A stretch of DNA of 64,000 nt from Endomicrobiales bacterium (GTDB lineage Bacteria > Elusimicrobiota > Endomicrobiia > Endomicrobiales > JALOBY01). The notes below the pieces were generated by a model. It saw only the letters and a program-made list of their open reading frames with translations, did no database searches and was not told the origin of the DNA. Positions 1 through 64,000 of this stretch are shown here, one piece after another. The position numbers were made by a program, and so were the translations under genes. The stretch is from contig CAWCNJ010000007.1 in the NCBI GenBank assembly GCA_963796955.1, forward strand, positions 1 through 64,000. Direction: 5' to 3'. How positions within the stretch are numbered: the stretch's first letter is position 1; each line of letters starts with the position of its first letter.

Positions 1-2
1 AA

Positions 3-434
3 ACGTTCAATGTGCGCTGCAACGACCATACGTTCTTTACGGTGAACTCTATTCATCAGGTCGCCAGCACAAACTTCCCGGTAACTTCCGGTTTTTCCCA
101 CCATCGTGCCGACCACCGACCCGTTGCTGGTCACACCCTTCAGCGTTGCGCCCACGCAGGCCATGCAGGGCGACGTTAACACCGCCATGTTGAAGTTGAA
201 CCTGTCAATGGGACAAAACACCGCCAGCTGGGTAGGGCTGCGGGTGGATCGCGGCGGCTCCGGTTCGGACAGCGATATTCCGGAAGTGAACATTTTCAAA
301 GATGCCCATGGTAATGGGATACTGGAGGCGGGGACACACAGGTAACCAGCGCGGGCCAGACGTTCGCGGGCGGCACGGCTAACATCGTGCTGAAAGCCCC
401 GCAGGTTTTGGATGTAATCACGGCTACCTAGTGT
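3..434 (+). pseudogene. Disrupted upstream part of the large Ig-repeat cargo gene (starts before the window)
   Basis: Frame 3 (..TNFPVTSGF), frame 1 (PTIVPTTD..IFKDAHGNGILEAG) and frame 3 again (DTQVTS..TAT*CV) join into the same repeat unit as 435..3470. Lesions: extra base in the T run at ~92-96, missing base in the G run at ~330-333, TAG at 429-431 where the other repeats read TYFV. Confidence 0.6.
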
Positions 435-3400
435 GTGACATGTAATTTTGCGCCGACGGCGGGCCTGGGCAACCAGCAGGTATTAAGCGTTAACGGCACC
501 AGTTACTTTACGCTGATCGCCCCGGACTATACTTTGCCGGCGAACCTGCCCATAGAAACGTCGTCAACAACGATAACGGAATTCCCGGGCATTATCCCTA
601 TTGTCGCAAACAGTATCGCGCCTGTGAACGCAAACCCCAACGACAAGAAGATCGGGCTGATACGGTTCAATATGTTCACGGGTTTTGCCGATGCTAAATG
701 GACGCATGTGCAGCTGACCCGCTCATCTTCGTTCCAGGACTCGGACCTGAGCGCCGTTATGATATACAAAGACATGAACGGCAACGGGCAGCTGGATGCC
801 ACCGACAGCCTGATAAGCTCGGGGCTGGATACCCCCGTGAATGGATTTGTGAATATCGATGTCTCGACCCAGACGATAAATGTCAGTACGCAAACTTATT
901 TTGTAGTGGTTAACATAGGCGGCGCAAAACCGAATACTACGATCGGCCTCAGCATGGTCAACGCGGCCTGCTTTACGGTCAGCTGGCCGAACACGGTGCT
1001 GGACGGTGTACCGTATTTCCCGATACAATCGAACACTGTTACTATAAACGAACCGCCTTCTGCGGTACTGGTAACCGGGTCTTCCATGCTGCCTGCGCAG
1101 GTTACCCAGGGCGATTATTTCGTGCCCGTGGAGAGCTTTACCGTTGTTACGGACACCTTCACGGCGTACCTGCGTTCTGTGCGTTTAAACCTTACCGGTT
1201 CCGCCAACCTGGCAGATTCTGATATCAGCAACATTCATATTTTCCGGGATAACGGCGACGGTCTGTTCGACTACAATAATGATACACCGGTAAATGAAAA
1301 TCCGAACGTGCCGACGACGTTCACGAATAAAACCTCTACGGTCCTGCTCAGCACACAGACGGTAAATATCTCTACTATCACTTATTTTGTGGCTTTTGAT
1401 ATTTCGCAGACGGCAACACCGAACGCGCAATTCGGCATTAGCATGGTCTCCAACGGCTACCTGAACCTGCTGCCCGGAGATTCTGTACTGACGGCTAATT
1501 TCCCGATACAATCAACGCAGGCTTCTATAATCCCGACCGTCGATTCAGTAACGGTGACCGGCACGGATGCCGCCCCGCAGACGGTTATGCAGACCAACGC
1601 CAACAAACTGTTGTTATTCATGGATGTTAGAGCAAAGTCCTTCTCGGGCAAAACCTATCAGGCGGTATGGCGCAGCATAAAACTTCGTGAGAACGGCACG
1701 GCCCTGGATTCAGACGTCAATTCGATAAAAGTCTATTATGACGGCGAAAACAGTGTCAATCAAACGTTTAACGCTTCGACTGATAAACTGATAACGCTGG
1801 CGAACAAACAATTCGTCGGGGGTTCGGTGCAGCTGACCTTTGTCGAACCGCAGGTGGTCTTCAGCACCACTACCAGGCGTTATTTTGTAACAGCCGATAT
1901 CGCGCAAACCGCCACCGTAGGCGCCACTGTCGGCGTTGCCTGCGATACCTCCAGCTGGCTGGCCATAGATGCGCCGAACTTTGTTTCCCAGGATTTCACG
2001 CCCTTCTATTGCACGGCGGCGCAGGTTACCGACCAGCCTGATACTCTCGCGATCATAGCGGCCAATATGGCTTCCGCTAACGTGGCGCAGGGCTATTCGA
2101 ACCAGCCGTTCCTTAAACTAAGCGTTTCGGTTGACCATGACAAGGTGTCCCTGAAAAAGTTCACGCTTCAAAAACTGGGCAACCTGGACGACTCTAAGAT
2201 CCTGAACGTGAAACTCTATAAAGACACCAACGGCACCGGCAACTTCGACCCTGCGACCGATTCACTGATCAGCGTAGGCCAGTTCCCGGGATCCAGCGTA
2301 TTGACCCTGGATTTCTCCAGCACCCCGCAGGTTATCGCCGCTGCCGGGGCGGTCTACTTTTTGGCCCTGGATATCGCGCCCTCGGCTCCCGTGGATTACA
2401 CAGTGGGCTTAAGTATCCTTGCCAACGGTGTAACCATTGATGAGGCAACGAACGTCGCCAATCGCGACACCGTGAACACCGCGAATTTCCCATTGTTATC
2501 CAACATTTCCCGCGTGCGCGACGTGCGTACGCCCTCAACGCCGGCGGTCACCCCGTCGGCCGCGACGGTCAACGGCATCAGTTATTCCTATATCGCCGAT
2601 CGCATCACCTTCGGGTGGGCCTCATCGGTCATAGAGGGCGCCATAACCGGCATCCAGTATGCCGTGGGTACGTCTTCTGTCACGCAGGATGTGCTGGACT
2701 GGACGAACGCGACGGATATGACGGGCCGGATCACGGCGAAAGGCTTTGTGCTGAGCAACAACGGGCAGTACTATATATTTGTGAAAGCGAAGAGCACGTC
2801 TAACGGGACGGATTTCTGGAGCGACCCGGGGGTGAGCACGTGCCCGTATGTCGCGGACCTGGTGCAGCCGGTTATGACGGCCGGCAAGACAATAGCAACG
2901 CTGCTGCAAGACAGCTTTCTGGTGCAATGGGCGCTGGACAGCATCGGCATCTCGGGACTGGACCATTACGAGGTAGAAGAGCGGGTTGGATCAAGCCCGA
3001 TATGGCACCTGGCGAAAACGACGACACAAACGAGCCTTATTTACAGCGACAAGGCGAAGAACAATACGTACTATTACCGTGTGCGCGCCGTTAACAAAGC
3101 CGGCCGATATTCAGAATACGGCAATGTGGCGCGCGTGGTGAACTTTATAACGACGGATCAGATAATATCCGAGGCCTATAATTATCCGAACCCGTTCGAT
3201 TCGCGAGTAGCGCCCGCGACGATCCACTATTTATTGAACCGCGATACAGGCATAACGATGACGATATATGACGTATTCGGCAACATTGTTAAAAAGCTGT
3301 CATACAGCGCCGGCGCGATAGGCGGCCAGGTGGGCGACAACGAAGTAACGTGGGACGGCGCCGCCGAAAGCGGCAGCAAAGTAAGCTGCGGGATATATGT

Positions 3401-3470
3401 ATGCATAATAAAGAGCGATGCCTCGGGCCCCGGCAACGAACAACGGATAATGATCGGGGTAATCCATTAA
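435..3470 (+). CDS. Large secreted/surface protein: ~160-aa Ig-like repeats with DxNGxG Ca-binding-like loops, FN3-like domains and a FlgD/T9SS-like C-terminal sorting domain
   Basis: Repeats IYKDMNGNGQLD / IFRDNGDGLFD / LYKDTNGTGNFD, each followed by TYFV or similar. FN3-like YYYRVRAVNKAG. C-terminus YNYPNPF..IYDVFGNIVK..VTWDG..GIYVCII. Confidence 0.8.
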   Translation: MTCNFAPTAGLGNQQVLSVNGTSYFTLIAPDYTLPANLPIETSSTTITEFPGIIPIVANSIAPVNANPNDKKIGLIRFNMFTGFADAKWTHVQLTRSSSFQDSDLSAVMIYKDMNGNGQLDATDSLISSGLDTPVNGFVNIDVSTQTINVSTQTYFVVVNIGGAKPNTTIGLSMVNAACFTVSWPNTVLDGVPYFPIQSNTVTINEPPSAVLVTGSSMLPAQVTQGDYFVPVESFTVVTDTFTAYLRSVRLNLTGSANLADSDISNIHIFRDNGDGLFDYNNDTPVNENPNVPTTFTNKTSTVLLSTQTVNISTITYFVAFDISQTATPNAQFGISMVSNGYLNLLPGDSVLTANFPIQSTQASIIPTVDSVTVTGTDAAPQTVMQTNANKLLLFMDVRAKSFSGKTYQAVWRSIKLRENGTALDSDVNSIKVYYDGENSVNQTFNASTDKLITLANKQFVGGSVQLTFVEPQVVFSTTTRRYFVTADIAQTATVGATVGVACDTSSWLAIDAPNFVSQDFTPFYCTAAQVTDQPDTLAIIAANMASANVAQGYSNQPFLKLSVSVDHDKVSLKKFTLQKLGNLDDSKILNVKLYKDTNGTGNFDPATDSLISVGQFPGSSVLTLDFSSTPQVIAAAGAVYFLALDIAPSAPVDYTVGLSILANGVTIDEATNVANRDTVNTANFPLLSNISRVRDVRTPSTPAVTPSAATVNGISYSYIADRITFGWASSVIEGAITGIQYAVGTSSVTQDVLDWTNATDMTGRITAKGFVLSNNGQYYIFVKAKSTSNGTDFWSDPGVSTCPYVADLVQPVMTAGKTIATLLQDSFLVQWALDSIGISGLDHYEVEERVGSSPIWHLAKTTTQTSLIYSDKAKNNTYYYRVRAVNKAGRYSEYGNVARVVNFITTDQIISEAYNYPNPFDSRVAPATIHYLLNRDTGITMTIYDVFGNIVKKLSYSAGAIGGQVGDNEVTWDGAAESGSKVSCGIYVCIIKSDASGPGNEQRIMIGVIH

Positions 3471-3477
3471 CGGCAGA

Positions 3478-3498
3478 CCGGAGTCCGAAGTCCGGAGA
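3478..3498. repeat. Left arm of a 21-bp inverted repeat built from heptamers
   Basis: ccggagtccgaagtccggaga is the exact reverse complement of 3948-3968. Confidence 0.9.
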
Positions 3499-3533
3499 CC
3501 GGAGTAACGACGAACAACAGACAGAAGGAAAAA

Positions 3534-3899
3534 ATGCAAGATAAACTGCGATTTGAGGATTTGATCGTCTATCAAAAGGCATTGGATATTGTTGAAGATG
3601 CGTATCGCATAACACGCTTGTTTCCTTCTGAAGAACGTTTTGCACTTACAAGTCAGCTTCAAAGAGCCGCCACTTCTATAGTCGCTAATATTGCTGAAGG
3701 ATGCGGACGGTTTCATAATACTGAACAGATTCAGTTTCTTAGGATGTCCAGAGGTTCGGCTTACGAATGTGTTGCGCTTTTACAAATCGCAAAACGACTG
3801 AAAGTAGTTAATGAAACGGATTATAATGCTATTTTTAAGAAGTTGATGGAAACAACAAGAATGCTTAGTGGATTGGTTGTTGCGACAAGGAAAAAATGA
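3534..3899 (+). CDS. Four-helix-bundle protein (23S rRNA IVP / S23 / Avd-like family)
   Basis: FEDLIVYQKA..FPSEERFALTSQLQRAATSIVANIAEG..FLRMSRGSAYE is the family signature; 121 aa; AT-richer than its neighbours. Confidence 0.93.
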   Translation: MQDKLRFEDLIVYQKALDIVEDAYRITRLFPSEERFALTSQLQRAATSIVANIAEGCGRFHNTEQIQFLRMSRGSAYECVALLQIAKRLKVVNETDYNAIFKKLMETTRMLSGLVVATRKK

Positions 3900-5437
3900 A
3901 CAAGGTCTTGCGGTTTCTCTTATCACTTATATTTTCTGCGTTTCTTCTCTCCGGACTTCGGACTCCGGACTCCGGACTGTTGTACGCCGACACCGCCGGT
4001 AGCGCGGGTGAGATCTTTTATTACGGGCAGGGCGCGCGGGCGATGGGTATGGGGCGCGCATTTACGGCGGTGAGCGACGACGCGAACAGCACGTATTGGA
4101 ACATGGCGGGGATGGGCTTGTTGCCGCAACAGCAGGTAACGGCCTCCCAGAGCACGCTGCTGGAAGGGGTCAGCTATAATTATCTTGGTTACGTGTACCC
4201 GTTCGTGAACCGCAACGCGCTGGGGATGAGCGTGAACATGCTTTCGACGCCGAGCGTGGTAAAGCGCGACGTCAACAACGTTATGAATGGTTCGTTCAGT
4301 TTTCAAGAGACCGGGATAGACCTGTCATACAGCCAGCCGCTGACGAAGGCGATGTTAATGGGCGTTGGTTTAAGATATTTAATGCGGTCGCTGGACACGG
4401 CGCAATCAGCATTGATCGGAATAAACGTGGCGGGCTTATATGATATAGCAAAGCATACGCGTGCGGGGATAAAGCTGGATAACGTGCTGGCATTTTCGCA
4501 GGGTGACACGGCCGATACCTTGCCGATGGCGATAAAAATGGGCATAGCGCAGCGATTCTTTGACGACCGGCTGATGCTGGACCTGGACCTTGACCCGATG
4601 ACCTCGGCGATATTTATGGGTGGGGAGATGCGTTTCCACCAGATAGCGGTGCGCATGGGGCTGAACAATAATGAGACCTCGGCGGGCTTTGGGTATTACT
4701 GGAAAGCGTATAGTTTTGATTACGCGCTGGTGTACAGCCCGTTGTTGTTGTCAAACCGGATATCGGTAAGCTGTTCGTTCGGGCCGAACCTGCAAAAAGA
4801 GCGGGAACGGCGCGCGATGGCGTTGTACCATAAGGCGGAAGATTCATACGGGGCGGGGAAATACCGCAAGGCGCTGGATTATTTCGCGCAGGGCGCGGTG
4901 CTGTATGATCCGATGGAATACCAGAAGAAGGCCGCAACCCTGCGGCGTTTCATAGAGCAATACGGCTTGGCGGACTCGGCGCTGGCGAAGAAAGGCGACA
5001 ACCAGCTGGTCAACGAGAATGTGGAGCTGACGAAGAATATGGTGCGAGCCTATCTTGACGGCAACCTGCCTGAAGCGGCGCGCAACGCGCGGATAATCCT
5101 GAGCACGAATTCCGGCAACGAGCTGGCCAAAGAGATCAGCAAAGCGGTGGGCAACGACGATAGTTTAGAGATGCAGGGCCTGACCAAAGAATCGATCATA
5201 GAGGTAAAACTGCAGCGAGCGGTGCAATACTTTAATGAGAAGAACTATGAAAAAGCTATTAAAGAATGCCGTGAAGTAATAGAGATAGACGCAAACAACG
5301 AGATGGCCTACGTACGATTAGGCTCGGCATACCTGATGTTCGGCGCCCAGAACGAGGCCCGGAAAACATGGGAAAAAGCGCTGGAACTAAACCCGAAGAA
5401 CAAAGACCTGCAAGACTTCTTAAAGAGGCTTAAATAG
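3896..5437 (+). CDS. PorV/PorQ-family beta-barrel protein with C-terminal TPR repeats
   Basis: Signal peptide; GARAMGMGRAFTAVSDDANSTYWN motif; FDYAL..NRIS barrel end; TPR AYVRLGSAY..ARKTWEKALELNP. Confidence 0.85.
   Translation: MNKVLRFLLSLIFSAFLLSGLRTPDSGLLYADTAGSAGEIFYYGQGARAMGMGRAFTAVSDDANSTYWNMAGMGLLPQQQVTASQSTLLEGVSYNYLGYVYPFVNRNALGMSVNMLSTPSVVKRDVNNVMNGSFSFQETGIDLSYSQPLTKAMLMGVGLRYLMRSLDTAQSALIGINVAGLYDIAKHTRAGIKLDNVLAFSQGDTADTLPMAIKMGIAQRFFDDRLMLDLDLDPMTSAIFMGGEMRFHQIAVRMGLNNNETSAGFGYYWKAYSFDYALVYSPLLLSNRISVSCSFGPNLQKERERRAMALYHKAEDSYGAGKYRKALDYFAQGAVLYDPMEYQKKAATLRRFIEQYGLADSALAKKGDNQLVNENVELTKNMVRAYLDGNLPEAARNARIILSTNSGNELAKEISKAVGNDDSLEMQGLTKESIIEVKLQRAVQYFNEKNYEKAIKECREVIEIDANNEMAYVRLGSAYLMFGAQNEARKTWEKALELNPKNKDLQDFLKRLK
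3948..3978. repeat. Heptamer tandem repeat (ycggact x4) inside a signal-peptide coding region; right arm of the inverted repeat
   Basis: ccggact tcggact ccggact ccggact at 3951-3978, read in frame as SGLRTPDSGL. Confidence 0.9.
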
Positions 5438-5488
5438 CAAGGTTTAACAGTTAATAACAACTAGATAGCAAAAGACGCACAAAATTCG

Positions 5489-5518
5489 TTGACAATATGT
5501 GCCGAACTTCTATATAAT
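5489..5518 (+). promoter_or_regulatory. Sigma70-type promoter, probably producing a leaderless mRNA
   Basis: TTGACA (5489-5494), 18 bp, TATAAT (5513-5518); in-frame ATG at 5525. Confidence 0.75.
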
Positions 5519-5524
5519 ATATAC

Positions 5525-7381
5525 ATGCACAGAGCAAAAAGCCCACCCATGTGGTTTGCCGTCCCGCGTCCACTCTTCCGTCCACTTAGTCGTCCAGCAG
5601 ATGTTGTACGTCCACTTCGTTGTCCACCAGCGGGGACGTTTCGTCCCCTGTCGGGTCTGTTATCCGTTGTCTTATTATTTTGTTTTTCCAGCGTCTTCGC
5701 CGGCGAAGTCCAGCAGTTCGTACCTGCGTGGCGCTGGTCAGGCAGTAAAGCAAAGTACCACATGGACCGGCCTGACATAAAAAGCGACAGTAACGTGCTG
5801 GACAAATCGCCGCTGCTGCGCATAACGAATTTTGACCGGATGTCCATGACGGGGCTGAGCATCAGCCCAGACGGCAAAAAAGCGGCGTTCGCGAGTTTCG
5901 ACGGTGAATATATGCAGTTGTTCTGCGTGGACACCAAGACCGGCGCGACGCTTTCCCAGCTGACGCAGGAGACCGACAACAGCTGGATGCCGGTATTTTC
6001 TTCCAACAACGATATAATCTTTGTATCCGACCGTTCGGGCATGCCGAAGTTGTGGGAACTGAACATTGGCTTAAAAACGGTTATGCAGATGACAAGGGAC
6101 AACGCGATAGACGCGGTGCCTGATACCGCGCCCGGCGCGATGGTGATCTATTACGCATCGTTGGTGCCCAACACCAAAGAGTGGGCCGTGTGCCGTGTTA
6201 ACCGTGACGGCAACAACATGGGGTATTTGCATAAGGGTTATTACCCGCGTGTATCGATGGACGGCAAGAAGATAGCGTTCCTGTGCCGTGGTTCCGGGGA
6301 AGGCGAGGAAGGCGCGGCGAAATACACGCAGGCGTGGGTGATGGACAACGACGGCAAAAACCCGCTGCAATTAACCGCTTTGGAAGCGAACGTGACCAGC
6401 CTGTGCTGGATGAACGACGGCAAAAAACTTATTATAACCTCGGACCGGCCGGCAGATGAGGAAGAAGACAAAAAGAAGCGGGACCTGAATCTGTGGCTGT
6501 TCGACCTGGAGACAAAAGCGTATTACCGGATAACGGAAAATGTGTCGGAAGATGCCATGCCGGCGACGGCGCGAGAGAGCAAAGACGTTTACTTTTTATC
6601 CAACCGGGGCGACCGGTGGAACATCTGGGAGATAACGAATGAGAACATCTACCAGATAGATCCGCCGCTGCTGACAAAAACGCTGGTTACTGATGGGGAA
6701 ATAACGCTGGAGTGGCAGGCGGTGGCCTCGGCGAGCGGCTACAACGTGTATTTCAAGCCGACCGACACAAAGAACTGGTGGAAGGTGAACACCGATGAAC
6801 TGCATGAGCCGAAGTACACGATAAAAGACCTGAAAAGCGGGATAAAATATGATGTAGGTGTCAGTGCCAGCGACGTAACGCGACAAGTTGAGAGCAAGAT
6901 GGGCATGGCGACGCTGCGCACCCGGTCTATTACCGACCGGCCGGGCACGCCGACGAAGGTGGAGCTTAAAGAAGAAGGTGACAACGTAAAGCTGAAGTGG
7001 ACGCCGGTGGGCGGTGCGGTATCCTATAACGTGTATCTAGCGCCGAAGGGCTACCAGGGATTTAAGGTAAACAAATCACCATTAAAGAAAGCCGATTTTA
7101 TATTTCCCAAGAACAGCGAGCTGTTGTCGCCGGGCGTAGCATATTCGCTGCGTGTACGGTCCGTTGACGGCAGAGGCGGCGAAAGCGAAGCCTCAAAAGC
7201 CGTCCCCTTACCCGGCCACGGAGCAGCGGCCGAAAAGAAGCCGGCCGACAATGAAGCCGCCCCCGCGCCCGCCGACAAGGATGCCACCGGCGCAGGTGCG
7301 CCCGCTGGCGCGCCAACCGGCGCTGGCGCCCCCGCACAGCCCGCCGCCGACGAGTGGGGCAACACCGGAGGCGAGTGGTAA
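5525..7381 (+). CDS. TolB-like (PD40) beta-propeller protein with two FN3 domains and an Ala/Pro tail
   Basis: SISPDGKKAAFAS, FVSDRSGMPKLW, FLSNRGDRWNIW; FN3-like LEWQAV..GYNVYF and LKWTPV..SYNVYL. Start moved to ATG 5525 because the track's TTG start lies in the -35 box. Confidence 0.8.
   Translation: MHRAKSPPMWFAVPRPLFRPLSRPADVVRPLRCPPAGTFRPLSGLLSVVLLFCFSSVFAGEVQQFVPAWRWSGSKAKYHMDRPDIKSDSNVLDKSPLLRITNFDRMSMTGLSISPDGKKAAFASFDGEYMQLFCVDTKTGATLSQLTQETDNSWMPVFSSNNDIIFVSDRSGMPKLWELNIGLKTVMQMTRDNAIDAVPDTAPGAMVIYYASLVPNTKEWAVCRVNRDGNNMGYLHKGYYPRVSMDGKKIAFLCRGSGEGEEGAAKYTQAWVMDNDGKNPLQLTALEANVTSLCWMNDGKKLIITSDRPADEEEDKKKRDLNLWLFDLETKAYYRITENVSEDAMPATARESKDVYFLSNRGDRWNIWEITNENIYQIDPPLLTKTLVTDGEITLEWQAVASASGYNVYFKPTDTKNWWKVNTDELHEPKYTIKDLKSGIKYDVGVSASDVTRQVESKMGMATLRTRSITDRPGTPTKVELKEEGDNVKLKWTPVGGAVSYNVYLAPKGYQGFKVNKSPLKKADFIFPKNSELLSPGVAYSLRVRSVDGRGGESEASKAVPLPGHGAAAEKKPADNEAAPAPADKDATGAGAPAGAPTGAGAPAQPAADEWGNTGGEW
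5558..5635 (+). repeat. 78-bp coding repeat with cgtccact units, copy 1
   Basis: Colinear with 7399-7476, 65/78 identical by hand count; encodes AVPRPLFRPLSRPADVVRPLRCPPAG. Confidence 0.9.
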
Positions 7382-7383
7382 AA

Positions 7384-8994
7384 ATGGAACATTTTTTCGC
7401 CGTCCCGCGTCCACTTCGTCGTCCACTTCCCTGTCCACCAGGTGTTGTACGTCCACTTCTTCGTCCACTAGCGGGGGTGTTGGCTGTTATGTTTTGTTGC
7501 GCCCTTTGGGCGCACGCCACCACCGTCGACGAGAAAGTAACGTTAGAACGTTTTTACAGCGAGCGTGTTCAGCACGTGCTGGAAAATATACTGGGCCAGA
7601 ATTCCGTTCTTGTCTACGTCAACCTTGAGGTTGATTCCGCGCAGACGCAATCGGAGCATGAGACGATCATATCCGGCAGCGCCGGGGCTGGTGGCGGCGG
7701 CGACAAGTTCATGTACAACATGGAGAAGAAGTATTTCCTGCCCGGTTACCCTATTGATGACCCCAAGGCGCAGAACACTGCTACGAACGGCAAAATGGAA
7801 CGCGTGGTAGACCAGACGGTGGGCCTGCCAAAGACGGTGATAAAGCGCATCGGTGTGACGGTCGTGGCCGATAACCGTATCCCCAAGAAGGATCTTGATA
7901 ACATCCCCAAGACGGTCGCTGGTTTGCTGGGGTTGAGCAAAAAGCGCGGTGATACGATCGCGATACAGCAGACGCCGTTCCCGCATACGATGGATACGCT
8001 TTTAAGCCAGCTGCGAAACCCTGTGATGGCGCTGGAAGTGGTGAAATACATAACGATAACGTCGCTGGCGATCATTTGCATGATGATGTTGTTTTTCCTG
8101 GCCCGGTCGTTCTTCAAAGAATTTTCGGTGATGAACCATACGCTGAAAACCAAGTTCCAGATCGAAGGATTGGATAAGCTGGGCACGGGTGCGCCCGCCG
8201 CGCCCAAGGAAGGGGAAAAGCCTGCCTTAACCGAAGGGGAAGGGAACCTTTTGCCGGAAGCGATAAAGCCGGTAGAGCAGCCGAAAGTTGTGTATGAGAC
8301 GGCGCACTTTAAGTTCGTTGAGGCGAAGAACCTGCCGCGCCTGGTGTATCTGTTGAGGAAAGAAACGCCGGAGAACATAGCGATAACGACGTCGTTTTTA
8401 AGCCCCACCGATTCGGCGTATGTTATGTCGGCGCTGGACCCGCAGGTGCGCTCGCAGGTAACGGCGAAACTGTCGAACGTGATAGAGACCTCGACGGACG
8501 TGGTACAGAAACTTGAAAAGAACATAGAGGACAAGATAAATTATGTGCTGGGCGGTTCAGATTATATGGCGGAGATGGTGGAAACCGCCGATGAAAAGAC
8601 GCAGGAACAGATCATAGCGGATGTAGCCACCACCAACCCAATGCTAGCCGAACGGCTGCGGGCCGAGATCTTCAAGTTTGTGGACATAGAACAATTGCGC
8701 GATGATGAGATAAAACGCGTGATGCAGGCGGTGGACCGCGAGGTGTTGGCAATGTCGCTGCGCAACGCGGGCGAAGAACTGAAGAACCGTTTCATCAGCA
8801 ACATGACGGCCAGCGGCCAGGCGATGTTCAAGGAAACCATGGATTTCATGGGCCCGCGGCCGAAGTCAAAGATAGTGGAATCCCAGCGCCGCGTCGTCAA
8901 CGCCGTGCGCCACCTGATGAAAGAAGGATTGATAGCCAAGAGAGTAATAACCAGAGTGGAAGCGGTTCATGTGACGGAAGAGGAACACATCTGA
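7384..8994 (+). CDS. Fusion of a FliF/YscJ C-terminal-like ring domain with FliG middle and C-terminal domains
   Basis: Signal peptide; FliF-C-like VLENILGQNSVLVYVNLEVD..IKRIGVTVVAD..GLSKKRGDTIAI; one TM helix; FliG-like ETPENIAITTSFL, GGSDYMAEMV, IFKFVDI..LAMSL..FISNMT..MGP..ESQRRVVNAVRHL. Confidence 0.8.
   Translation: MEHFFAVPRPLRRPLPCPPGVVRPLLRPLAGVLAVMFCCALWAHATTVDEKVTLERFYSERVQHVLENILGQNSVLVYVNLEVDSAQTQSEHETIISGSAGAGGGGDKFMYNMEKKYFLPGYPIDDPKAQNTATNGKMERVVDQTVGLPKTVIKRIGVTVVADNRIPKKDLDNIPKTVAGLLGLSKKRGDTIAIQQTPFPHTMDTLLSQLRNPVMALEVVKYITITSLAIICMMMLFFLARSFFKEFSVMNHTLKTKFQIEGLDKLGTGAPAAPKEGEKPALTEGEGNLLPEAIKPVEQPKVVYETAHFKFVEAKNLPRLVYLLRKETPENIAITTSFLSPTDSAYVMSALDPQVRSQVTAKLSNVIETSTDVVQKLEKNIEDKINYVLGGSDYMAEMVETADEKTQEQIIADVATTNPMLAERLRAEIFKFVDIEQLRDDEIKRVMQAVDREVLAMSLRNAGEELKNRFISNMTASGQAMFKETMDFMGPRPKSKIVESQRRVVNAVRHLMKEGLIAKRVITRVEAVHVTEEEHI
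7399..7476 (+). repeat. 78-bp coding repeat, copy 2
   Basis: Encodes AVPRPLRRPLPCPPGVVRPLLRPLAG; aligns to 5558-5635 without gaps. Confidence 0.9.
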
Positions 8995-9007
8995 TCCGTA
9001 GGTTGTT

Positions 9008-9040
9008 GTCCGTGTAGTCCGTTACGTCCATAACGTCCAC
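9008..9040. repeat. Degenerate 9-bp tandem repeat with a gtcc core
   Basis: gtcc at 9008, 9017, 9026 and 9035. Confidence 0.7.
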
Positions 9041-9048
9041 AAAGAAGT

Positions 9049-9077
9049 TTGCCGTTAACAATAATTTGTAGTATAAT
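9049..9077 (+). promoter_or_regulatory. Sigma70 promoter of tRNA-Ser
   Basis: TTGCCG, 17 bp, TATAAT. Confidence 0.65.
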
Positions 9078-9092
9078 ATCGATGTTACAGCT

Positions 9093-9183
9093 GGAGGGGT
9101 CGCATAGCGGCTTAGTGCGCTGGTTTGCTAAACCGGTGTACGGATGAAAATCTGTACCGAGGGTTCAAATCCCTCCCCCTCCG
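9093..9183 (+). tRNA. tRNA-Ser(GCT)
   Basis: Acceptor stem GGAGGGG/CCCCTCC; anticodon arm CTGGT-TTGCTAA-ACCGG; long variable arm; T arm GAGGG-TTCAAAT-CCCTC; CCA not encoded. Confidence 0.95.
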
Positions 9184-9221
9184 TAGGATTTTAAATCGGC
9201 TTCCGCCGATTTTAAAACCTA
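9184..9221. terminator. Hairpin directly after tRNA-Ser
   Basis: taggattttaaatcggc-ttcc-gccgattttaaaaccta imperfect inverted repeat. Confidence 0.55.
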
Positions 9222-9318
9222 ATTGATTGGGATTTGAAGCCGACCCGCAGCGCTGTCGCGTAGGCAGAAGAAGCAAGGGCGGCCGGTTTCGAAGGAGTCC
9301 GACAGGGCGGGTGAGAAA

Positions 9319-9335
9319 AAATCCCTCCCCCTCCG
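9319..9335 (+). repeat. 17-bp direct repeat of the tRNA-Ser 3' end (att-like)
   Basis: aaatccctccccctccg is identical to 9167-9183. Confidence 0.9.
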
Positions 9336-9462
9336 ACCGAGCGTCCTGTGCCGCCGATGGTGTTTAGCGGCGAGCACTGCGAGGGAGTCCCCGAAGGGGG
9401 CGCCTCAAAGAAAGGGATTTGAAAATTGAACAACGGAAGTTAGGAAGCAATAAAGGATTTGA

Positions 9463-10149
9463 ATGCTGATTTCAATCGTTATTCCTATTTTCAACGAAGA
9501 AAGAACCATTGAACAGCTGCTGACGAATGTTTTAAAACAACCGGAAGTTCATGAGATCATAGCTGTTGATGATGGTTCCACCGACGGAAGTTTGTCTATA
9601 TTAAGAAAGATCGCGGCAAAAGAAAGCAGAATAAAATGTTGCGTTTTAAAGAAAAATGCCGGTAAGGGAAGCGCGGTAACCGAGGGTCTTAAACACGTTA
9701 CCGGTGAAATTGTCATTATGCAGGACGCAGATCTGGAATATAACCCGCAAGATTATCCCCGCCTTATAGAACCTTTTAATGATCCAAAGATAAATGTCGT
9801 TTATGGTTCCCGTTTATTGGGCAAAGGCAACAATATATCCTGCCTTTCGTTCGCAATTGGCGGAATGATGCTCACCGTAATCACAGATTTGCTGTACTTC
9901 GCACACATCACCGATGAACCGACCGGGTACAAGGTTTTTAGGAAAAAGATACTCGATGGAGTAAAATTAGAAAGCAGAGGTTTTGAATTCTGTCCCGAAG
10001 TCACGGCAAAAATATTACGGCAAGGTATAAAAATACACGAAGTACCAATATCCTACTCGCCGCGAGGAATAGCAGACGGAAAAAAAATACGGCTCAGCGA
10101 TGGTATTATCGCTATTTGGACACTCTTAAAATATCGGTTCGTAAAGTGA
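9463..10149 (+). CDS. Glycosyltransferase family 2 (polyprenol-phosphate sugar synthase / DPM1-like)
   Basis: SIVIPIFNE, VDDGSTDGS, NAGKGSAV, QDADLEY, VYGSR, EVPISY. Confidence 0.93.
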   Translation: MLISIVIPIFNEERTIEQLLTNVLKQPEVHEIIAVDDGSTDGSLSILRKIAAKESRIKCCVLKKNAGKGSAVTEGLKHVTGEIVIMQDADLEYNPQDYPRLIEPFNDPKINVVYGSRLLGKGNNISCLSFAIGGMMLTVITDLLYFAHITDEPTGYKVFRKKILDGVKLESRGFEFCPEVTAKILRQGIKIHEVPISYSPRGIADGKKIRLSDGIIAIWTLLKYRFVK

Positions 10150-11546
10150 AAACGGCTGAAGTTCTGTTAATAGACCCGCCATGGATCATTCATTCTTCTA
10201 AAAATGTCTGGAAGAATATAGGAAGTTGTCTTCCTAGCCTTGGGATCGCATATATAGCCGCATACATCGAAAAACATGGACACTCAGTTGAGATAATAGA
10301 TTGTACCGCTGAAAAAATTGGCCTTGAGGAGCTGAAAAGATATTTTACCAATCATGAACCACCACGTTTCGTCGGTATCACATCAACCACTCCTTTAATA
10401 ACAAGCGCACTTAAGATCGCCGAGCTCGCAAAGGTACATTTCCCTAAGGCTATAGTCGTTATGGGAGGTGTGCATCCGACTGTCCTTCCTGAAGATGTAC
10501 TAAATAATAATTCTGTTGATGTTGTGGTGCGCGGCGAAGGGGAAGAAACATTCCTTGAAATATTGAAGGGCACAGATATAAAAGACACCCTCGGCATCTC
10601 ATATAGAAGCTCCGGCAAGATAATTCATAATCCCGACAGGCCCCTGATAAAAGACATTGATTGTATCCCTCCGCCGTCATACCACCTTTTGCCAATGAAA
10701 AAGTATTACCCGGCGACAGGCTCCTACAGACGGCTTCCAGCCATGAGTATTTTCGCTACGCGCGGTTGTATGGGGCGCTGCACTTTCTGCTACAGGACGT
10801 TTTTCGGCAAAGTCCGCAGGCGCTCGGCGCAGAATATATTCGAAGAGGTGATCATGCTGTACAATGAGTATGGCATCAAGGAAATAGCATTTTATGACGA
10901 CTCTTTTACTGCTTTTAAAGACAATGTAATGGCGTTCTGCGGGCTGCTTAAGGCAGCCAAGATAAATCTGAGCTGGTCATGCTTTACTCGCGCGGATCTG
11001 ATTGATGAAGCGCTCCTGAAGGAAATGAAGTCCGCTGGCTGCCACCTTGTAATGTTTGGTGTCGAAAGTGCCGATGAGAAGATACTGAAAAGCATAAATA
11101 AAGGAATGTCTCTTGAGGATGTGAAGACTGCCGTCAGGCTCGCGCGCAAATACGGCATTAATACGCGGGCATCTTTTATGATTGGTAATCAAGGGGAAAC
11201 CGAGGAAAGCGTGAAGCGCACGATCAATTTTGCGATCGAACTTGACACTGACCAGGTTCATTTTAACATCGCGACCGCCTATCCCGGAACAGAACTTTAT
11301 GTTTGGGCGAAGAATAATAATTATTTGGTGAACTCTTCCTGGGACGATATGAACATGTCTCATAATAACCTCAAATTGCCTGGAATTTCGCAGGAAAAAG
11401 TTGAGTACTATTATAAATTGGCACATAACAGTTTTTATTTGAGGCCTAAAATTATACTGAGAAGGCTTTTAAATGTAAGTTCTCTCGAACAGTTTATATC
11501 GGAAATTAGAGGGTTTTTTGCGATCTTGAAAGTTTTCGGTAAATAA
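10146..11546 (+). CDS. B12-binding radical SAM protein
   Basis: PSLGIAYIAA, GGVHPT, VRGEGEET, CxxxCxxC (RGCMGRCTFC), FGVES, YPGTELY. GTG start overlaps the GT2 stop. Confidence 0.92.
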   Translation: MKTAEVLLIDPPWIIHSSKNVWKNIGSCLPSLGIAYIAAYIEKHGHSVEIIDCTAEKIGLEELKRYFTNHEPPRFVGITSTTPLITSALKIAELAKVHFPKAIVVMGGVHPTVLPEDVLNNNSVDVVVRGEGEETFLEILKGTDIKDTLGISYRSSGKIIHNPDRPLIKDIDCIPPPSYHLLPMKKYYPATGSYRRLPAMSIFATRGCMGRCTFCYRTFFGKVRRRSAQNIFEEVIMLYNEYGIKEIAFYDDSFTAFKDNVMAFCGLLKAAKINLSWSCFTRADLIDEALLKEMKSAGCHLVMFGVESADEKILKSINKGMSLEDVKTAVRLARKYGINTRASFMIGNQGETEESVKRTINFAIELDTDQVHFNIATAYPGTELYVWAKNNNYLVNSSWDDMNMSHNNLKLPGISQEKVEYYYKLAHNSFYLRPKIILRRLLNVSSLEQFISEIRGFFAILKVFGK

Positions 11547-11553
11547 GGAAATT

Positions 11554-13380
11554 ATGAAGGAGAAATCCCGCTACTTCTATTATTCCTCGATGGCTCTAAT
11601 TTTTGTTTATATGGCTTCAAGAACATGGTGCCGGCTTGGAAACCTGATAATTGACACTTTCAGAGATCAGATCGCCGCCTATAAGCTGGCGCACGGCGCA
11701 ATCTTGTATAAAGACGTTTACTATTTGTTCGGGCTTTTACCACCCTACCTCTTGGCACTGCTTAATATAGTTTTTGGCACAACGTTATATTGCTCAATGG
11801 GCCTTGGTTTTGCCATGGTATTAGCATGTTCATTCGCTATGTACCGAATATCGCGCTTTTATGTAAACCGCTTCTTTTCCACAGTAGTTGTGCTCAATTT
11901 TCTTGGATGTTTTGCGTTCAGTAATCTGGCCGGCGGCATAGGCAATTTTATCATGCCCTACTCTTTGGCGTCATACCTGGCCATAACCTTTACGATGCTG
12001 GCGTCGTATTTCTTTATCTGTTTTATACACAAAGGAAATCGGCGTGACCTTGCATTGTGGGCTCTTATGGCGTATCTTACTTTCCTGTCCAGAATTTATA
12101 TTGGTATACCTACATACGCGTTTTTTTTATTCTTCGGAGTAATTCATAAGCGAAAACGTATACTAGAAACATTGCCATTATTTTTGTTTCCAATGGTCGT
12201 CACCCTGCTGACCTATGCGGCTTATCTAATCACCACTGGCTCATGGCATGCATTTCAAGGGTCTGTGTTGAGTATGTTCTTTTACGAAGGAAGTGGTGTC
12301 GACCCGTTTGCCAAAATTAACATGGGCCTTCTTGCTATAGGAGAGGGACATGAAATAGTAAACGTATTTGCAAAAAATGTATTCGTTATGTTCAAGATGT
12401 TCTTTGGCCAGATAATTACCATGAGTGTTTTGTATTTAGCCGGTTTATTGTTTGCTGTAAATGAAAACTTCTTTGGCGTAGAAAATTGGAAAAAGAGATC
12501 TATATATTCTTTATACATAATTGTTAGTATTTTTGTCGTTTATTCTTTGCTCCCGCATGAGGGGATGAAGGTAGTTTCACTGACCTACAGATCCGCCCCG
12601 TTAATACTGTTTTCGTCTATCATATTGATAGTATGGATGTATCTTAAAAATGGCTACCAGAGCCGCTATTACTCTGCCATGGTTTTGTGCGCTACATCAC
12701 TCATGCTTTTGGCAAGGGTATTCTTTACTGTAGGAACGAATGGCTATGGCAATTATTTGGCGCTCCCGGCATCGATTGCCATGATCCTGTTCTTTGTTTT
12801 GGGGATCCCTCTGATTTTTAACGAACTAGGTGTAGCTAATACAGGGCGTAAGTTTTATTTTATAGCGTGCGCTGTATATTTCATTATTAATATTTCAGTC
12901 TTCATGAAAGAAACCTTTATAAATACTAACTTCAGGCAGCATTGCGAACATACTTCATTTGGTAAAATGTATTCGTCAAATTCAGGGACTACGAAATTTT
13001 TCTGGCAGACAGTGCGCTATATAGATAGTTTTACACCAAAAGATTCCACAGTTTTGGTAGTCCCGGAAGGATTTGGGATCAATTATTTTTCTCAAAGAGC
13101 AGCACCCATGAAGTATGATAATTACCTGCCTAGTCTTGTTAACAGAGTTGGAGAGGATGAAGTCGTAGCAGAATTGAGTGCCGGTAATATCGATTATGTC
13201 GTTGAGATGCAAAGGACATCGTACGAACACGGCTATTCCAGTTTCGGGCATGATTATGGCTCTAAAATTAGACAATGGATCATTGCAAATTATGTTTTGA
13301 TCAGGCAGTTCGGTAACACTCCATTTGATGGGTCAGATCTTCCCGGTATAATGATATTTAAGAAAAAATATGAAAGATAA
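11554..13380 (+). CDS. Polytopic GT-C-like (ArnT/PMT-like) membrane protein, paralog 1
   Basis: Many TM helices; IDTFRD acidic loop after TM1; G-x-x-LYKD; soluble C-terminus with VVPEG.GINYFS. Confidence 0.65.
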   Translation: MKEKSRYFYYSSMALIFVYMASRTWCRLGNLIIDTFRDQIAAYKLAHGAILYKDVYYLFGLLPPYLLALLNIVFGTTLYCSMGLGFAMVLACSFAMYRISRFYVNRFFSTVVVLNFLGCFAFSNLAGGIGNFIMPYSLASYLAITFTMLASYFFICFIHKGNRRDLALWALMAYLTFLSRIYIGIPTYAFFLFFGVIHKRKRILETLPLFLFPMVVTLLTYAAYLITTGSWHAFQGSVLSMFFYEGSGVDPFAKINMGLLAIGEGHEIVNVFAKNVFVMFKMFFGQIITMSVLYLAGLLFAVNENFFGVENWKKRSIYSLYIIVSIFVVYSLLPHEGMKVVSLTYRSAPLILFSSIILIVWMYLKNGYQSRYYSAMVLCATSLMLLARVFFTVGTNGYGNYLALPASIAMILFFVLGIPLIFNELGVANTGRKFYFIACAVYFIINISVFMKETFINTNFRQHCEHTSFGKMYSSNSGTTKFFWQTVRYIDSFTPKDSTVLVVPEGFGINYFSQRAAPMKYDNYLPSLVNRVGEDEVVAELSAGNIDYVVEMQRTSYEHGYSSFGHDYGSKIRQWIIANYVLIRQFGNTPFDGSDLPGIMIFKKKYER

Positions 13381-15202
13381 ATCCAAATATTTGTATTATG
13401 GAACTATCATAGCCACCTTCTGTCTCATGGCTACACGAACCTGGTGTCGCCTGGGCAATCTTCTGATAGACACCTTCAGAGACAATATTTCCGCCATTAA
13501 ACTTGCGCACGGCGCTATCTTATACAAAGATGTGTACTACCTATTCGGCATATTGCCCCCGTATCTCCTTTCTTTACTGAACATGGCTTTTGGCACTTCT
13601 TTATATTGCTCCATTGGTCTTGGTTTTGTCATGGTCTTGTTATGCTCTTTCGCTATGTACCGTACATCCCGGTTTTATATGAACCGATTCTTTTCAACAC
13701 TGGTAGTGGTCAACTTCATTGGTTGTTTTGCCTTTAGCAGTATATCCAATGGGACTTTAAACTTCATAATGCCCTACTCGCTTGCCTCTTACCTTGCCAC
13801 AACCTTCACGATGCTGTCACTGTATTATTTCATCAGTTATATTCACACTGAAAACAGGAGCGACCTTGCTTTATGGGCTGTAATGTCATATTTTACGTTT
13901 CTCTCGCGCATTTATATAGGTATACCAGCGTATGTTGTGTTCTTACTGTTTGGCGTTATCTTTGATCGCAAACGTATTTTCAACACATTGCCTTATCTTC
14001 TTGCCCCTCCGCTGATCGCAGTGATAACTTATATGGCGTATCTTATACCGACAGGCGCGTGGCAAGCCTTTAAAGAATCCGTGCTGCGCATGTTCTTTTA
14101 CGAAGGCAGCGGGGCGGATCCGTTCGCCAAATTTAACATTGGGATGCTGGCGATAGGGCCGGATAAGATAATGTATAATTCTTTAGCCCATAATATATAT
14201 TTGATGTTTAAAATGTATTTTAGTCAGATAATTACTATGGCTATGCTGTATTGCGCGGGTATATTATTCTCAGTCGTTGATGAAAGGACAGGCGGGGAGG
14301 GTAAAAGAAAGGTTCTTCTCTATTCTGTGTTCGCGCTTTTAAGCATCTGTTTAACAGCCTGTCTGCGGCCTCTTGACGGGTTACCCTTTAAGGATGGCGT
14401 GTTGTGGCTAACGTACAGGTCTGCGCCGCTTATCCTGGTTTCAATGATCGCTATAAGCGTGTATATGTATTTCAAAAATGGCAGCCGGCGTCAGTATTAT
14501 TCGACTATGGTTTTGTGCACTCTCGCACTTCTGCTTTTATCACGAATATTTTTCAAAGTAACCACCTTCTTGAATGGCAGTTATTTGTTGCTTCCTTCAA
14601 CAATAGTCATAGTCCTGTTCTGTGTAGCGGGGATCCCGTGGATATTCAAAGTGTCTGGTATCACTGGCAAAGGTGAGAAGTATTATTTCATCGGTTGCGC
14701 TATATATTTTGTGTCGAGTATTTTAATTTTCATGAATATAACCTTTAAAATTTGCGACTCAAAGCGGCATTGTGAGCATACTCCGTTTGGAACAGTTTAT
14801 TCGCCAAATTCAGGAAATACCAAATTCTTCTGGCAGGCTGTGCGTTATCTCGATAATTTTACACCGAAAGATGCCACGGTTCTGGTAGTTCCGGAAGGTC
14901 TTGGGATCAATTATTTTTCACAAAGGGCGGCACCCATGAAGTACGATAGTTACCTGCCGCTTATACTTAACACAGTCGGCGAAGATAAGATCGTCGGCGA
15001 GATGAGATCTCATAAAATAGATTATGTTGTCGAGATGGAAAGAACCACATACGAACACGGGTACAAAGGTTTTGGCTGCGATTATGGCGTTAAAATTAAT
15101 AAGTGGATTACGGACAATTACGTTTTAGTCGAGCAATTCGGCTATACCCCTTTCGCGGGGACAGATCTGCCCGGGATATTGATCCTCCAGAGAAAATCGT
15201 GA
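13370..15202 (+). CDS. GT-C-like membrane protein, paralog 2
   Basis: Clearly paralogous to 11554..13380 (RTWCRLGNL.IDTFRD, PYSLASYLA, SQRAAPMKYD). Confidence 0.65.
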   Translation: MKDKSKYLYYGTIIATFCLMATRTWCRLGNLLIDTFRDNISAIKLAHGAILYKDVYYLFGILPPYLLSLLNMAFGTSLYCSIGLGFVMVLLCSFAMYRTSRFYMNRFFSTLVVVNFIGCFAFSSISNGTLNFIMPYSLASYLATTFTMLSLYYFISYIHTENRSDLALWAVMSYFTFLSRIYIGIPAYVVFLLFGVIFDRKRIFNTLPYLLAPPLIAVITYMAYLIPTGAWQAFKESVLRMFFYEGSGADPFAKFNIGMLAIGPDKIMYNSLAHNIYLMFKMYFSQIITMAMLYCAGILFSVVDERTGGEGKRKVLLYSVFALLSICLTACLRPLDGLPFKDGVLWLTYRSAPLILVSMIAISVYMYFKNGSRRQYYSTMVLCTLALLLLSRIFFKVTTFLNGSYLLLPSTIVIVLFCVAGIPWIFKVSGITGKGEKYYFIGCAIYFVSSILIFMNITFKICDSKRHCEHTPFGTVYSPNSGNTKFFWQAVRYLDNFTPKDATVLVVPEGLGINYFSQRAAPMKYDSYLPLILNTVGEDKIVGEMRSHKIDYVVEMERTTYEHGYKGFGCDYGVKINKWITDNYVLVEQFGYTPFAGTDLPGILILQRKS

Positions 15203-17085
15203 ACAAAAATTCAAAGTACCTCTATTTCTTATCGGTCGTTTCAATTTTTATTTTCATGGCCATAAAAATGTGGGGCAGGTTTGGGAACCTCCTTATTGAT
15301 ACTTTCAGAGACCAAATAGTTGCTGAGAAAGTATCGCATGGTTTGACTTTATATAAAGAGGTCTACTATCTGTTCGGCGTGCTTCCATCCTATATTTTAG
15401 CATTGCTTAAGATGATATTCGGGACAAGTTTGTATTGCTCTTACGGGCTGGGTTTAGTCATGATCGCGGTCTGTTCGCTTGCGATGTATGGCTTGGCCCG
15501 ATTTTATTTAACTCGTTTCTTCTCGACTCTCCTGATCATTAATTTCCTGTCAGTCTTTGCTTTTAATGATTTACAACATAATGGATTATTTAATTTTGTT
15601 CTGCCATACTCGCTTGCGTCATATCTGGCCATAACATTTGTACTTTTATCGTTATATTTTTATGTTAGATTTGTGCATATTGAAGATTATAAAGATCTGA
15701 TGTATTGGTCTATTATGGTTTATCTCACATTTCTATCTCGTGTATATATAGGGACGCCAGTTTATATTGTATATTTTGTTTCTTGCTGTATCTTTGAGCG
15801 TAAACGATTTTCAAAGGTCTTGCCTTACATACTGGCACCTGTTGTGCTTTCCGTATTAACATACGCGGCTTACCTGCTTCCAACCGGAGCATGGCCTGAT
15901 TTTCGCGAATCGGTTATTGGTGTATTCCTCCTCAATGTGAAGGGAGGCGATCCGTTCGCCAGCCTTGTGCTTGGGACTATCAGTCTTCGGGCGCCTGACA
16001 TGGCGGTTATAAATACTTTGCGCCCCAATATTATTACAATGGTCAAAGTATATTTTTCTCAGGTTAGCACTATGTGTTTATTGTTTTACCTGGGTATGAT
16101 GTGTTCCCGCGGGGGGACGTGGAGCAATAGGGCCGCCTGGAGAAAGATCTCGTTGTATTTGGCTTATGCCATTACAAGTGTATTCGTGATATCGTGGCTG
16201 AGACTCAATGACAGCTCTTTGAGGATCATTTCCACGCCGACGGTGACCATACCTATGCGTTTATTGTCTTCACCAGACCATAGGATCCTTCAACTCACGT
16301 ATAACTCAACACCTCTCATACTTTTTTCTTTTATCGTTCTGTCGGCCTGGTTATATTTTAAAAAAGATTTTGAACGGACTTTTTACACAATTATAGTTAT
16401 TTGTGCTATTTCATTAGTGCTGGTTTTTCGTATATTCTTTAAAGTTGAGCCGTACGTATATGGTAATTACCTTTTAGTTCCTGGTTCGATAGCAATTTTC
16501 ATATTTTTTGTGAAAGGGATACCATGGTTCATGAATGCTTGTGGCCTGGAAAGCAAAAATACCAGGTTTTACTTTATTGCTTGCGCAATATATTTTATAA
16601 CAAATGCCTTTGTGTTTATGAGGTGGAACATTTACGGTGCAAATAAGCAGATGCGTTGCGAACGCACCGAACAAGGGATAGTTTGTTTGCAATCGAGGGG
16701 CTATACTGAATATTTCTGGGAGGCTGTTCGATATATACATGATTTCACGCCTAAGGATTCCACAGTTTTGGTTGTTCCCGAAGGCGTGGGCATCAATTAT
16801 TTTTCAAAACGAGCGGCGCCAATGAGATACGATGAATATTTGCCCAATATCATCAACAGTGTCGGCGAAGACAAAATTGTCAAAGAGTTGAATTCTCAAA
16901 AAATAGATTATGTTGTCGAGATCCAAAGAACCACCTATGAGCACGGTTACACGCGATTCGGTTTTGATTATGGGGCTAAAATCAAAAAATGGCTGGTAGA
17001 AAGATATGTCGTGGACAAACAGATCGGACATACCCCTTTTGACGGGTCGAACTTGGCCGGCATAGTAATATACAAGAGAAAATAA
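15199..17085 (+). CDS. GT-C-like membrane protein, paralog 3
   Basis: Same motifs. GTG at 15199 (NKNSKYLYF) aligns with the paralog N-termini and overlaps the previous stop. Confidence 0.65.
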   Translation: MNKNSKYLYFLSVVSIFIFMAIKMWGRFGNLLIDTFRDQIVAEKVSHGLTLYKEVYYLFGVLPSYILALLKMIFGTSLYCSYGLGLVMIAVCSLAMYGLARFYLTRFFSTLLIINFLSVFAFNDLQHNGLFNFVLPYSLASYLAITFVLLSLYFYVRFVHIEDYKDLMYWSIMVYLTFLSRVYIGTPVYIVYFVSCCIFERKRFSKVLPYILAPVVLSVLTYAAYLLPTGAWPDFRESVIGVFLLNVKGGDPFASLVLGTISLRAPDMAVINTLRPNIITMVKVYFSQVSTMCLLFYLGMMCSRGGTWSNRAAWRKISLYLAYAITSVFVISWLRLNDSSLRIISTPTVTIPMRLLSSPDHRILQLTYNSTPLILFSFIVLSAWLYFKKDFERTFYTIIVICAISLVLVFRIFFKVEPYVYGNYLLVPGSIAIFIFFVKGIPWFMNACGLESKNTRFYFIACAIYFITNAFVFMRWNIYGANKQMRCERTEQGIVCLQSRGYTEYFWEAVRYIHDFTPKDSTVLVVPEGVGINYFSKRAAPMRYDEYLPNIINSVGEDKIVKELNSQKIDYVVEIQRTTYEHGYTRFGFDYGAKIKKWLVERYVVDKQIGHTPFDGSNLAGIVIYKRK

Positions 17086-17162
17086 TTATACCGTAGGAGC
17101 CTTATGAAGCGCGGATCGATTTTTTATGCCGCATTATCCGAAAAAAGTAAGAGAGGCTGAGC

Positions 17163-17633
17163 ATGCTGCCTGGAAGACACGTTGCAGCCTCCACAGTTGT
17201 TGCAGGTATTACCTACAGTTTAAACCATTCTTTGGCGATGGTCGCAGGAGTGTTTATCGGAGGGGTTCTGGTTGATCTGGATCATCTGCCGGATTACTGG
17301 CGGGAACATGGCTTTAGTATTAATATCGTGCATTTTATGGAAGTCTGCAATAATTATGGCCTGAGGCAAATATACTTACTATTCCATTCTTATGAGTTGT
17401 TGTTGGTCTCAATGGTTGTCGCTCTTTTTATGCACAGCTTGTTCATGTGGGGACTAGTTGCAGGCTATGCCTTGCACATGGCCCTTGATCAGGCCGGAAA
17501 TCACGCTGAACCTATGACCTATTTCTTGTTCTATCGCAGGAGCAAAAAGTTCCATCAGGCTTCATTACTTGAGATACCTGAGCATTTGAAAGAAAAACGT
17601 AAACAATATATGAGAGAAAGGAGAAGAAGATAA
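17163..17633 (+). CDS. Small membrane protein, probable metal-dependent hydrolase (YdjM-like)
   Basis: N-terminal H, DLDHL, FHSYE and LHMALD motifs between TM helices. Confidence 0.6.
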   Translation: MLPGRHVAASTVVAGITYSLNHSLAMVAGVFIGGVLVDLDHLPDYWREHGFSINIVHFMEVCNNYGLRQIYLLFHSYELLLVSMVVALFMHSLFMWGLVAGYALHMALDQAGNHAEPMTYFLFYRRSKKFHQASLLEIPEHLKEKRKQYMRERRRR

Positions 17634-17636
17634 TTT

Positions 17637-20228
17637 TCATCGCACCACTATCAGCTTGCCTGTTTTTGCTCCGTCGGAAGACTTTACCTCCCACAGATAT
17701 ACACCGCTTGCCACAGTCGCATTATCATCGTTCCTGCCGTCCCAGGTTACCTGGAACGATAACGGGTTGTTTACCACAATGTGGCGCACCAGATCGCCTT
17801 TAATGGTATAAATGTAGAGATCGCCCTTTTGAGGCATTCCCGCAAAAGTAATGCCGTCCGTAAGGTTGCCCAATTGCGGCCTGCCGCTTTCAGGAGCCCA
17901 CGGCACCGGGAAGCATTTAACATCTCCCACCGCGAGGTTCAGCGCTCCCATAAGGGCGAATGTGCTTAGGTGTGTCACCGTGGCCCGCACTACCTTATGG
18001 ACCGTGTCAACAACAGAGGGAAGTTTCATCCAGTAGCTCCTTGTTTCATCCAGCGTCCAGATATTTAATTCGTTTACCGGTGTGTTTATGCCGTCTACAA
18101 TGTCAACGCCATTGTGGACAGCGCTCGTGTAAGACATGGAGATCGTAAGCGGAGAGCGTAGCGTTCCGGTTATTCTTCTATCGCCTGCATCGTACAGGTC
18201 GCATTCGAAAAACCATGCCGGCGAAAGTTGTGAGTCCTTGCGGTTTGCGGCGGTAATACCGGCATCTATGCCGGATACGACCGGTAAGGCCTCCGGTGTC
18301 GGGCTGTAGACCACATAAGAATTATAGTCCAATGTTTTCTTTGGTATCGTTACTCCGGCGTGTTGCGTTGGCGACCGGTCGAACAGGATCGATATCTCAT
18401 TGTCAACATCGGTAATGCTTGTGTGTATCTCGGTCTGGTAGGAGCTGGATAATGGATTGCCAACCAGGTCGGTACAGGCTGTGCCGACCGTAAGTTCGTA
18501 AATTGAATTTTGAAGGAAAGTCGCCGTTATCTGCAAACTGTCATTTTGCCTGCCCAGGGCCGGGTCCGCACCTTGCAGCGCGGGGAGATAATTAAGCGTC
18601 GGTACAACGGGGGTTTGTGTGCGCATTCCCACGCTGTTTTGTATCATGGTTAAAGTGATATTTGCGCCATTTATCGTAGAGGTGTCCATGGGTTCGCTAA
18701 ACGGCAGGATATATGTTTCCCCGGCCTGCACACCGTACGCGTTGCCGTTGTAGGCTGATCCGTTCTTTGTTGTTCCGTTGGTTATGGTAATATTAGAGGT
18801 CAATATTTTTGGAGCTGTTTTATCATGGGAATAGACCAGCGTAAAACTTTGCGGTTGTGAATATCTCCCCTGGTCGTCAAGGGCCCTTACTTTAAAATAA
18901 TAATATTGATCACTCGATCCGTCGGGTATATTGATGACCCAGAAAGCTGAGGTATTGGTTATTATGCCTTGCGGCGCGAAAGTGGTCGACGATATTATGA
19001 AGTTCCAATTCTTGTCAATGGCGGCGGATGCATCGCTTTCATCGGTAGCGTTCCAGTAGATCTCAAATCTTGTGATCGTGTGCGATGCGTAAGCGACCTT
19101 CCATGAAAATAGAGAAGTAGCCGCCTGCGAAGGCTCATAGGTGTTTATCACCCTCTTATACGGGGGGCCCTCTGTACAGACAAGATCGCTCAATCTCGGC
19201 ACCGAGATATTAAGGGTCTGTACGGCTTTACGCGTGTAGCCTGATAGTACCCCGTTGTTATTTCTTGCGAAAAAGTCGTAGTAATACGTCGTATTGGGTA
19301 GAAGCTGCGTGTGTGTCCATGTTGAGGGGAATATCAGAGTATCATCGGATCCTTGTGTTTGCCACCACGGGAATGCCGTCTCCTGGCCGGCAGAACTCGT
19401 CATAGCGGGAAGCCAGTTCTCGGTCGTATCCTTATTATTGGTAACGCGGACCGCATATGCCGTGCCCGGTGAGTTAGGCGTGGTCCCGGTTTCAACGATA
19501 AGATCAAAGATGCCGTTTACCTGCGTCCAGCTGCTGACAATAACAAGCATGGAGGGATCTATCTGTGCCGCGGCGGTATACACAAGGCTATTGCCGACGA
19601 ACGGGCTGTGGTCGCCGGTTTGCGACACGGCAGCAATACTGACGTTCCAGCCGCTATTGGGTGTTGGTGTAATGCCTCCAAGGTTTGAAGAAAGGGTGAA
19701 AGAAGGGTTCGGTACGAGTAATTGAGATCCCATCACCTGAGGGTATGGCGCGTATTGAACAATGTATCCGGAGATCTGCGGTGAAAGTAATGCGCTTGGC
19801 GCCGGCGAGCCGCTGGAGGGGCCTTCGCCGTCAACGGTCGTGCTTGCTGCGACCCGTATATACACCGTGGTTGGAACAGGCGAATCTGCGGCATACCAGT
19901 TTATCGTAAAAGTTCCGGTGGTCCGTTGTATAGAATTAACCGCAATACCGGAACCGGTCGGTTTATTGCAAATATAGCTGGTTGTGTACGAAGTAGCCAG
20001 AGTGGTTGTCAACAATTTGTAGCAGGAATCAACATCGGCGGATGCGGTGTAAATGTTGTAGTAAACAGTTCCGGTACCGCCGGTTGCCGCGGGATATGCG
20101 ATTGTTACGGTGCTGACATACGTAACCGATACTGCCGGCTGCACCACGTCCAGCGCCGCTAAAAGCGAAGCGGAGCCGGCAATAAGCACGACGATAGATA
20201 ATAGTGCTCGGCGAATAGTTTTATTCAT
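17637..20228 (-). CDS. Secreted protein with FN3/Ig-like domains and a FlgD/T9SS-like C-terminal domain
   Basis: Signal peptide; YYFKVRALD; FSEPMD (Big_5-like); VTHLSTFAL; CFPVPW..IYTIKGDLVR..WDGRNDD..VASGVYLW..KLIVVR. Confidence 0.8.
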   Translation of the reverse strand: MNKTIRRALLSIVVLIAGSASLLAALDVVQPAVSVTYVSTVTIAYPAATGGTGTVYYNIYTASADVDSCYKLLTTTLATSYTTSYICNKPTGSGIAVNSIQRTTGTFTINWYAADSPVPTTVYIRVAASTTVDGEGPSSGSPAPSALLSPQISGYIVQYAPYPQVMGSQLLVPNPSFTLSSNLGGITPTPNSGWNVSIAAVSQTGDHSPFVGNSLVYTAAAQIDPSMLVIVSSWTQVNGIFDLIVETGTTPNSPGTAYAVRVTNNKDTTENWLPAMTSSAGQETAFPWWQTQGSDDTLIFPSTWTHTQLLPNTTYYYDFFARNNNGVLSGYTRKAVQTLNISVPRLSDLVCTEGPPYKRVINTYEPSQAATSLFSWKVAYASHTITRFEIYWNATDESDASAAIDKNWNFIISSTTFAPQGIITNTSAFWVINIPDGSSDQYYYFKVRALDDQGRYSQPQSFTLVYSHDKTAPKILTSNITITNGTTKNGSAYNGNAYGVQAGETYILPFSEPMDTSTINGANITLTMIQNSVGMRTQTPVVPTLNYLPALQGADPALGRQNDSLQITATFLQNSIYELTVGTACTDLVGNPLSSSYQTEIHTSITDVDNEISILFDRSPTQHAGVTIPKKTLDYNSYVVYSPTPEALPVVSGIDAGITAANRKDSQLSPAWFFECDLYDAGDRRITGTLRSPLTISMSYTSAVHNGVDIVDGINTPVNELNIWTLDETRSYWMKLPSVVDTVHKVVRATVTHLSTFALMGALNLAVGDVKCFPVPWAPESGRPQLGNLTDGITFAGMPQKGDLYIYTIKGDLVRHIVVNNPLSFQVTWDGRNDDNATVASGVYLWEVKSSDGAKTGKLIVVR

Positions 20229-20237
20229 GATATACGA

Positions 20238-22374
20238 TCATTTAATTCTTTCCAAAGCCCTGATGGCTTCTTCTTTATTCGGTTTAAAGTTTATTGAGGC
20301 GCGGAAATTGGTACGGGCGTTTTCAAGATCGCCTTTCGAATAAAAGTCCATTCCTTTCTGGTAGTACTGTCCCGACAGCACTTCGGCCATGCGGTCCTTT
20401 TCAACCTTGGCAGAGGTGTTCTCCGCGTTATAGTTAATGGCCTTGCGGTAATTGTCGTAGGCGTCCTCAAATTTATTGCGCTGATACAGGCTGTAGGCTT
20501 CTTTGTAATAGTAGTCGCTTATCGCGCTGTTGCACGAGGCGATATATTTCTCCGAGTCGATCTTTATATCGTTCATTTTATATTTAACGGCCAGGTCGTG
20601 AGTTTTAGTGAACCATTCAAGCGCTTTAAAGTTGTTGTTCTTTTCAAAGGCGCTCAGAGCGGTTTTATAGGCATCGTCCAGCTCGGCCTTGATGGTATCC
20701 TGTTCTTTTGACATCTTTTCTTTGTAGGCCTGGTCCGTTTCTTCCTTTATCGCATCCTGGCAGCGCTGCGCGTAATCTTTCGCGTCCTGACGGTTCGGGG
20801 AAGATATGGAAACGGCCTCGAAGTATTTTTGGGCCATTGCATATTTACCGTGCTTGTAGAAAGTTACGCCCATATCGAACAGCGCCGTGATCTGGTTTGC
20901 CGTTATTGTCGCCAACTGGTTGGTTATTTCCGTCAAATAAGATTTAGTGGCCTCATTTTCGGGGTCAATGACCAGTATTTCCTTGAATTTGTCCTCGGAT
21001 TCCACATAATGGCCCCCTTTGAACAGCTTAACCGCCTCGTCCCAGATGTCGTGGATCTTTTTGAAGTTGGTTTTGCGGGTTTCATCCAGGTGCACCTTAT
21101 CCATTTCCTTGCTCACGTTGCTCAGGCCCGCTTCCGCGCGCGGGTTGTCATGATCGATGTTGATTATCGAATTATAAGCTTTTTGCGCGTTAACCAGGTC
21201 ATGGCGCAGCAGTGCGGTATCGGCCCTGCGGAAATATTTGTCCATCAGAGCCTGCTTGCGCTGCCACTCGTCGTTAAGAGCCTTGTCTATCAGCCCCAGG
21301 TATTCTTTCGCAGGCGCGAAATCCGGATACAGGCCCAGCACTTCTTCCAGCTTCTGTCGGCAGCCGATATAATCCTGCTGATGGAAACATTCCTTCGCTT
21401 CTTCAAAATGGTATTTTAAATAATAATCGGCGGCGCTTTCGGGTTTTGAAAAATCCCCAATAGCTACCTCAAGCCCGATGTGTTGCGTGGGGGAGAATTC
21501 GCTGAACGGCGAATAGGCGTAGTTCAATGTAAAGGCGCCGAATTCAAAGCCTACGCCGGCGCGCACGCCGGACGAAAGAGAATCCTGTTGCTGCACCCAT
21601 CCTCCCCGCAGCGTCACGAAATAGGCCGGCTTCGCGCTTAATCCAAAGGAAAATACGGGGTTGCCGTAGACGGGTGATTCATAATCTACCGTCGCGGCAA
21701 GGCTGCGCCAGCTCTGCCTGGTATAGCTGAGCCCGGTATTAAAAGAAGCGGGAAGCGGACTAATGATAGAAATGTATTTCATGCTTCCGATAAGATTTTT
21801 GTACACCGCACCGAACGTTAACCCGTTGATATATGGAATGCGGTAGTCCGCCCCGAGGTCAACTGCAAGGGTTTCACTGTTGTAGTCACCCAGTGACGAA
21901 CGAATAAATTTGAAATTGGCACCGATATCGCCGTAGTCTTTCTCAAGCGGGATCAGTGTTCTTATAGGTATAGCATAGGTAACATTCGCGGACATATCGG
22001 CGGGGGTAGCAAGATCGTATGTGGATGCGTCGTTATAGTAGCCCTGTATCGCGCCGTAATTCAGGTATATCGCGGAAATTCCTACAACGCCGTAAGGTGT
22101 AGGCACGCCCACGCCCGCGAAACTATAGTTCATGTTCTCCGGCAGGGCCATGTAGGCAAGAGACAGTGTTGAGCGGTTAAGGCCCGCAAGCCCGGCGGGG
22201 TTACAAAACACCATTCCAGGGGAGGCCAAGCGCCGTGCAGCCCTCTCCCATCGCGACACCGACGGGGTCCGGTACGTATTGCATGAAATCTGCGGTGGTG
22301 GTTCCGGCGGAAGTCGCGAACAGTTGGGAATAGGCAATTGTCGAGAGAATACCCAGAATGGCCAATCGTTTCAT
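20238..22374 (-). CDS. PorV/PorQ-family barrel with TPR repeats, frameshifted near the 5' end
   Basis: ATG 22374 preceded by GGAG gives MKRLAILGIL..AMGEGCTAL. One frameshift at ~22219-22228 joins it to ..GMVFCNPAGL and the 699-aa frame (barrel end LNYAYSP..HIG, then TPRs). Confidence 0.8.
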
Positions 22375-22432
22375 TTTCGCTCCAGGAATAATAGTGCTAA
22401 AAAGACCCGCGCATATACTGTGACGTAACGAT

Positions 22433-22462
22433 AGTATAATCGAAAACACATTCAAACGTCAA
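22433..22462 (-). promoter_or_regulatory. Sigma70 promoter for the minus-strand PorV operon
   Basis: TTGACG, 18 bp, TATACT on the minus strand. Confidence 0.55.
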
Positions 22463-22598
22463 GGTAAATTGTACGATGATGATTGACAGCAGTTTCAACT
22501 CTCAATTTGTCTTATCGGGACTTTGGCACTATCGCTGTGCGGGAAATGTTTGCGGAGTATGCGTCTCCATGATCAAGAAATTCATGCAGAACCGATTT

Positions 22599-22659
22599 AA
22601 ATTTCACAATAATTTCACATCTATTTCATTTCAATTCCTAACTATTACACTATTATAAT
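22599..22659 (+). promoter_or_regulatory. 11-bp-periodic TTTCAC box array plus -10
   Basis: atttcac 22601, atttcac 22612, atttcat 22623, attccta 22634; TATAAT at 22654. Confidence 0.7.
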
Positions 22660-22690
22660 AACGGGTATCAGCAGCACAGCGAGGCTCATT

Positions 22691-23890
22691 ATGAAGCTGT
22701 TACACGGTGTTATCAGCTCGGTCGTTATTATGGCGCTCACCGTCCAGGTGGGTCGGGCTGATCTATTCCCGACGACACCGCCGGAGGCGTCAGCCGGCCC
22801 CGATGTCGGCCGTCCCTATCAGGACCTTGCCTCCTACGGTAAGCCCGACCAGATGGCAGACATATTGCCGAACCGTCCGGTGGCGGCACACGATCAGAGC
22901 GGTAACAGACTTTTCTATTCTCCCTCGGGCAAGCTGATGCTGACGATCGCGCTTGACGGAACGGAAACGTTTTCGATCAACAACAAGACCGTCACCAGAG
23001 ATGCGCATGGCAAAATTAAATCCGTCGCGCAGCTCGCGGTGGGTGACAATCATAAACTTATAATCACGGATGGCGATGGTAACGTTACCGGCACCCAAAC
23101 GCTGAACTCGCTGGGGCAGGAAACGGCCTCCTACGACGCCAACGGGAATTTAACCCAATTGTTTACCTACAACCAATTCGGCAAAAAGGTAGCCTCGGTG
23201 CTTAACGTGATGTCAATGACAAAAACTGTTTACGATAACCGCGGCCTGCCAAGCTATGAAGTGAATTTTGAGGGCGCCAAATGCGCCACGTATGTGTACG
23301 ACCCGACTACCGGGCGTTTAGCCTATAAGTTAGATTCCGACGGCAGTAAAACATTTTTCACCAGGGAAGGGCGCACGGACTATACCGAAGGCCCCGGGGG
23401 AGCTAAGCTGGCGGAGTATATATATAAGGTTGACGCAAAGGGCAATTCCGTATTGGATCATACCTTAAGCGTAGCCAACGACCTGACCCATGGTGATATT
23501 ACCTATTATAAGGACGGTAAACCGCAGTACACCGTAAGCAACATGGGAGACCGCGTAACGGACTACCAATTCAACGGAGATATACTTATTTACACCTTCG
23601 ACCACCGGTCACAGCAAACCACCTACTACGATAAAACAGGCCGCGCAATGTTCGCTTCCATGGATGATAACAAGGTGGAAGAGTGGATATATGACTCCAA
23701 CGGCCGCATGATGGGCCTGCATGACCTGGTGCATAATACCTTAACCATCTACCAGTACGAACGCCAGGCGGTGACATTGCAGCTGCAGGCCGGCACGGCT
23801 ATCCCGACGGGGGACCAGCTTGCAAAGGCGTATCAGGACCTTTCACCGCAGGCACAGACGGCCATTCAGGACCGCGTAAGCGGTAATTGA
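22691..23890 (+). CDS. Secreted protein with YD/RHS-like beta-hairpin repeats
   Basis: GAGG SD; signal peptide; YDANGNL, YNQFG, YDNRG, YDPTTGRL, YDKTGR, YDSNGR. Confidence 0.7.
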   Translation: MKLLHGVISSVVIMALTVQVGRADLFPTTPPEASAGPDVGRPYQDLASYGKPDQMADILPNRPVAAHDQSGNRLFYSPSGKLMLTIALDGTETFSINNKTVTRDAHGKIKSVAQLAVGDNHKLIITDGDGNVTGTQTLNSLGQETASYDANGNLTQLFTYNQFGKKVASVLNVMSMTKTVYDNRGLPSYEVNFEGAKCATYVYDPTTGRLAYKLDSDGSKTFFTREGRTDYTEGPGGAKLAEYIYKVDAKGNSVLDHTLSVANDLTHGDITYYKDGKPQYTVSNMGDRVTDYQFNGDILIYTFDHRSQQTTYYDKTGRAMFASMDDNKVEEWIYDSNGRMMGLHDLVHNTLTIYQYERQAVTLQLQAGTAIPTGDQLAKAYQDLSPQAQTAIQDRVSGN

Positions 23891-23891
23891 T

Positions 23892-23947
23892 GTTTCACAA
23901 ATATTTTTCAAGCAGTTCATACGGATTACTTAGGTGCAAAGTACAAT
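23892..23947 (+). promoter_or_regulatory. 11-bp-periodic box array plus -10
   Basis: gtttcac 23892, atttttc 23903, agttcat 23914, attactt 23925; TACAAT at 23942. Confidence 0.5.
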
Positions 23948-24074
23948 TATGGTGAGGAAATCCATAATACATATCTTCCGGAGGTGTAGCATGAAACAGT
24001 AGCGTAGGCAAGGAAAATGGAATGCAGGCGGCTTATACAGATACAGTGTGAAAACAAAAACGGAGGTAAGTGTC

Positions 24075-25514
24075 ATGAAAAATAAAAAAGTACTCTTAGC
24101 GGCATTAATGCTTTCAATGCTCTGCTGGATCCAGCTCTCGGCTGTACAGGTGGGTGTTGATTCCAAGACCGGACTTCGCCAGGAAACAATGGATGACGGT
24201 ACGGTTATAAAGTTTTATGGCAACCAGGAGTTATCGGAACAGGGCCCCGGCGGCAACGGGTCGAACAGCACGGTCTCTCACTTTGACCCTCAGGGCAATC
24301 TTTCATACGTTACCGATGCGACAAGCGGCTTGGTTATAGAAACATTCACTTACGATCCTAAAACAGGGGCGCGCGTGAAAGCTGATCAATTGGGCCAGAA
24401 TGGGAAACCGGGATCGACCACTTTTTATTTTCCTTCGGGCACGAACATTCAGGTGGCAGATGCGACCGATAAAACGACCGGTAATGCGATACATTTCAAT
24501 TCGCTGGCTGACTATAATGCTTATCTGGCCGCGAATTTTCCCGGCGCCAGTGTTAATGTCGACGCAAACGGTATGCCTGTTATTACCAGCCCCGATGCCG
24601 GGATCACCGGTGATGTGCCGGGCTGTACGATAACGATAGGCGCTGCCGCTCTAACCGGATTAAGCCAGGGACAAGTTGCAGATCGTTTGTTCGGTGGGCA
24701 CGGCGATATGGCTATGGCCGCTGCGGCGAGATTAATGGATGAGATCGGCTCTACAGGCACGGCGCAACTTACGCTTGGGAACAAGACGAACGCGGAAAAT
24801 GCCCAGAAGCCCCAGCTTGGCGAGATCGATACCCTGACAGATCCTAATACGACACAGGCGGACCCCAACGGCGGCCCAGACATTACTCTCACTCATACAC
24901 ATACCGAGGCCCTGACAAAAACAGGCGGGAACACTTGGGATGCCAGTCAGGGTGTTGGAGCGTTTTGTGTTGTCAAAGTCGACATTCAAAATGCCGGCAC
25001 CACCACCAATGGCATTACTATGGATACTTTTCATCCGTTCACGCCGTCGGCAGCAGGGGTAGTACCTACCGGCCTTAATAAGGCTGGACAGGCAAATGTA
25101 ACCATCAATGGAACTGTTCGAGGCACAACGGTCATAGATGGAAAGACCTACATAGTTATGGACAATTGCAGCGTAGATTTCGGCGGTGGCCCCAATGCAG
25201 GCGGCAACGGCACCACGATCTATGTCGCGCTTCCTGACGGTGCAAACGCTGCCGACTATCAGCCCGGCGGAGACATGAATGGCGGCACAATGAGCGTTAC
25301 GGGCAGAGTCACGCTTGATCCTAGCGGCCAGGGCAGACATATGATGACCGATATGGGAAATAACGGTCTTCACCCCTATGCCGCGGCGGGTTTCTCGTCC
25401 AGCTATCTTACGGATATGGCGACCAACTACGCGAACGGACTTGGTAAACTGGATATGAGCATGTGGGAATCGGGCTGGAACACGCTTGCCATAACCAGTG
25501 CTAACGACTTCTAA
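24075..25514 (+). CDS. Secreted Gly/Thr-rich hypothetical protein with N-terminal YD-like hairpins
   Basis: GGAGGT SD before ATG 24075; signal peptide; FDPQGNL, TYDPKTG. Confidence 0.7.
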   Translation: MKNKKVLLAALMLSMLCWIQLSAVQVGVDSKTGLRQETMDDGTVIKFYGNQELSEQGPGGNGSNSTVSHFDPQGNLSYVTDATSGLVIETFTYDPKTGARVKADQLGQNGKPGSTTFYFPSGTNIQVADATDKTTGNAIHFNSLADYNAYLAANFPGASVNVDANGMPVITSPDAGITGDVPGCTITIGAAALTGLSQGQVADRLFGGHGDMAMAAAARLMDEIGSTGTAQLTLGNKTNAENAQKPQLGEIDTLTDPNTTQADPNGGPDITLTHTHTEALTKTGGNTWDASQGVGAFCVVKVDIQNAGTTTNGITMDTFHPFTPSAAGVVPTGLNKAGQANVTINGTVRGTTVIDGKTYIVMDNCSVDFGGGPNAGGNGTTIYVALPDGANAADYQPGGDMNGGTMSVTGRVTLDPSGQGRHMMTDMGNNGLHPYAAAGFSSSYLTDMATNYANGLGKLDMSMWESGWNTLAITSANDF

Positions 25515-25536
25515 TACCCTTTGATTGGGATCTTCA

Positions 25537-25569
25537 AGAAGGCAGGCCGCCGTTAGCGGCCTGCCTTCT
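25537..25569 (+). terminator. Intrinsic terminator-like hairpin
   Basis: agaaggcaggccgc-cgtta-gcggcctgccttct, 14-bp stem. Confidence 0.75.
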
Positions 25570-25591
25570 ACTGTTTTAAATCGCAATATCA

Positions 25592-25620
25592 TTGACTTTT
25601 TAACGCTAATCCTGTATAGT
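25592..25620 (+). promoter_or_regulatory. Sigma70 promoter
   Basis: TTGACT, 17 bp, TATAGT. Confidence 0.6.
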
Positions 25621-25648
25621 TAAGCAGTAATAAAAACACCCGGGAGGC

Positions 25649-26464
25649 ATGCCAATGGCAGAAAAAAAGGTCAGCTATGTTCAGGTAACGTTGGTGGTTA
25701 TAGTAATTATCGGATTGCTGGTTGGCATAGTGCCCTGGCTTGTGGGCGAATACATGGACAAGTTCGTAAAAGTACGCACGGTGCATAACGTTGCGATGTT
25801 CGCCAAAGTTTCCGGCAATATATCCGAGGAGAAAAGCGGCAATACTCCTGTCGTTGTGATAACGAACGCAGCCGGTAAAATTTATGTATTACAAGGGAAC
25901 AATCTTGATGCTGTGAAGAAGTACAAAGGCAAACATTTAGAGGTGTTTGGTAAGATCACGGAATCAAAGCCCGTTGCAATAGCGATCAACGGCAAGCCGG
26001 TGCCTGTTAGCTTTGATATAGATGTCTCCAAGATGTCCGACAAGGAACTTGCTGTCGGCAGGCCTACTACGCCTGAAGAACTTGCCGCTAATAAAGCAAG
26101 GTACGAAGATCAAAAGGCGTTTCAGGAAGCTACACTTGCTAAGCTGCACTTAAAAGGCCAGGATGTTATAAAAGGTAAACTTTCATTCGCAAAATACAAA
26201 AATACAAAAACCGGCAAAGACGGAATGGTGGTAATGCTGATCGATAAGTACAACATACGGCACATTGTGGTTGGGCAACCGATGCTGCCGATCATAAAAA
26301 AACCGCAGTTGTATAAAGATAATGATCTAGTTCTTATCGGTCACGATTATGATGACAGACTGCCGGGAGTGCCTGAAGAGCCGGGTGTGAACACCTTCCG
26401 CGTAAGGCGCGCCTGCTTTGACAACCTGGAAGAGATACGGGACCTCGCCAAAGAGAACAAATAG
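25649..26464 (+). CDS. Membrane-anchored hypothetical protein, possibly two OB-fold-like domains
   Basis: GGAGG SD; one N-terminal TM helix; Lys-rich beta domains. Confidence 0.65.
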   Translation: MPMAEKKVSYVQVTLVVIVIIGLLVGIVPWLVGEYMDKFVKVRTVHNVAMFAKVSGNISEEKSGNTPVVVITNAAGKIYVLQGNNLDAVKKYKGKHLEVFGKITESKPVAIAINGKPVPVSFDIDVSKMSDKELAVGRPTTPEELAANKARYEDQKAFQEATLAKLHLKGQDVIKGKLSFAKYKNTKTGKDGMVVMLIDKYNIRHIVVGQPMLPIIKKPQLYKDNDLVLIGHDYDDRLPGVPEEPGVNTFRVRRACFDNLEEIRDLAKENK

Positions 26465-26502
26465 TATATCAAGCCGTTGTATCAGGCGGAAATATAACAA
26501 AT

Positions 26503-26541
26503 AAAAACAAGAACTCGGTATGTGCCGGGTTCTTGTTTTTT
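26503..26541. terminator. Bidirectional intrinsic terminator
   Basis: aaaaacaagaactcgg..ccgggttcttgttttt between convergent genes. Confidence 0.8.
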
Positions 26542-26557
26542 ATCGGATGTGAGCCGC

Positions 26558-28237
26558 TCAAAGCGTTAGTTCGGATATACGCATGAAACTGTCTCCATCT
26601 TTCAACTCGGAGATGGTTCTTTGCTTGAAGCCATCGGGCAAAAACTCCCTTCCCTTGGGCAGTCCCATATCAATGTCAATGTCCTGAATAGCGTAAATAT
26701 GTTCAAAACGATGGATCCTGAGCCCATCCTGCAGAATCACGCCGTATTTTGTAGCGTAGGCAAAGTCTACTGCCCCATAATTGTTCACTGCGATCATGCC
26801 GGGCCATTTGGTGATCACAAGGATATTGTCCGAACCCTGCTTTCTCAGGAAATCCATTTCATAGCGGTACGCCCTCGGCAGACTCAGGCTGTTGGAAAAA
26901 CGGTTTTCTATAGAAACGGGGTTGTATAATAAAAATAGAGCCGCTGAGACAACTATCGCCGGCACACCGCTGTTGCCTTTTAATGCATCGAACAGGCGTG
27001 CGGTATACATGACGCACAATAGCGATAATACCAGCGATGTAAGGCAGAAAAACCTGCACGACACCGGTTGAATGGGGTTGCCGAAGTAATAGGCGTTAAC
27101 TGTCACCCAGTGCGCCGCAAAGCATAGAAGCGCTATATAGGCAAAGTTCCTGTTGCTTTGTCCCAAAGGCCATACATCGTAAATGAACATTAATAAAAAG
27201 TAGAGGCCGCCCAGTATGCCCAGTATGTTGATGAGTGAGGCGTACGGGTAATAATAGTTGAAATTATAGAGCGTTTTCAAGAACAAGGTTGAATGCTTAA
27301 TTAAATGCAGGACAGAGAAAACGGCGACGCCCGGCGGGTTCTCATAATTGGTGTGCAGGCAGAAGCGCTGCCAGAAAACAGGCAGCATTAAAAAAGGTGT
27401 GATATAAATAATAGCTGAATTGATAAAACGCATTCTTATTTGCTTCAGCGCAAGCAGCAGCGGAATGATCACCAATATAAAAAGCAAGCCATCGTAGCGA
27501 CTATTCGCAAGCATCAGCAGCGTTACCCAAAGCAGGATAAATGTGTCTTCATTAGGGTTCTTTAGGTAACTATACAGGCAGATAAAAGCAGCCACGATAA
27601 ATACGACCATTAACAAATCGAAGCCCGCTGAAGCGGCCGTCTGGGCGATGACCGGCTGTGCCGCTACCAGCAGTGTGGCGCAGTACGCGCAGACGGAGTT
27701 CAATCGCTTGCCGACAACCACAAAAACCATCGATAATAACGAGAACAGCAGGATAAAATTTACCACAAAGGGGTTTTCTACCCTGTAGCCGGTAAGCGTA
27801 TGCACCGTGTACGTTAAAAAGGGGAACAAGAAGGGGCGTTTTTCCTGCTCCTTTGAAAACGAGTAGTAATTGTTGTAGTACCACTCTCCCATGGTGGAGT
27901 TGTCAACTTTCTTTTCGTAGAGCATTGATTTTGAAACAGCCAGCAGGTTGGTCTCGTCGCATAAAACCCTGAAGTATGGTTTTGCGGTAACAAAAATTAT
28001 GCCCGTCATAAGCAAGCAGAACAATAGCCCATGCCAGTACATTTTTATGAACAGGGGAAGTTTAAAGCCGGTTTTTATTAAATAGTTAACGGTCACGGCC
28101 ACCCAGCATATGAACAACGCCAGGATACAATAAAATGACAGGTTTAAATAACAGGCATCAAGGAGGGGTTTTTTGAAAAAGGTAAAGGCAGCAAGCAATA
28201 GCGAGGCGCCGAAAATGAGCAGCGACGTTATTTTCAT
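26558..28237 (-). CDS. GT-C-like polytopic membrane protein, paralog A
   Basis: Many TM helices; FRVLCDETN, KRPFLFP, RYDG. Confidence 0.65.
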   Translation of the reverse strand: MKITSLLIFGASLLLAAFTFFKKPLLDACYLNLSFYCILALFICWVAVTVNYLIKTGFKLPLFIKMYWHGLLFCLLMTGIIFVTAKPYFRVLCDETNLLAVSKSMLYEKKVDNSTMGEWYYNNYYSFSKEQEKRPFLFPFLTYTVHTLTGYRVENPFVVNFILLFSLLSMVFVVVGKRLNSVCAYCATLLVAAQPVIAQTAASAGFDLLMVVFIVAAFICLYSYLKNPNEDTFILLWVTLLMLANSRYDGLLFILVIIPLLLALKQIRMRFINSAIIYITPFLMLPVFWQRFCLHTNYENPPGVAVFSVLHLIKHSTLFLKTLYNFNYYYPYASLINILGILGGLYFLLMFIYDVWPLGQSNRNFAYIALLCFAAHWVTVNAYYFGNPIQPVSCRFFCLTSLVLSLLCVMYTARLFDALKGNSGVPAIVVSAALFLLYNPVSIENRFSNSLSLPRAYRYEMDFLRKQGSDNILVITKWPGMIAVNNYGAVDFAYATKYGVILQDGLRIHRFEHIYAIQDIDIDMGLPKGREFLPDGFKQRTISELKDGDSFMRISELTL

Positions 28238-28296
28238 ACCCAAATAATACCATAGATGCGTAAAAATGTAAACAACTTCCCGAGCCTCCGGCGCGA

Positions 28297-29961
28297 TCAG
28301 ATGCTGACTTCTGAAATGCGCAGGAAACCGGTATCTCTGGTCTTAAGCTCAAAGACTTTATTCATATTGAATATGGGCTCTGGTTCGAGGCGGTCATAAC
28401 GGATTATCTGAAAAACATAGACGTGCTCAAAAAGATGATTGTTGAAGCTTTTCAGCAGATCGTCGCGGTGTTCTTTCGCGTATATAAAAGAAACCGCGCC
28501 GTAGTTGCGGGCCGTGAATTCTCCGGGCCAGTCTGAGATCACTAATATGTTGTGAGTCCCTTGTTTTTCCAGGAAATCCATTTCATAGCCGTATTCCATT
28601 GAGCGGGAATACGTGTTCTCGGCCATGTTCTCCACGGTTACAGGGTTATACATCAGGAAAAGCATGGAAGCCGCTGTGATCACCCAAACTCCTTTGTCCT
28701 TTAGGGCGGCTATTTTTACCGCAACGATGATGCAAAGCAACGACAGGATCAAGGCGGTGAGGCAGAAATATCTGAAGCTTCCCGGGACACCGGGGCTCCC
28801 TGCATGGAATGCGGTTATAGCAAGCCAGCTGGCGCCGTAACAAACCATGGCTATCAGAACAAAGTGTTTTTTTTCACGCCCTGCCGGCCAGGTTTCCAGT
28901 ATACATGAGTAGAGCAGGTACAACGCGGCCCCTGCGCCGGCGATATTGATCACAGAGGCATAGGGATAGTAATAGCTGAAGTTAAAAAACGTATTGAAGA
29001 AAGTGTGGGTGTGTTTAAATATGTTCGCTATCGAAAAAGCCGGTTCCCCGGCTGGGTTTTCAAACTTGGTATCAACACAAAAACGCTGCCAAAAAACCGG
29101 CAGCATTAAAACCGGGGTTAAATATATCACACTGGAATTTAGAAAAGATGATCTGACATATTTAAGCGCGGCAAGCATGGGTATAATGATCAGCAAAAAT
29201 AACAGCCCGTCGTACCGCGTGTTGGCAAGCATCAACAGGTTCACCCATAGTAATTGGAAGGCGGGCGCGTCGGGTTTCATTAGATACTTGTAAAGGCATA
29301 TAAAAGAGATGACAATAAATACGACCATCGACAAGTCGAATCCCGCCGATGACGCTGTTTGCGAAATAACCGGCTGCGCAGCCGCCAGCAAAACCGCGCT
29401 GTAGGCATAGACAGCGCCAAAATGCTTTTCGATGAAGATGAAGATCATGGATAGCAGGGAGAAAAGAAAAACAAAGTTTACGGCAAACGGGCTCAGTGCG
29501 CTGTATCCTGCCAGTGTGTGAACAACGCTGGTTAGAAGGGGAAAAAGGAATGGACGCTTATCATTTACCGCGTCTATAACGTTATAGTTGTTATAGTGCC
29601 ACAGGCCCTGCATGGAGTTTTCTACTTTCTTTTCATACAACATTGATTTTGAGACCGCCAGCATGTTGGTTTCATCGCTCAATATTCTAAAATATGGTTT
29701 TGCGCTTACAAATATCACCGCAGACATTAAGAACGCAAAAACAATGCCTTTCCAGTACCGTGTCAGGAATAGTCGCGAATTAAATCCGATGTTTTTAAGG
29801 TACAGGATAGTAACGGTTACCCAGCAGAGAAAAAGCGTCAATATGCAGTAAAATGAAAGCCGTAGATAACAGGTGGTCAGCGCGCTTTTATTTAGAAACG
29901 TCAGTGTCATCACAGCAAGACCGGCCAAAAAAATGAGGATAGCTGGATTTCTCTTTGCCAT
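28297..29961 (-). CDS. GT-C-like polytopic membrane protein, paralog B
   Basis: Paralog of 26558..28237 (FRILSDETN, KRPFLFP, RYDG, YYYPYAS). Confidence 0.65.
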   Translation of the reverse strand: MAKRNPAILIFLAGLAVMTLTFLNKSALTTCYLRLSFYCILTLFLCWVTVTILYLKNIGFNSRLFLTRYWKGIVFAFLMSAVIFVSAKPYFRILSDETNMLAVSKSMLYEKKVENSMQGLWHYNNYNVIDAVNDKRPFLFPLLTSVVHTLAGYSALSPFAVNFVFLFSLLSMIFIFIEKHFGAVYAYSAVLLAAAQPVISQTASSAGFDLSMVVFIVISFICLYKYLMKPDAPAFQLLWVNLLMLANTRYDGLLFLLIIIPMLAALKYVRSSFLNSSVIYLTPVLMLPVFWQRFCVDTKFENPAGEPAFSIANIFKHTHTFFNTFFNFSYYYPYASVINIAGAGAALYLLYSCILETWPAGREKKHFVLIAMVCYGASWLAITAFHAGSPGVPGSFRYFCLTALILSLLCIIVAVKIAALKDKGVWVITAASMLFLMYNPVTVENMAENTYSRSMEYGYEMDFLEKQGTHNILVISDWPGEFTARNYGAVSFIYAKEHRDDLLKSFNNHLFEHVYVFQIIRYDRLEPEPIFNMNKVFELKTRDTGFLRISEVSI

Positions 29962-30042
29962 TATAACGACAATATACCATACATGCGCGGATGATGCAAG
30001 CATTAGAAGATAAATTCCACAGGAGATCTACGCCAAAATCAG

Positions 30043-31704
30043 CTATGCTTTGCTCCCGTACTTTAGAGTTCTTTTCTTATAGATATCATAGGAGTAGCGT
30101 TGATCCGAGGGAAGATATCTAAAGTTTTCCCGGCCCAGGAAAAAGCTTGCCTGCCCATTGTTCGGGTAGCTTTTTACAACACCCACCAGATCGTAATATT
30201 TTTGTGCATAATCGTCGAACCAGTTAAATATCAGGTTGTGCGAACCTTTCTTTTTAAGCCATGAAAGAGGAACGTTCACCCGTACGAGCATTTCTGGAGA
30301 TGCGGTTTCTATCTGGCTTATCATCTCCTTTTGCATTTGCAGGGAGAAAGGAGAGAGTTGCATCAGGGGGTATGTGTAAATGTAACCCGTCGCAGATCTT
30401 CTATCGGCGTAAAAATATATTTGCGGCTCGGATCCGATCACAGCGATGCGGTCATCTTCTTTAGTGTGGGCTCTAATGTAGTCGGCAACGGGCAAAGATT
30501 CAATAAATAAATTACCTGGGAATGATGCTCTGCATACGGCGGAGGGGTTGTCCTTAAAAAGATAATTTCTTTGTCCGATCACAAAACTCAGCAGGGCGGC
30601 GAATGTTATAATAACTGTAATCCTGTCCCGCATGCGTAAGTCTTGGTTCAGGTTCCTGCCTACATTTATAACGGCGATCCCAAACAGTAATGCTATCGCT
30701 GGAAGTACCAATATAAAATAATGCTCACGGTAGTAGTTGCCGATGCTTACTCCGAAAGCAGAAAATATTGTCAGCAGAAGCACTGTAATACCGGATAAAC
30801 CATCTTTAAACGCGAGTATTGGCAGTATACCCATGCCCGCTATCACCCATAAGGGCCACGATGCCGATGTTATTTGTAAAAAACTGTTTTTAAAAAAAGG
30901 GAAGGTAAATTGGACAGCGGAAGCATAATACGCCGCATATTGAAATGTCCAAAACCAAAACTTATCAAAAACTCCCATTTTTAAAAGCGCTGCCGCCGTT
31001 AATATCAATGGTGTAAGTATCCCGGCAAGGTACCATGCGCCGGATGAGGCCGCGATCCTTAGGGAGCGCGGTTTTATGAAAAAAATATGATTGCAAAAAA
31101 TATACAAAAGTCCTGCGGCGGCGAAGACCGATCCTTGTTGTTTTACTATAATGCCCAAACCCAGCAATACGCCGCCCGTAAAATATCCGGATAGGCGCCC
31201 GCGGCCTGTATCGCCGGCATACAGCAGCATCAATATGCCGGCGAGCGCGAACAAAATGACGAAGTGCTCCGCGTTCGCGGAGGCACCCAAAACATTGATG
31301 TCGACGGATAGCAGGGAAAAGCAGGCTGCCGCGTAGATAGCCGTTAATTCATCAAACAGTTTTCTTCCAATAGCCAACAAAAGCAGTGCGCACAATACAT
31401 TGGCAACCATGAGCCCGGTGTGGATACCGCAACAGCTTTGTCCGAAGATCGACATTATGACCGCGTAAACGCCATAAATTCCGGGCATTTTCATGTTGTA
31501 AGCCATTGAATAGGGCGGTACACCCTGTAGCAGAAGCTGTCCGGCGTAGGCGTACTCGCCTTCATCGCGTTCTAATGGCACGTTCATAAGCCGCAGCCGC
31601 ACATAAATGGTTAAAAGCAGGATGACGACCAGCATAGCTCTGGGAATAGCCGCGTGCTTGAAGTTATTATGGGAGTGTTTTAGCTTTTCGTCTTGTGTTT
31701 TCAT
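30043..31704 (-). CDS. Glycosyltransferase family 39 / ArnT-like membrane protein
   Basis: PLERDEGEYAYAGQ..PPY..KMPG, KQ, HYF and GSEPQIYF motifs; multiple TM helices. Confidence 0.8.
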   Translation of the reverse strand: MKTQDEKLKHSHNNFKHAAIPRAMLVVILLLTIYVRLRLMNVPLERDEGEYAYAGQLLLQGVPPYSMAYNMKMPGIYGVYAVIMSIFGQSCCGIHTGLMVANVLCALLLLAIGRKLFDELTAIYAAACFSLLSVDINVLGASANAEHFVILFALAGILMLLYAGDTGRGRLSGYFTGGVLLGLGIIVKQQGSVFAAAGLLYIFCNHIFFIKPRSLRIAASSGAWYLAGILTPLILTAAALLKMGVFDKFWFWTFQYAAYYASAVQFTFPFFKNSFLQITSASWPLWVIAGMGILPILAFKDGLSGITVLLLTIFSAFGVSIGNYYREHYFILVLPAIALLFGIAVINVGRNLNQDLRMRDRITVIITFAALLSFVIGQRNYLFKDNPSAVCRASFPGNLFIESLPVADYIRAHTKEDDRIAVIGSEPQIYFYADRRSATGYIYTYPLMQLSPFSLQMQKEMISQIETASPEMLVRVNVPLSWLKKKGSHNLIFNWFDDYAQKYYDLVGVVKSYPNNGQASFFLGRENFRYLPSDQRYSYDIYKKRTLKYGSKA

Positions 31705-31837
31705 ATGTTCGCCCCTGAGAAAAGTATAGCATATAATCAGCATCTGTAACCCGACATCGCCTACTGGCAAATGATAATTTCTTGTGTTGAATAAGTCTTG
31801 AAATCAGGAAATTTAAAATGTAACATTTGAGAATGAA

Positions 31838-32866
31838 TTGCATAAAATGGCCAGTAGTTTGTTAATTATGAACTTTATTACCGCTGTTTTCTTGTTGGTT
31901 GCTATACTTACTAATACAAATCCGCCTGACGGTCGTGTCTTGATCTCTCATATTGATAAACCCGGATTATCGTACGATCTGTACATCCCAGCGGGAAAAA
32001 TTTCAAAAAAAGCCTTATTGCTGGCCCATGGCATGGTACCGGAAGGCAGCAAAAGTCCTTTGCTTGCGCTTGTGGCCGGCAACCTTGCTTCTATTGCCCA
32101 CATCTCAGTTATGGTACCGTATAACAAAGGGCTGATGGCCTCGCAGATAGGGCCGAACGAGGTTGATGAAACCAGGCTCGCTTTGAATGAAATGGCGCGA
32201 ATATTCCCGGATAAGCGAAAGGGGATAATGTCATTTTGTTATGCCAATGGCGTGGTTCTGTCGGCATTGCATGGTTTTGAGAAATGTCCGGTTGATTTTC
32301 TGGTTTTGTGGGGAAGTTACGCGAACCTGACGGATGCCACGATGTATAGCCTGACTGGCTTTTACCGCCTTAAAGATTCCCTGTTGTATGCAGAGCCTGA
32401 TCAGGATATTCGCAACAGATATTTCGATCAGCGTTACTGGTATTTGTCTTTTGAGCCGAAACGCCGCGAAATTGTTCAAGCTGCGGTAATAAAAGGCGAT
32501 CCTGCCGCTTTGCGCGGCGACGAGCTGTCGGTTTATAAGTTTTTACGCAACAATGACCATAAAAAATTCAACGATCTGTTCAGCAGGCTGCCGGCAGGAT
32601 GTATCTTGTGGCAGGAAAGTATGTCGGCCGCACAGAACTTGAGTTTTCTGCATATACCGGTTATATTCGTTCATAGTAAGCGCGACGTGGTCGTGCCGTA
32701 TCATGAAACGGTGAAGCTGTATGATTCTTATCGTGGCGAAAAGAAGATTTTTTTGCTAGACCTGCTTGAACACGTTGATCCTCTTAAATTCAGTAACAGC
32801 TTCATGGAATCTGTAAGAGGTATTTTTGAATACTACCGCTTCCTGGTCGCCCTTCTCGCCGCCTGA
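31838..32866 (+). CDS. Alpha/beta-hydrolase fold protein
   Basis: LLAHG; elbow GIMSFCYANG; HSKRDVVVP; LEHVDP; hydrophobic N-terminus. Start codon uncertain. Confidence 0.7.
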   Translation: MHKMASSLLIMNFITAVFLLVAILTNTNPPDGRVLISHIDKPGLSYDLYIPAGKISKKALLLAHGMVPEGSKSPLLALVAGNLASIAHISVMVPYNKGLMASQIGPNEVDETRLALNEMARIFPDKRKGIMSFCYANGVVLSALHGFEKCPVDFLVLWGSYANLTDATMYSLTGFYRLKDSLLYAEPDQDIRNRYFDQRYWYLSFEPKRREIVQAAVIKGDPAALRGDELSVYKFLRNNDHKKFNDLFSRLPAGCILWQESMSAAQNLSFLHIPVIFVHSKRDVVVPYHETVKLYDSYRGEKKIFLLDLLEHVDPLKFSNSFMESVRGIFEYYRFLVALLAA

Positions 32867-32870
32867 ACCT

Positions 32871-32926
32871 ATTTCACATCTAATTCACCATTACTTCAGT
32901 CCAATTTCTCATCCTTGCTGTATAAT
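32871..32926 (+). promoter_or_regulatory. 11-bp-periodic TTTCAC box array plus -10
   Basis: atttcac 32871, aattcac 32882, acttcag 32893, atttctc 32904; TATAAT at 32921. Confidence 0.7.
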
Positions 32927-32963
32927 AACTACGAAATAGAAGTGTTCTTCAATTAAATGGGAG

Positions 32964-33194
32964 ATGATTACCATGTCACTCGAAGAATTCATAAGGCTGG
33001 AAGCAAGGGTGCTTGGGGCGGTTAAGGCTAAAGACCCCAATATGGTATGGCAGGCCATAGAATGCGGCGCGGCTGACCGTCTTCGCCTGTATGCCGAAAG
33101 CCGTAACTACAATGTTTCACAGGAAGAAATGACACAGATCATGTGGGCCGAGCTTTGTTACCATGCGGTGCTTAAACCGAATAATGTGCAGTAG
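32964..33194 (+). CDS. Small hypothetical protein
   Basis: 73-76 aa ORF with its own promoter; GGGAG SD best fits the ATG at 32973. Confidence 0.55.
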   Translation: MITMSLEEFIRLEARVLGAVKAKDPNMVWQAIECGAADRLRLYAESRNYNVSQEEMTQIMWAELCYHAVLKPNNVQ

Positions 33195-33307
33195 CCTGCC
33201 TTGGAATGTGCAAAAGTTATTGAAAATATAGATAAAAGCTGTTATGCTATTACTACGGTCGGCAAAAAGTCTGTCTGATAGTGTTTTTTTAATTTGACGC
33301 GTGTGCA

Positions 33308-33366
33308 AAATTTCACAATAATTTTGCATTTATTTTATATATAGTTTCAAGTTGCGGTCGTATAAT
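33308..33366 (+). promoter_or_regulatory. TTTCAC box array plus -10; promoter of the giant-gene operon
   Basis: aaatttcacaataattt is identical to 22599-22615; TATAAT at 33361. Confidence 0.7.
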
Positions 33367-33437
33367 ATAACAGAGCATTCGGATGTGGTTTAATCCCCTG
33401 TTCCGATTTTCGACTTTCTGCCGTAAAGGGTGAAACC

Positions 33438-33992
33438 GTGAAGCAACTGGTCGTGGCGCTCATGATACTTGTGCAATTCACTCACGCTTCCGTCGAAGCG
33501 GTGATCTATTCGGATATCGGCTCGGCGCAGGTTTTTCAGCCTGTTTCCTGCGTGGAGCTTTTAAAGATCGTTTGCGGTAATACCGTCGACAGTCTTAAAG
33601 GCATGGCGGCCCTGGTTAATTTGGCTGCTGCCCGGTCAAAAATGCCGTCGCGCCCCGCAAGAGCCCCGGCGCGGAATGCAAGAAATACGGTGGCGATATT
33701 CCAGCCGGTGCGCCCCGGCGAGAACGGGCGAGATCTATCCGTTTCACCGGTTATGGACGAGCGGATGTATGCGCGCGGGAAAGCAGCTTTTAGCATGTTG
33801 CCTGCTGGGGCGGTAGTGTTATTTATAACTGTTTGCATGTTCTTTTTTCGCCGGGAATTACTTGCCTGGCTGGCAGGCTTTGTACATTTTCCCGGTAATG
33901 TCCTACTACTTATTTTCTTCCGGAAAACCCTGATCACCGTTACACGTGGCCGGGGTTTTCAAATTTCGGAGGCGCCATCATGCGGCGGTTAA
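33438..33992 (+). CDS. Hypothetical protein with a signal-like N-terminus and C-terminal TM segment; overlaps the giant gene start
   Basis: 184-aa ORF directly after the promoter; no recognisable domain. Confidence 0.45.
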   Translation: MKQLVVALMILVQFTHASVEAVIYSDIGSAQVFQPVSCVELLKIVCGNTVDSLKGMAALVNLAAARSKMPSRPARAPARNARNTVAIFQPVRPGENGRDLSVSPVMDERMYARGKAAFSMLPAGAVVLFITVCMFFFRRELLAWLAGFVHFPGNVLLLIFFRKTLITVTRGRGFQISEAPSCGG

Positions 33993-36900
33993 TTAATCTC
34001 TGGCGCGGATTGGTTCTGTGGGTTCAGTCGCTCACGGTAATGAAATCTTTTTGCATTGTGCTGCTTTCGGCATTCTTTATCAACACTATGATGTGGTCGG
34101 GCGGCTACGCCCAGGCGCTGGACGATCAGCGAAATAAAGATAAGCACCAGCACGATGTGCTATATCAGAACCCCGGCTACCTCTCTCCCCAGGCCGCCCA
34201 GAACGGCCCTTATAAACAGCAGTTGGACCCCACCACGAACCAGACTCTTTTGATCAATCGTACCGATGGTACGATCGCCGGAATACGGGATAATGCGACC
34301 GGCATGACCCTGATGTATGTAAAAGATAAGAACGATCCGACCAAAATTACCACGATCGTAACGGATAAGGATGGTAACCGGCTCGGTTCATTTGAAGGTA
34401 CAAAAAGTTTTGCCGACGTAAAAAAAGCAGGGATCACAGAGACGCCGCAAAATGGACCGACGAAGAGAGGTCCCGAAGTACGGAAACAACGCCGCGGCGG
34501 CGATGATGTTGCTCCGGGTGATACTATTAAGGATGGCGACAAAACCGGTAGTTCCGGTCAGCCCGGCTCGGATGGGTTGTCTAAGGGTATTTCCGATTGG
34601 TTGACCGCGTATAATAATGCCGACCCCGCCACACAGGCGTCAATGCTTAAAGATGCCGGCCTTTCCGCTCAGCAGGTAAAGGCGATGTCCAAAGAAACCC
34701 AGGAAAAACTTGCCGCCTATCTGAAATCTAAGGAAGATAAAGATAAAGGAGGCATCACGGCACGGGGCCTTGCACAAAGGCGCGGCGGGCTGAGCGCCTT
34801 TATGGACATGGTACGCAGCGGCGCGACAATGTCGCTGCAAAACCTTGTAAGTTTCTTCTCTAAGAAGACTAATCCCGACGGCACGCAGGCATTGGTAAGC
34901 ATGGCCGATATTCAGGCCGCGGCTGCCGCTAACGGCGTAACGCTTATTGCTTCGCAGACAGATATGGGCGGCCTTGCCGATGCCTCCGCCAACGGTCCGG
35001 TAATTGCCCACCTCGCCGGTTCTAAAGGCCAGCCAGGCTCGTTCGTTCTGGTGACGAATGTAAGCAACGGCAACGTAACGTTTACCAGCGCCGACGGGAA
35101 ACACAGATATACCGTAACGGAAGACCAGTTCAAAAAGATGGGCTTTGACGGTAAAATACTTTCAACAAAGGCCGAAGGAACAGGCCTCAGCGGCAGCGCC
35201 GCTACCGCTACAAAAGGCAATTTTGTAACGCGCCTTCTGGGAAGCATTTGGAAGGCATTTAAAAGCGCCGCAACCCCGGCCGCTACGCCGCCCGCGACAG
35301 GGCCAACCCCGCGTGTAGCGAAATCCAAAGCACAGACGCCGCCAGCGGCTACACCGCCTGCAGCTACGCCGCCGGTAGCAAATCCGCCGACTGGTCCTAC
35401 GCCGGTCGCGCCTACCACGCAGCCCCCTGCTGCTACAAGCCCGGATGCCTCGACGGTTATCACTAACGTCAAAAAATGGATGTACGACTTTTTGCACGCC
35501 GATGCGGCGACCCAGGCAGCCATGCTCGCCAAGCTCGGTCTGACGGCCGGTGTGCTTGCGAGCCTTGGCCTTACGGTGGCGAGTATCGCAAAAAGCCTGG
35601 CACAAAATGGCGACAAGATCATAAGCTACCTTGAAGCTCAGGGCGACAAGATATTCAACTGCGCGGTAGACGCGCTTGGCGGCCTGCTGACCGGGTCTAA
35701 CAAAAACGGTCTTACGCTGAACATGATATTGGTAGATATGGTCACGGGGGGTTTAACCGACCAGGCGGCAGCCGGCGCTCAAAGGATACAATTTAGCTTC
35801 CTCGCCATTAATACCACAGCCAAAGTTAACGGGCTTACCCTTACCGCTGCCAATACGAATATGGCAGGCCTTGGCCAGGCCACCGCGGGCGGTAAACCGG
35901 TCATTGTGCATCTTAATGGAGACAGTACAGGGCATTTCGTTACCGTGACCGGCATTTCCAACGGCACCGTTTATTACACCGATTCAGACGGCACAAAAAA
36001 ATCCATGTCCGAGGCGGATTTTGCCAAATCCTGGTCGGGAGATATCCTTACGCAGGCGCCTGTAACGGCGCCCGGTACAAGAACGCTTAACGCGCGTCAG
36101 CAGGCGACGATAAGGGGTGCCGGCACGCAGTCAGTCGGCTACAAGGCAGCTAATAACGAATACAACCAAAAAGGCGCCACCCTTCAGCAGAAACAGGATG
36201 CTCTCGCCCAACTTATAGCGCTCGCTGCGGGCGGTGATGCAGATGCCAAGGCGTTGCTTAAAAAGATACTCGGTGATAACAAGACCGATCCGAGTTTGAT
36301 AGCCATGATCGTCAATGACCCTACTATGAGGAGCTTCCTCAATTCATTGATCGCTGACAAATCTACCAGTACTACTGTCCTCAAAGCGATCATGGGCAGT
36401 ACCGACGAATCTCTGAAGGTAGGCGCCGGAAGAGCCATTATGTATAGCGGGGCGAACATAACTGATAAAAAATGGGCGTTGGACATACTTTTTGGTGTCC
36501 CTTCCGCCCACAGTTTGCTCACCGAATTGGCGACAAATTGGAACTCTACAGATAAGGAAATTCTTAAGTACATGATGGATCACGGCCCCCGTGATATTTC
36601 TTTTGCGTCCGCTAAAACGTTACTTATAAAGAATCAAGGATATCAAAAAGAAGCCATGGCCATGCTGCAGGGTGTCATGGGTGACCCAACCGCCGCCTGG
36701 AGCGACAGGGTTGCCGCGGCAACTATACTTGCAAACAGCAAAAACGCGGACACCACGGTTAAGGGCCAGTCGGATACGGCGCGCAACCTCGCCGCGCAGT
36801 GGCTTATTGATGTCGCTAACGGTACTATAGCATCAGATGCGGCCACAATGCAGAAGGCGCATGCCGCGCTGGTGACTATGGCCAACGACGGCGACGGTAA

Positions 36901-39900
36901 TACCAGCGATGCAATACTGTTAAAGCTTGCAAAATATAAGGATTCAAACGGCGCCGTTGACGATAGCATCGCGATCCCCGCCGCCAAGATGTTCATATAT
37001 ACCGGCAAGAACCAGAAGGATAAGGATGCCCTGATAACCTATCTTGCCGGTGTGGCGCCGGGAGATAAAAAAGTTGAAGGTTTGCTGGAAGATCTCGCAA
37101 AAAATAAAAAATCCGGACAGGGTACGCTTGAAGATCTCCGGGACTGCGGTATTGCAGTAGTTTCAATATATGCATGCGGGACTCTCTTGAACAACAATTG
37201 GGATACCAGCAATTCTAAAGCCAGACTGTTAGCCTGGATGAACGATACATCAGGTAATACCAGTATGGTTTTGCGTATTGAAGCGGCCGGACAGCTGCTT
37301 AGCAGCGCAAATGTCGATGATACGACTAAAGAATCGGCGATTACCCTTCTCGATCAGGAAGCGTCTGTTATATATGTAGGTGACGGCGGAGATACCGCCG
37401 CCATGCAGGCTGCCCAAAAATATCTTAAAGATTATGCGGCCACCTCAACCAATAACACTGTGCTCTTTTTCCTGCTTTACCATTGCAAGTACGCTCCTGC
37501 GCGCGCCATGGCAGGGACTACCATAATAAACAGCAAAGCAAGCATGACGGATAAGCAGTATGCCATAACTTTCCTTGACGGCTTAGCGCCGACTGATTCC
37601 TACGCTGAGAGCGCTCTTAAAACTATCGCAACCAATACCCGCGATGTACCGGTCTTGAAAGCTCTGTTGAACTGCAATGACAAGAAGGTAGTAATAGCCG
37701 CGGCCCTGACTTGTGTTACCAAAATAAATGATGAAGGTGCCAAGGAGTTGGGTGTTGTAAAACTTCTGGGTCTTTTGAGCGACCCCACCTGCGCCACTCA
37801 GGCGAGTGCCGCATTATTGCAGGTAGCGCAAGACAAGAATTCAGGCAAGACGATATTGCAATGGCTGACAGGTCTGTCGGGTGATAAAAATTTCACTATG
37901 GGCGCTGCCTTGACCGATTCTCTCAGGATCGCCGCAGCCAAAACCCTGGTGACCGGCGGTTTCGATCAGAACGCCCAGAACATGGGCATGGACTTGCTAT
38001 TCCATTATGCCAATGGTGATGATGGTTATACGGCTGATCCCGCGATGAAGCAAAAGGCTATAGATACTCTTTCGGCTGTCGCAGGTACAAGCGGGCTGAG
38101 CCAGACTACCCTCTATCGTTTAGCGGATTGCGGTATACAGCAGATACAGGTACAGGCATGGGAGTCTATAGTATTAAGCCCCTATGCCCAGTCCTCCAAC
38201 GATCCCAATGATACACACTCTAAGGATTATGCGTTAAAACAACTGCATGATCGTGCCAAAACCGATCCTGCTGCGATGACGGCATTAAGAAATATCGCCG
38301 GCAGCAGCAGCGCCAACCTTTCTCAAAAGACATTGCAAACCATTATCGGCTACGGCGCTGATTTCAGCGCTATAGTCGTTACCGCGTTAAAAACCGGTTC
38401 CCTGGGCAAGTATGGCAATATGACGGATGGCACTTCCTTTAACGCGTATTGCGTGCGGCAGTTGATACAGTGCGCGAAAGGCAGCTATACCGACGCCGAT
38501 GGCAATGTTGTAAACCTTTCCGATACGGACCGCAAGAGTGCGCGCGGCTATCTTAAGGATATCGCGGGAAATAGCGATGCCAGTGAAGCGGTGCAAACCA
38601 TCCTGATGAAATTGAACCCGGGCGACGACCCGTCGTTCGGCGACATCGCTATAACCGCGGCGACAACGATAACCCTGGGCAAAAAATATAGCGAAAGCGC
38701 CAAGAACGCGGCGGTAGATACACTGCTTGCCTATGCGGGCGCAAACGGCCAAAGCGTCCCGGGGGAATCACCGGCCGACAAGGCTGAGGCACGCGCAAAA
38801 CTGGGCCTTATCGCGAAAAGCCCCGGCTTGAGCGCGGCCAATATTAGAAAACTTGCAGTGTGCGGTATCGGCAGCATTGAAATTCCTGCGCTTGCCAGCG
38901 AGATCGGCAACAAGAATTTTAAACCTGACGAACAGACCGCGGCGCTCCAGCGGCTTAATTTATATTCTGACGGGCAAAAAGACAGCGAGGGCACTCAGTT
39001 CAAGAAAACTGCGGAAGACGCCCTTGTTGGAATAACCCAAAGAATGGACGTCAGTCAAACTATTTTGGCATGGATGAAAGATCATTGCATGGATCCTGTG
39101 GCTAACATGGCCACCTGTTACGCCCTGGTCCTGCGTTTTTACAGCTCCAAGGACGGGAAGGACGCGCTGCAGGATCTGATCGCCTTTGCTAAAAGCACCA
39201 ATGCGGATACCAAAAAGACCGCACTCAGGTATTTGACGAACCTGACAGAGCCGGAGTACGCTACTGAGCCTGTGTTGGTGTCGTTGCTGGAATGCGGTAT
39301 AGGCTCTATTGCGATAGCCGCTGCGCAAACCCTGCTGGGCCTTTCAAAAGATAATGTTCCTTTTTACCAGGCAGCCCAGAACCTGGCGCTTGCCAAACTG
39401 TTAGCCTACGGCTCCGGAAATGTGCCCGGTGCAGATGCCGGCGACAAGAAACTTGCTCATGATGCCCTGCTCGCCGTAGCTAAAGGACCATATACAGATG
39501 CCGCCATCCTGCAAACGCTGATAGGTTTAACGGATCTCAAGGATTTCGGCGATATTTGCGTGGCCGCCTGCGTTACCGCTTTGACCGGCAATCAACATGG
39601 CACTTTTGATCAAAAGCTGCAGGCAGCGGCATTGGCCCAGCTGTTAAGCTTCTATCACTCTACTGATCCGGACATGGCGGCATTTAAAGATACGGTGCTG
39701 GGCGCGCTCAGGACCGTGGCGCAAAGTCCTAATACGTCCGTAGCCATCCTTAAGATACTTGAAACCTGCGGGATACCCGAAATAGAGGTTGACGCGTCGC
39801 TTGGCGTGCTTATGAGCAATGCCAGCGATACCGACAAACTGGCAGCATATGGCTACCTGAAGAAATTCATACTGGAAGATTCCGATCAGAAAGGCGCCGC

Positions 39901-41656
39901 GATAGCCGCGCTTAAGACCGCCGCCGGCAACAACAAAGAAAGCCAGGCTGTCCTTCAACTCTTTATAGATTGTGGTATACCGGAAGTGGTGATAATAGCG
40001 GAAACAACGGCCGCCACCGGGAACTATGACATTAAATTCAAGAAGGCCGCGGCGCAGGCGCTGCTTGACGTGGCGGCGCAGGGCCCAGCCGGCCCGTACT
40101 ACACTATGGTTGTCGCCGCGCTTAAAACCATTGCGGATAATACCAATACAGATGTTAATATACTGAATACGCTCATGAATTGCGGCATCGCCTCAGTTGA
40201 GATCGCTGCCTGCCAGACGATCATCAATGGTAAGTTCACGGGTAATCTCGACGGGGTGCGTGGCCGCCTCGACAGCGCGACACCTTATATAACAGCGTTG
40301 CGTCAGCAGGCTATGGACAAGCTGATGGGCTATGCTCTGGGTGGTACGGCAGACGCCGGTGCGGCCCTTCAAGACCTTAAAAACATTGGCGGAAATCCGA
40401 AATCCGATTCGTGGGTCCTGGCCGCGCTGATGACCTGCGGGATTGCCGGGGTTGAAATTATTGCCGCGAAATCGATGGTATTGAGTAATTATGATTACGC
40501 GACATATAAAACTCAGGCTCTGGAAATACTGCTTGGTTACGCTAACGGCGGCACAGATAATGCCCAGGCCGCCTTTGATGCCATGTTATCGTTGGCTGGA
40601 GATAAAGATCTGTATGGAGAGGCGCTCCTGTGGTTGATGAACGCTGATGTCACACTGGTAAAGGTTAACTCCGACAGTGTTCAATCGATCCAAATAACAG
40701 CCGCCTCAACTATTCTGGTGAGCGGTAATTTTGATCAGAATGGTAAGGACCTTGCGATCGCCATGTTGTTGAATTGCGCACTGAACGGTACGGCCGATGA
40801 TAAGAAGGCCGCCATGGCAGCGCTTAAGGATGCCGCAAAAAACACCAAGGCGAGTTTAAAAACCCTTAATATGCTGATGGATTGCGGCATAGCTTCTATT
40901 GAGATCATGGCCGCAGAGACGTTGTTCACTACTACGGACAACGGGAATGTTAAGGCCGCCTGCATAGATAATTTGTTGTTATTCGCCCAGGACGCATCAG
41001 ATCAAGACGCTATGGCCGCCGCGATTAAAGCGCTCACTGAAATAACCGGAAAAACAGCTGATCAGGATACGCTCCTCAGGCTTATGACGTGCGGTGTAAT
41101 CCCGGTCGAAATCGCGGCAGCTGTTTCTTTGGCCCTTAACGGCGATCCCGGGAAGGATGACGACCAGTCCGTGCGCGACATGGCCATTCAGCACCTTATG
41201 GATATTGCCACGAGCAACTCTCCTTATAAGGCCGCTGCCATTTCTTCCCTGGTCTCCGTCGCCGGCAGCCAGTACGCAACCATACCGTCGTTGACCAGCA
41301 TGATGAATTGCGGCATTGTATCGGTTGAGATCTCCGCGGCAACGACTTTACTAATGCAGATCAAGGATACCAACAACCAGGATCTGCAGGATCAGGCGCT
41401 AGATAAACTTTTCAGCATAGTAAATTTTGTCGATCCCTATACCGGTGCCCAGTCGCCATACAAGCAGGCTGCGATCCTTGCCCTGCAAAATGTTGCCGGC
41501 GACTACACCAATATTGACGGCGATTGGGAAACGCTCCCCGGTTATGGAATGTCTCTGGCATCATTACGAAGGCTCGCCGGATGCGGTATAGCCTCGGTCG
41601 AAAAGATAGCTAATGAGACGCTTAATCTGAGAGCACGGCACGGTTTATCTTGCTAA
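33980..41656 (+). CDS. Giant protein, N-terminal part: signal peptide, inactive C39-like module, Pro linker, active C39-like module, HEAT-like solenoid
   Basis: GGAGG SD; FNCAVDAL (Cys 35660), GHFVTV (His 35933), YTDSDG (Asp 35981); about 12 CG(I/V)-marked helical repeats. Confidence 0.85.
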   Translation: MRRLINLWRGLVLWVQSLTVMKSFCIVLLSAFFINTMMWSGGYAQALDDQRNKDKHQHDVLYQNPGYLSPQAAQNGPYKQQLDPTTNQTLLINRTDGTIAGIRDNATGMTLMYVKDKNDPTKITTIVTDKDGNRLGSFEGTKSFADVKKAGITETPQNGPTKRGPEVRKQRRGGDDVAPGDTIKDGDKTGSSGQPGSDGLSKGISDWLTAYNNADPATQASMLKDAGLSAQQVKAMSKETQEKLAAYLKSKEDKDKGGITARGLAQRRGGLSAFMDMVRSGATMSLQNLVSFFSKKTNPDGTQALVSMADIQAAAAANGVTLIASQTDMGGLADASANGPVIAHLAGSKGQPGSFVLVTNVSNGNVTFTSADGKHRYTVTEDQFKKMGFDGKILSTKAEGTGLSGSAATATKGNFVTRLLGSIWKAFKSAATPAATPPATGPTPRVAKSKAQTPPAATPPAATPPVANPPTGPTPVAPTTQPPAATSPDASTVITNVKKWMYDFLHADAATQAAMLAKLGLTAGVLASLGLTVASIAKSLAQNGDKIISYLEAQGDKIFNCAVDALGGLLTGSNKNGLTLNMILVDMVTGGLTDQAAAGAQRIQFSFLAINTTAKVNGLTLTAANTNMAGLGQATAGGKPVIVHLNGDSTGHFVTVTGISNGTVYYTDSDGTKKSMSEADFAKSWSGDILTQAPVTAPGTRTLNARQQATIRGAGTQSVGYKAANNEYNQKGATLQQKQDALAQLIALAAGGDADAKALLKKILGDNKTDPSLIAMIVNDPTMRSFLNSLIADKSTSTTVLKAIMGSTDESLKVGAGRAIMYSGANITDKKWALDILFGVPSAHSLLTELATNWNSTDKEILKYMMDHGPRDISFASAKTLLIKNQGYQKEAMAMLQGVMGDPTAAWSDRVAAATILANSKNADTTVKGQSDTARNLAAQWLIDVANGTIASDAATMQKAHAALVTMANDGDGNTSDAILLKLAKYKDSNGAVDDSIAIPAAKMFIYTGKNQKDKDALITYLAGVAPGDKKVEGLLEDLAKNKKSGQGTLEDLRDCGIAVVSIYACGTLLNNNWDTSNSKARLLAWMNDTSGNTSMVLRIEAAGQLLSSANVDDTTKESAITLLDQEASVIYVGDGGDTAAMQAAQKYLKDYAATSTNNTVLFFLLYHCKYAPARAMAGTTIINSKASMTDKQYAITFLDGLAPTDSYAESALKTIATNTRDVPVLKALLNCNDKKVVIAAALTCVTKINDEGAKELGVVKLLGLLSDPTCATQASAALLQVAQDKNSGKTILQWLTGLSGDKNFTMGAALTDSLRIAAAKTLVTGGFDQNAQNMGMDLLFHYANGDDGYTADPAMKQKAIDTLSAVAGTSGLSQTTLYRLADCGIQQIQVQAWESIVLSPYAQSSNDPNDTHSKDYALKQLHDRAKTDPAAMTALRNIAGSSSANLSQKTLQTIIGYGADFSAIVVTALKTGSLGKYGNMTDGTSFNAYCVRQLIQCAKGSYTDADGNVVNLSDTDRKSARGYLKDIAGNSDASEAVQTILMKLNPGDDPSFGDIAITAATTITLGKKYSESAKNAAVDTLLAYAGANGQSVPGESPADKAEARAKLGLIAKSPGLSAANIRKLAVCGIGSIEIPALASEIGNKNFKPDEQTAALQRLNLYSDGQKDSEGTQFKKTAEDALVGITQRMDVSQTILAWMKDHCMDPVANMATCYALVLRFYSSKDGKDALQDLIAFAKSTNADTKKTALRYLTNLTEPEYATEPVLVSLLECGIGSIAIAAAQTLLGLSKDNVPFYQAAQNLALAKLLAYGSGNVPGADAGDKKLAHDALLAVAKGPYTDAAILQTLIGLTDLKDFGDICVAACVTALTGNQHGTFDQKLQAAALAQLLSFYHSTDPDMAAFKDTVLGALRTVAQSPNTSVAILKILETCGIPEIEVDASLGVLMSNASDTDKLAAYGYLKKFILEDSDQKGAAIAALKTAAGNNKESQAVLQLFIDCGIPEVVIIAETTAATGNYDIKFKKAAAQALLDVAAQGPAGPYYTMVVAALKTIADNTNTDVNILNTLMNCGIASVEIAACQTIINGKFTGNLDGVRGRLDSATPYITALRQQAMDKLMGYALGGTADAGAALQDLKNIGGNPKSDSWVLAALMTCGIAGVEIIAAKSMVLSNYDYATYKTQALEILLGYANGGTDNAQAAFDAMLSLAGDKDLYGEALLWLMNADVTLVKVNSDSVQSIQITAASTILVSGNFDQNGKDLAIAMLLNCALNGTADDKKAAMAALKDAAKNTKASLKTLNMLMDCGIASIEIMAAETLFTTTDNGNVKAACIDNLLLFAQDASDQDAMAAAIKALTEITGKTADQDTLLRLMTCGVIPVEIAAAVSLALNGDPGKDDDQSVRDMAIQHLMDIATSNSPYKAAAISSLVSVAGSQYATIPSLTSMMNCGIVSVEISAATTLLMQIKDTNNQDLQDQALDKLFSIVNFVDPYTGAQSPYKQAAILALQNVAGDYTNIDGDWETLPGYGMSLASLRRLAGCGIASVEKIANETLNLRARHGLSC

Positions 41657-41723
41657 ATCGAAAACAGCTATCGCTCACTCAGAGAAAGAGAAAGCGGATA
41701 AGGCCGCTGGGCCCGTTGCGCCT

Positions 41724-44700
41724 GTGGTGCATGCCGCAAGCTCGGATTCCACGACCGTTGTGACGTACATTACAAATAAACTCGCGGAATTTTTAACGGA
41801 CACTCCCGCCCAACAGGCCGCCTTCCTCGCCTCGTTAGGCCTGGATATGACGACGCTGATGAGCCTTGGCCTGTCCCTGGACCAGATAGCGGCGTACATC
41901 GCAACAAACAGCCAGTCGATCATCGCATACCTTACCTCTCAGGGATCACAGATATTCAACTGTGCCGTTGATTCGCTTGGCAATCTTATCGGCGCCGGCA
42001 CCGATAAAAATGGCCTTGCCGAGAATATTATCCTGGTAGACATCATGACAGGCTCTCTGAGCGTTCAGGCAAGCCAGGGCCTCAACGACCCGATACAATT
42101 CAGCGCGCTTGCTATCCAACAGACGGCTGCACTCTACGGGATAAAACTAACAGGATTCAGCACCGATATAACCGGCCTTACTCAGGCAGCGGCAGGCGGC
42201 AAGCCTGTCGTCGTGCAGGTTACCAACAGCAGCGGCCAGGGCCACTTCGTGGTAGTTACCAGTATCACTAATGGTATCGTCACCTACAAAGATAATGACG
42301 GCACCGTTAAAACGATGAAGGTCGCTGATTTCCAAAACGTATGGTCCGGCGTTATCCTGTCTCAGGACCAGATAGCGGGCGACAACGTCTCTAGACTTTC
42401 CTTACTGCAAACTCAGCAGATCATGGGGGCTTCCGGCAACCCGATAACGTATGTTGTGCGTGGTCTGAATGCCGCCGGATCCTACGTAGTGCACACGGTA
42501 ACACATGCGATTGCGCATCCTCTTGATACGATAAAAACAGTTCAAGCAGATATATCTAAAGTTCAGGACGATATCGTTGCCGTAGCCAAGAAAACCTGGG
42601 ATATTGCAGGAAAAGTCTGGACTGGAATTACCAGCAAATCCACCTACCAGGCCATTGGCACGTGGATCAAACATGCAGCGGATACAATACACCATGGCAC
42701 CGTAGAAACTTTCAAGGCCACCTGGAAGCTGACGAAAGCGATCGGCAACTTTTTTGCCGCCTTTGGCGATCTGTTCACAGGTGACTGGAGCGGATTCAAG
42801 AGCAGAATGGGCGGTGCCTGGACCAACCTCACTCAAAGCGTCGGCCAGGTGCTCAGCGGCGCGGCGGAAATTGTTGTGGGCTCCATCGCCATTACCTCCA
42901 TAGTAGCGCCACTTGCCGTTGGCATTGCCAGGGCATGTGGTTCCAACTGGATGAACAATAACTGGAACGGGATAGTAAAATACGGTAAAGGTGTTGTAAT
43001 AGTCGTGGCAGCGATCATAATCATATACTTTACCGGCGGGGCGGGAGCAACGGTTTTTGGGTCTACCATGCTGGCATCAGCGTGCGCAGCCACCGCGGTC
43101 GCTGTGGCTGTTTCAGTGTCAGCCCAGATGGCTTTCAACCATGGCAATATCAACTATAACCAACTGGGCAAGACCGCTGTAATAGCGTTTGCTTCATCAA
43201 TAGCCATGGCCGGTGCAGGCACGTTAGGACAGGCATCTACTTTCTGGGGGCAGGTTGCCGTTAGTGCGGCCCGAGGGGCGGTGATAGCAGGTGTCACTAA
43301 CATTGGTAGTCAACTTATCACTACCGGCCATATTAACTGGACTAAGGTTGCACTTGCCGTAGGCATAGGCGCAGCCCAGGGCGCGGCCAACGGCGCGATG
43401 AATTATGAGGTAAGAATAAGCCCTAGTTTGCAAGCCAGCAGCTGGTACACGGCTGCCTGGGAAGGCGCAGTCCGCGGCGCGGTAAACTCATTCATAAGTG
43501 ATATGATCACTGAAGGCATATATGACAGGAAATTGCACGGTTATAGAATTTTACGGGATATGGGCGAGGGCGGGGTTAAGGGCGGTGTGGAAGGCTCCTT
43601 GCAGGGTGCCGACGACGGTAAAGGCGGCAGGACCGGAGGTTTGTTCAGCAAACTTAACCAGTCATCGGATGTGGCGGGGAAGATATTCGCGGGAACTTTT
43701 TCAGGGTTTGCCACCGGCACCGCCGATTATTTCGCCAAATGTCTGATCGAGTGGCAGGCGCCTGACGCGAATGGTATTAAAGGCGCGATGATGGGAGGGA
43801 TGTTTAACGGCCTTATCTCAACTGCGCTTGCAACCAGGACGTATGTGCCTGGGGGGGCACCTCAACCGGGCAGCGCGTATGGCATTGACGGGTGGCTTAA
43901 CGGCGATAACACTTTGGGATTCGTCGTAGGTACCGTGCTGAACACCGCGGGAAGCTTTCTTGCCTCTTACATCAGCGGCGCAGCAGTGTTTTATTCTACG
44001 GCTGGCGCCAGGGGCAGTTACAATGACTACCTGAGAGGCACTGATGATGGCGCCACCGGTAACCGCTTTGAAGTAATGATGGCCGGCTCGGTGGAGCAGG
44101 CGCTTACCTCGTCCATTGCTGAATCATTTGCCAGATTCGACGAAGCGCATGTGAAATATTTTGAAGGCAAGTCTCTTGCGGATCACGTAAACAATCTGGT
44201 CGGTGATGAAACGTATAAGGATCCTAAAACCGGCACTATTTACCATTCCGACGCGTACATCGATTTTGATGCGAGATCCGGCAGCTTCTTTATCATAGCG
44301 GGGCACGTGGATTACAAAACACCGTCTGGATCTGTGGTGACTGCGACATATGAGGACGGCGGCATTGTCAAAGCCGGCGATGATACATTTAATGATTATA
44401 CAGCGCTCGGTAACAGGTACTGCGGCTTTGCGCTCGTGCCAACCACCAGCGATGACCAGCGTGTTATACTATTAAGCGGTCCTATTGACGCCCCGACCTT
44501 TGTAAACGGCTATGATACGCCGACCTACCGGCTTGGCCTGTCAGCCAACGGGAAACTATCCGACTTATTAACCTTCAACGGATCAAATGGCTGGAGCGTT
44601 GACCTGCAGGTAAACGAGCGCTCGGCACAATCGCCGATCCCGGGAAAGATATTTGTTACCAGGGCCGAGGATGGAAGTTTTAATGTTTTCTCTCTCGATC

Positions 44701-47700
44701 CGGAAACCGGCAATCCTGTTGACGCGGGCACTATTTCCGAAGATCAGCTCAAAGAATCGCACGGCCGCGTTAAGCTTGCCGGCCGTTTGGACGGAACCGC
44801 CGCTGAGGCAGTAACGACCGATCTTCTGGGCCATACTATTACTCGTCAGGATAAATTTGACGCCGGTGATATTATAATACATATCACACCTGATGCTGCC
44901 GGCGGGGGGTTCGTCGCTTCATTTAAAGGAGAAGTTGAGAATGCGAAGATAAAAGGTGACTATGTGCATGTTACCTACGGTGGGGGCAAGTTCTATGCGT
45001 TAGACGGCGATGCGGCGGAAGTCGGTATAGCGAATGCGGATAACAACCTTGACTTAAAAGGCCAGGGAGACGGTGCGATCGCGCGCGTCAGAGGGGCAAG
45101 GAGGCCTGTTACTACTACGGATGAGGGGACCGACGATCTAGCAGCCGCCCTTGACGAGATACTGCCGGGCGACGGGCCTGCAACAGACGGAAACACCGGC
45201 GAAAGCGGCGGTCACATACGTGCGACCATTCGCAAATCGGCTACACCTTCTGCGCCGGCGCCCGACGCCGGCACTCCGGACGGCCAGCCTCAACCGGCGC
45301 CTGAAGCGACTCCTTCAGCCCCGGTGCCGCCTGTTGTTAGGACGGATGGTGTGCTTGCCCTGGCCAACACCCAGGGAAGTACGGGCATAGATCCTGTTTC
45401 AGATCTGCTCGATCAACTATTTCCAACACCGGTGACCGAAGGCGGGCCGGTTAACGACCAGCCGCCAGTAACTAAGAATGACGCGAATGCTCCTTTTGAG
45501 CCGTTGCCTGGAGAGAACACTGGCGACGGCAGTGGCGCCCCGACTATTGTTCCCCATGCTCTCAGACAGGTTACTCCTGCACGATCTGCCACTGCAGATG
45601 AAGACCAGCCGCCGGTTCCCCCGGCAGAAACAAATCCAGGTGCAGTGCCTCCGGCAGTAGAAAATGGAGGTGTGCTTGCGCTGGGCAGCCCGACAAGTAA
45701 TCTGGATGCAGCTAATATTGTAGATCAACTTCTCACCCTTGCGCCTGCGGCAGATACGTTGCCGGATCAGCCGCCCGCAGCAAAGGATGATACGCCGCCG
45801 TCAGCCGAAACCCTGCCGGGGGACAAACCCGGTAACGGTGATAGCGGACCGTTAACCCCTCATGTTTTAAGACAGGCTCCTCCCGCGCCCACAGCCACTA
45901 CCGGGGAGCCTCCGCAACCGATCGTGCCGGATCAGCCTTTTGTTGACGGTCCCATACCGGATTCGGTGAAAACCGACGGTGTTATGGCCTTTGGCAACCC
46001 GGGCGGCAACGGCGATCTGCTTTCTTACGTAGAGGATCAAGTTGTAACCACCCCGCCGGTTTCCGGCGGCCCTGCCCCTGTGGCTGATACTGCCGAAGAC
46101 CAGCCTCCCAAAGATAAGGATGTTGTGCCTCCTTCCGCGGGACCGTTGCCGGGAGACAATGCCGGCGCTGGTGAGAGCGGCCCGATAACCGCTCATGCCT
46201 TTAAACAGACTACTCCCATGCGGACTCCAGATGCCGGGGAACCCCCGCAGCTGGTTTTGCCTGACGAAACACTTTTCGGTCCTGACGTTCCTGATACGGT
46301 TAAAACCGACGGCGTGTTGGGCGTTGGCAACCCGGGCGGCAACGGCGGCCTCATTTCATATGTAGAAGATGCGGTTGTTACCCCGCCAGTTTCCGCCGGC
46401 CCGGCGCCCGTGAGTGATGCTCCGGAAGAGCCGCCAACACCGCCTGAAGCAGCACCCCGTGCCCCTGAACAGTTGGCTATGGGACCCGCAGGCGTGCTTC
46501 CGCCGGTAGGAACTCAGCCGAGCGGACTTAACACCGCACCACCACCCATAGCCGGCTCAGGCTCCGATGAAGAGCTCATGAACGCCGCCGTGGATGATCA
46601 TTCCGATACGTTCACGGATGAAACACTTACCCACGCGGATGTACGGTTGAAAGTAACCAGGGGAAGTGACGGCACAATATCCGTCAGTTATGTCGGCCTG
46701 GTAAACGCATCTATTGACGGCGTGCCTCAAACCATCTATTACGGTCCGACCGGCATGGCTTATGCATTTGATAATCCTACGCTCGCGGGCGCGGCTGCCA
46801 ACGGCGGACGGTTGGTACTAAAAAATCAGGCCCCGGGTATGGGTGTGCATCATGTCGGGCCTCTTGATGATAATGGCAATGCCGATACCAGCGACGACAC
46901 TCTTACCGGCGGCGATCTGGTGCTGCGGGTATCAGCTAATAACGACGGCACCTTCGGTGTAAGATTTGGCGGTGTGGAAAACGCGCGGATCGGCGGATCT
47001 GACCAGACCCTGTGCTTCCGGCCGGATGGCGCAGCCTTCTCCCTTGATAATTCTTTCCTTGAGAAATATCACGGCAGCAGTATTACATTGAACGACCAGG
47101 CTACAGGTTTTGGTGTGCGTACTGCCAATGGCGACAAGACATTAACCGGTGGAGACATGGTGTTGAGGCTATCCGGTTCCGGACCGGACGGTTTTAATGT
47201 AAGATTCGCCGGTTTCGATGGAGCTGAAATTGATGGTGTGGCCTTTAAGACATGTCAAATGACCAACGGCTCTTACTACGCCTTTAACAATACTTCCATG
47301 GCGGATGCCTTCGATAACAATAAGGGCATGCTTGTGCTGAAAGATGACGGAAAAGGTTTTGGAGTTGAAAAGGTTGGCGCTCTGGTAAATGGCAAAGCTG
47401 TGGCCACCAGTGAAACGCTGACCGCCGGCGACTCGGCCTTCAAAGTAACTAAGAACTATGACGGTACTTTCGATGTGCGGTTCGCTACCATACAGAACGC
47501 GAAGATAGGCGATGTGAGCGAAACGCTTGCCTTCGGCAGGCCTGACGGCGTGGTGTACGCCTTAAACGATGACCTGCTGCAGGAAGTAATACCGCACGGT
47601 AAGGACCATGGCAACTTGGTGATAGCGGATCAGGGCAAAGGCTTCGCCGTCCAGTTAGCAGGGCCTGTGGGCGCGGACGGCAGGTCTACGGTCACGTCCG

Positions 47701-50700
47701 GGAAGCTGAGCGGCGGTGATGCGGTGCTCACTATTTCAATTGCCGCAGACGGCGTATACGGCGTAAGGTTTACGGATATCATAAATGCCGATGTGAACGG
47801 CGTCGATCAGAAGATCTACTTTGGTCCGGATGGCACGGCCTACGGCCTGGACCGTTCCGTGGTCGCGGCCGCCGAACAAAAACACGACGGGATACTGATA
47901 CTTGCCGGCCAGGCGAATGGTTTGTCGGTCAAGAACGTAGGGCCTGCTAACGGTAAGGGAGAGGCCGGTGTTACCGACGAGAAACTCACCGGCGGCGACC
48001 TGGTACTGTATGTCGGCGATAAGTCGTTCGACACATGCGATGTAAGGCTCGCCGGCGTTCAGAACGGCGATCTGGACGGTGAGCATGTAAATATCATGTT
48101 CAAACCCGACGGCACCGCGTACGCCTTCGATACCGCCGCTATCCTCGCATCCAAACAACACGACGGCATTCTTATGCTCGCCGGCGAGGCGGCCGGCTTC
48201 AAAGTGCGCGAGGTCGGCGCGGTCGTCGACGGCCATGCCTCTTTCAGCACCGACTTGCTTACCAGCGGCGACCTGGGTGTAAAGGTCTCCTTTGATCCCA
48301 AAGGCGGCGAACCCGAAGTCAGGCTTGCCGGCATTATAACCAACGCCGAGATAGCCACCAAAATACAAACCGATATAAAACAGACGATCATCTTCGCCAA
48401 CGACGGCACGGCTTATGCCTTTACCGACGCGGCACTTGCGGAAGCGAAGGCAAATCGTGATTCTGCTGCATTCAACAATTTGCCGGCGGTGGTCATGCTT
48501 CGGCAGATGGGCATTCTTGGTGACAATACTAACGCGCATTTCGGAATAACTATCGACGGTGGAGCATCAGATTATGCGGTTCAAATAGTAGGAAAGAGCG
48601 GCATGACGAAGTCGTCGCTGCTGGGCGGCGACATGGTGCTGGAAATAGCGGAGAAGAACGATTCGTACGCAGCACAGGTTTCGGGAATAAATAACGCGCT
48701 TACGCAAGATCATACCTCGGTAAAGGTCTTCCTGTTCGGGAATAATGCGTATGCGCTCCTCCCCGAGCTGGATTTACCGGACGCAAAAAACGTCATGGTA
48801 GATTCACAGGGTAATCTGGTGGTCATGAGCCAGGATCAGGCTGGCAAAGCGTCCGCGGTATTAATAGACCATGAAGGCAACCAGACCGCTATTAAAGATG
48901 TGTACGCAGATAACGCCTGGATCACGACGGGATTGAAAGCCGCGGGAATAGGTGAAGACGTAAACGGTCTTATGTTGATATACAAAGCCGTCAGAGGAAA
49001 AGATGGGGCTCCTGATAAATGGGTGTCTATGTTCGTGCATCCCGTCGGCGACGGATATTTTGCGGAGCTGCAAAAATACACCTGCAACGACGGTTCGGTG
49101 ATATTTGAGTCTCAGGGTAAATCACGGTCGTTATATAAAGTAAATACGTCCGCCGATGGAACACAATCACTGGGCTTTATTCTCTCCGGATCGTATTCGT
49201 CAACCAGTGAAGGGGACACGGTCAGAAAGCAATTTGATGTTAATGCAAAAGACGGCAGCGTAACTTCCGATCTGTATGTTCAACGCGGCGCTGCCGGTTT
49301 ATCCGATGATGTCTTCAAAGATAAATACGGCACTATTCTAAACGAGGTTAAGATCAAGGGTATACTAAAATCAGATAGCGAAGGTTTCATCGCTAAAACA
49401 GTAAGCGGTTATGGCCTAGAGTTCAAAGGCGATGATGTTGTCGGCGCGTTTACGGGTGACTTGGATGTTAAAAACGGGAAGAGTAAGATCCATTACAGCT
49501 TCGGCTCGGATGGTATGTATCTTGGGTCAGTAGTTACCACAACCAGGGCGATCCCCGGCACGGCCGCGTATTATGTCACAACAGTCACGTACGACTATGA
49601 TGATAAAAAATCAGCTCCTGTTTCTGTGTTGAAGGGCAATATGGGTATCACGGGCATCTATACTGATCCGACCGGCAAACAGTATATTTCAGGCACCCTT
49701 GTTATAGATAAAGAGACCGGTCGTATAGACGTCGCCAACGGTGTTGGCCGTAGAACGGAACAAGGTATCCTCGTTGAATTTACCACCGACAAAAACGGCA
49801 GGGAGCGGGTTGTGCGGACATACGGGCCTACCGGGATAGATACTGATGTCAGAGCACAAAATTCTTATACGACTTACGCAAATGGACGGTCTTATGACCA
49901 TACACAAAACGCTTCAGGTTTCGGCAACTTTACCACCCCTGACGGCTCAGTATATACCAGCGGCAATGTCATAGTGGTGAACGGCGAATTGCGCGTAGGT
50001 GATGGCGATTGTACGTCATTCATGGGCAAGGGTAGTTTAGCCCTGACCGGCAAGAGCGATAGCCAGGGTAACGCGAGCTATTCGTGGATATCAGGTACCT
50101 ATCACGGCAAAGCATTAAATACCGAGCTGGTGCCGCTCAGCGGCGGTGGATATCAGATATTTGACGCTACTATTTTCAATGGCGACTGGTTCTCAAGCGT
50201 AGACGGAATGACTGATATAGATTTCACCATGGTTGGTTTGAAACAAGTAACCGTCGGTACGAAGGAAAATGCAAAACAAGTATGGATGTTTGAAGTCGGC
50301 ATCATCGGCAAACAAGATCAGGATTTCAATGGTGTGAACATGCCGCGCCAGGGCGTAGCGGGCGGTAATACTATCGCTCCTGTACCCAGCGGGGAGGAAT
50401 CGGAATTTGGATTGCAGCGTGAATTGTTGGTGACCACGGGTGATTATAACCGCTTTACAAAGAGTGCAACGATCAATATTACCGCAACGAGCGGCAATGT
50501 CGCCTTTAAAGCCGATATCCCTGTAGATTCTGCTCAAGATGGGCATATAAAATCCCTTACCTTCAGCGGTTTTGAAGAGGGGACGCGCGTCAGGATGGGC
50601 AAGGGCGGGCTGCAGTACGAAACGCAATACGCCGGTCAGGGCTTGCTTGCCTCCGGCTATCGCGATATTACCGAGGGAACGTACATAGATATACATATCC

Positions 50701-53700
50701 CCGGCAGCCTTGACGCGAATATGGCGTATACCATCGGCACGGTGAACGATCATTTCACCCTTACCGCTATGTCTAATCCCAATGGCACCGGTAAATCCCT
50801 TGGCGATATCACGGTGCTTGACAGAACGTTTGTTGACGGCAAGATTACCAGCTACGTATCAAGCAGCAGCAGCGATGATGTGTTCTATGGCGAGTATACA
50901 GTAGGCACTGTCCGTGTAGATCTTAAGAGCGCTGGGTTTGCTTCCACCAATATTTCTCCTTTCACTGCCGCCGGCGGTCATCTGCTGGGCGCTGTCGCTA
51001 ACGGAGTTGGCGCTGTTTGGAATGGCCTCCTCGCCGCCTGGTACACATATAAGAGCGATTCTGTATCTGCAAAACAGGCAGAGGAAATGTCCTCTCTCAT
51101 GGGAGCTGCTGCAATTGGTGATGCGGTCGGCTTTATCAACTCCTTGGGTAAGATCGGGGAATCCATAGGTGACTCGGCAGCAATACTTGCACAAGCGTTT
51201 AATTCTTGGACCAGCAATTGGAGCAATTGGTATGAGGGTGACAATGCTGCCGAGGTTAAGGCATATCATATGTCGCAGCTTAGGAACGACGGTATTATAA
51301 GCACGGTGGTCGGCCTTTCAATTGGCCTTAAAGACGCGGCGAAGGGATTTAGCTACGCATTGGTAGGCGGTATCGCGAGCAAGTTTGGCAGCGGGTGGGG
51401 CGTCGAAACTCTTGCAGAAGGGCAGTTGCTTTTCAGAGAAAGTTCTGTTGTTGAAGGTGCTATTAAAGGCGCTACCGTTGGGTGGGGTGTGGTAACCAAT
51501 GTCTCAAGCCGGGTCTGGGGTGGGGTCCTGTTCTTGGGTGGTATGCTCAATATGGCGTATGCGGAATACGATAATTTTAAACGGGCGTTGAAAGTTTCGA
51601 TATACAATGCGCTCATGAACGGTACGTTTGCGTTTAACATGGACGTTGATCTGAATGATGAAAATGCGCAGGCTGGGCATGATTGGATCACCGAAGGCAC
51701 TAATAGAATCTATGGCGAGAAAAATCTGTCTGACGATTCATTCGCCTTACGTTCGTCCGCGCGGTTGTGGGTTAGCACGGCATTTGTTGCTGTGTTAGTA
51801 ACCGGTGCCATCATGGCTATTGAAGCCGTTGCGACAGCGGCTACATCCGCAGTAACATCGACTGGTTCAATGATAAAGGCCGGATCATCTTTGTTAAATG
51901 CCGGACGGATAGTATTGTCCGATGCGCTAACCGGCGCTTATACTAATGCGATCGTTGATACCGGTCTTAGAATAGTTAAGGGTGAAGATGTGACCGTTGG
52001 AACGATAGTGAGCGCTTTTGTCAGCGGTGCGATCCTGGCCGGTGGTATGTCGTTGGGAGGCAGACTTGCCGGTTTTGTTGCGAACAACGTTAAATTTGGT
52101 GTGCAGGCCGCTACCCAAACACTTGCCGAAGGGGCTGCCGTTTATGCAAAGAGTGGGGGATTGTTTGCAAGCATTGGTGAACAAAGCTTGGTAAAAGCTG
52201 GTTCGATTACAGAAATAGGAGCCATACTTACTGCCAGAGTATTTAATAGTTTGAGTATATGGGTCGCCGGAGCTATAGGCAAACTAGGTGCTCTTGCCGC
52301 GAAGGGTGAAAAATTTGTTACCGCTGAGGCGATCTGGGGCATGGCTAAATCCGCGCCGTTGTTCACCTCGATCGAAATCGTTGCAGGTATTGGATATAGG
52401 ACATTGTTCAAGGGCATGTCATATGACTCAGCGCTTGCTGACCTGGGCGGCTATAATGGTATTGCCACCAAGTTCCTTACCCAGCCGCTTGAGTTTGCTG
52501 CCATGGGCATCACTCTCGGATTTATGATGCAGGTGTTCCAGGCTTCTAACCTAGTAACCAGAGCATTCTTTGGTAACCGTACTTTTGGCCCCGCGCTTGA
52601 ACTGTTCTCCACACGGCACACGTTTGGAAATTTATTCGATTCTATATCGGTATTGTTTGGCACAAAAACAGCCGCGGAAATAAGTGAAATGATGTTGCAG
52701 AACCTTGCGAAAGAAGGAGGCGCTGGTATTGCATTTATCGGTCATGCCGAAAGCGCGGCATTTACAGCCGCATCATTGTGGCTTGGCGAACAGGCCGGCT
52801 ACATTGTCGGCAGACAATTGGGTCTGAAAGGTCGGGACCTGGAAAAATTTGCCAGTGATGTGGCCTTCTACAGCCTTATGTTCATTCCTAAATCAACCGC
52901 TGATCCCAGCTATGCAGTACATGAAGTGCTCTCGCGCAGGGTCATAGATGCTGCTGGTAGAAGCGAGGAGGGTATTCAGGGGCTGCAAGTTGCTTTAGCG
53001 CTGGCACCTGACGCTGCTGCAGCACGCGATGTGCTGAGGCGGTATGATCCCACTCTAAATAAAGATTCATTAACTCCAGAATTGGTGGACCATTTACAGA
53101 CAAAACTTTCTGAAACGTCTGCACGTGACATTATTGTGCTTGGTTCTGTTGATGCCGCAGGCGCACAAGCCAAGGCAAACGAAGTGTTGCTTGCTAAAGA
53201 TGGTACGAAGGTTGATGGATATGTGGTGACCGAGGCATTGAAACGGGCAGCCATTGATCTGACCATTGAAGGAGCGCGCGAAAGTGTTTCTGCCGAAATT
53301 GCTGGCATGGGATTGCACACTGGTGATCCGGAAAGAGCGATTGACGAATGCCTTGAACGCCTTGGTTCGATTGTTCAAGACAAATCTAATCCAATTCGCT
53401 CATTGGCCGCAATAGCCATCGGACGTGAATGGTCTGATCTAAAGACGGCCGTCGGCCGCCTTGATATGCTCGCTGGAACAAATCTGGATATGGCTGCAAA
53501 GATCAGGGAGTTATATCAGGAATGGACCACCTCGTTATTAACAGGTGAACCGCTTGAGAATAACGCGGATTTAGCGCAATTAGTATCAGAGGTTTTCAAG
53601 CTTGCCTCGGAGAAAACAAGAATTGCCTTAACAGCAAAAATTGATAAGGCAACCGATCCAAAAGTCGTCAGAGATTTGACACAACAACTTAATAACCTGA

Positions 53701-56700
53701 CCGAGGCGGAAAAATCTACAGACTTTGCATCGCAGTTAGCTGTTTTCCATACGGATATGTTCCTTGTAGCAGACCGTGTGGTAGATTTTGACCGGAAGCC
53801 GCTGATCGACAGAATCGTTGATAACGCTAAGGATTGGAAGAGACAAAGTGATTCGGACCGTCTAAAAGCATTGAGCAATTATATTGAATCGGTCTATAGA
53901 GAAAGTGGTGTAAAGCTTAGCCAGAAGCAAAGAACATTGGTTTTTGAATTGAACGACAAACTCAAAAGGGGTGAAGATCTAACAGAAGCTGACCTTCAGG
54001 ATATTGCAGCCTGCGAGTCGCTTAGACCGGAAAAGGCCGGCGGTGCTAAATGGGGAGACAGCACTCCTAAACAGAGGGTTGAGTCATTGGTTAAATACCT
54101 CGATGATGCGATGCCATTAAATATTGAACAGCGTGCCCGTATTGATGCCCTGATCAAAAAAGGTGGCAGCTTAACTGAACTTGAACGGGCAGAGGTTCTG
54201 GACCTTGAGTCCAGGCGTGCAGCTGAAATGCTCGGGATCATACTTGGAGACAGGATACGTGAAGTAGGAACAAAGAATTTTACAGCTGAACAAAAAACCC
54301 GTCTCAGCGAACTTATGCGGAAATCCGGCGAAAGTGGTCTTACTGCGGAAGAGTTGTACGAATATAAGCGCCTTGAAACGTTGATGGAATACAATTTGCC
54401 GTCAGGTTTCGGTACGGCGGCAGTCACACTGGGCGATTTCTATGAGGGGCAATATGATGCATTTGCCAGTATTTTCAAGGCAATGATCAATGGTGAGAAA
54501 ATGGAGGGTGATACACTTTCCCGTTATGCACACCAGCTGCGTACTGCGGGTGGCAAGACAGTGATTGGGCTGTTCACCGAAATGCTTCTGGCTACCAGCA
54601 AAACGGCAACGAACAAATGTATCGGGTGGCTCACGAATACTGATGCCAATGCCCGTGATCTGGGTGCGCATTCCAGAATTATATTTGGTAATTCACTGGG
54701 CAGGGTATTGGTCCTTGATGGTGTGACACTTGAGAGAATGAAAAATAACGGCACACTACGCACAGAACTTGAAAAAGCTGATATCATTATAACAACATAC
54801 AATTCAATGAGCAGCTTGTATTCATCTTCAATGGCAAAATTGATCTCCTATGCTGACACTGACGCAAAAGGCAAGGAGATCGCAGAGCATAATATTGCAT
54901 TGTTGAAAACTGCTGAGCCGCCGATATTGACATCAAAGGATGCAAACGGGAAAATTCAATTAGCAAACGCGGCGGATTCCAGGCGTGCGATTGAGTGGCT
55001 TGCAAAGAATGGCGGGCTAGGGCTTGGGGAAACCGATCTGCCGTTGACACGGCTTGGGGATTTGATAGCTGACGAACTTGACTATTTGGGCACTATACCA
55101 ATGTCGGCACTTGCTTCATCCACCGGCAAGTATTACACAACCGCCCGGCCTGTTGAATATTATGCAGAATTGATGCGGATAAAAGAAACTAATAGATCGC
55201 TCAGCGATGATCTTGTTAGAACGCTGTTGGAGAAGTTCGCCGACATGGGTTTAAGCGAACAGATGCTGCGGATAGATTTTGGAGCTCCTGAAACTCTTAA
55301 AGGGAAGATGGAATTTTACGAAACACTATCCGGAGAAGTAGAACGTGCTACTACAAAAGCAAAAGGTGAAGACGGTAAGGTTACTGATCGTAGTGTCCTG
55401 AGTGATGCTGATATCAACAGTCTGGTCGATCGGTTATCTGATAGAGCAAAAGAACTTGGCCTCGACGTAGCGGAAGTAAGAAAAATGGTTGTTACACAGA
55501 TCGACAACCTGTGCAAAGATTCTTATGTACGGAATTTTTTAGCACCTAAGCTGCTTGATCTGGCAATGCGAACGCAGGCACCGGATAAGGGTATGTCAAC
55601 TATTAAGGGCAATCGGTCTGCTGAAACGAATCCGGTTGATAAAGATCCACGCGACCCTCGCGCCATGGGCCAGGACCGGCGTATGGGAGGAATATTAGTC
55701 GATGGCAAGCTGGTAGAGACCGTTGATCCTGCAACAAAACCAGATACAGAGACTCCTAAGGCTGAAACGAAAGGACACATCGCTCCTGATAAACTGAAAG
55801 GAGAGATCGATGCTCTTGTCGATCAGGTTCTCTCTAAATTCGGTAATTTGTTTAATGAACGCGAAATTCGTGAACAAATTAGTGGCGGTATGTCAGCAGC
55901 CGAAATGTTCTTGAAAACTGGTATGGAATACGATCCTAAAACCGGAAAATATAAGAAAAGAGAAGGCGGAGCACGCGTGGGTGAAGGTTCATATACTGTG
56001 CAAGGAGAAGGCGATAGCCGCCGTATCATTATTACCAATGATGGAAAAGGTGTCGAAAATCTGACGTTACCTGGTATGGCAGTTCTTGAAGCCTTAGAGC
56101 ATATTACGAATTTGACGCGTCCAACTAAAGAAACTTTTGTATCCAACAGCGTTGAGGCGATGAATGCGTGGGGCAACATCGTTGGATTCTCTGGCACATA
56201 CAGCGATTCCATAAAGGGTCTGTTAAAGACAATGGAATTTACTGAGGGTGGTGCTGCACCCACCGGCGTGAAAGTAGGCATCTATTCAGTACTAACCACT
56301 ACACAGGAAGCGATAGCTAAGGTTATAACTGAAGCGGTGAAAACTGTAGAACGTAGCGGTAGGGCTTCGATCAATTTGATCCTGACAAGTGGCTCTCATG
56401 CAACCGATCTTATGGTTGAAGAACTCAGAAAGAATGGAGTGGCTGAAGACGATATTGTAAGCTTAACGCTTACTAATATCAATCAGCAACTGTACAAATA
56501 TGGCCAAAAAATTGAAGCAATGCGAGAGGCGATCAGGTTTGCCGCAACTGATGAGGCACGCGTGGTAGCTGAAAGATCATATAACGCATACATCAAAGGA
56601 AGTGAATTAACAGATACTGATATAACAAAAATTACCTCCCAGGCTAATATTGCGGATATATCGCTCGATGAGAAAACATCTTTGCTAACAAAAGTATTAT

Positions 56701-59700
56701 CTGGTGAAACGAAGACAGGGTCGGCCAAATACGTTATTGGTGACGCCTACCTGCTTGGCCGCGGATGGAGCGTGGGCAGAATGGGAGATGCAGCCAATAA
56801 CCTGAAGGATTCATTCTTCAAGAGCTACACGCCAGAAAATGCAGATCTTCAATTGTCTCAATTCGGTGAAAAAATGCGTGAAATGAGATCGGCAATTGAA
56901 AATGCGACGACGCCAAAGGAAAAAGATGCGGCTGAGACGGCCTATAAGTCATTTGTTAAAGCTGCTAAACTTACTGATGTTGAAATCGCTACGATCGATG
57001 CGCCGGAATCCATTACTAAATTGTCTGATGCTGACAAAAAAGATCTTCTGGTAAAACTTCTGAAGACCGATTTGGTGCAGGCGACGATGTGGCTGGTAAA
57101 TGTGGACAAGTTCACCGCGACGCAGCTGGAGCAGGGATTAGGGCGTTTTGACCACTATGGCGACAGCCGCTTTGATCGTGAATTCTTCAATAAGGAGATC
57201 GTGCAAATCACGTCAGTTGAATCTGCTCGGGAGAGCGTGACGCTACGAGAAGCGGCAAAGACGAATCGCGGTTGGAATATCGATTTGATCATCAACAATA
57301 TGAAAGACGTGATGACCGCAAATGAAAAAGCTTCTCTTGAGAAAGCCGGTCAAAAGGTCTTGACCAGCGCATCTACGGAAAAAGCCGACTCGAAACCAGT
57401 TAGTCCGATCGAAGCACTGGGACGATTGCCGGAATCTGAACGTAAAACGGTGAAGGATGGTTTAGATACGACACCTGGTATGACCTATCATGCGGGAGGA
57501 GTAGCCTGGCTTACCGCAAAAGGACAGACCTATATCAGCAATGTAGCTGCGTTGAGAAACGGTGCGGTTCCATCTGGTAGTCAAGTTGTCTTATCGCCCA
57601 TGAATACCGCCCTGGTTGCCTTCTTCGGAGCGGCTGATATATTAGGTTTTGAGCAAGTTTCCGTTATCAAAGGACTAGAACTTACAGACAACACACCCAT
57701 GGCCGTCTCAATCGCACTCTATCTCGCAAAGAGTGGTTTAAGTCTCTCAGCGATCGTAGATATTGGCATCGCGTTACCTGTACTCAACACCGGTGGAGTA
57801 ACCATTGCTTCCGCCGACATCAAGGCTGCGCTTGCGTATCGTTATCCACCCGATGTAACACAGATTATGGCACACTATGGTGTTGCCCTGCCTCCTGCGG
57901 CGGTCTATAAATTGCTACAACCTAATGCCGGTAAATTACCTGCCCCGGTGAAGAAACAGATCGCCGTAATTGAAAAAGCGATCGCGGTGACCGAGAAGTT
58001 GAAGGACAGTGGCAGCGACAATGTATTAAAGAAACTGTACAGAGGCCTATTCACGGCTCGTCCGATAAATGTTCTTAAGAAACAACAAAAAATGTCGTTT
58101 GCCGAAATTATAGAATTAGCACAAGAAACAACGGGAGCCGGTGGAAAAACTCCTGCAATCGCTGAAGTTATTCAGTCCCCGGACTTTGCACTATTGGCGG
58201 CACTGCTGGGAGTATCAGATGCTTGCAAAGTAACCGGTGTCCTGCAATCGCTTAATAACCTTGGATTGAGTGGACAGTTTAATGTCTTAAAACCGGCAGA
58301 AATAATGGCTTATCTGGCCGGCCACATTACGTCTACGGACCTTATCAGCAAACTATCGCTGGGAAAACCAAAGAGCCTACCGATCAGAATGATCAATTCT
58401 CTTGTGGAACGTTTGCACCTTCTCGCGGCGTACGGTTCATCCCTGCTTGGTGTGGATCTTAACGCCACTCCGGTAGATATTTTGAATAGGCCGGTAAATC
58501 TCAGGATAGGTGATGCTGCCAAGTATCTTAAGGAAATTCAGGGCCAGTCAGTGCAGCAGGCAACACAGGCTGAACTGATGAAAGGCCTTGGCGCCATCGG
58601 GCAAGGGCCGGATGCAATGGCCAAACTTCAGCAGGTGCAGGCTGATGCCGCGGCTGCCGCTCAAAAGAATTTCTCGTTTACTATGGCTGATATTATTGCG
58701 GTAGCTGAAAAAAACGGCCTTTCAGATGAACAGGTACTCTCGATAGTGAATATCTCTTTTTCAAAAGAAGATCGGGCGAAAGTCTTGTCATTCTATAAAT
58801 CTGCGCAGTATATCCCGGGCTACGGCCCGCAGTTTGCTGCCACGCTAACTCTTGCGCAGCTTAGCGATCCTCAGTTTGATATGGATAAGGCTTACAAGCC
58901 CTTTGGCGACTCTTATGTGCAGGTACACAAAAAGGAGAACGGCGAATTCGGTGGTTCTCTTGTCGGTGCGTTGGACAACTTCATAGGCAACGGTAAAGGC
59001 ACAGGCGCTGCTCACACCGGCAAGTCTGCGGATCAGCTTATTAAGGAATTCCTTGAAACGCCGGCTGGTTACGCGGCGAAGGCAACGCTGCTTGATTACC
59101 TTCGTTCTAAAGGTATGCAGATAGCTGCCGCGGCTTTAACGTCTGGGCTTACAGGTTCTACTGTGTTGAACCCGCATGTTGAGGCCGCTTTGAAACAGTT
59201 AGATATCGTAGGGCAAGTTATCTCTGACGCTGTAGACCCCAATGACAAAGAAAAGGCAGCCAAGCCGAAAGCTCCCGGCAAGCCTATCTCAGAGAATGTT
59301 AAGCAGATGATAGTCCAGTTGCAGGATATTATTCAACTGGCCGCGTCATACGGCATAAATGATCTCAGCCCGGAAGATATATTAGATGTCTTAAAAGCCG
59401 CCTACCCTGCCGGCGTTGCTGAAAAATTCCAGCAAAACGGTCTGTCATTGCCGCCTGCGCCGGTCTTGTCCCTTCTGCGTCTGATGGGCGCAAGATCTAC
59501 CGGCCTTAAAGGTAATCTGCCTACGATAATCGCCAAATATGATGAAGCGATAGCCGCGGTGACGAAAGAAGTTGAGCCGCCCAGTACCACGGCGCGCGCT
59601 ATTAAGGCCATAAGAAAGGGCCAGAATATTTCTGTTCAGGAATTGTTGACAATGGCAACAACCCTGGCTTCGGGCAAGGATGCAGCGAACGCCAGCGCAG

Positions 59701-62483
59701 CGCCGAAGTCAATTGCAGTTGTAGCCACCCTGTTCGGTATAAAGAATGTTAACTCAGTGGCAGCCGTAGTAGAGGGATTGAAAGCACGGGGTGTCGATCT
59801 GGACCTTATTGATCTGTCTCAATTAAATTCATATCTTGATGGTGAGACACCGTCCCTGGACTTTGTTTCCAGACAGGCGGACGGCACTATAAACGGCTCT
59901 GTCGCTCAGCTGATAAATTCCCTGCTGGATATGATTTACGGCACGTTCCGTCTGCCGGTAAGCCTTAAGAACAAGCTGTTCATAGGCGGGGGAATTATAG
60001 GTAAGGGCGGTAACTACGACCTTCATGTAGTTACTAACTCCCTTAAGGATATTCGCGACGAAGCTCTAAGCCCGAGGGTGAAAGCCGCCATAGCGAAGGA
60101 TCCGGAAGCAACGAAAGACCGTACGGCTCTTTGGGCGCGGGAACGGAAGAATTATCAGTTCACGGTAGCCGATATCGCCAATGCCGCCGCGCAAAACCGG
60201 GTGCCGCCCGAAATCATACTTTCCATCTTGAATATTTCGCTTACGCCGCAGGAACGGCAACTTGCTGTTAAAAACATTAAAGCTGTACAAAGATTGCCGG
60301 AAGGTATTGAGTTCGCGAACACTCTGACGCTGGCTGAGATCACCGATCCGAAATTTACTGATGTGTCGGCTCAAAAGACGCTTCTTGCCCGCAAGCATAT
60401 TCAGCAGCTGCCGGACGGCACCTTTACGGGCTCCCTGGTCGCGGCTCTTGACGGTTATATCGGGAATGGTTCTCAGCAGTTGAGCATAAGCCCTGCAGTA
60501 ATTACAAGATTGATAGCCGAGTATCTTGCCTCAAGCCAGGAAGCATTTGCCGGTAAGCAGACCATAATTAATTTTGTGATGTCCCGGCTTGGTGCCTTAG
60601 ATAAGCCTGCAGCAGCGACCGCCCTTACGCCGGCTCAGCGCAGCATGTCAAAGGCCCGCATAAATGCACTGGGTGAATTCACTGACGGTATAAGCAGTAT
60701 CGATGAAGCTGTTGCCTTGGCTAAGCCAGCCATGCCCATGGCCGCGATAAAACCTGTTACCGTAGACCTGAAGCATGTGCTTACCAAGAGTCGCGAGCTT
60801 GCGCCCCTGTATAAGGCGGCGATCACCGCGCAAACAAGGTACAATGCTGTCGTTGGTGATAAGCCGGTAACGCCTGAACAGATAAGTAAAGCTAAAGCCG
60901 AATGGGAAGCCGCTGAGAAGGCGAAAGATCCGAAAGCAGATAGCCTGAAGGCGGAATTCAAGAACTTGGAACTTACATTTACCACACAACAAGCGGTTAA
61001 TACGGAATATAAGAATGCCGTTGATGCCTATTACGCCGCGAGGAATAAGTACCAGAACGCGACCGAAGCGCCGGCCATCGATGTTGCTGCGGCACCGGCT
61101 CCCACGGTGGCGGAGCCGGCTGTGACTCCTGTAGTGGCCGCATCACGCGTACCTTCCGCCAAGCTTAAAGCTTCCATTGAAGATCAAATGGCTGCCAGAT
61201 CCAATAAAGCTCCGAAAGCGAAAGTCGCGACAGCTGAAAAGCCTTCCGTAGCGCCGGTCCAAGCCGTTGCCGCAGCAGCTCCCTCTGCCGCCCAGGCTAT
61301 AACCCGCACTGTCGCTGCCTCCGGATTGACGGCCACAGTGGCACAACAACTTGCAGCCAAATCTAAGTCTGCCGACAAAGCTGCACCGGCGCCGGTCATC
61401 CTTGCTTCGAACAGGCATGCTGCCGCCCCTGTCGCTCAGGCGGAACCACCGGTCACTTCAGCATCCCCGGCGTTATTGCCCGCGTCTGAGGCGTCGCCGT
61501 TAACAGCCACTATCGCCGAGCAACTGTCGGCAAAGGCTCCCCAGAAAGGTTTGATCACAACAAAAGGAAGATCTGCAAAGAAGTCCCAGTCAGAACTTGC
61601 CGTTCATAATCTTGGGCTTGAAGCTGAGCGTGTGATGGTTGGTCCTCTGCCTGGTATTCCCGATCTGACCGGCCTTGCCACCGTTGCGGCGAAAGAAATT
61701 GAAACGCGGGCAGGGCGTCTCTTGGAAGACCGCGTGAATAAGGCCGTTGTTGACCGGCTTGTAAAACATGTTGAAGAATTGGTTACCGCTAAAAACGGTA
61801 TTGCCGGCGAACCGTTCACCGATCCCGCCGTTGGCACAGGGTATTCGTTCCCTAAGAACGACAAGTGGGAAATGTTCGCTTTTGATATGACAATGCTTGC
61901 GGGAGGCGAAGACAATGTTCCCGCGAAGATCGAATCAATTGTGAGCAAGCACGCTCTTGCGGAAAAGTTATTATTCGCGTTTGGCGAAAATGATGAAAAG
62001 AATTCTATAAGCGCTCATTTTGCTACAAGATCTTTAACGGTCGGCGAAGCAACACACACCTATCTGATCATAGTTCGTGAGTCAGTTGACCCCATCGGTC
62101 CGGCAAATTACGAAGCGGTTGCAAAGATCCAGGAAAAACTGTGGTCCGGAAAAGTAATCGATACTAAATTCGGCAACTCTCCTTTCTGGATGGCGAACTA
62201 TGGAGTGTTGAAAGACGGGCGCGTCGTTCTGGTAAATCCGGATGTTCTTGCACAGATCGATCCTGTCGCCAACGGCCAGGGGAATGTCCCGCTGCCCAGC
62301 CTGATACCGATGAACCCGGAAATAGCCGGTTTGGCGCAAGGTCCCAACTACAATGTTTTCGGTCGCGGCGACATGCACCGTGATCCGCTTGGTGATGCGG
62401 CCAGAAGAGCCGCGAAATACTTTACCGGCGACCAGGGTTCAGATAAGAACAATCTGAACAGGATGTTCAAACTTGCCGCATAA
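41724..62483 (+). CDS. Giant protein, C-terminal part (6919 aa; frame open from 41631): C39-like module, hydrophobic clusters, repeat arrays, SecA-like ATPase, kinase-like end
   Basis: 20.7 kb open frame; FNCAVDSL / GHFVVV / YKDNDG; TAGGKT, DELD, GFSGT, LGRG, QGLGR. No SD or signal peptide at 41724. Confidence 0.88.
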   Translation: MVHAASSDSTTVVTYITNKLAEFLTDTPAQQAAFLASLGLDMTTLMSLGLSLDQIAAYIATNSQSIIAYLTSQGSQIFNCAVDSLGNLIGAGTDKNGLAENIILVDIMTGSLSVQASQGLNDPIQFSALAIQQTAALYGIKLTGFSTDITGLTQAAAGGKPVVVQVTNSSGQGHFVVVTSITNGIVTYKDNDGTVKTMKVADFQNVWSGVILSQDQIAGDNVSRLSLLQTQQIMGASGNPITYVVRGLNAAGSYVVHTVTHAIAHPLDTIKTVQADISKVQDDIVAVAKKTWDIAGKVWTGITSKSTYQAIGTWIKHAADTIHHGTVETFKATWKLTKAIGNFFAAFGDLFTGDWSGFKSRMGGAWTNLTQSVGQVLSGAAEIVVGSIAITSIVAPLAVGIARACGSNWMNNNWNGIVKYGKGVVIVVAAIIIIYFTGGAGATVFGSTMLASACAATAVAVAVSVSAQMAFNHGNINYNQLGKTAVIAFASSIAMAGAGTLGQASTFWGQVAVSAARGAVIAGVTNIGSQLITTGHINWTKVALAVGIGAAQGAANGAMNYEVRISPSLQASSWYTAAWEGAVRGAVNSFISDMITEGIYDRKLHGYRILRDMGEGGVKGGVEGSLQGADDGKGGRTGGLFSKLNQSSDVAGKIFAGTFSGFATGTADYFAKCLIEWQAPDANGIKGAMMGGMFNGLISTALATRTYVPGGAPQPGSAYGIDGWLNGDNTLGFVVGTVLNTAGSFLASYISGAAVFYSTAGARGSYNDYLRGTDDGATGNRFEVMMAGSVEQALTSSIAESFARFDEAHVKYFEGKSLADHVNNLVGDETYKDPKTGTIYHSDAYIDFDARSGSFFIIAGHVDYKTPSGSVVTATYEDGGIVKAGDDTFNDYTALGNRYCGFALVPTTSDDQRVILLSGPIDAPTFVNGYDTPTYRLGLSANGKLSDLLTFNGSNGWSVDLQVNERSAQSPIPGKIFVTRAEDGSFNVFSLDPETGNPVDAGTISEDQLKESHGRVKLAGRLDGTAAEAVTTDLLGHTITRQDKFDAGDIIIHITPDAAGGGFVASFKGEVENAKIKGDYVHVTYGGGKFYALDGDAAEVGIANADNNLDLKGQGDGAIARVRGARRPVTTTDEGTDDLAAALDEILPGDGPATDGNTGESGGHIRATIRKSATPSAPAPDAGTPDGQPQPAPEATPSAPVPPVVRTDGVLALANTQGSTGIDPVSDLLDQLFPTPVTEGGPVNDQPPVTKNDANAPFEPLPGENTGDGSGAPTIVPHALRQVTPARSATADEDQPPVPPAETNPGAVPPAVENGGVLALGSPTSNLDAANIVDQLLTLAPAADTLPDQPPAAKDDTPPSAETLPGDKPGNGDSGPLTPHVLRQAPPAPTATTGEPPQPIVPDQPFVDGPIPDSVKTDGVMAFGNPGGNGDLLSYVEDQVVTTPPVSGGPAPVADTAEDQPPKDKDVVPPSAGPLPGDNAGAGESGPITAHAFKQTTPMRTPDAGEPPQLVLPDETLFGPDVPDTVKTDGVLGVGNPGGNGGLISYVEDAVVTPPVSAGPAPVSDAPEEPPTPPEAAPRAPEQLAMGPAGVLPPVGTQPSGLNTAPPPIAGSGSDEELMNAAVDDHSDTFTDETLTHADVRLKVTRGSDGTISVSYVGLVNASIDGVPQTIYYGPTGMAYAFDNPTLAGAAANGGRLVLKNQAPGMGVHHVGPLDDNGNADTSDDTLTGGDLVLRVSANNDGTFGVRFGGVENARIGGSDQTLCFRPDGAAFSLDNSFLEKYHGSSITLNDQATGFGVRTANGDKTLTGGDMVLRLSGSGPDGFNVRFAGFDGAEIDGVAFKTCQMTNGSYYAFNNTSMADAFDNNKGMLVLKDDGKGFGVEKVGALVNGKAVATSETLTAGDSAFKVTKNYDGTFDVRFATIQNAKIGDVSETLAFGRPDGVVYALNDDLLQEVIPHGKDHGNLVIADQGKGFAVQLAGPVGADGRSTVTSGKLSGGDAVLTISIAADGVYGVRFTDIINADVNGVDQKIYFGPDGTAYGLDRSVVAAAEQKHDGILILAGQANGLSVKNVGPANGKGEAGVTDEKLTGGDLVLYVGDKSFDTCDVRLAGVQNGDLDGEHVNIMFKPDGTAYAFDTAAILASKQHDGILMLAGEAAGFKVREVGAVVDGHASFSTDLLTSGDLGVKVSFDPKGGEPEVRLAGIITNAEIATKIQTDIKQTIIFANDGTAYAFTDAALAEAKANRDSAAFNNLPAVVMLRQMGILGDNTNAHFGITIDGGASDYAVQIVGKSGMTKSSLLGGDMVLEIAEKNDSYAAQVSGINNALTQDHTSVKVFLFGNNAYALLPELDLPDAKNVMVDSQGNLVVMSQDQAGKASAVLIDHEGNQTAIKDVYADNAWITTGLKAAGIGEDVNGLMLIYKAVRGKDGAPDKWVSMFVHPVGDGYFAELQKYTCNDGSVIFESQGKSRSLYKVNTSADGTQSLGFILSGSYSSTSEGDTVRKQFDVNAKDGSVTSDLYVQRGAAGLSDDVFKDKYGTILNEVKIKGILKSDSEGFIAKTVSGYGLEFKGDDVVGAFTGDLDVKNGKSKIHYSFGSDGMYLGSVVTTTRAIPGTAAYYVTTVTYDYDDKKSAPVSVLKGNMGITGIYTDPTGKQYISGTLVIDKETGRIDVANGVGRRTEQGILVEFTTDKNGRERVVRTYGPTGIDTDVRAQNSYTTYANGRSYDHTQNASGFGNFTTPDGSVYTSGNVIVVNGELRVGDGDCTSFMGKGSLALTGKSDSQGNASYSWISGTYHGKALNTELVPLSGGGYQIFDATIFNGDWFSSVDGMTDIDFTMVGLKQVTVGTKENAKQVWMFEVGIIGKQDQDFNGVNMPRQGVAGGNTIAPVPSGEESEFGLQRELLVTTGDYNRFTKSATINITATSGNVAFKADIPVDSAQDGHIKSLTFSGFEEGTRVRMGKGGLQYETQYAGQGLLASGYRDITEGTYIDIHIPGSLDANMAYTIGTVNDHFTLTAMSNPNGTGKSLGDITVLDRTFVDGKITSYVSSSSSDDVFYGEYTVGTVRVDLKSAGFASTNISPFTAAGGHLLGAVANGVGAVWNGLLAAWYTYKSDSVSAKQAEEMSSLMGAAAIGDAVGFINSLGKIGESIGDSAAILAQAFNSWTSNWSNWYEGDNAAEVKAYHMSQLRNDGIISTVVGLSIGLKDAAKGFSYALVGGIASKFGSGWGVETLAEGQLLFRESSVVEGAIKGATVGWGVVTNVSSRVWGGVLFLGGMLNMAYAEYDNFKRALKVSIYNALMNGTFAFNMDVDLNDENAQAGHDWITEGTNRIYGEKNLSDDSFALRSSARLWVSTAFVAVLVTGAIMAIEAVATAATSAVTSTGSMIKAGSSLLNAGRIVLSDALTGAYTNAIVDTGLRIVKGEDVTVGTIVSAFVSGAILAGGMSLGGRLAGFVANNVKFGVQAATQTLAEGAAVYAKSGGLFASIGEQSLVKAGSITEIGAILTARVFNSLSIWVAGAIGKLGALAAKGEKFVTAEAIWGMAKSAPLFTSIEIVAGIGYRTLFKGMSYDSALADLGGYNGIATKFLTQPLEFAAMGITLGFMMQVFQASNLVTRAFFGNRTFGPALELFSTRHTFGNLFDSISVLFGTKTAAEISEMMLQNLAKEGGAGIAFIGHAESAAFTAASLWLGEQAGYIVGRQLGLKGRDLEKFASDVAFYSLMFIPKSTADPSYAVHEVLSRRVIDAAGRSEEGIQGLQVALALAPDAAAARDVLRRYDPTLNKDSLTPELVDHLQTKLSETSARDIIVLGSVDAAGAQAKANEVLLAKDGTKVDGYVVTEALKRAAIDLTIEGARESVSAEIAGMGLHTGDPERAIDECLERLGSIVQDKSNPIRSLAAIAIGREWSDLKTAVGRLDMLAGTNLDMAAKIRELYQEWTTSLLTGEPLENNADLAQLVSEVFKLASEKTRIALTAKIDKATDPKVVRDLTQQLNNLTEAEKSTDFASQLAVFHTDMFLVADRVVDFDRKPLIDRIVDNAKDWKRQSDSDRLKALSNYIESVYRESGVKLSQKQRTLVFELNDKLKRGEDLTEADLQDIAACESLRPEKAGGAKWGDSTPKQRVESLVKYLDDAMPLNIEQRARIDALIKKGGSLTELERAEVLDLESRRAAEMLGIILGDRIREVGTKNFTAEQKTRLSELMRKSGESGLTAEELYEYKRLETLMEYNLPSGFGTAAVTLGDFYEGQYDAFASIFKAMINGEKMEGDTLSRYAHQLRTAGGKTVIGLFTEMLLATSKTATNKCIGWLTNTDANARDLGAHSRIIFGNSLGRVLVLDGVTLERMKNNGTLRTELEKADIIITTYNSMSSLYSSSMAKLISYADTDAKGKEIAEHNIALLKTAEPPILTSKDANGKIQLANAADSRRAIEWLAKNGGLGLGETDLPLTRLGDLIADELDYLGTIPMSALASSTGKYYTTARPVEYYAELMRIKETNRSLSDDLVRTLLEKFADMGLSEQMLRIDFGAPETLKGKMEFYETLSGEVERATTKAKGEDGKVTDRSVLSDADINSLVDRLSDRAKELGLDVAEVRKMVVTQIDNLCKDSYVRNFLAPKLLDLAMRTQAPDKGMSTIKGNRSAETNPVDKDPRDPRAMGQDRRMGGILVDGKLVETVDPATKPDTETPKAETKGHIAPDKLKGEIDALVDQVLSKFGNLFNEREIREQISGGMSAAEMFLKTGMEYDPKTGKYKKREGGARVGEGSYTVQGEGDSRRIIITNDGKGVENLTLPGMAVLEALEHITNLTRPTKETFVSNSVEAMNAWGNIVGFSGTYSDSIKGLLKTMEFTEGGAAPTGVKVGIYSVLTTTQEAIAKVITEAVKTVERSGRASINLILTSGSHATDLMVEELRKNGVAEDDIVSLTLTNINQQLYKYGQKIEAMREAIRFAATDEARVVAERSYNAYIKGSELTDTDITKITSQANIADISLDEKTSLLTKVLSGETKTGSAKYVIGDAYLLGRGWSVGRMGDAANNLKDSFFKSYTPENADLQLSQFGEKMREMRSAIENATTPKEKDAAETAYKSFVKAAKLTDVEIATIDAPESITKLSDADKKDLLVKLLKTDLVQATMWLVNVDKFTATQLEQGLGRFDHYGDSRFDREFFNKEIVQITSVESARESVTLREAAKTNRGWNIDLIINNMKDVMTANEKASLEKAGQKVLTSASTEKADSKPVSPIEALGRLPESERKTVKDGLDTTPGMTYHAGGVAWLTAKGQTYISNVAALRNGAVPSGSQVVLSPMNTALVAFFGAADILGFEQVSVIKGLELTDNTPMAVSIALYLAKSGLSLSAIVDIGIALPVLNTGGVTIASADIKAALAYRYPPDVTQIMAHYGVALPPAAVYKLLQPNAGKLPAPVKKQIAVIEKAIAVTEKLKDSGSDNVLKKLYRGLFTARPINVLKKQQKMSFAEIIELAQETTGAGGKTPAIAEVIQSPDFALLAALLGVSDACKVTGVLQSLNNLGLSGQFNVLKPAEIMAYLAGHITSTDLISKLSLGKPKSLPIRMINSLVERLHLLAAYGSSLLGVDLNATPVDILNRPVNLRIGDAAKYLKEIQGQSVQQATQAELMKGLGAIGQGPDAMAKLQQVQADAAAAAQKNFSFTMADIIAVAEKNGLSDEQVLSIVNISFSKEDRAKVLSFYKSAQYIPGYGPQFAATLTLAQLSDPQFDMDKAYKPFGDSYVQVHKKENGEFGGSLVGALDNFIGNGKGTGAAHTGKSADQLIKEFLETPAGYAAKATLLDYLRSKGMQIAAAALTSGLTGSTVLNPHVEAALKQLDIVGQVISDAVDPNDKEKAAKPKAPGKPISENVKQMIVQLQDIIQLAASYGINDLSPEDILDVLKAAYPAGVAEKFQQNGLSLPPAPVLSLLRLMGARSTGLKGNLPTIIAKYDEAIAAVTKEVEPPSTTARAIKAIRKGQNISVQELLTMATTLASGKDAANASAAPKSIAVVATLFGIKNVNSVAAVVEGLKARGVDLDLIDLSQLNSYLDGETPSLDFVSRQADGTINGSVAQLINSLLDMIYGTFRLPVSLKNKLFIGGGIIGKGGNYDLHVVTNSLKDIRDEALSPRVKAAIAKDPEATKDRTALWARERKNYQFTVADIANAAAQNRVPPEIILSILNISLTPQERQLAVKNIKAVQRLPEGIEFANTLTLAEITDPKFTDVSAQKTLLARKHIQQLPDGTFTGSLVAALDGYIGNGSQQLSISPAVITRLIAEYLASSQEAFAGKQTIINFVMSRLGALDKPAAATALTPAQRSMSKARINALGEFTDGISSIDEAVALAKPAMPMAAIKPVTVDLKHVLTKSRELAPLYKAAITAQTRYNAVVGDKPVTPEQISKAKAEWEAAEKAKDPKADSLKAEFKNLELTFTTQQAVNTEYKNAVDAYYAARNKYQNATEAPAIDVAAAPAPTVAEPAVTPVVAASRVPSAKLKASIEDQMAARSNKAPKAKVATAEKPSVAPVQAVAAAAPSAAQAITRTVAASGLTATVAQQLAAKSKSADKAAPAPVILASNRHAAAPVAQAEPPVTSASPALLPASEASPLTATIAEQLSAKAPQKGLITTKGRSAKKSQSELAVHNLGLEAERVMVGPLPGIPDLTGLATVAAKEIETRAGRLLEDRVNKAVVDRLVKHVEELVTAKNGIAGEPFTDPAVGTGYSFPKNDKWEMFAFDMTMLAGGEDNVPAKIESIVSKHALAEKLLFAFGENDEKNSISAHFATRSLTVGEATHTYLIIVRESVDPIGPANYEAVAKIQEKLWSGKVIDTKFGNSPFWMANYGVLKDGRVVLVNPDVLAQIDPVANGQGNVPLPSLIPMNPEIAGLAQGPNYNVFGRGDMHRDPLGDAARRAAKYFTGDQGSDKNNLNRMFKLAA
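45140..46560 (+). repeat. Four Pro/acidic coding repeats of ~105 aa
   Basis: VRTDGVLALAN, VENGGVLALGS, VKTDGVMAFGNPGGNG, VKTDGVLGVGNPGGNG spaced ~310-330 bp apart. Confidence 0.8.
46610..48760 (+). repeat. About seven or eight ~95-aa beta-rich coding repeats
   Basis: Recurring LTGGD.VL.V..VR(F/L)..NA..G...F.PDG.AY.F. Confidence 0.8.
57810..60720 (+). repeat. Two ~500-aa helical coding repeats
   Basis: YPPDV..LPPAAV / YPAGV..LPPAPV; NFSFTMADI / NYQFTVADI; GSLVGALDNFIGNG / GSLVAALDGYIGNG. Confidence 0.8.
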
Positions 62484-62505
62484 GCTTCACTATTCTCAAT
62501 AATAT

Positions 62506-62551
62506 AAAAAGACCCTGCATCGCGTCCCCCACGCTGCATGGGTCTTTTTTT
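62506..62551 (+). terminator. Intrinsic terminator of the giant gene
   Basis: aaaaagaccctgca..tgcatgggtctttttt. Confidence 0.75.
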
Positions 62552-62560
62552 GTCTTATTA

Positions 62561-62589
62561 TTGAATTCTTTCTGAAAATTCAGTATAAT
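62561..62589 (+). promoter_or_regulatory. Sigma70 promoter of tRNA-Thr
   Basis: TTGAAT, 17 bp, TATAAT. Confidence 0.7.
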
Positions 62590-62606
62590 CACGCATATGC
62601 ATTTGT

Positions 62607-62678
62607 GCCGGCGTAGCTCAGCGGTAGAGCAATCGCTTCGTAAGCGATGGGTCGGAGGTTCAATCCCTCTCGCCGGCT
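62607..62678 (+). tRNA. tRNA-Thr(CGT)
   Basis: GCCGGCG/CGCCGGC acceptor stem; ATCGC-TTCGTAA-GCGAT anticodon arm; GGTTCAATCC T arm. Confidence 0.96.
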
Positions 62679-62689
62679 ATTTAACTTCA

Positions 62690-62717
62690 GGCAATTGGCA
62701 ATGGGCGATGGGCAATA
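62690..62717. repeat. Heptamer tandem repeat (ggcratn x4)
   Basis: ggcaatt ggcaatg ggcgatg ggcaata. Confidence 0.75.
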
Positions 62718-62750
62718 GTAATGCCTCTACCCGGTATCTTTAGGATGATC

Positions 62751-63740
62751 ATGAAACGATTTATGCTTGCGTTGTTGCTGCTTGCCCCTCAATGTGCGTT
62801 CGCTGCGACCCCCGGTACTACTATCTTTGATTTCCTTAAACTGCAACCGTCCACGCGCTCCGCGGGGGCCGGCCAGACCGACGGGCTGCTCGGCTATAAT
62901 TCTTCCCTGTCCAACCCCGCCATGATGTCGCGTCTGAAATATGAATCAATGTCCGCCAACTATATGGCTTTTTATTCTGATGCCGGTTACAGCTACAGCA
63001 CGCTCAGCTATATAAAGCCGGACAATGATTCCGCCTGGGGCCTGAACGCGGGCTACATGGGCGCTAACGGCATCATTAAAACGTTCTACGATCCAAATTC
63101 AATAGATAATTTTTCGACGAACGGGACTTTCAGCGCCTACGATCTGATGCTGGATTATGCCTACAGCAAAACGCTGAGCGAGACATTTTCTTACGGCGCC
63201 GACGTGCGCTTTGCGCGGGAAGATATTAACGCGTCAAGCTATAACGGCATCATGGCCGGCCTCAGCGGGTTCTATTATGCGCCCGACAGCAATATTCAGG
63301 TGGGTTTTGGCGTTCAAAATATCGGGCCCAGCGTCAGCGGTTATTCGCTGCCCGCCAACACCTTCCTTTCGCTGGGCGGCTATATCGATGTGAACCTGTT
63401 CTTTATACTGGAAGGTATTGCCTACAACGATCAAAACTCCGACATACGCGCCGGTTTTGAATATGCGTTCAACGATGTATTTTGCCTGCGCGGCGGCTAC
63501 GCTTCTCCTTTAACGGATCAGCAGCACGGCAGCGGCGCAGACAAGCTTACCGCGGGTTTTGGTATACGCATAGGGCCGTCGTACACATTCGATTACGCCT
63601 GGCTGCCCTACGGCGATCTGGGCACACAGCATCGCATCGGTGTTTCGTATGAATTCAACACGGAAAATCAGGATGAAAAAAAACGCAGGCGCCTGAACCC
63701 GGAATTTGAAAAGAAACTAAAGTCCGTCAGTGATTTTTAA
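62751..63740 (+). CDS. PorV/PorQ-family beta-barrel protein
   Basis: Signal peptide; GTTIFDFLK..STRSAG..NPA; QNIGP; LRGGY; FDYAWLPYGDLGTQHRIG. Confidence 0.88.
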   Translation: MKRFMLALLLLAPQCAFAATPGTTIFDFLKLQPSTRSAGAGQTDGLLGYNSSLSNPAMMSRLKYESMSANYMAFYSDAGYSYSTLSYIKPDNDSAWGLNAGYMGANGIIKTFYDPNSIDNFSTNGTFSAYDLMLDYAYSKTLSETFSYGADVRFAREDINASSYNGIMAGLSGFYYAPDSNIQVGFGVQNIGPSVSGYSLPANTFLSLGGYIDVNLFFILEGIAYNDQNSDIRAGFEYAFNDVFCLRGGYASPLTDQQHGSGADKLTAGFGIRIGPSYTFDYAWLPYGDLGTQHRIGVSYEFNTENQDEKKRRRLNPEFEKKLKSVSDF

Positions 63741-63742
63741 TA

Positions 63743-64000
63743 ATGTATTATACGGATAAGCTTCAACAGCTGGTAAAACTGTTCGGTACCACGGAGCTCT
63801 CCATCCAGCCGGATTCCCTTACCGTTAAGGGTGTAACATATCCGGTTATCGACGATGTCATAATTTTATCTACGGAAGCCGAATATACTCCTTTCACAAG
63901 AAAACGGCTGGCAGCCGGCCCTTCCACCGGCACGGCCGACATCGCCCTGGATATTCAGGCGACCTTCGGCGCGGAATGGCGAGAATATTCGGGGATATTA
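63743..64000 (+). CDS. Partial CDS, probably the N-terminus of a SAM-dependent methyltransferase
   Basis: Open from ATG 63743 to the window end; YPVIDDVIIL (Trm112-like) followed by QATFGAEW. Confidence 0.5.
   Translation, partial: MYYTDKLQQLVKLFGTTELSIQPDSLTVKGVTYPVIDDVIILSTEAEYTPFTRKRLAAGPSTGTADIALDIQATFGAEWREYSGIL

Follow-up and report, generated by a model that had tools for sequence, protein, structure and literature searches.

A divergent, SecA-derived motor domain within a giant protein of an Elusimicrobiota bacterium

The window analysed here (the whole stretch of 64,000 nucleotides) belongs to a member of the phylum Elusimicrobiota, in the order of Endomicrobiaceae, and all features described below lie on its forward strand. 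Frame +3 was found to be free of stop codons from position 41631 to 62480 (6,950 codons), with an ORF of 6,919 amino acids called at 41724..62483. Upstream of this, Pfam and frame analysis identified an ORF of 2,558 amino acids (33980..41656) possessing a Shine-Dalgarno site, a signal-peptide-like N-terminus, two C39-like domains, the first of which lacks the catalytic His, and a long region of helical repeats. A C39-like peptidase domain with both Cys and His in place is found in the called ORF (41950..42362, Pfam PF03412, E 1.4e-6). Comparison of the frames showed that the two ORFs are joined by a +1 frame change at 41631..41656. The called ORF is probably not a whole gene, representing instead the last three quarters of a single gene for approximately 9,500 amino acids, with the upstream ORF probably being the N-terminal part that continues into it across the frameshift; in relatives G033, G044 and G039 the corresponding regions form one gene. 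If the two frames are one gene, the giant protein carries a C39 peptidase close to its signal peptide at the N-terminus. The frame change itself is probably an assembly indel. A programmed frameshift was judged unlikely because rpoB, rpoC, EF-G and EF-Tu are split too in the same assembly, although a frame switch was seen at just one of 26 other loci (30 kb) of this assembly. The earlier note on this DNA was right to describe a domain embedded in a giant protein.

C39 was the sole family matched in the giant protein with Pfam and NCBIfam. Two Gly/Ala-rich hydrophobic clusters were identified, the first with three predicted membrane segments (42831..43430) and the second (50931..52970) containing the 400-residue window of highest hydrophobicity in the frame, with two strongly hydrophobic segments only. 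The protein, whose last residues are Ala-Ala, ends in a domain (61698..62483) that is common to the window and one relative (G111). Homologues of the motor domain described below were found within giant frames of 22 of 300 Elusimicrobiota genomes, in carrier proteins of 4,000-10,600 residues, some of which also end in Ala-Ala or Ser-Ala; a search of the small-genome genus g11 (44 genomes) yielded none.

Downstream of the second hydrophobic cluster, where the earlier note had placed it, a SecA-derived DEAD motor was delimited at 54381..57350 using the family alignment, fold searches and a profile search. The location first proposed (54430..57170) stands, with the conserved unit being slightly wider than those limits. 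NBD1 comes first, then an enlarged PPXD-like clamp insertion that separates motif II from motif III, then NBD2, and last the beginning of what in SecA is the helix after NBD2. Eight motifs, from FYEGQ to QGLGRFDHYGD, were located at positions starting at 54438, 54534, 54630, 54777, 55065, 56184, 56754 and 57132 (frame +3), all in the single 6,950-codon frame and in SecA order, as had been claimed.

A family alignment of 25 rows, 24 of which are filled at each position (two rows being partial), was used to examine conservation, with residues of the motor numbered from window base 54381. Identical in 24 of 24 rows were K59 of Walker A (motif I, 54534..54560), D231, E232 and D234 of Walker B (motif II, 55071..55082), G602, G605 and T606 of motif III (56184..56198), G793, R794 and G795 of motif Va (56757..56765), and Q918, G921 and R922 of an altered motif VI (57132..57173), while Q24 of the Q motif (F20, Q24; 54438..54452) was found in 23 of 23 filled rows. 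The catalytic residues that characterize motifs I, II, III and Va of SecA are thus present in all 24 filled rows. As median pairwise identity within the family is 29% (one near-duplicate pair included), the identity of catalytic residues in every row shows that these motifs are not due to chance. Among the 53 columns that are at least 95% identical, 35 fall within the motif windows, which were chosen after the alignment had been seen and make up 140 of the 990 residues. The exception is motif VI, where SecA has two arginines three residues apart: the first is retained (24/24), with the second replaced by H925 in the window and by His (12) or Pro (12) across the 24 rows. An invariant arginine, R930, lies five residues after H925 and is a candidate substitute for it.

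Direct searches did not reveal a kinship with SecA. The window domain gave no SecA match against Pfam (SecA_DEAD included), PDB sequences, NCBIfam or PHROGs, and no match to its own genome's SecA by phmmer or BLASTP; a scan of genome contigs with the window protein alone also returned no match, and a SecA profile met the window protein at an E of about 190. The SecA_DEAD HMM that the earlier note had put forward as a check thus failed for the window, and matched one of 16 family members (E 0.012), whereas Pfam assigned DEAD to five and ResIII to five of the same 16. Alignment of the family to SecA with hhalign gave low probabilities (13-44%), with one RecQ scoring equally over Walker A. The DEAD and ResIII assignments would favour an SF2 enzyme that acts on nucleic acids (a helicase or translocase) and has no relation to SecA, or else a dead relic. 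Set against this, the family was missed by both DEAD-box and Mfd profiles (best E 7.9 and 8.8), SecA alone matched the stretch leading up to motif III (hhalign and profile hits), and the invariant catalytic residues are not expected of a relic.

Kinship was found through relatives. A family profile search of 1.84 billion proteins found 67, and eight of the 32 that were scanned carry SecA families; one is a full canonical SecA (E 4.7e-5), and matches P0061 and P0064 carry SecA_PP_bind, the clamp domain, alone. An Omnitrophota protein (P0030) was reached directly at E 3.9e-31. In the other direction, a profile built from 11 Pfam-positive SecA domains of giant proteins found family members at up to E 2e-8 and the window at 0.016, although in a genome scan it gave a DEAD-box helicase a better rank (1.7e-6) than the window (4.3); this profile may be taken to support SecA kinship of the window through its relatives only.

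Structure prediction was performed on the motor. The single-sequence fold was unusable (pLDDT 38.5), and the alignment-based model (27 family rows, no templates) reached pLDDT 75.2 and pTM 0.64. Using this model, Foldseek ranked SecA at positions 1-9 (best E 5.8e-7), the ten best matches of VIA were SecA or SecA2 (Z 15.6-17.1), and a fold search independent of Foldseek placed SecA first (Z 16.8 and 16.7). The margin of SecA over other SF2 folds was a Z of about 1.6-1.7, with Dbp5 at 15.4 and Hef at 15.2, scores that give the unrelated-helicase explanation some support. The VIA alignments covered 477-487 residues with three SecY-bound SecA chains, 333-424 with other SecA chains and 287-356 with other SF2 chains. 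The motor is thereby predicted to be a tandem RecA fold (NBD1 and NBD2), as had been proposed, and neither of the outcomes named beforehand as refuting, an unrelated helicase as best match or no predicted tandem RecA fold, occurred.

A phylogeny against housekeeping SecA, also suggested at the outset, was built from 48 rows, among them 13 of the family's 25 and 8 of the 31 for SecA. The motor family formed a clade apart on long branches (support 100/100), with housekeeping SecA forming one of its own (99/99) and the branch uniting the two at 91/91 and not starred, which leaves room for an origin outside SecA; this tree is weak evidence because motif III of the outgroup was misaligned to the clamp region. 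An unrelated SF2 enzyme or relic is nonetheless considered very improbable, being largely refuted by the fold searches and the profile search of 1.84 billion proteins, both of which reach SecA. Descent of the motor from SecA is supported, other helicase families being less fitting; direct searches miss the kinship, yet the relatives settle the matter, and the original observation of a SecA-like domain is therefore upheld.

The mostly helical insertion at the PPXD position covers approximately 350 residues (55101..56150; hhalign, profile hits and fold alignment). Nucleic-acid SF2 helicases (DEAD-box, RecG, Mfd, RecQ) have motif III about 30 residues past motif II, whereas the distance here is 371 residues, compared to about 180 in SecA. 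A clamp domain between motifs II and III, as in SecA, is plainly seen in the final third of this insertion, which matches the SecA preprotein cross-linking domain (hhalign, 493-688 to SecA 305-477), with the remainder being enlarged and without a sequence match. The role of the PPXD as a clamp is described in PMC8082313. After NBD2, a sequence profile matched the wing, scaffold or two-helix finger in none of 11 tails (best E 0.1), where extreme divergence is possible; the same profile detected this region in L093 at 7.5e-5. As the two-helix finger is the pushing element of SecA, a power stroke here would lack its known part. A plain SecA-on-SecYEG mechanism is doubtful, because all 24 rows carry His or Pro in place of motif VI's second arginine and no wing or scaffold was detected.

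The genome (G000) was found to encode SecY and a housekeeping SecA separate from the giant protein (G000:C8:153090-155762). The motor could be imagined as a membrane-tethered accessory SecA which, like SecA2, docks on ordinary SecYEG and exports very long substrates; the longest alignments of the model are with SecY-engaged SecA, and self-export has been proposed for giant proteins in a preprint (bioRxiv 10.1101/2023.11.21.568195). However, the two-helix finger not found in the 11 tails sits at the SecY interface, according to PMC4907695, and no sec genes were identified within the 64-kb window using Pfam. This explanation is held to be quite improbable.

In all 13 frames compared, which are kin and several of which are cut by contig ends, the most hydrophobic 400-residue window begins 922-1,266 residues ahead of the first Walker A. 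This fixed spacing suggests a channel-plus-motor module, with the second cluster as a candidate membrane anchor or channel. The clusters share little sequence, that of the window being missed by a profile of the other 12, and two segments are equally consistent with a toxin-like inserting region and a resident membrane domain. The explanation that we tentatively favour, at somewhat below an even chance, is that the SecA-derived core and clamp, situated approximately 1,000 residues behind the cluster, act at the cell's own membrane, on its cytoplasmic face, as an ATP-driven polypeptide clamp and ratchet. The ordinary Sec system would begin export from the N-terminal signal peptide, and the cluster would settle in the inner membrane, standing in for the undetected membrane-docking domains of SecA as an anchor and possibly a conduit. 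ATP cycling would make the clamp grip and release an unfolded part of the giant protein, or a partner, and would bias movement of the polypeptide through the membrane. As the motor would be made approximately 6,800 residues after the signal peptide (presuming the full protein), it could act in cis only late, where it would finish assembly or feed through the C-terminal 600-1,700 residues.

A bolder version of this ratchet is regarded as decidedly unlikely. Here, the cluster, helical spacer and SecA clamp would form a self-contained, SecY-independent translocase of approximately 2,200 residues that grabs cargo by its free Ala-Ala or Ser-Ala C-terminus and ratchets it through its own channel, outward or into a neighbour, with stand-alone NBD2 proteins of 300 residues that have lost the arginines (NBD2 proteins of the stand-alone kind are P0038, P0040, P0041, P0043 and P0045) poisoning the motor as decoys or immunity factors. 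The motor may instead be a non-translocating ATP switch or tether motor, its clamp holding a segment of its own protein and thereby controlling conformation, C39 processing or tether retraction. The undetected pushing finger and altered motif VI would suit this role, as would the two different SecA-like modules that three relatives bear in tandem, which are needless for a simple exporter. The fixed spacing to the membrane cluster and the retention of the clamp point instead to a role at a membrane conduit, no precedent was found in the literature consulted, and such a switch appears distinctly improbable.

In another explanation the whole protein is exported, the cluster enters the membrane of a neighbour and the motor, at work in the target's cytoplasm, pulls in C-terminal cargo with ATP of the target. 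The order of signal peptide, C39 proteases, long spacer, Gly/Ala-rich cluster, motor and variable C-terminal domain is toxin-like, and the Atlas gave weak leads to RHS-associated (0.90) and pre-toxin (0.85) clusters, with kinase-like families (0.89-0.90) for the C-terminal domain. The lack of matches in the g11 genomes also fits. Precedents were found in giant actinobacterial secreted toxins, where a SecA-like ATPase domain is proposed to aid the toxin's own secretion (PMC8195603), and in Amoebophilus effectors with SecA-like domains (PMC3482391); as in these, a SecA-like ATPase is fused into a very large exported protein. This likeness is one of description. No ART, metallopeptidase, GT4 or MFS domains were found in the giant protein. 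Against delivery, a motor of 990 residues must itself pass the target membrane before ATP could be used, and the Atlas scores lie below its reliability threshold, the weakly kinase-like reading being a lead only that gained no support from Pfam, PDB or PHROGs. Furthermore, neither a toxin domain nor an immunity gene was identified (Pfam, NCBIfam, PHROGs and domain searches), and many relatives live in the gut and are not known to be predators. Delivery into a neighbour is therefore considered unlikely.

Compared to SecA and SecA2 (PDB 1nkt, 6itc, 5eul, 3bxz, 4uaq), the motor shares a predicted tandem RecA fold, motifs I, Ia, II, III and Va, the first half of motif VI and the clamp insertion between motifs II and III. 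It differs in being 14-17% identical, in its replaced second arginine and undetected wing, scaffold and two-helix finger, and in being embedded in a giant protein, whereas stand-alone SecA has about 800-900 amino acids. SecA-like domains in giant proteins had been mentioned in the earlier note, and a precedent was found: bioRxiv 10.1101/2023.11.21.568195 describes SecA_DEAD and preprotein-binding domains in giant proteins of Omnitrophota and Actinobacteriota, and the architecture of a SecA core in a giant membrane protein is, on that account, already known. Shared features, as far as described there, are great protein length, a divergent SecA core lying beside membrane segments, C39 domains close to the signal peptide, a separate housekeeping SecA and long branches; the wing and scaffold are reported missing there and were not detected here. 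The present host is from another phylum, Elusimicrobiota, and the protein has approximately 9,500 amino acids as opposed to more than 30,000. Set beside that account, the window motor is invisible to Pfam SecA_DEAD, its kinship resting on profile and fold, and the protein has few membrane segments, no detected carbohydrate-enzyme cargo, an altered motif VI, an insertion approximately twice that of SecA, Ala-Ala or Ser-Ala ends and tandem copies in some relatives. Giant proteins of the Archaeovorin and Dockerin types have at least 30,000 amino acids and glycosyltransferase/hydrolase or dockerin cargo, in contrast to the size and C39 domains found here. No literature on the Elusimicrobiota motor family was found in a search with most subscription journals outside its coverage, and preprint supplements may list such proteins.

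How bacterial proteins of 5,000 to 100,000 residues are exported and deployed is an open problem, for which this motor family provides a compact test case of 990 residues, with a confident in silico fold and clear invariant residues to mutate. The family also shows that counts based on Pfam underestimate how many SecA-like domains giant proteins contain. If the cluster and motor move polypeptide without SecY or a two-helix finger, they would constitute a new translocase, and such movement would test directly whether SecA can ratchet by its clamp alone.

All eight motifs that the earlier note had read in SecA order were found in the +3 frame, within a stretch that has no stop codon (window 41631-62480), in a DEAD core (the motor domain, window 54381-57350, forward strand; residues numbered from base 54381) inside a giant protein. 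Residues K59, D231, E232, D234, G602, G605, T606, G793, R794, G795, Q918, G921 and R922 were each identical in 24/24 rows of the 25-row family alignment. As the median identity of these rows is 29%, the invariance of the catalytic residues indicates, at sequence level, that the motor domain holds an ATP site under selection.

The motor domain alone matched no Pfam family and no PDB sequence, and gave no significant alignment to the SecA of its own genome (G000:C8:153090-155762); because it matched nothing useful by itself, its reality was decided by its relatives. Profile comparison of the family, an HHpred-type check, gave collinear SecA matches, the best of which runs from the end of the clamp (a preprotein cross-linking, PPXD-like insertion between motifs II and III) through motif III into the beginning of NBD2 (the second RecA-like half), with an E value of 2e-3 without two divergent rows (L102, L103) and 2e-4 with them. 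Comparison with Pfam-positive giant-protein SecA domains gave 1e-5, with DEAD-box 0.02 (8e-4 with the two divergent rows, Walker A only) and with Mfd 0.45. The reading of the motor as a nucleic-acid helicase or relic is very improbable, and the conserved ATP site counts against a relic. The family profile matched 67 of 1.84 billion proteins, including one from Omnitrophota; among the 32 scanned for domain families, SecA families were identified in eight (one a complete SecA, two of them fragments with the preprotein cross-linking domain only), weak DEAD or ResIII in three, an AAA domain elsewhere in one and nothing in 20.

A structural model built from 27 rows (the 25 family rows and the two divergent ones; pLDDT 75.2, pTM 0.64) placed SecA on top in Foldseek, VIA and a wide fold search. 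SecA occupied Foldseek ranks 1-9 (best E 5.8e-7; global rmsd 15-28 A), and the VIA top ten were SecA or SecA2 (Z 15.6-17.1), followed by Dbp5 (15.4), with 477-487 residues aligned to three SecY-bound SecA chains compared to 287-356 for other SF2 proteins. The wide search gave SecA at 16.8 and 16.7, then Hef at 15.2; the margins of SecA over other SF2 proteins in these model-based searches are modest. In the tree, the split between SecA with the giant-protein domains and 12 other SF2 proteins had a support of no more than 91/91, and the outgroup aligned badly. SecA descent of the motor domain is considered highly probable. Overall, the earlier interpretation of a built-in SecA-like motor was partly supported, the part upheld by profile and fold searches being the SecA-like ATPase within the giant protein.

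The motif II-III spacing of SecA is about half that of the motor domain (371 residues), and the second motif VI arginine of SecA is replaced by His or Pro in 24/24 family rows. Five residues past this position lies R930, invariant in the family, which we infer to substitute for the arginine. Conservation was found to end just past the first helix after NBD2, and a profile of the SecA C-terminal part gave no match in 11 tails behind the motor domain, which together suggest from sequence that the scaffold, wing and two-helix finger were lost. In SecA the clamp holds and the finger pushes, according to passages of two publications (PMC8082313, PMC4907695). The suggested loss of the finger favours a putative role as a non-translocating switch or tether motor, still judged quite unlikely, and counts against that of a tethered accessory SecA on SecYEG, which the alignment to SecY-bound chains would favour and which is decidedly unlikely.

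No Shine-Dalgarno site was found for the called ORF (start 41724); the upstream ORF (start 33980) possesses one and a signal-like N-terminal sequence. A +1 frame change (window 41631-41656) separates these ORFs of 2,558 and 6,919 aa, codon scores change frame at about 41600-41660, homology to the upstream C39 (peptidase) repeat starts ahead of 41724, and in relatives one frame holds the same signal type, C39 and motor. Furthermore, rpoB, rpoC, EF-G and EF-Tu are each split over several frames (G000:C5:33347-45116) and several other giant ORFs of this genome overlap in different frames, so the assembly contains indel errors. From these observations, the frame change is probably an assembly indel, and the two ORFs probably belong to a single gene encoding about 9,500 aa.

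Its product would begin with the signal and a long helical repeat region flanked by C39-like domains, three in all (the repeat region, window 36200-41650, shows a Cys-Gly motif some 12 times and matches no Pfam family). Hydrophobic cluster 1 (42831-43430), repeats, a Pro-rich linker, hydrophobic cluster 2 (50931-52970), a helical spacer, the motor and a tail of 1,710 residues follow in this order. In 13/13 frames (11 genomes and the database protein P0002), which are kin and not independent, the 400-residue stretch of highest hydrophobicity starts 922-1,266 residues ahead of the first Walker A, three frames being measured to a hand-placed upstream second SecA-like copy. An Ala-Ala or Ser-Ala end (window 62472-62483 and relatives) was identified in 10/11 frames with a real stop, likewise kin and not independent, compared to 2% of 942 long frames of the source genome; including Ala-Gly, such ends occur in 6/24 of its frames of at least 2,000 aa versus 14/884 of 300-1,000 aa. 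Ends of this type resemble ClpX signals. The C-terminal domain (window 61698-62480) shares about 31% identity with its counterpart in G111, and the Atlas gave weak kinase-like leads for it, to Kinase-PolyVal, T7 kinase and YrbL; a degenerate C39-like domain takes its place in other relatives.

The preferred reading, at somewhat below even probability, is that the motor would work as an ATP-driven clamp and ratchet within the cytoplasm of the producer. The hydrophobic cluster would anchor the motor and possibly serve as its route, and the clamp and ratchet would act at a late stage, either on the giant protein as such or on its tail. A putative role in delivery into a target cell, which the toxin-like order of the domains favours, is unlikely.

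The nearest protein to the motor domain, with 38% identity across it, comes from a genome of the Endomicrobiales, and relatives bearing names are Endomicrobiaceae, Ruminimicrobiellum and Endomicrobium. By this kinship the window (G000:C7:1-64000) probably stems from an Elusimicrobiota bacterium of the same order. A single protein as query matched in 12/60 same-order genomes and the family profile in 22/300 phylum genomes, every listed match lying in a frame of 1,250-10,611 codons, the short ones being contig-end cuts. No match was found in the 44 genomes searched of g11, a genus of small genomes and, judging by that size, presumably the endosymbiont one (cf. the available part of PMC11257099). 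Further giant frames of the phylum carry SecA_DEAD-positive domains of other kinds (L091-L101; G137, G071, G063, G027, G002, G029, G004, G025, G024, G126), which form a graded series from near-canonical to very diverged. Two different SecA-like modules lie in tandem in one frame in G018:C35, G044:C13 and G033:C66 (L146-L154), the upstream one being a second subtype that occurs alone in G003 and G174. Five stand-alone proteins without names (P0038, P0040, P0041, P0043, P0045; 290-313 aa) match NBD2 only (E 1e-14 to 1e-19) and have lost the motif Va and VI arginines; a search of 301 phylum genomes gave none of them as a separate gene, and they are possibly decoys or regulators.

Seven large proteins with a common signal peptide and N-terminal domain form a second family in the source genome (G000:C3:33549, C4:265691, C5:83360, C5:3521-6703, C6:14130, C6:26363, C9:89689); none of them matched the SecA-like profile. 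The window also encodes a 546-aa fusion of FliF C-terminal and FliG domains (7354-8994), a 23S rRNA intervening-sequence or bAvd-like four-helix protein (3534-3899), two tRNA genes (9093-9183 and 62607-62678, the latter directly after the giant gene), and PorV/PorQ-like genes together with proteins bearing FlgD-Ig tails, which resemble components of type IX secretion (435-5437, 17637-20228, 62721-63740), one PorV-like gene sitting after the giant gene.

SecA-like domains in giant proteins, mentioned in the earlier note, are in print: a preprint describes, in the part available, SecA DEAD and preprotein-binding domains in Omnitrophota and Actinobacteriota giants that are divergent and have neither wing nor scaffold, with self-export proposed (10.1101/2023.11.21.568195). 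Portions of further sources report C39 and SecA_DEAD as the two largest architecture clusters (a 2026 preprint, 10.64898/2026.06.07.730766) and Elusimicrobiota as rich in huge uncharacterised proteins (PMC11573180), while the available part of the Lipocone preprint mentions Omnitrophota giants and not SecA (10.1101/2025.01.14.632903). The literature search found no publication on the Elusimicrobiota SecA-like giant-protein family. SecA-like motors in giant proteins are of a kind already known and this family is a new variant, to which the analysis adds the fixed cluster-to-motor spacing, the altered motif VI, the Ala-Ala/Ser-Ala ends, the probable union of the two ORFs in one gene and the stand-alone proteins with NBD2 only.
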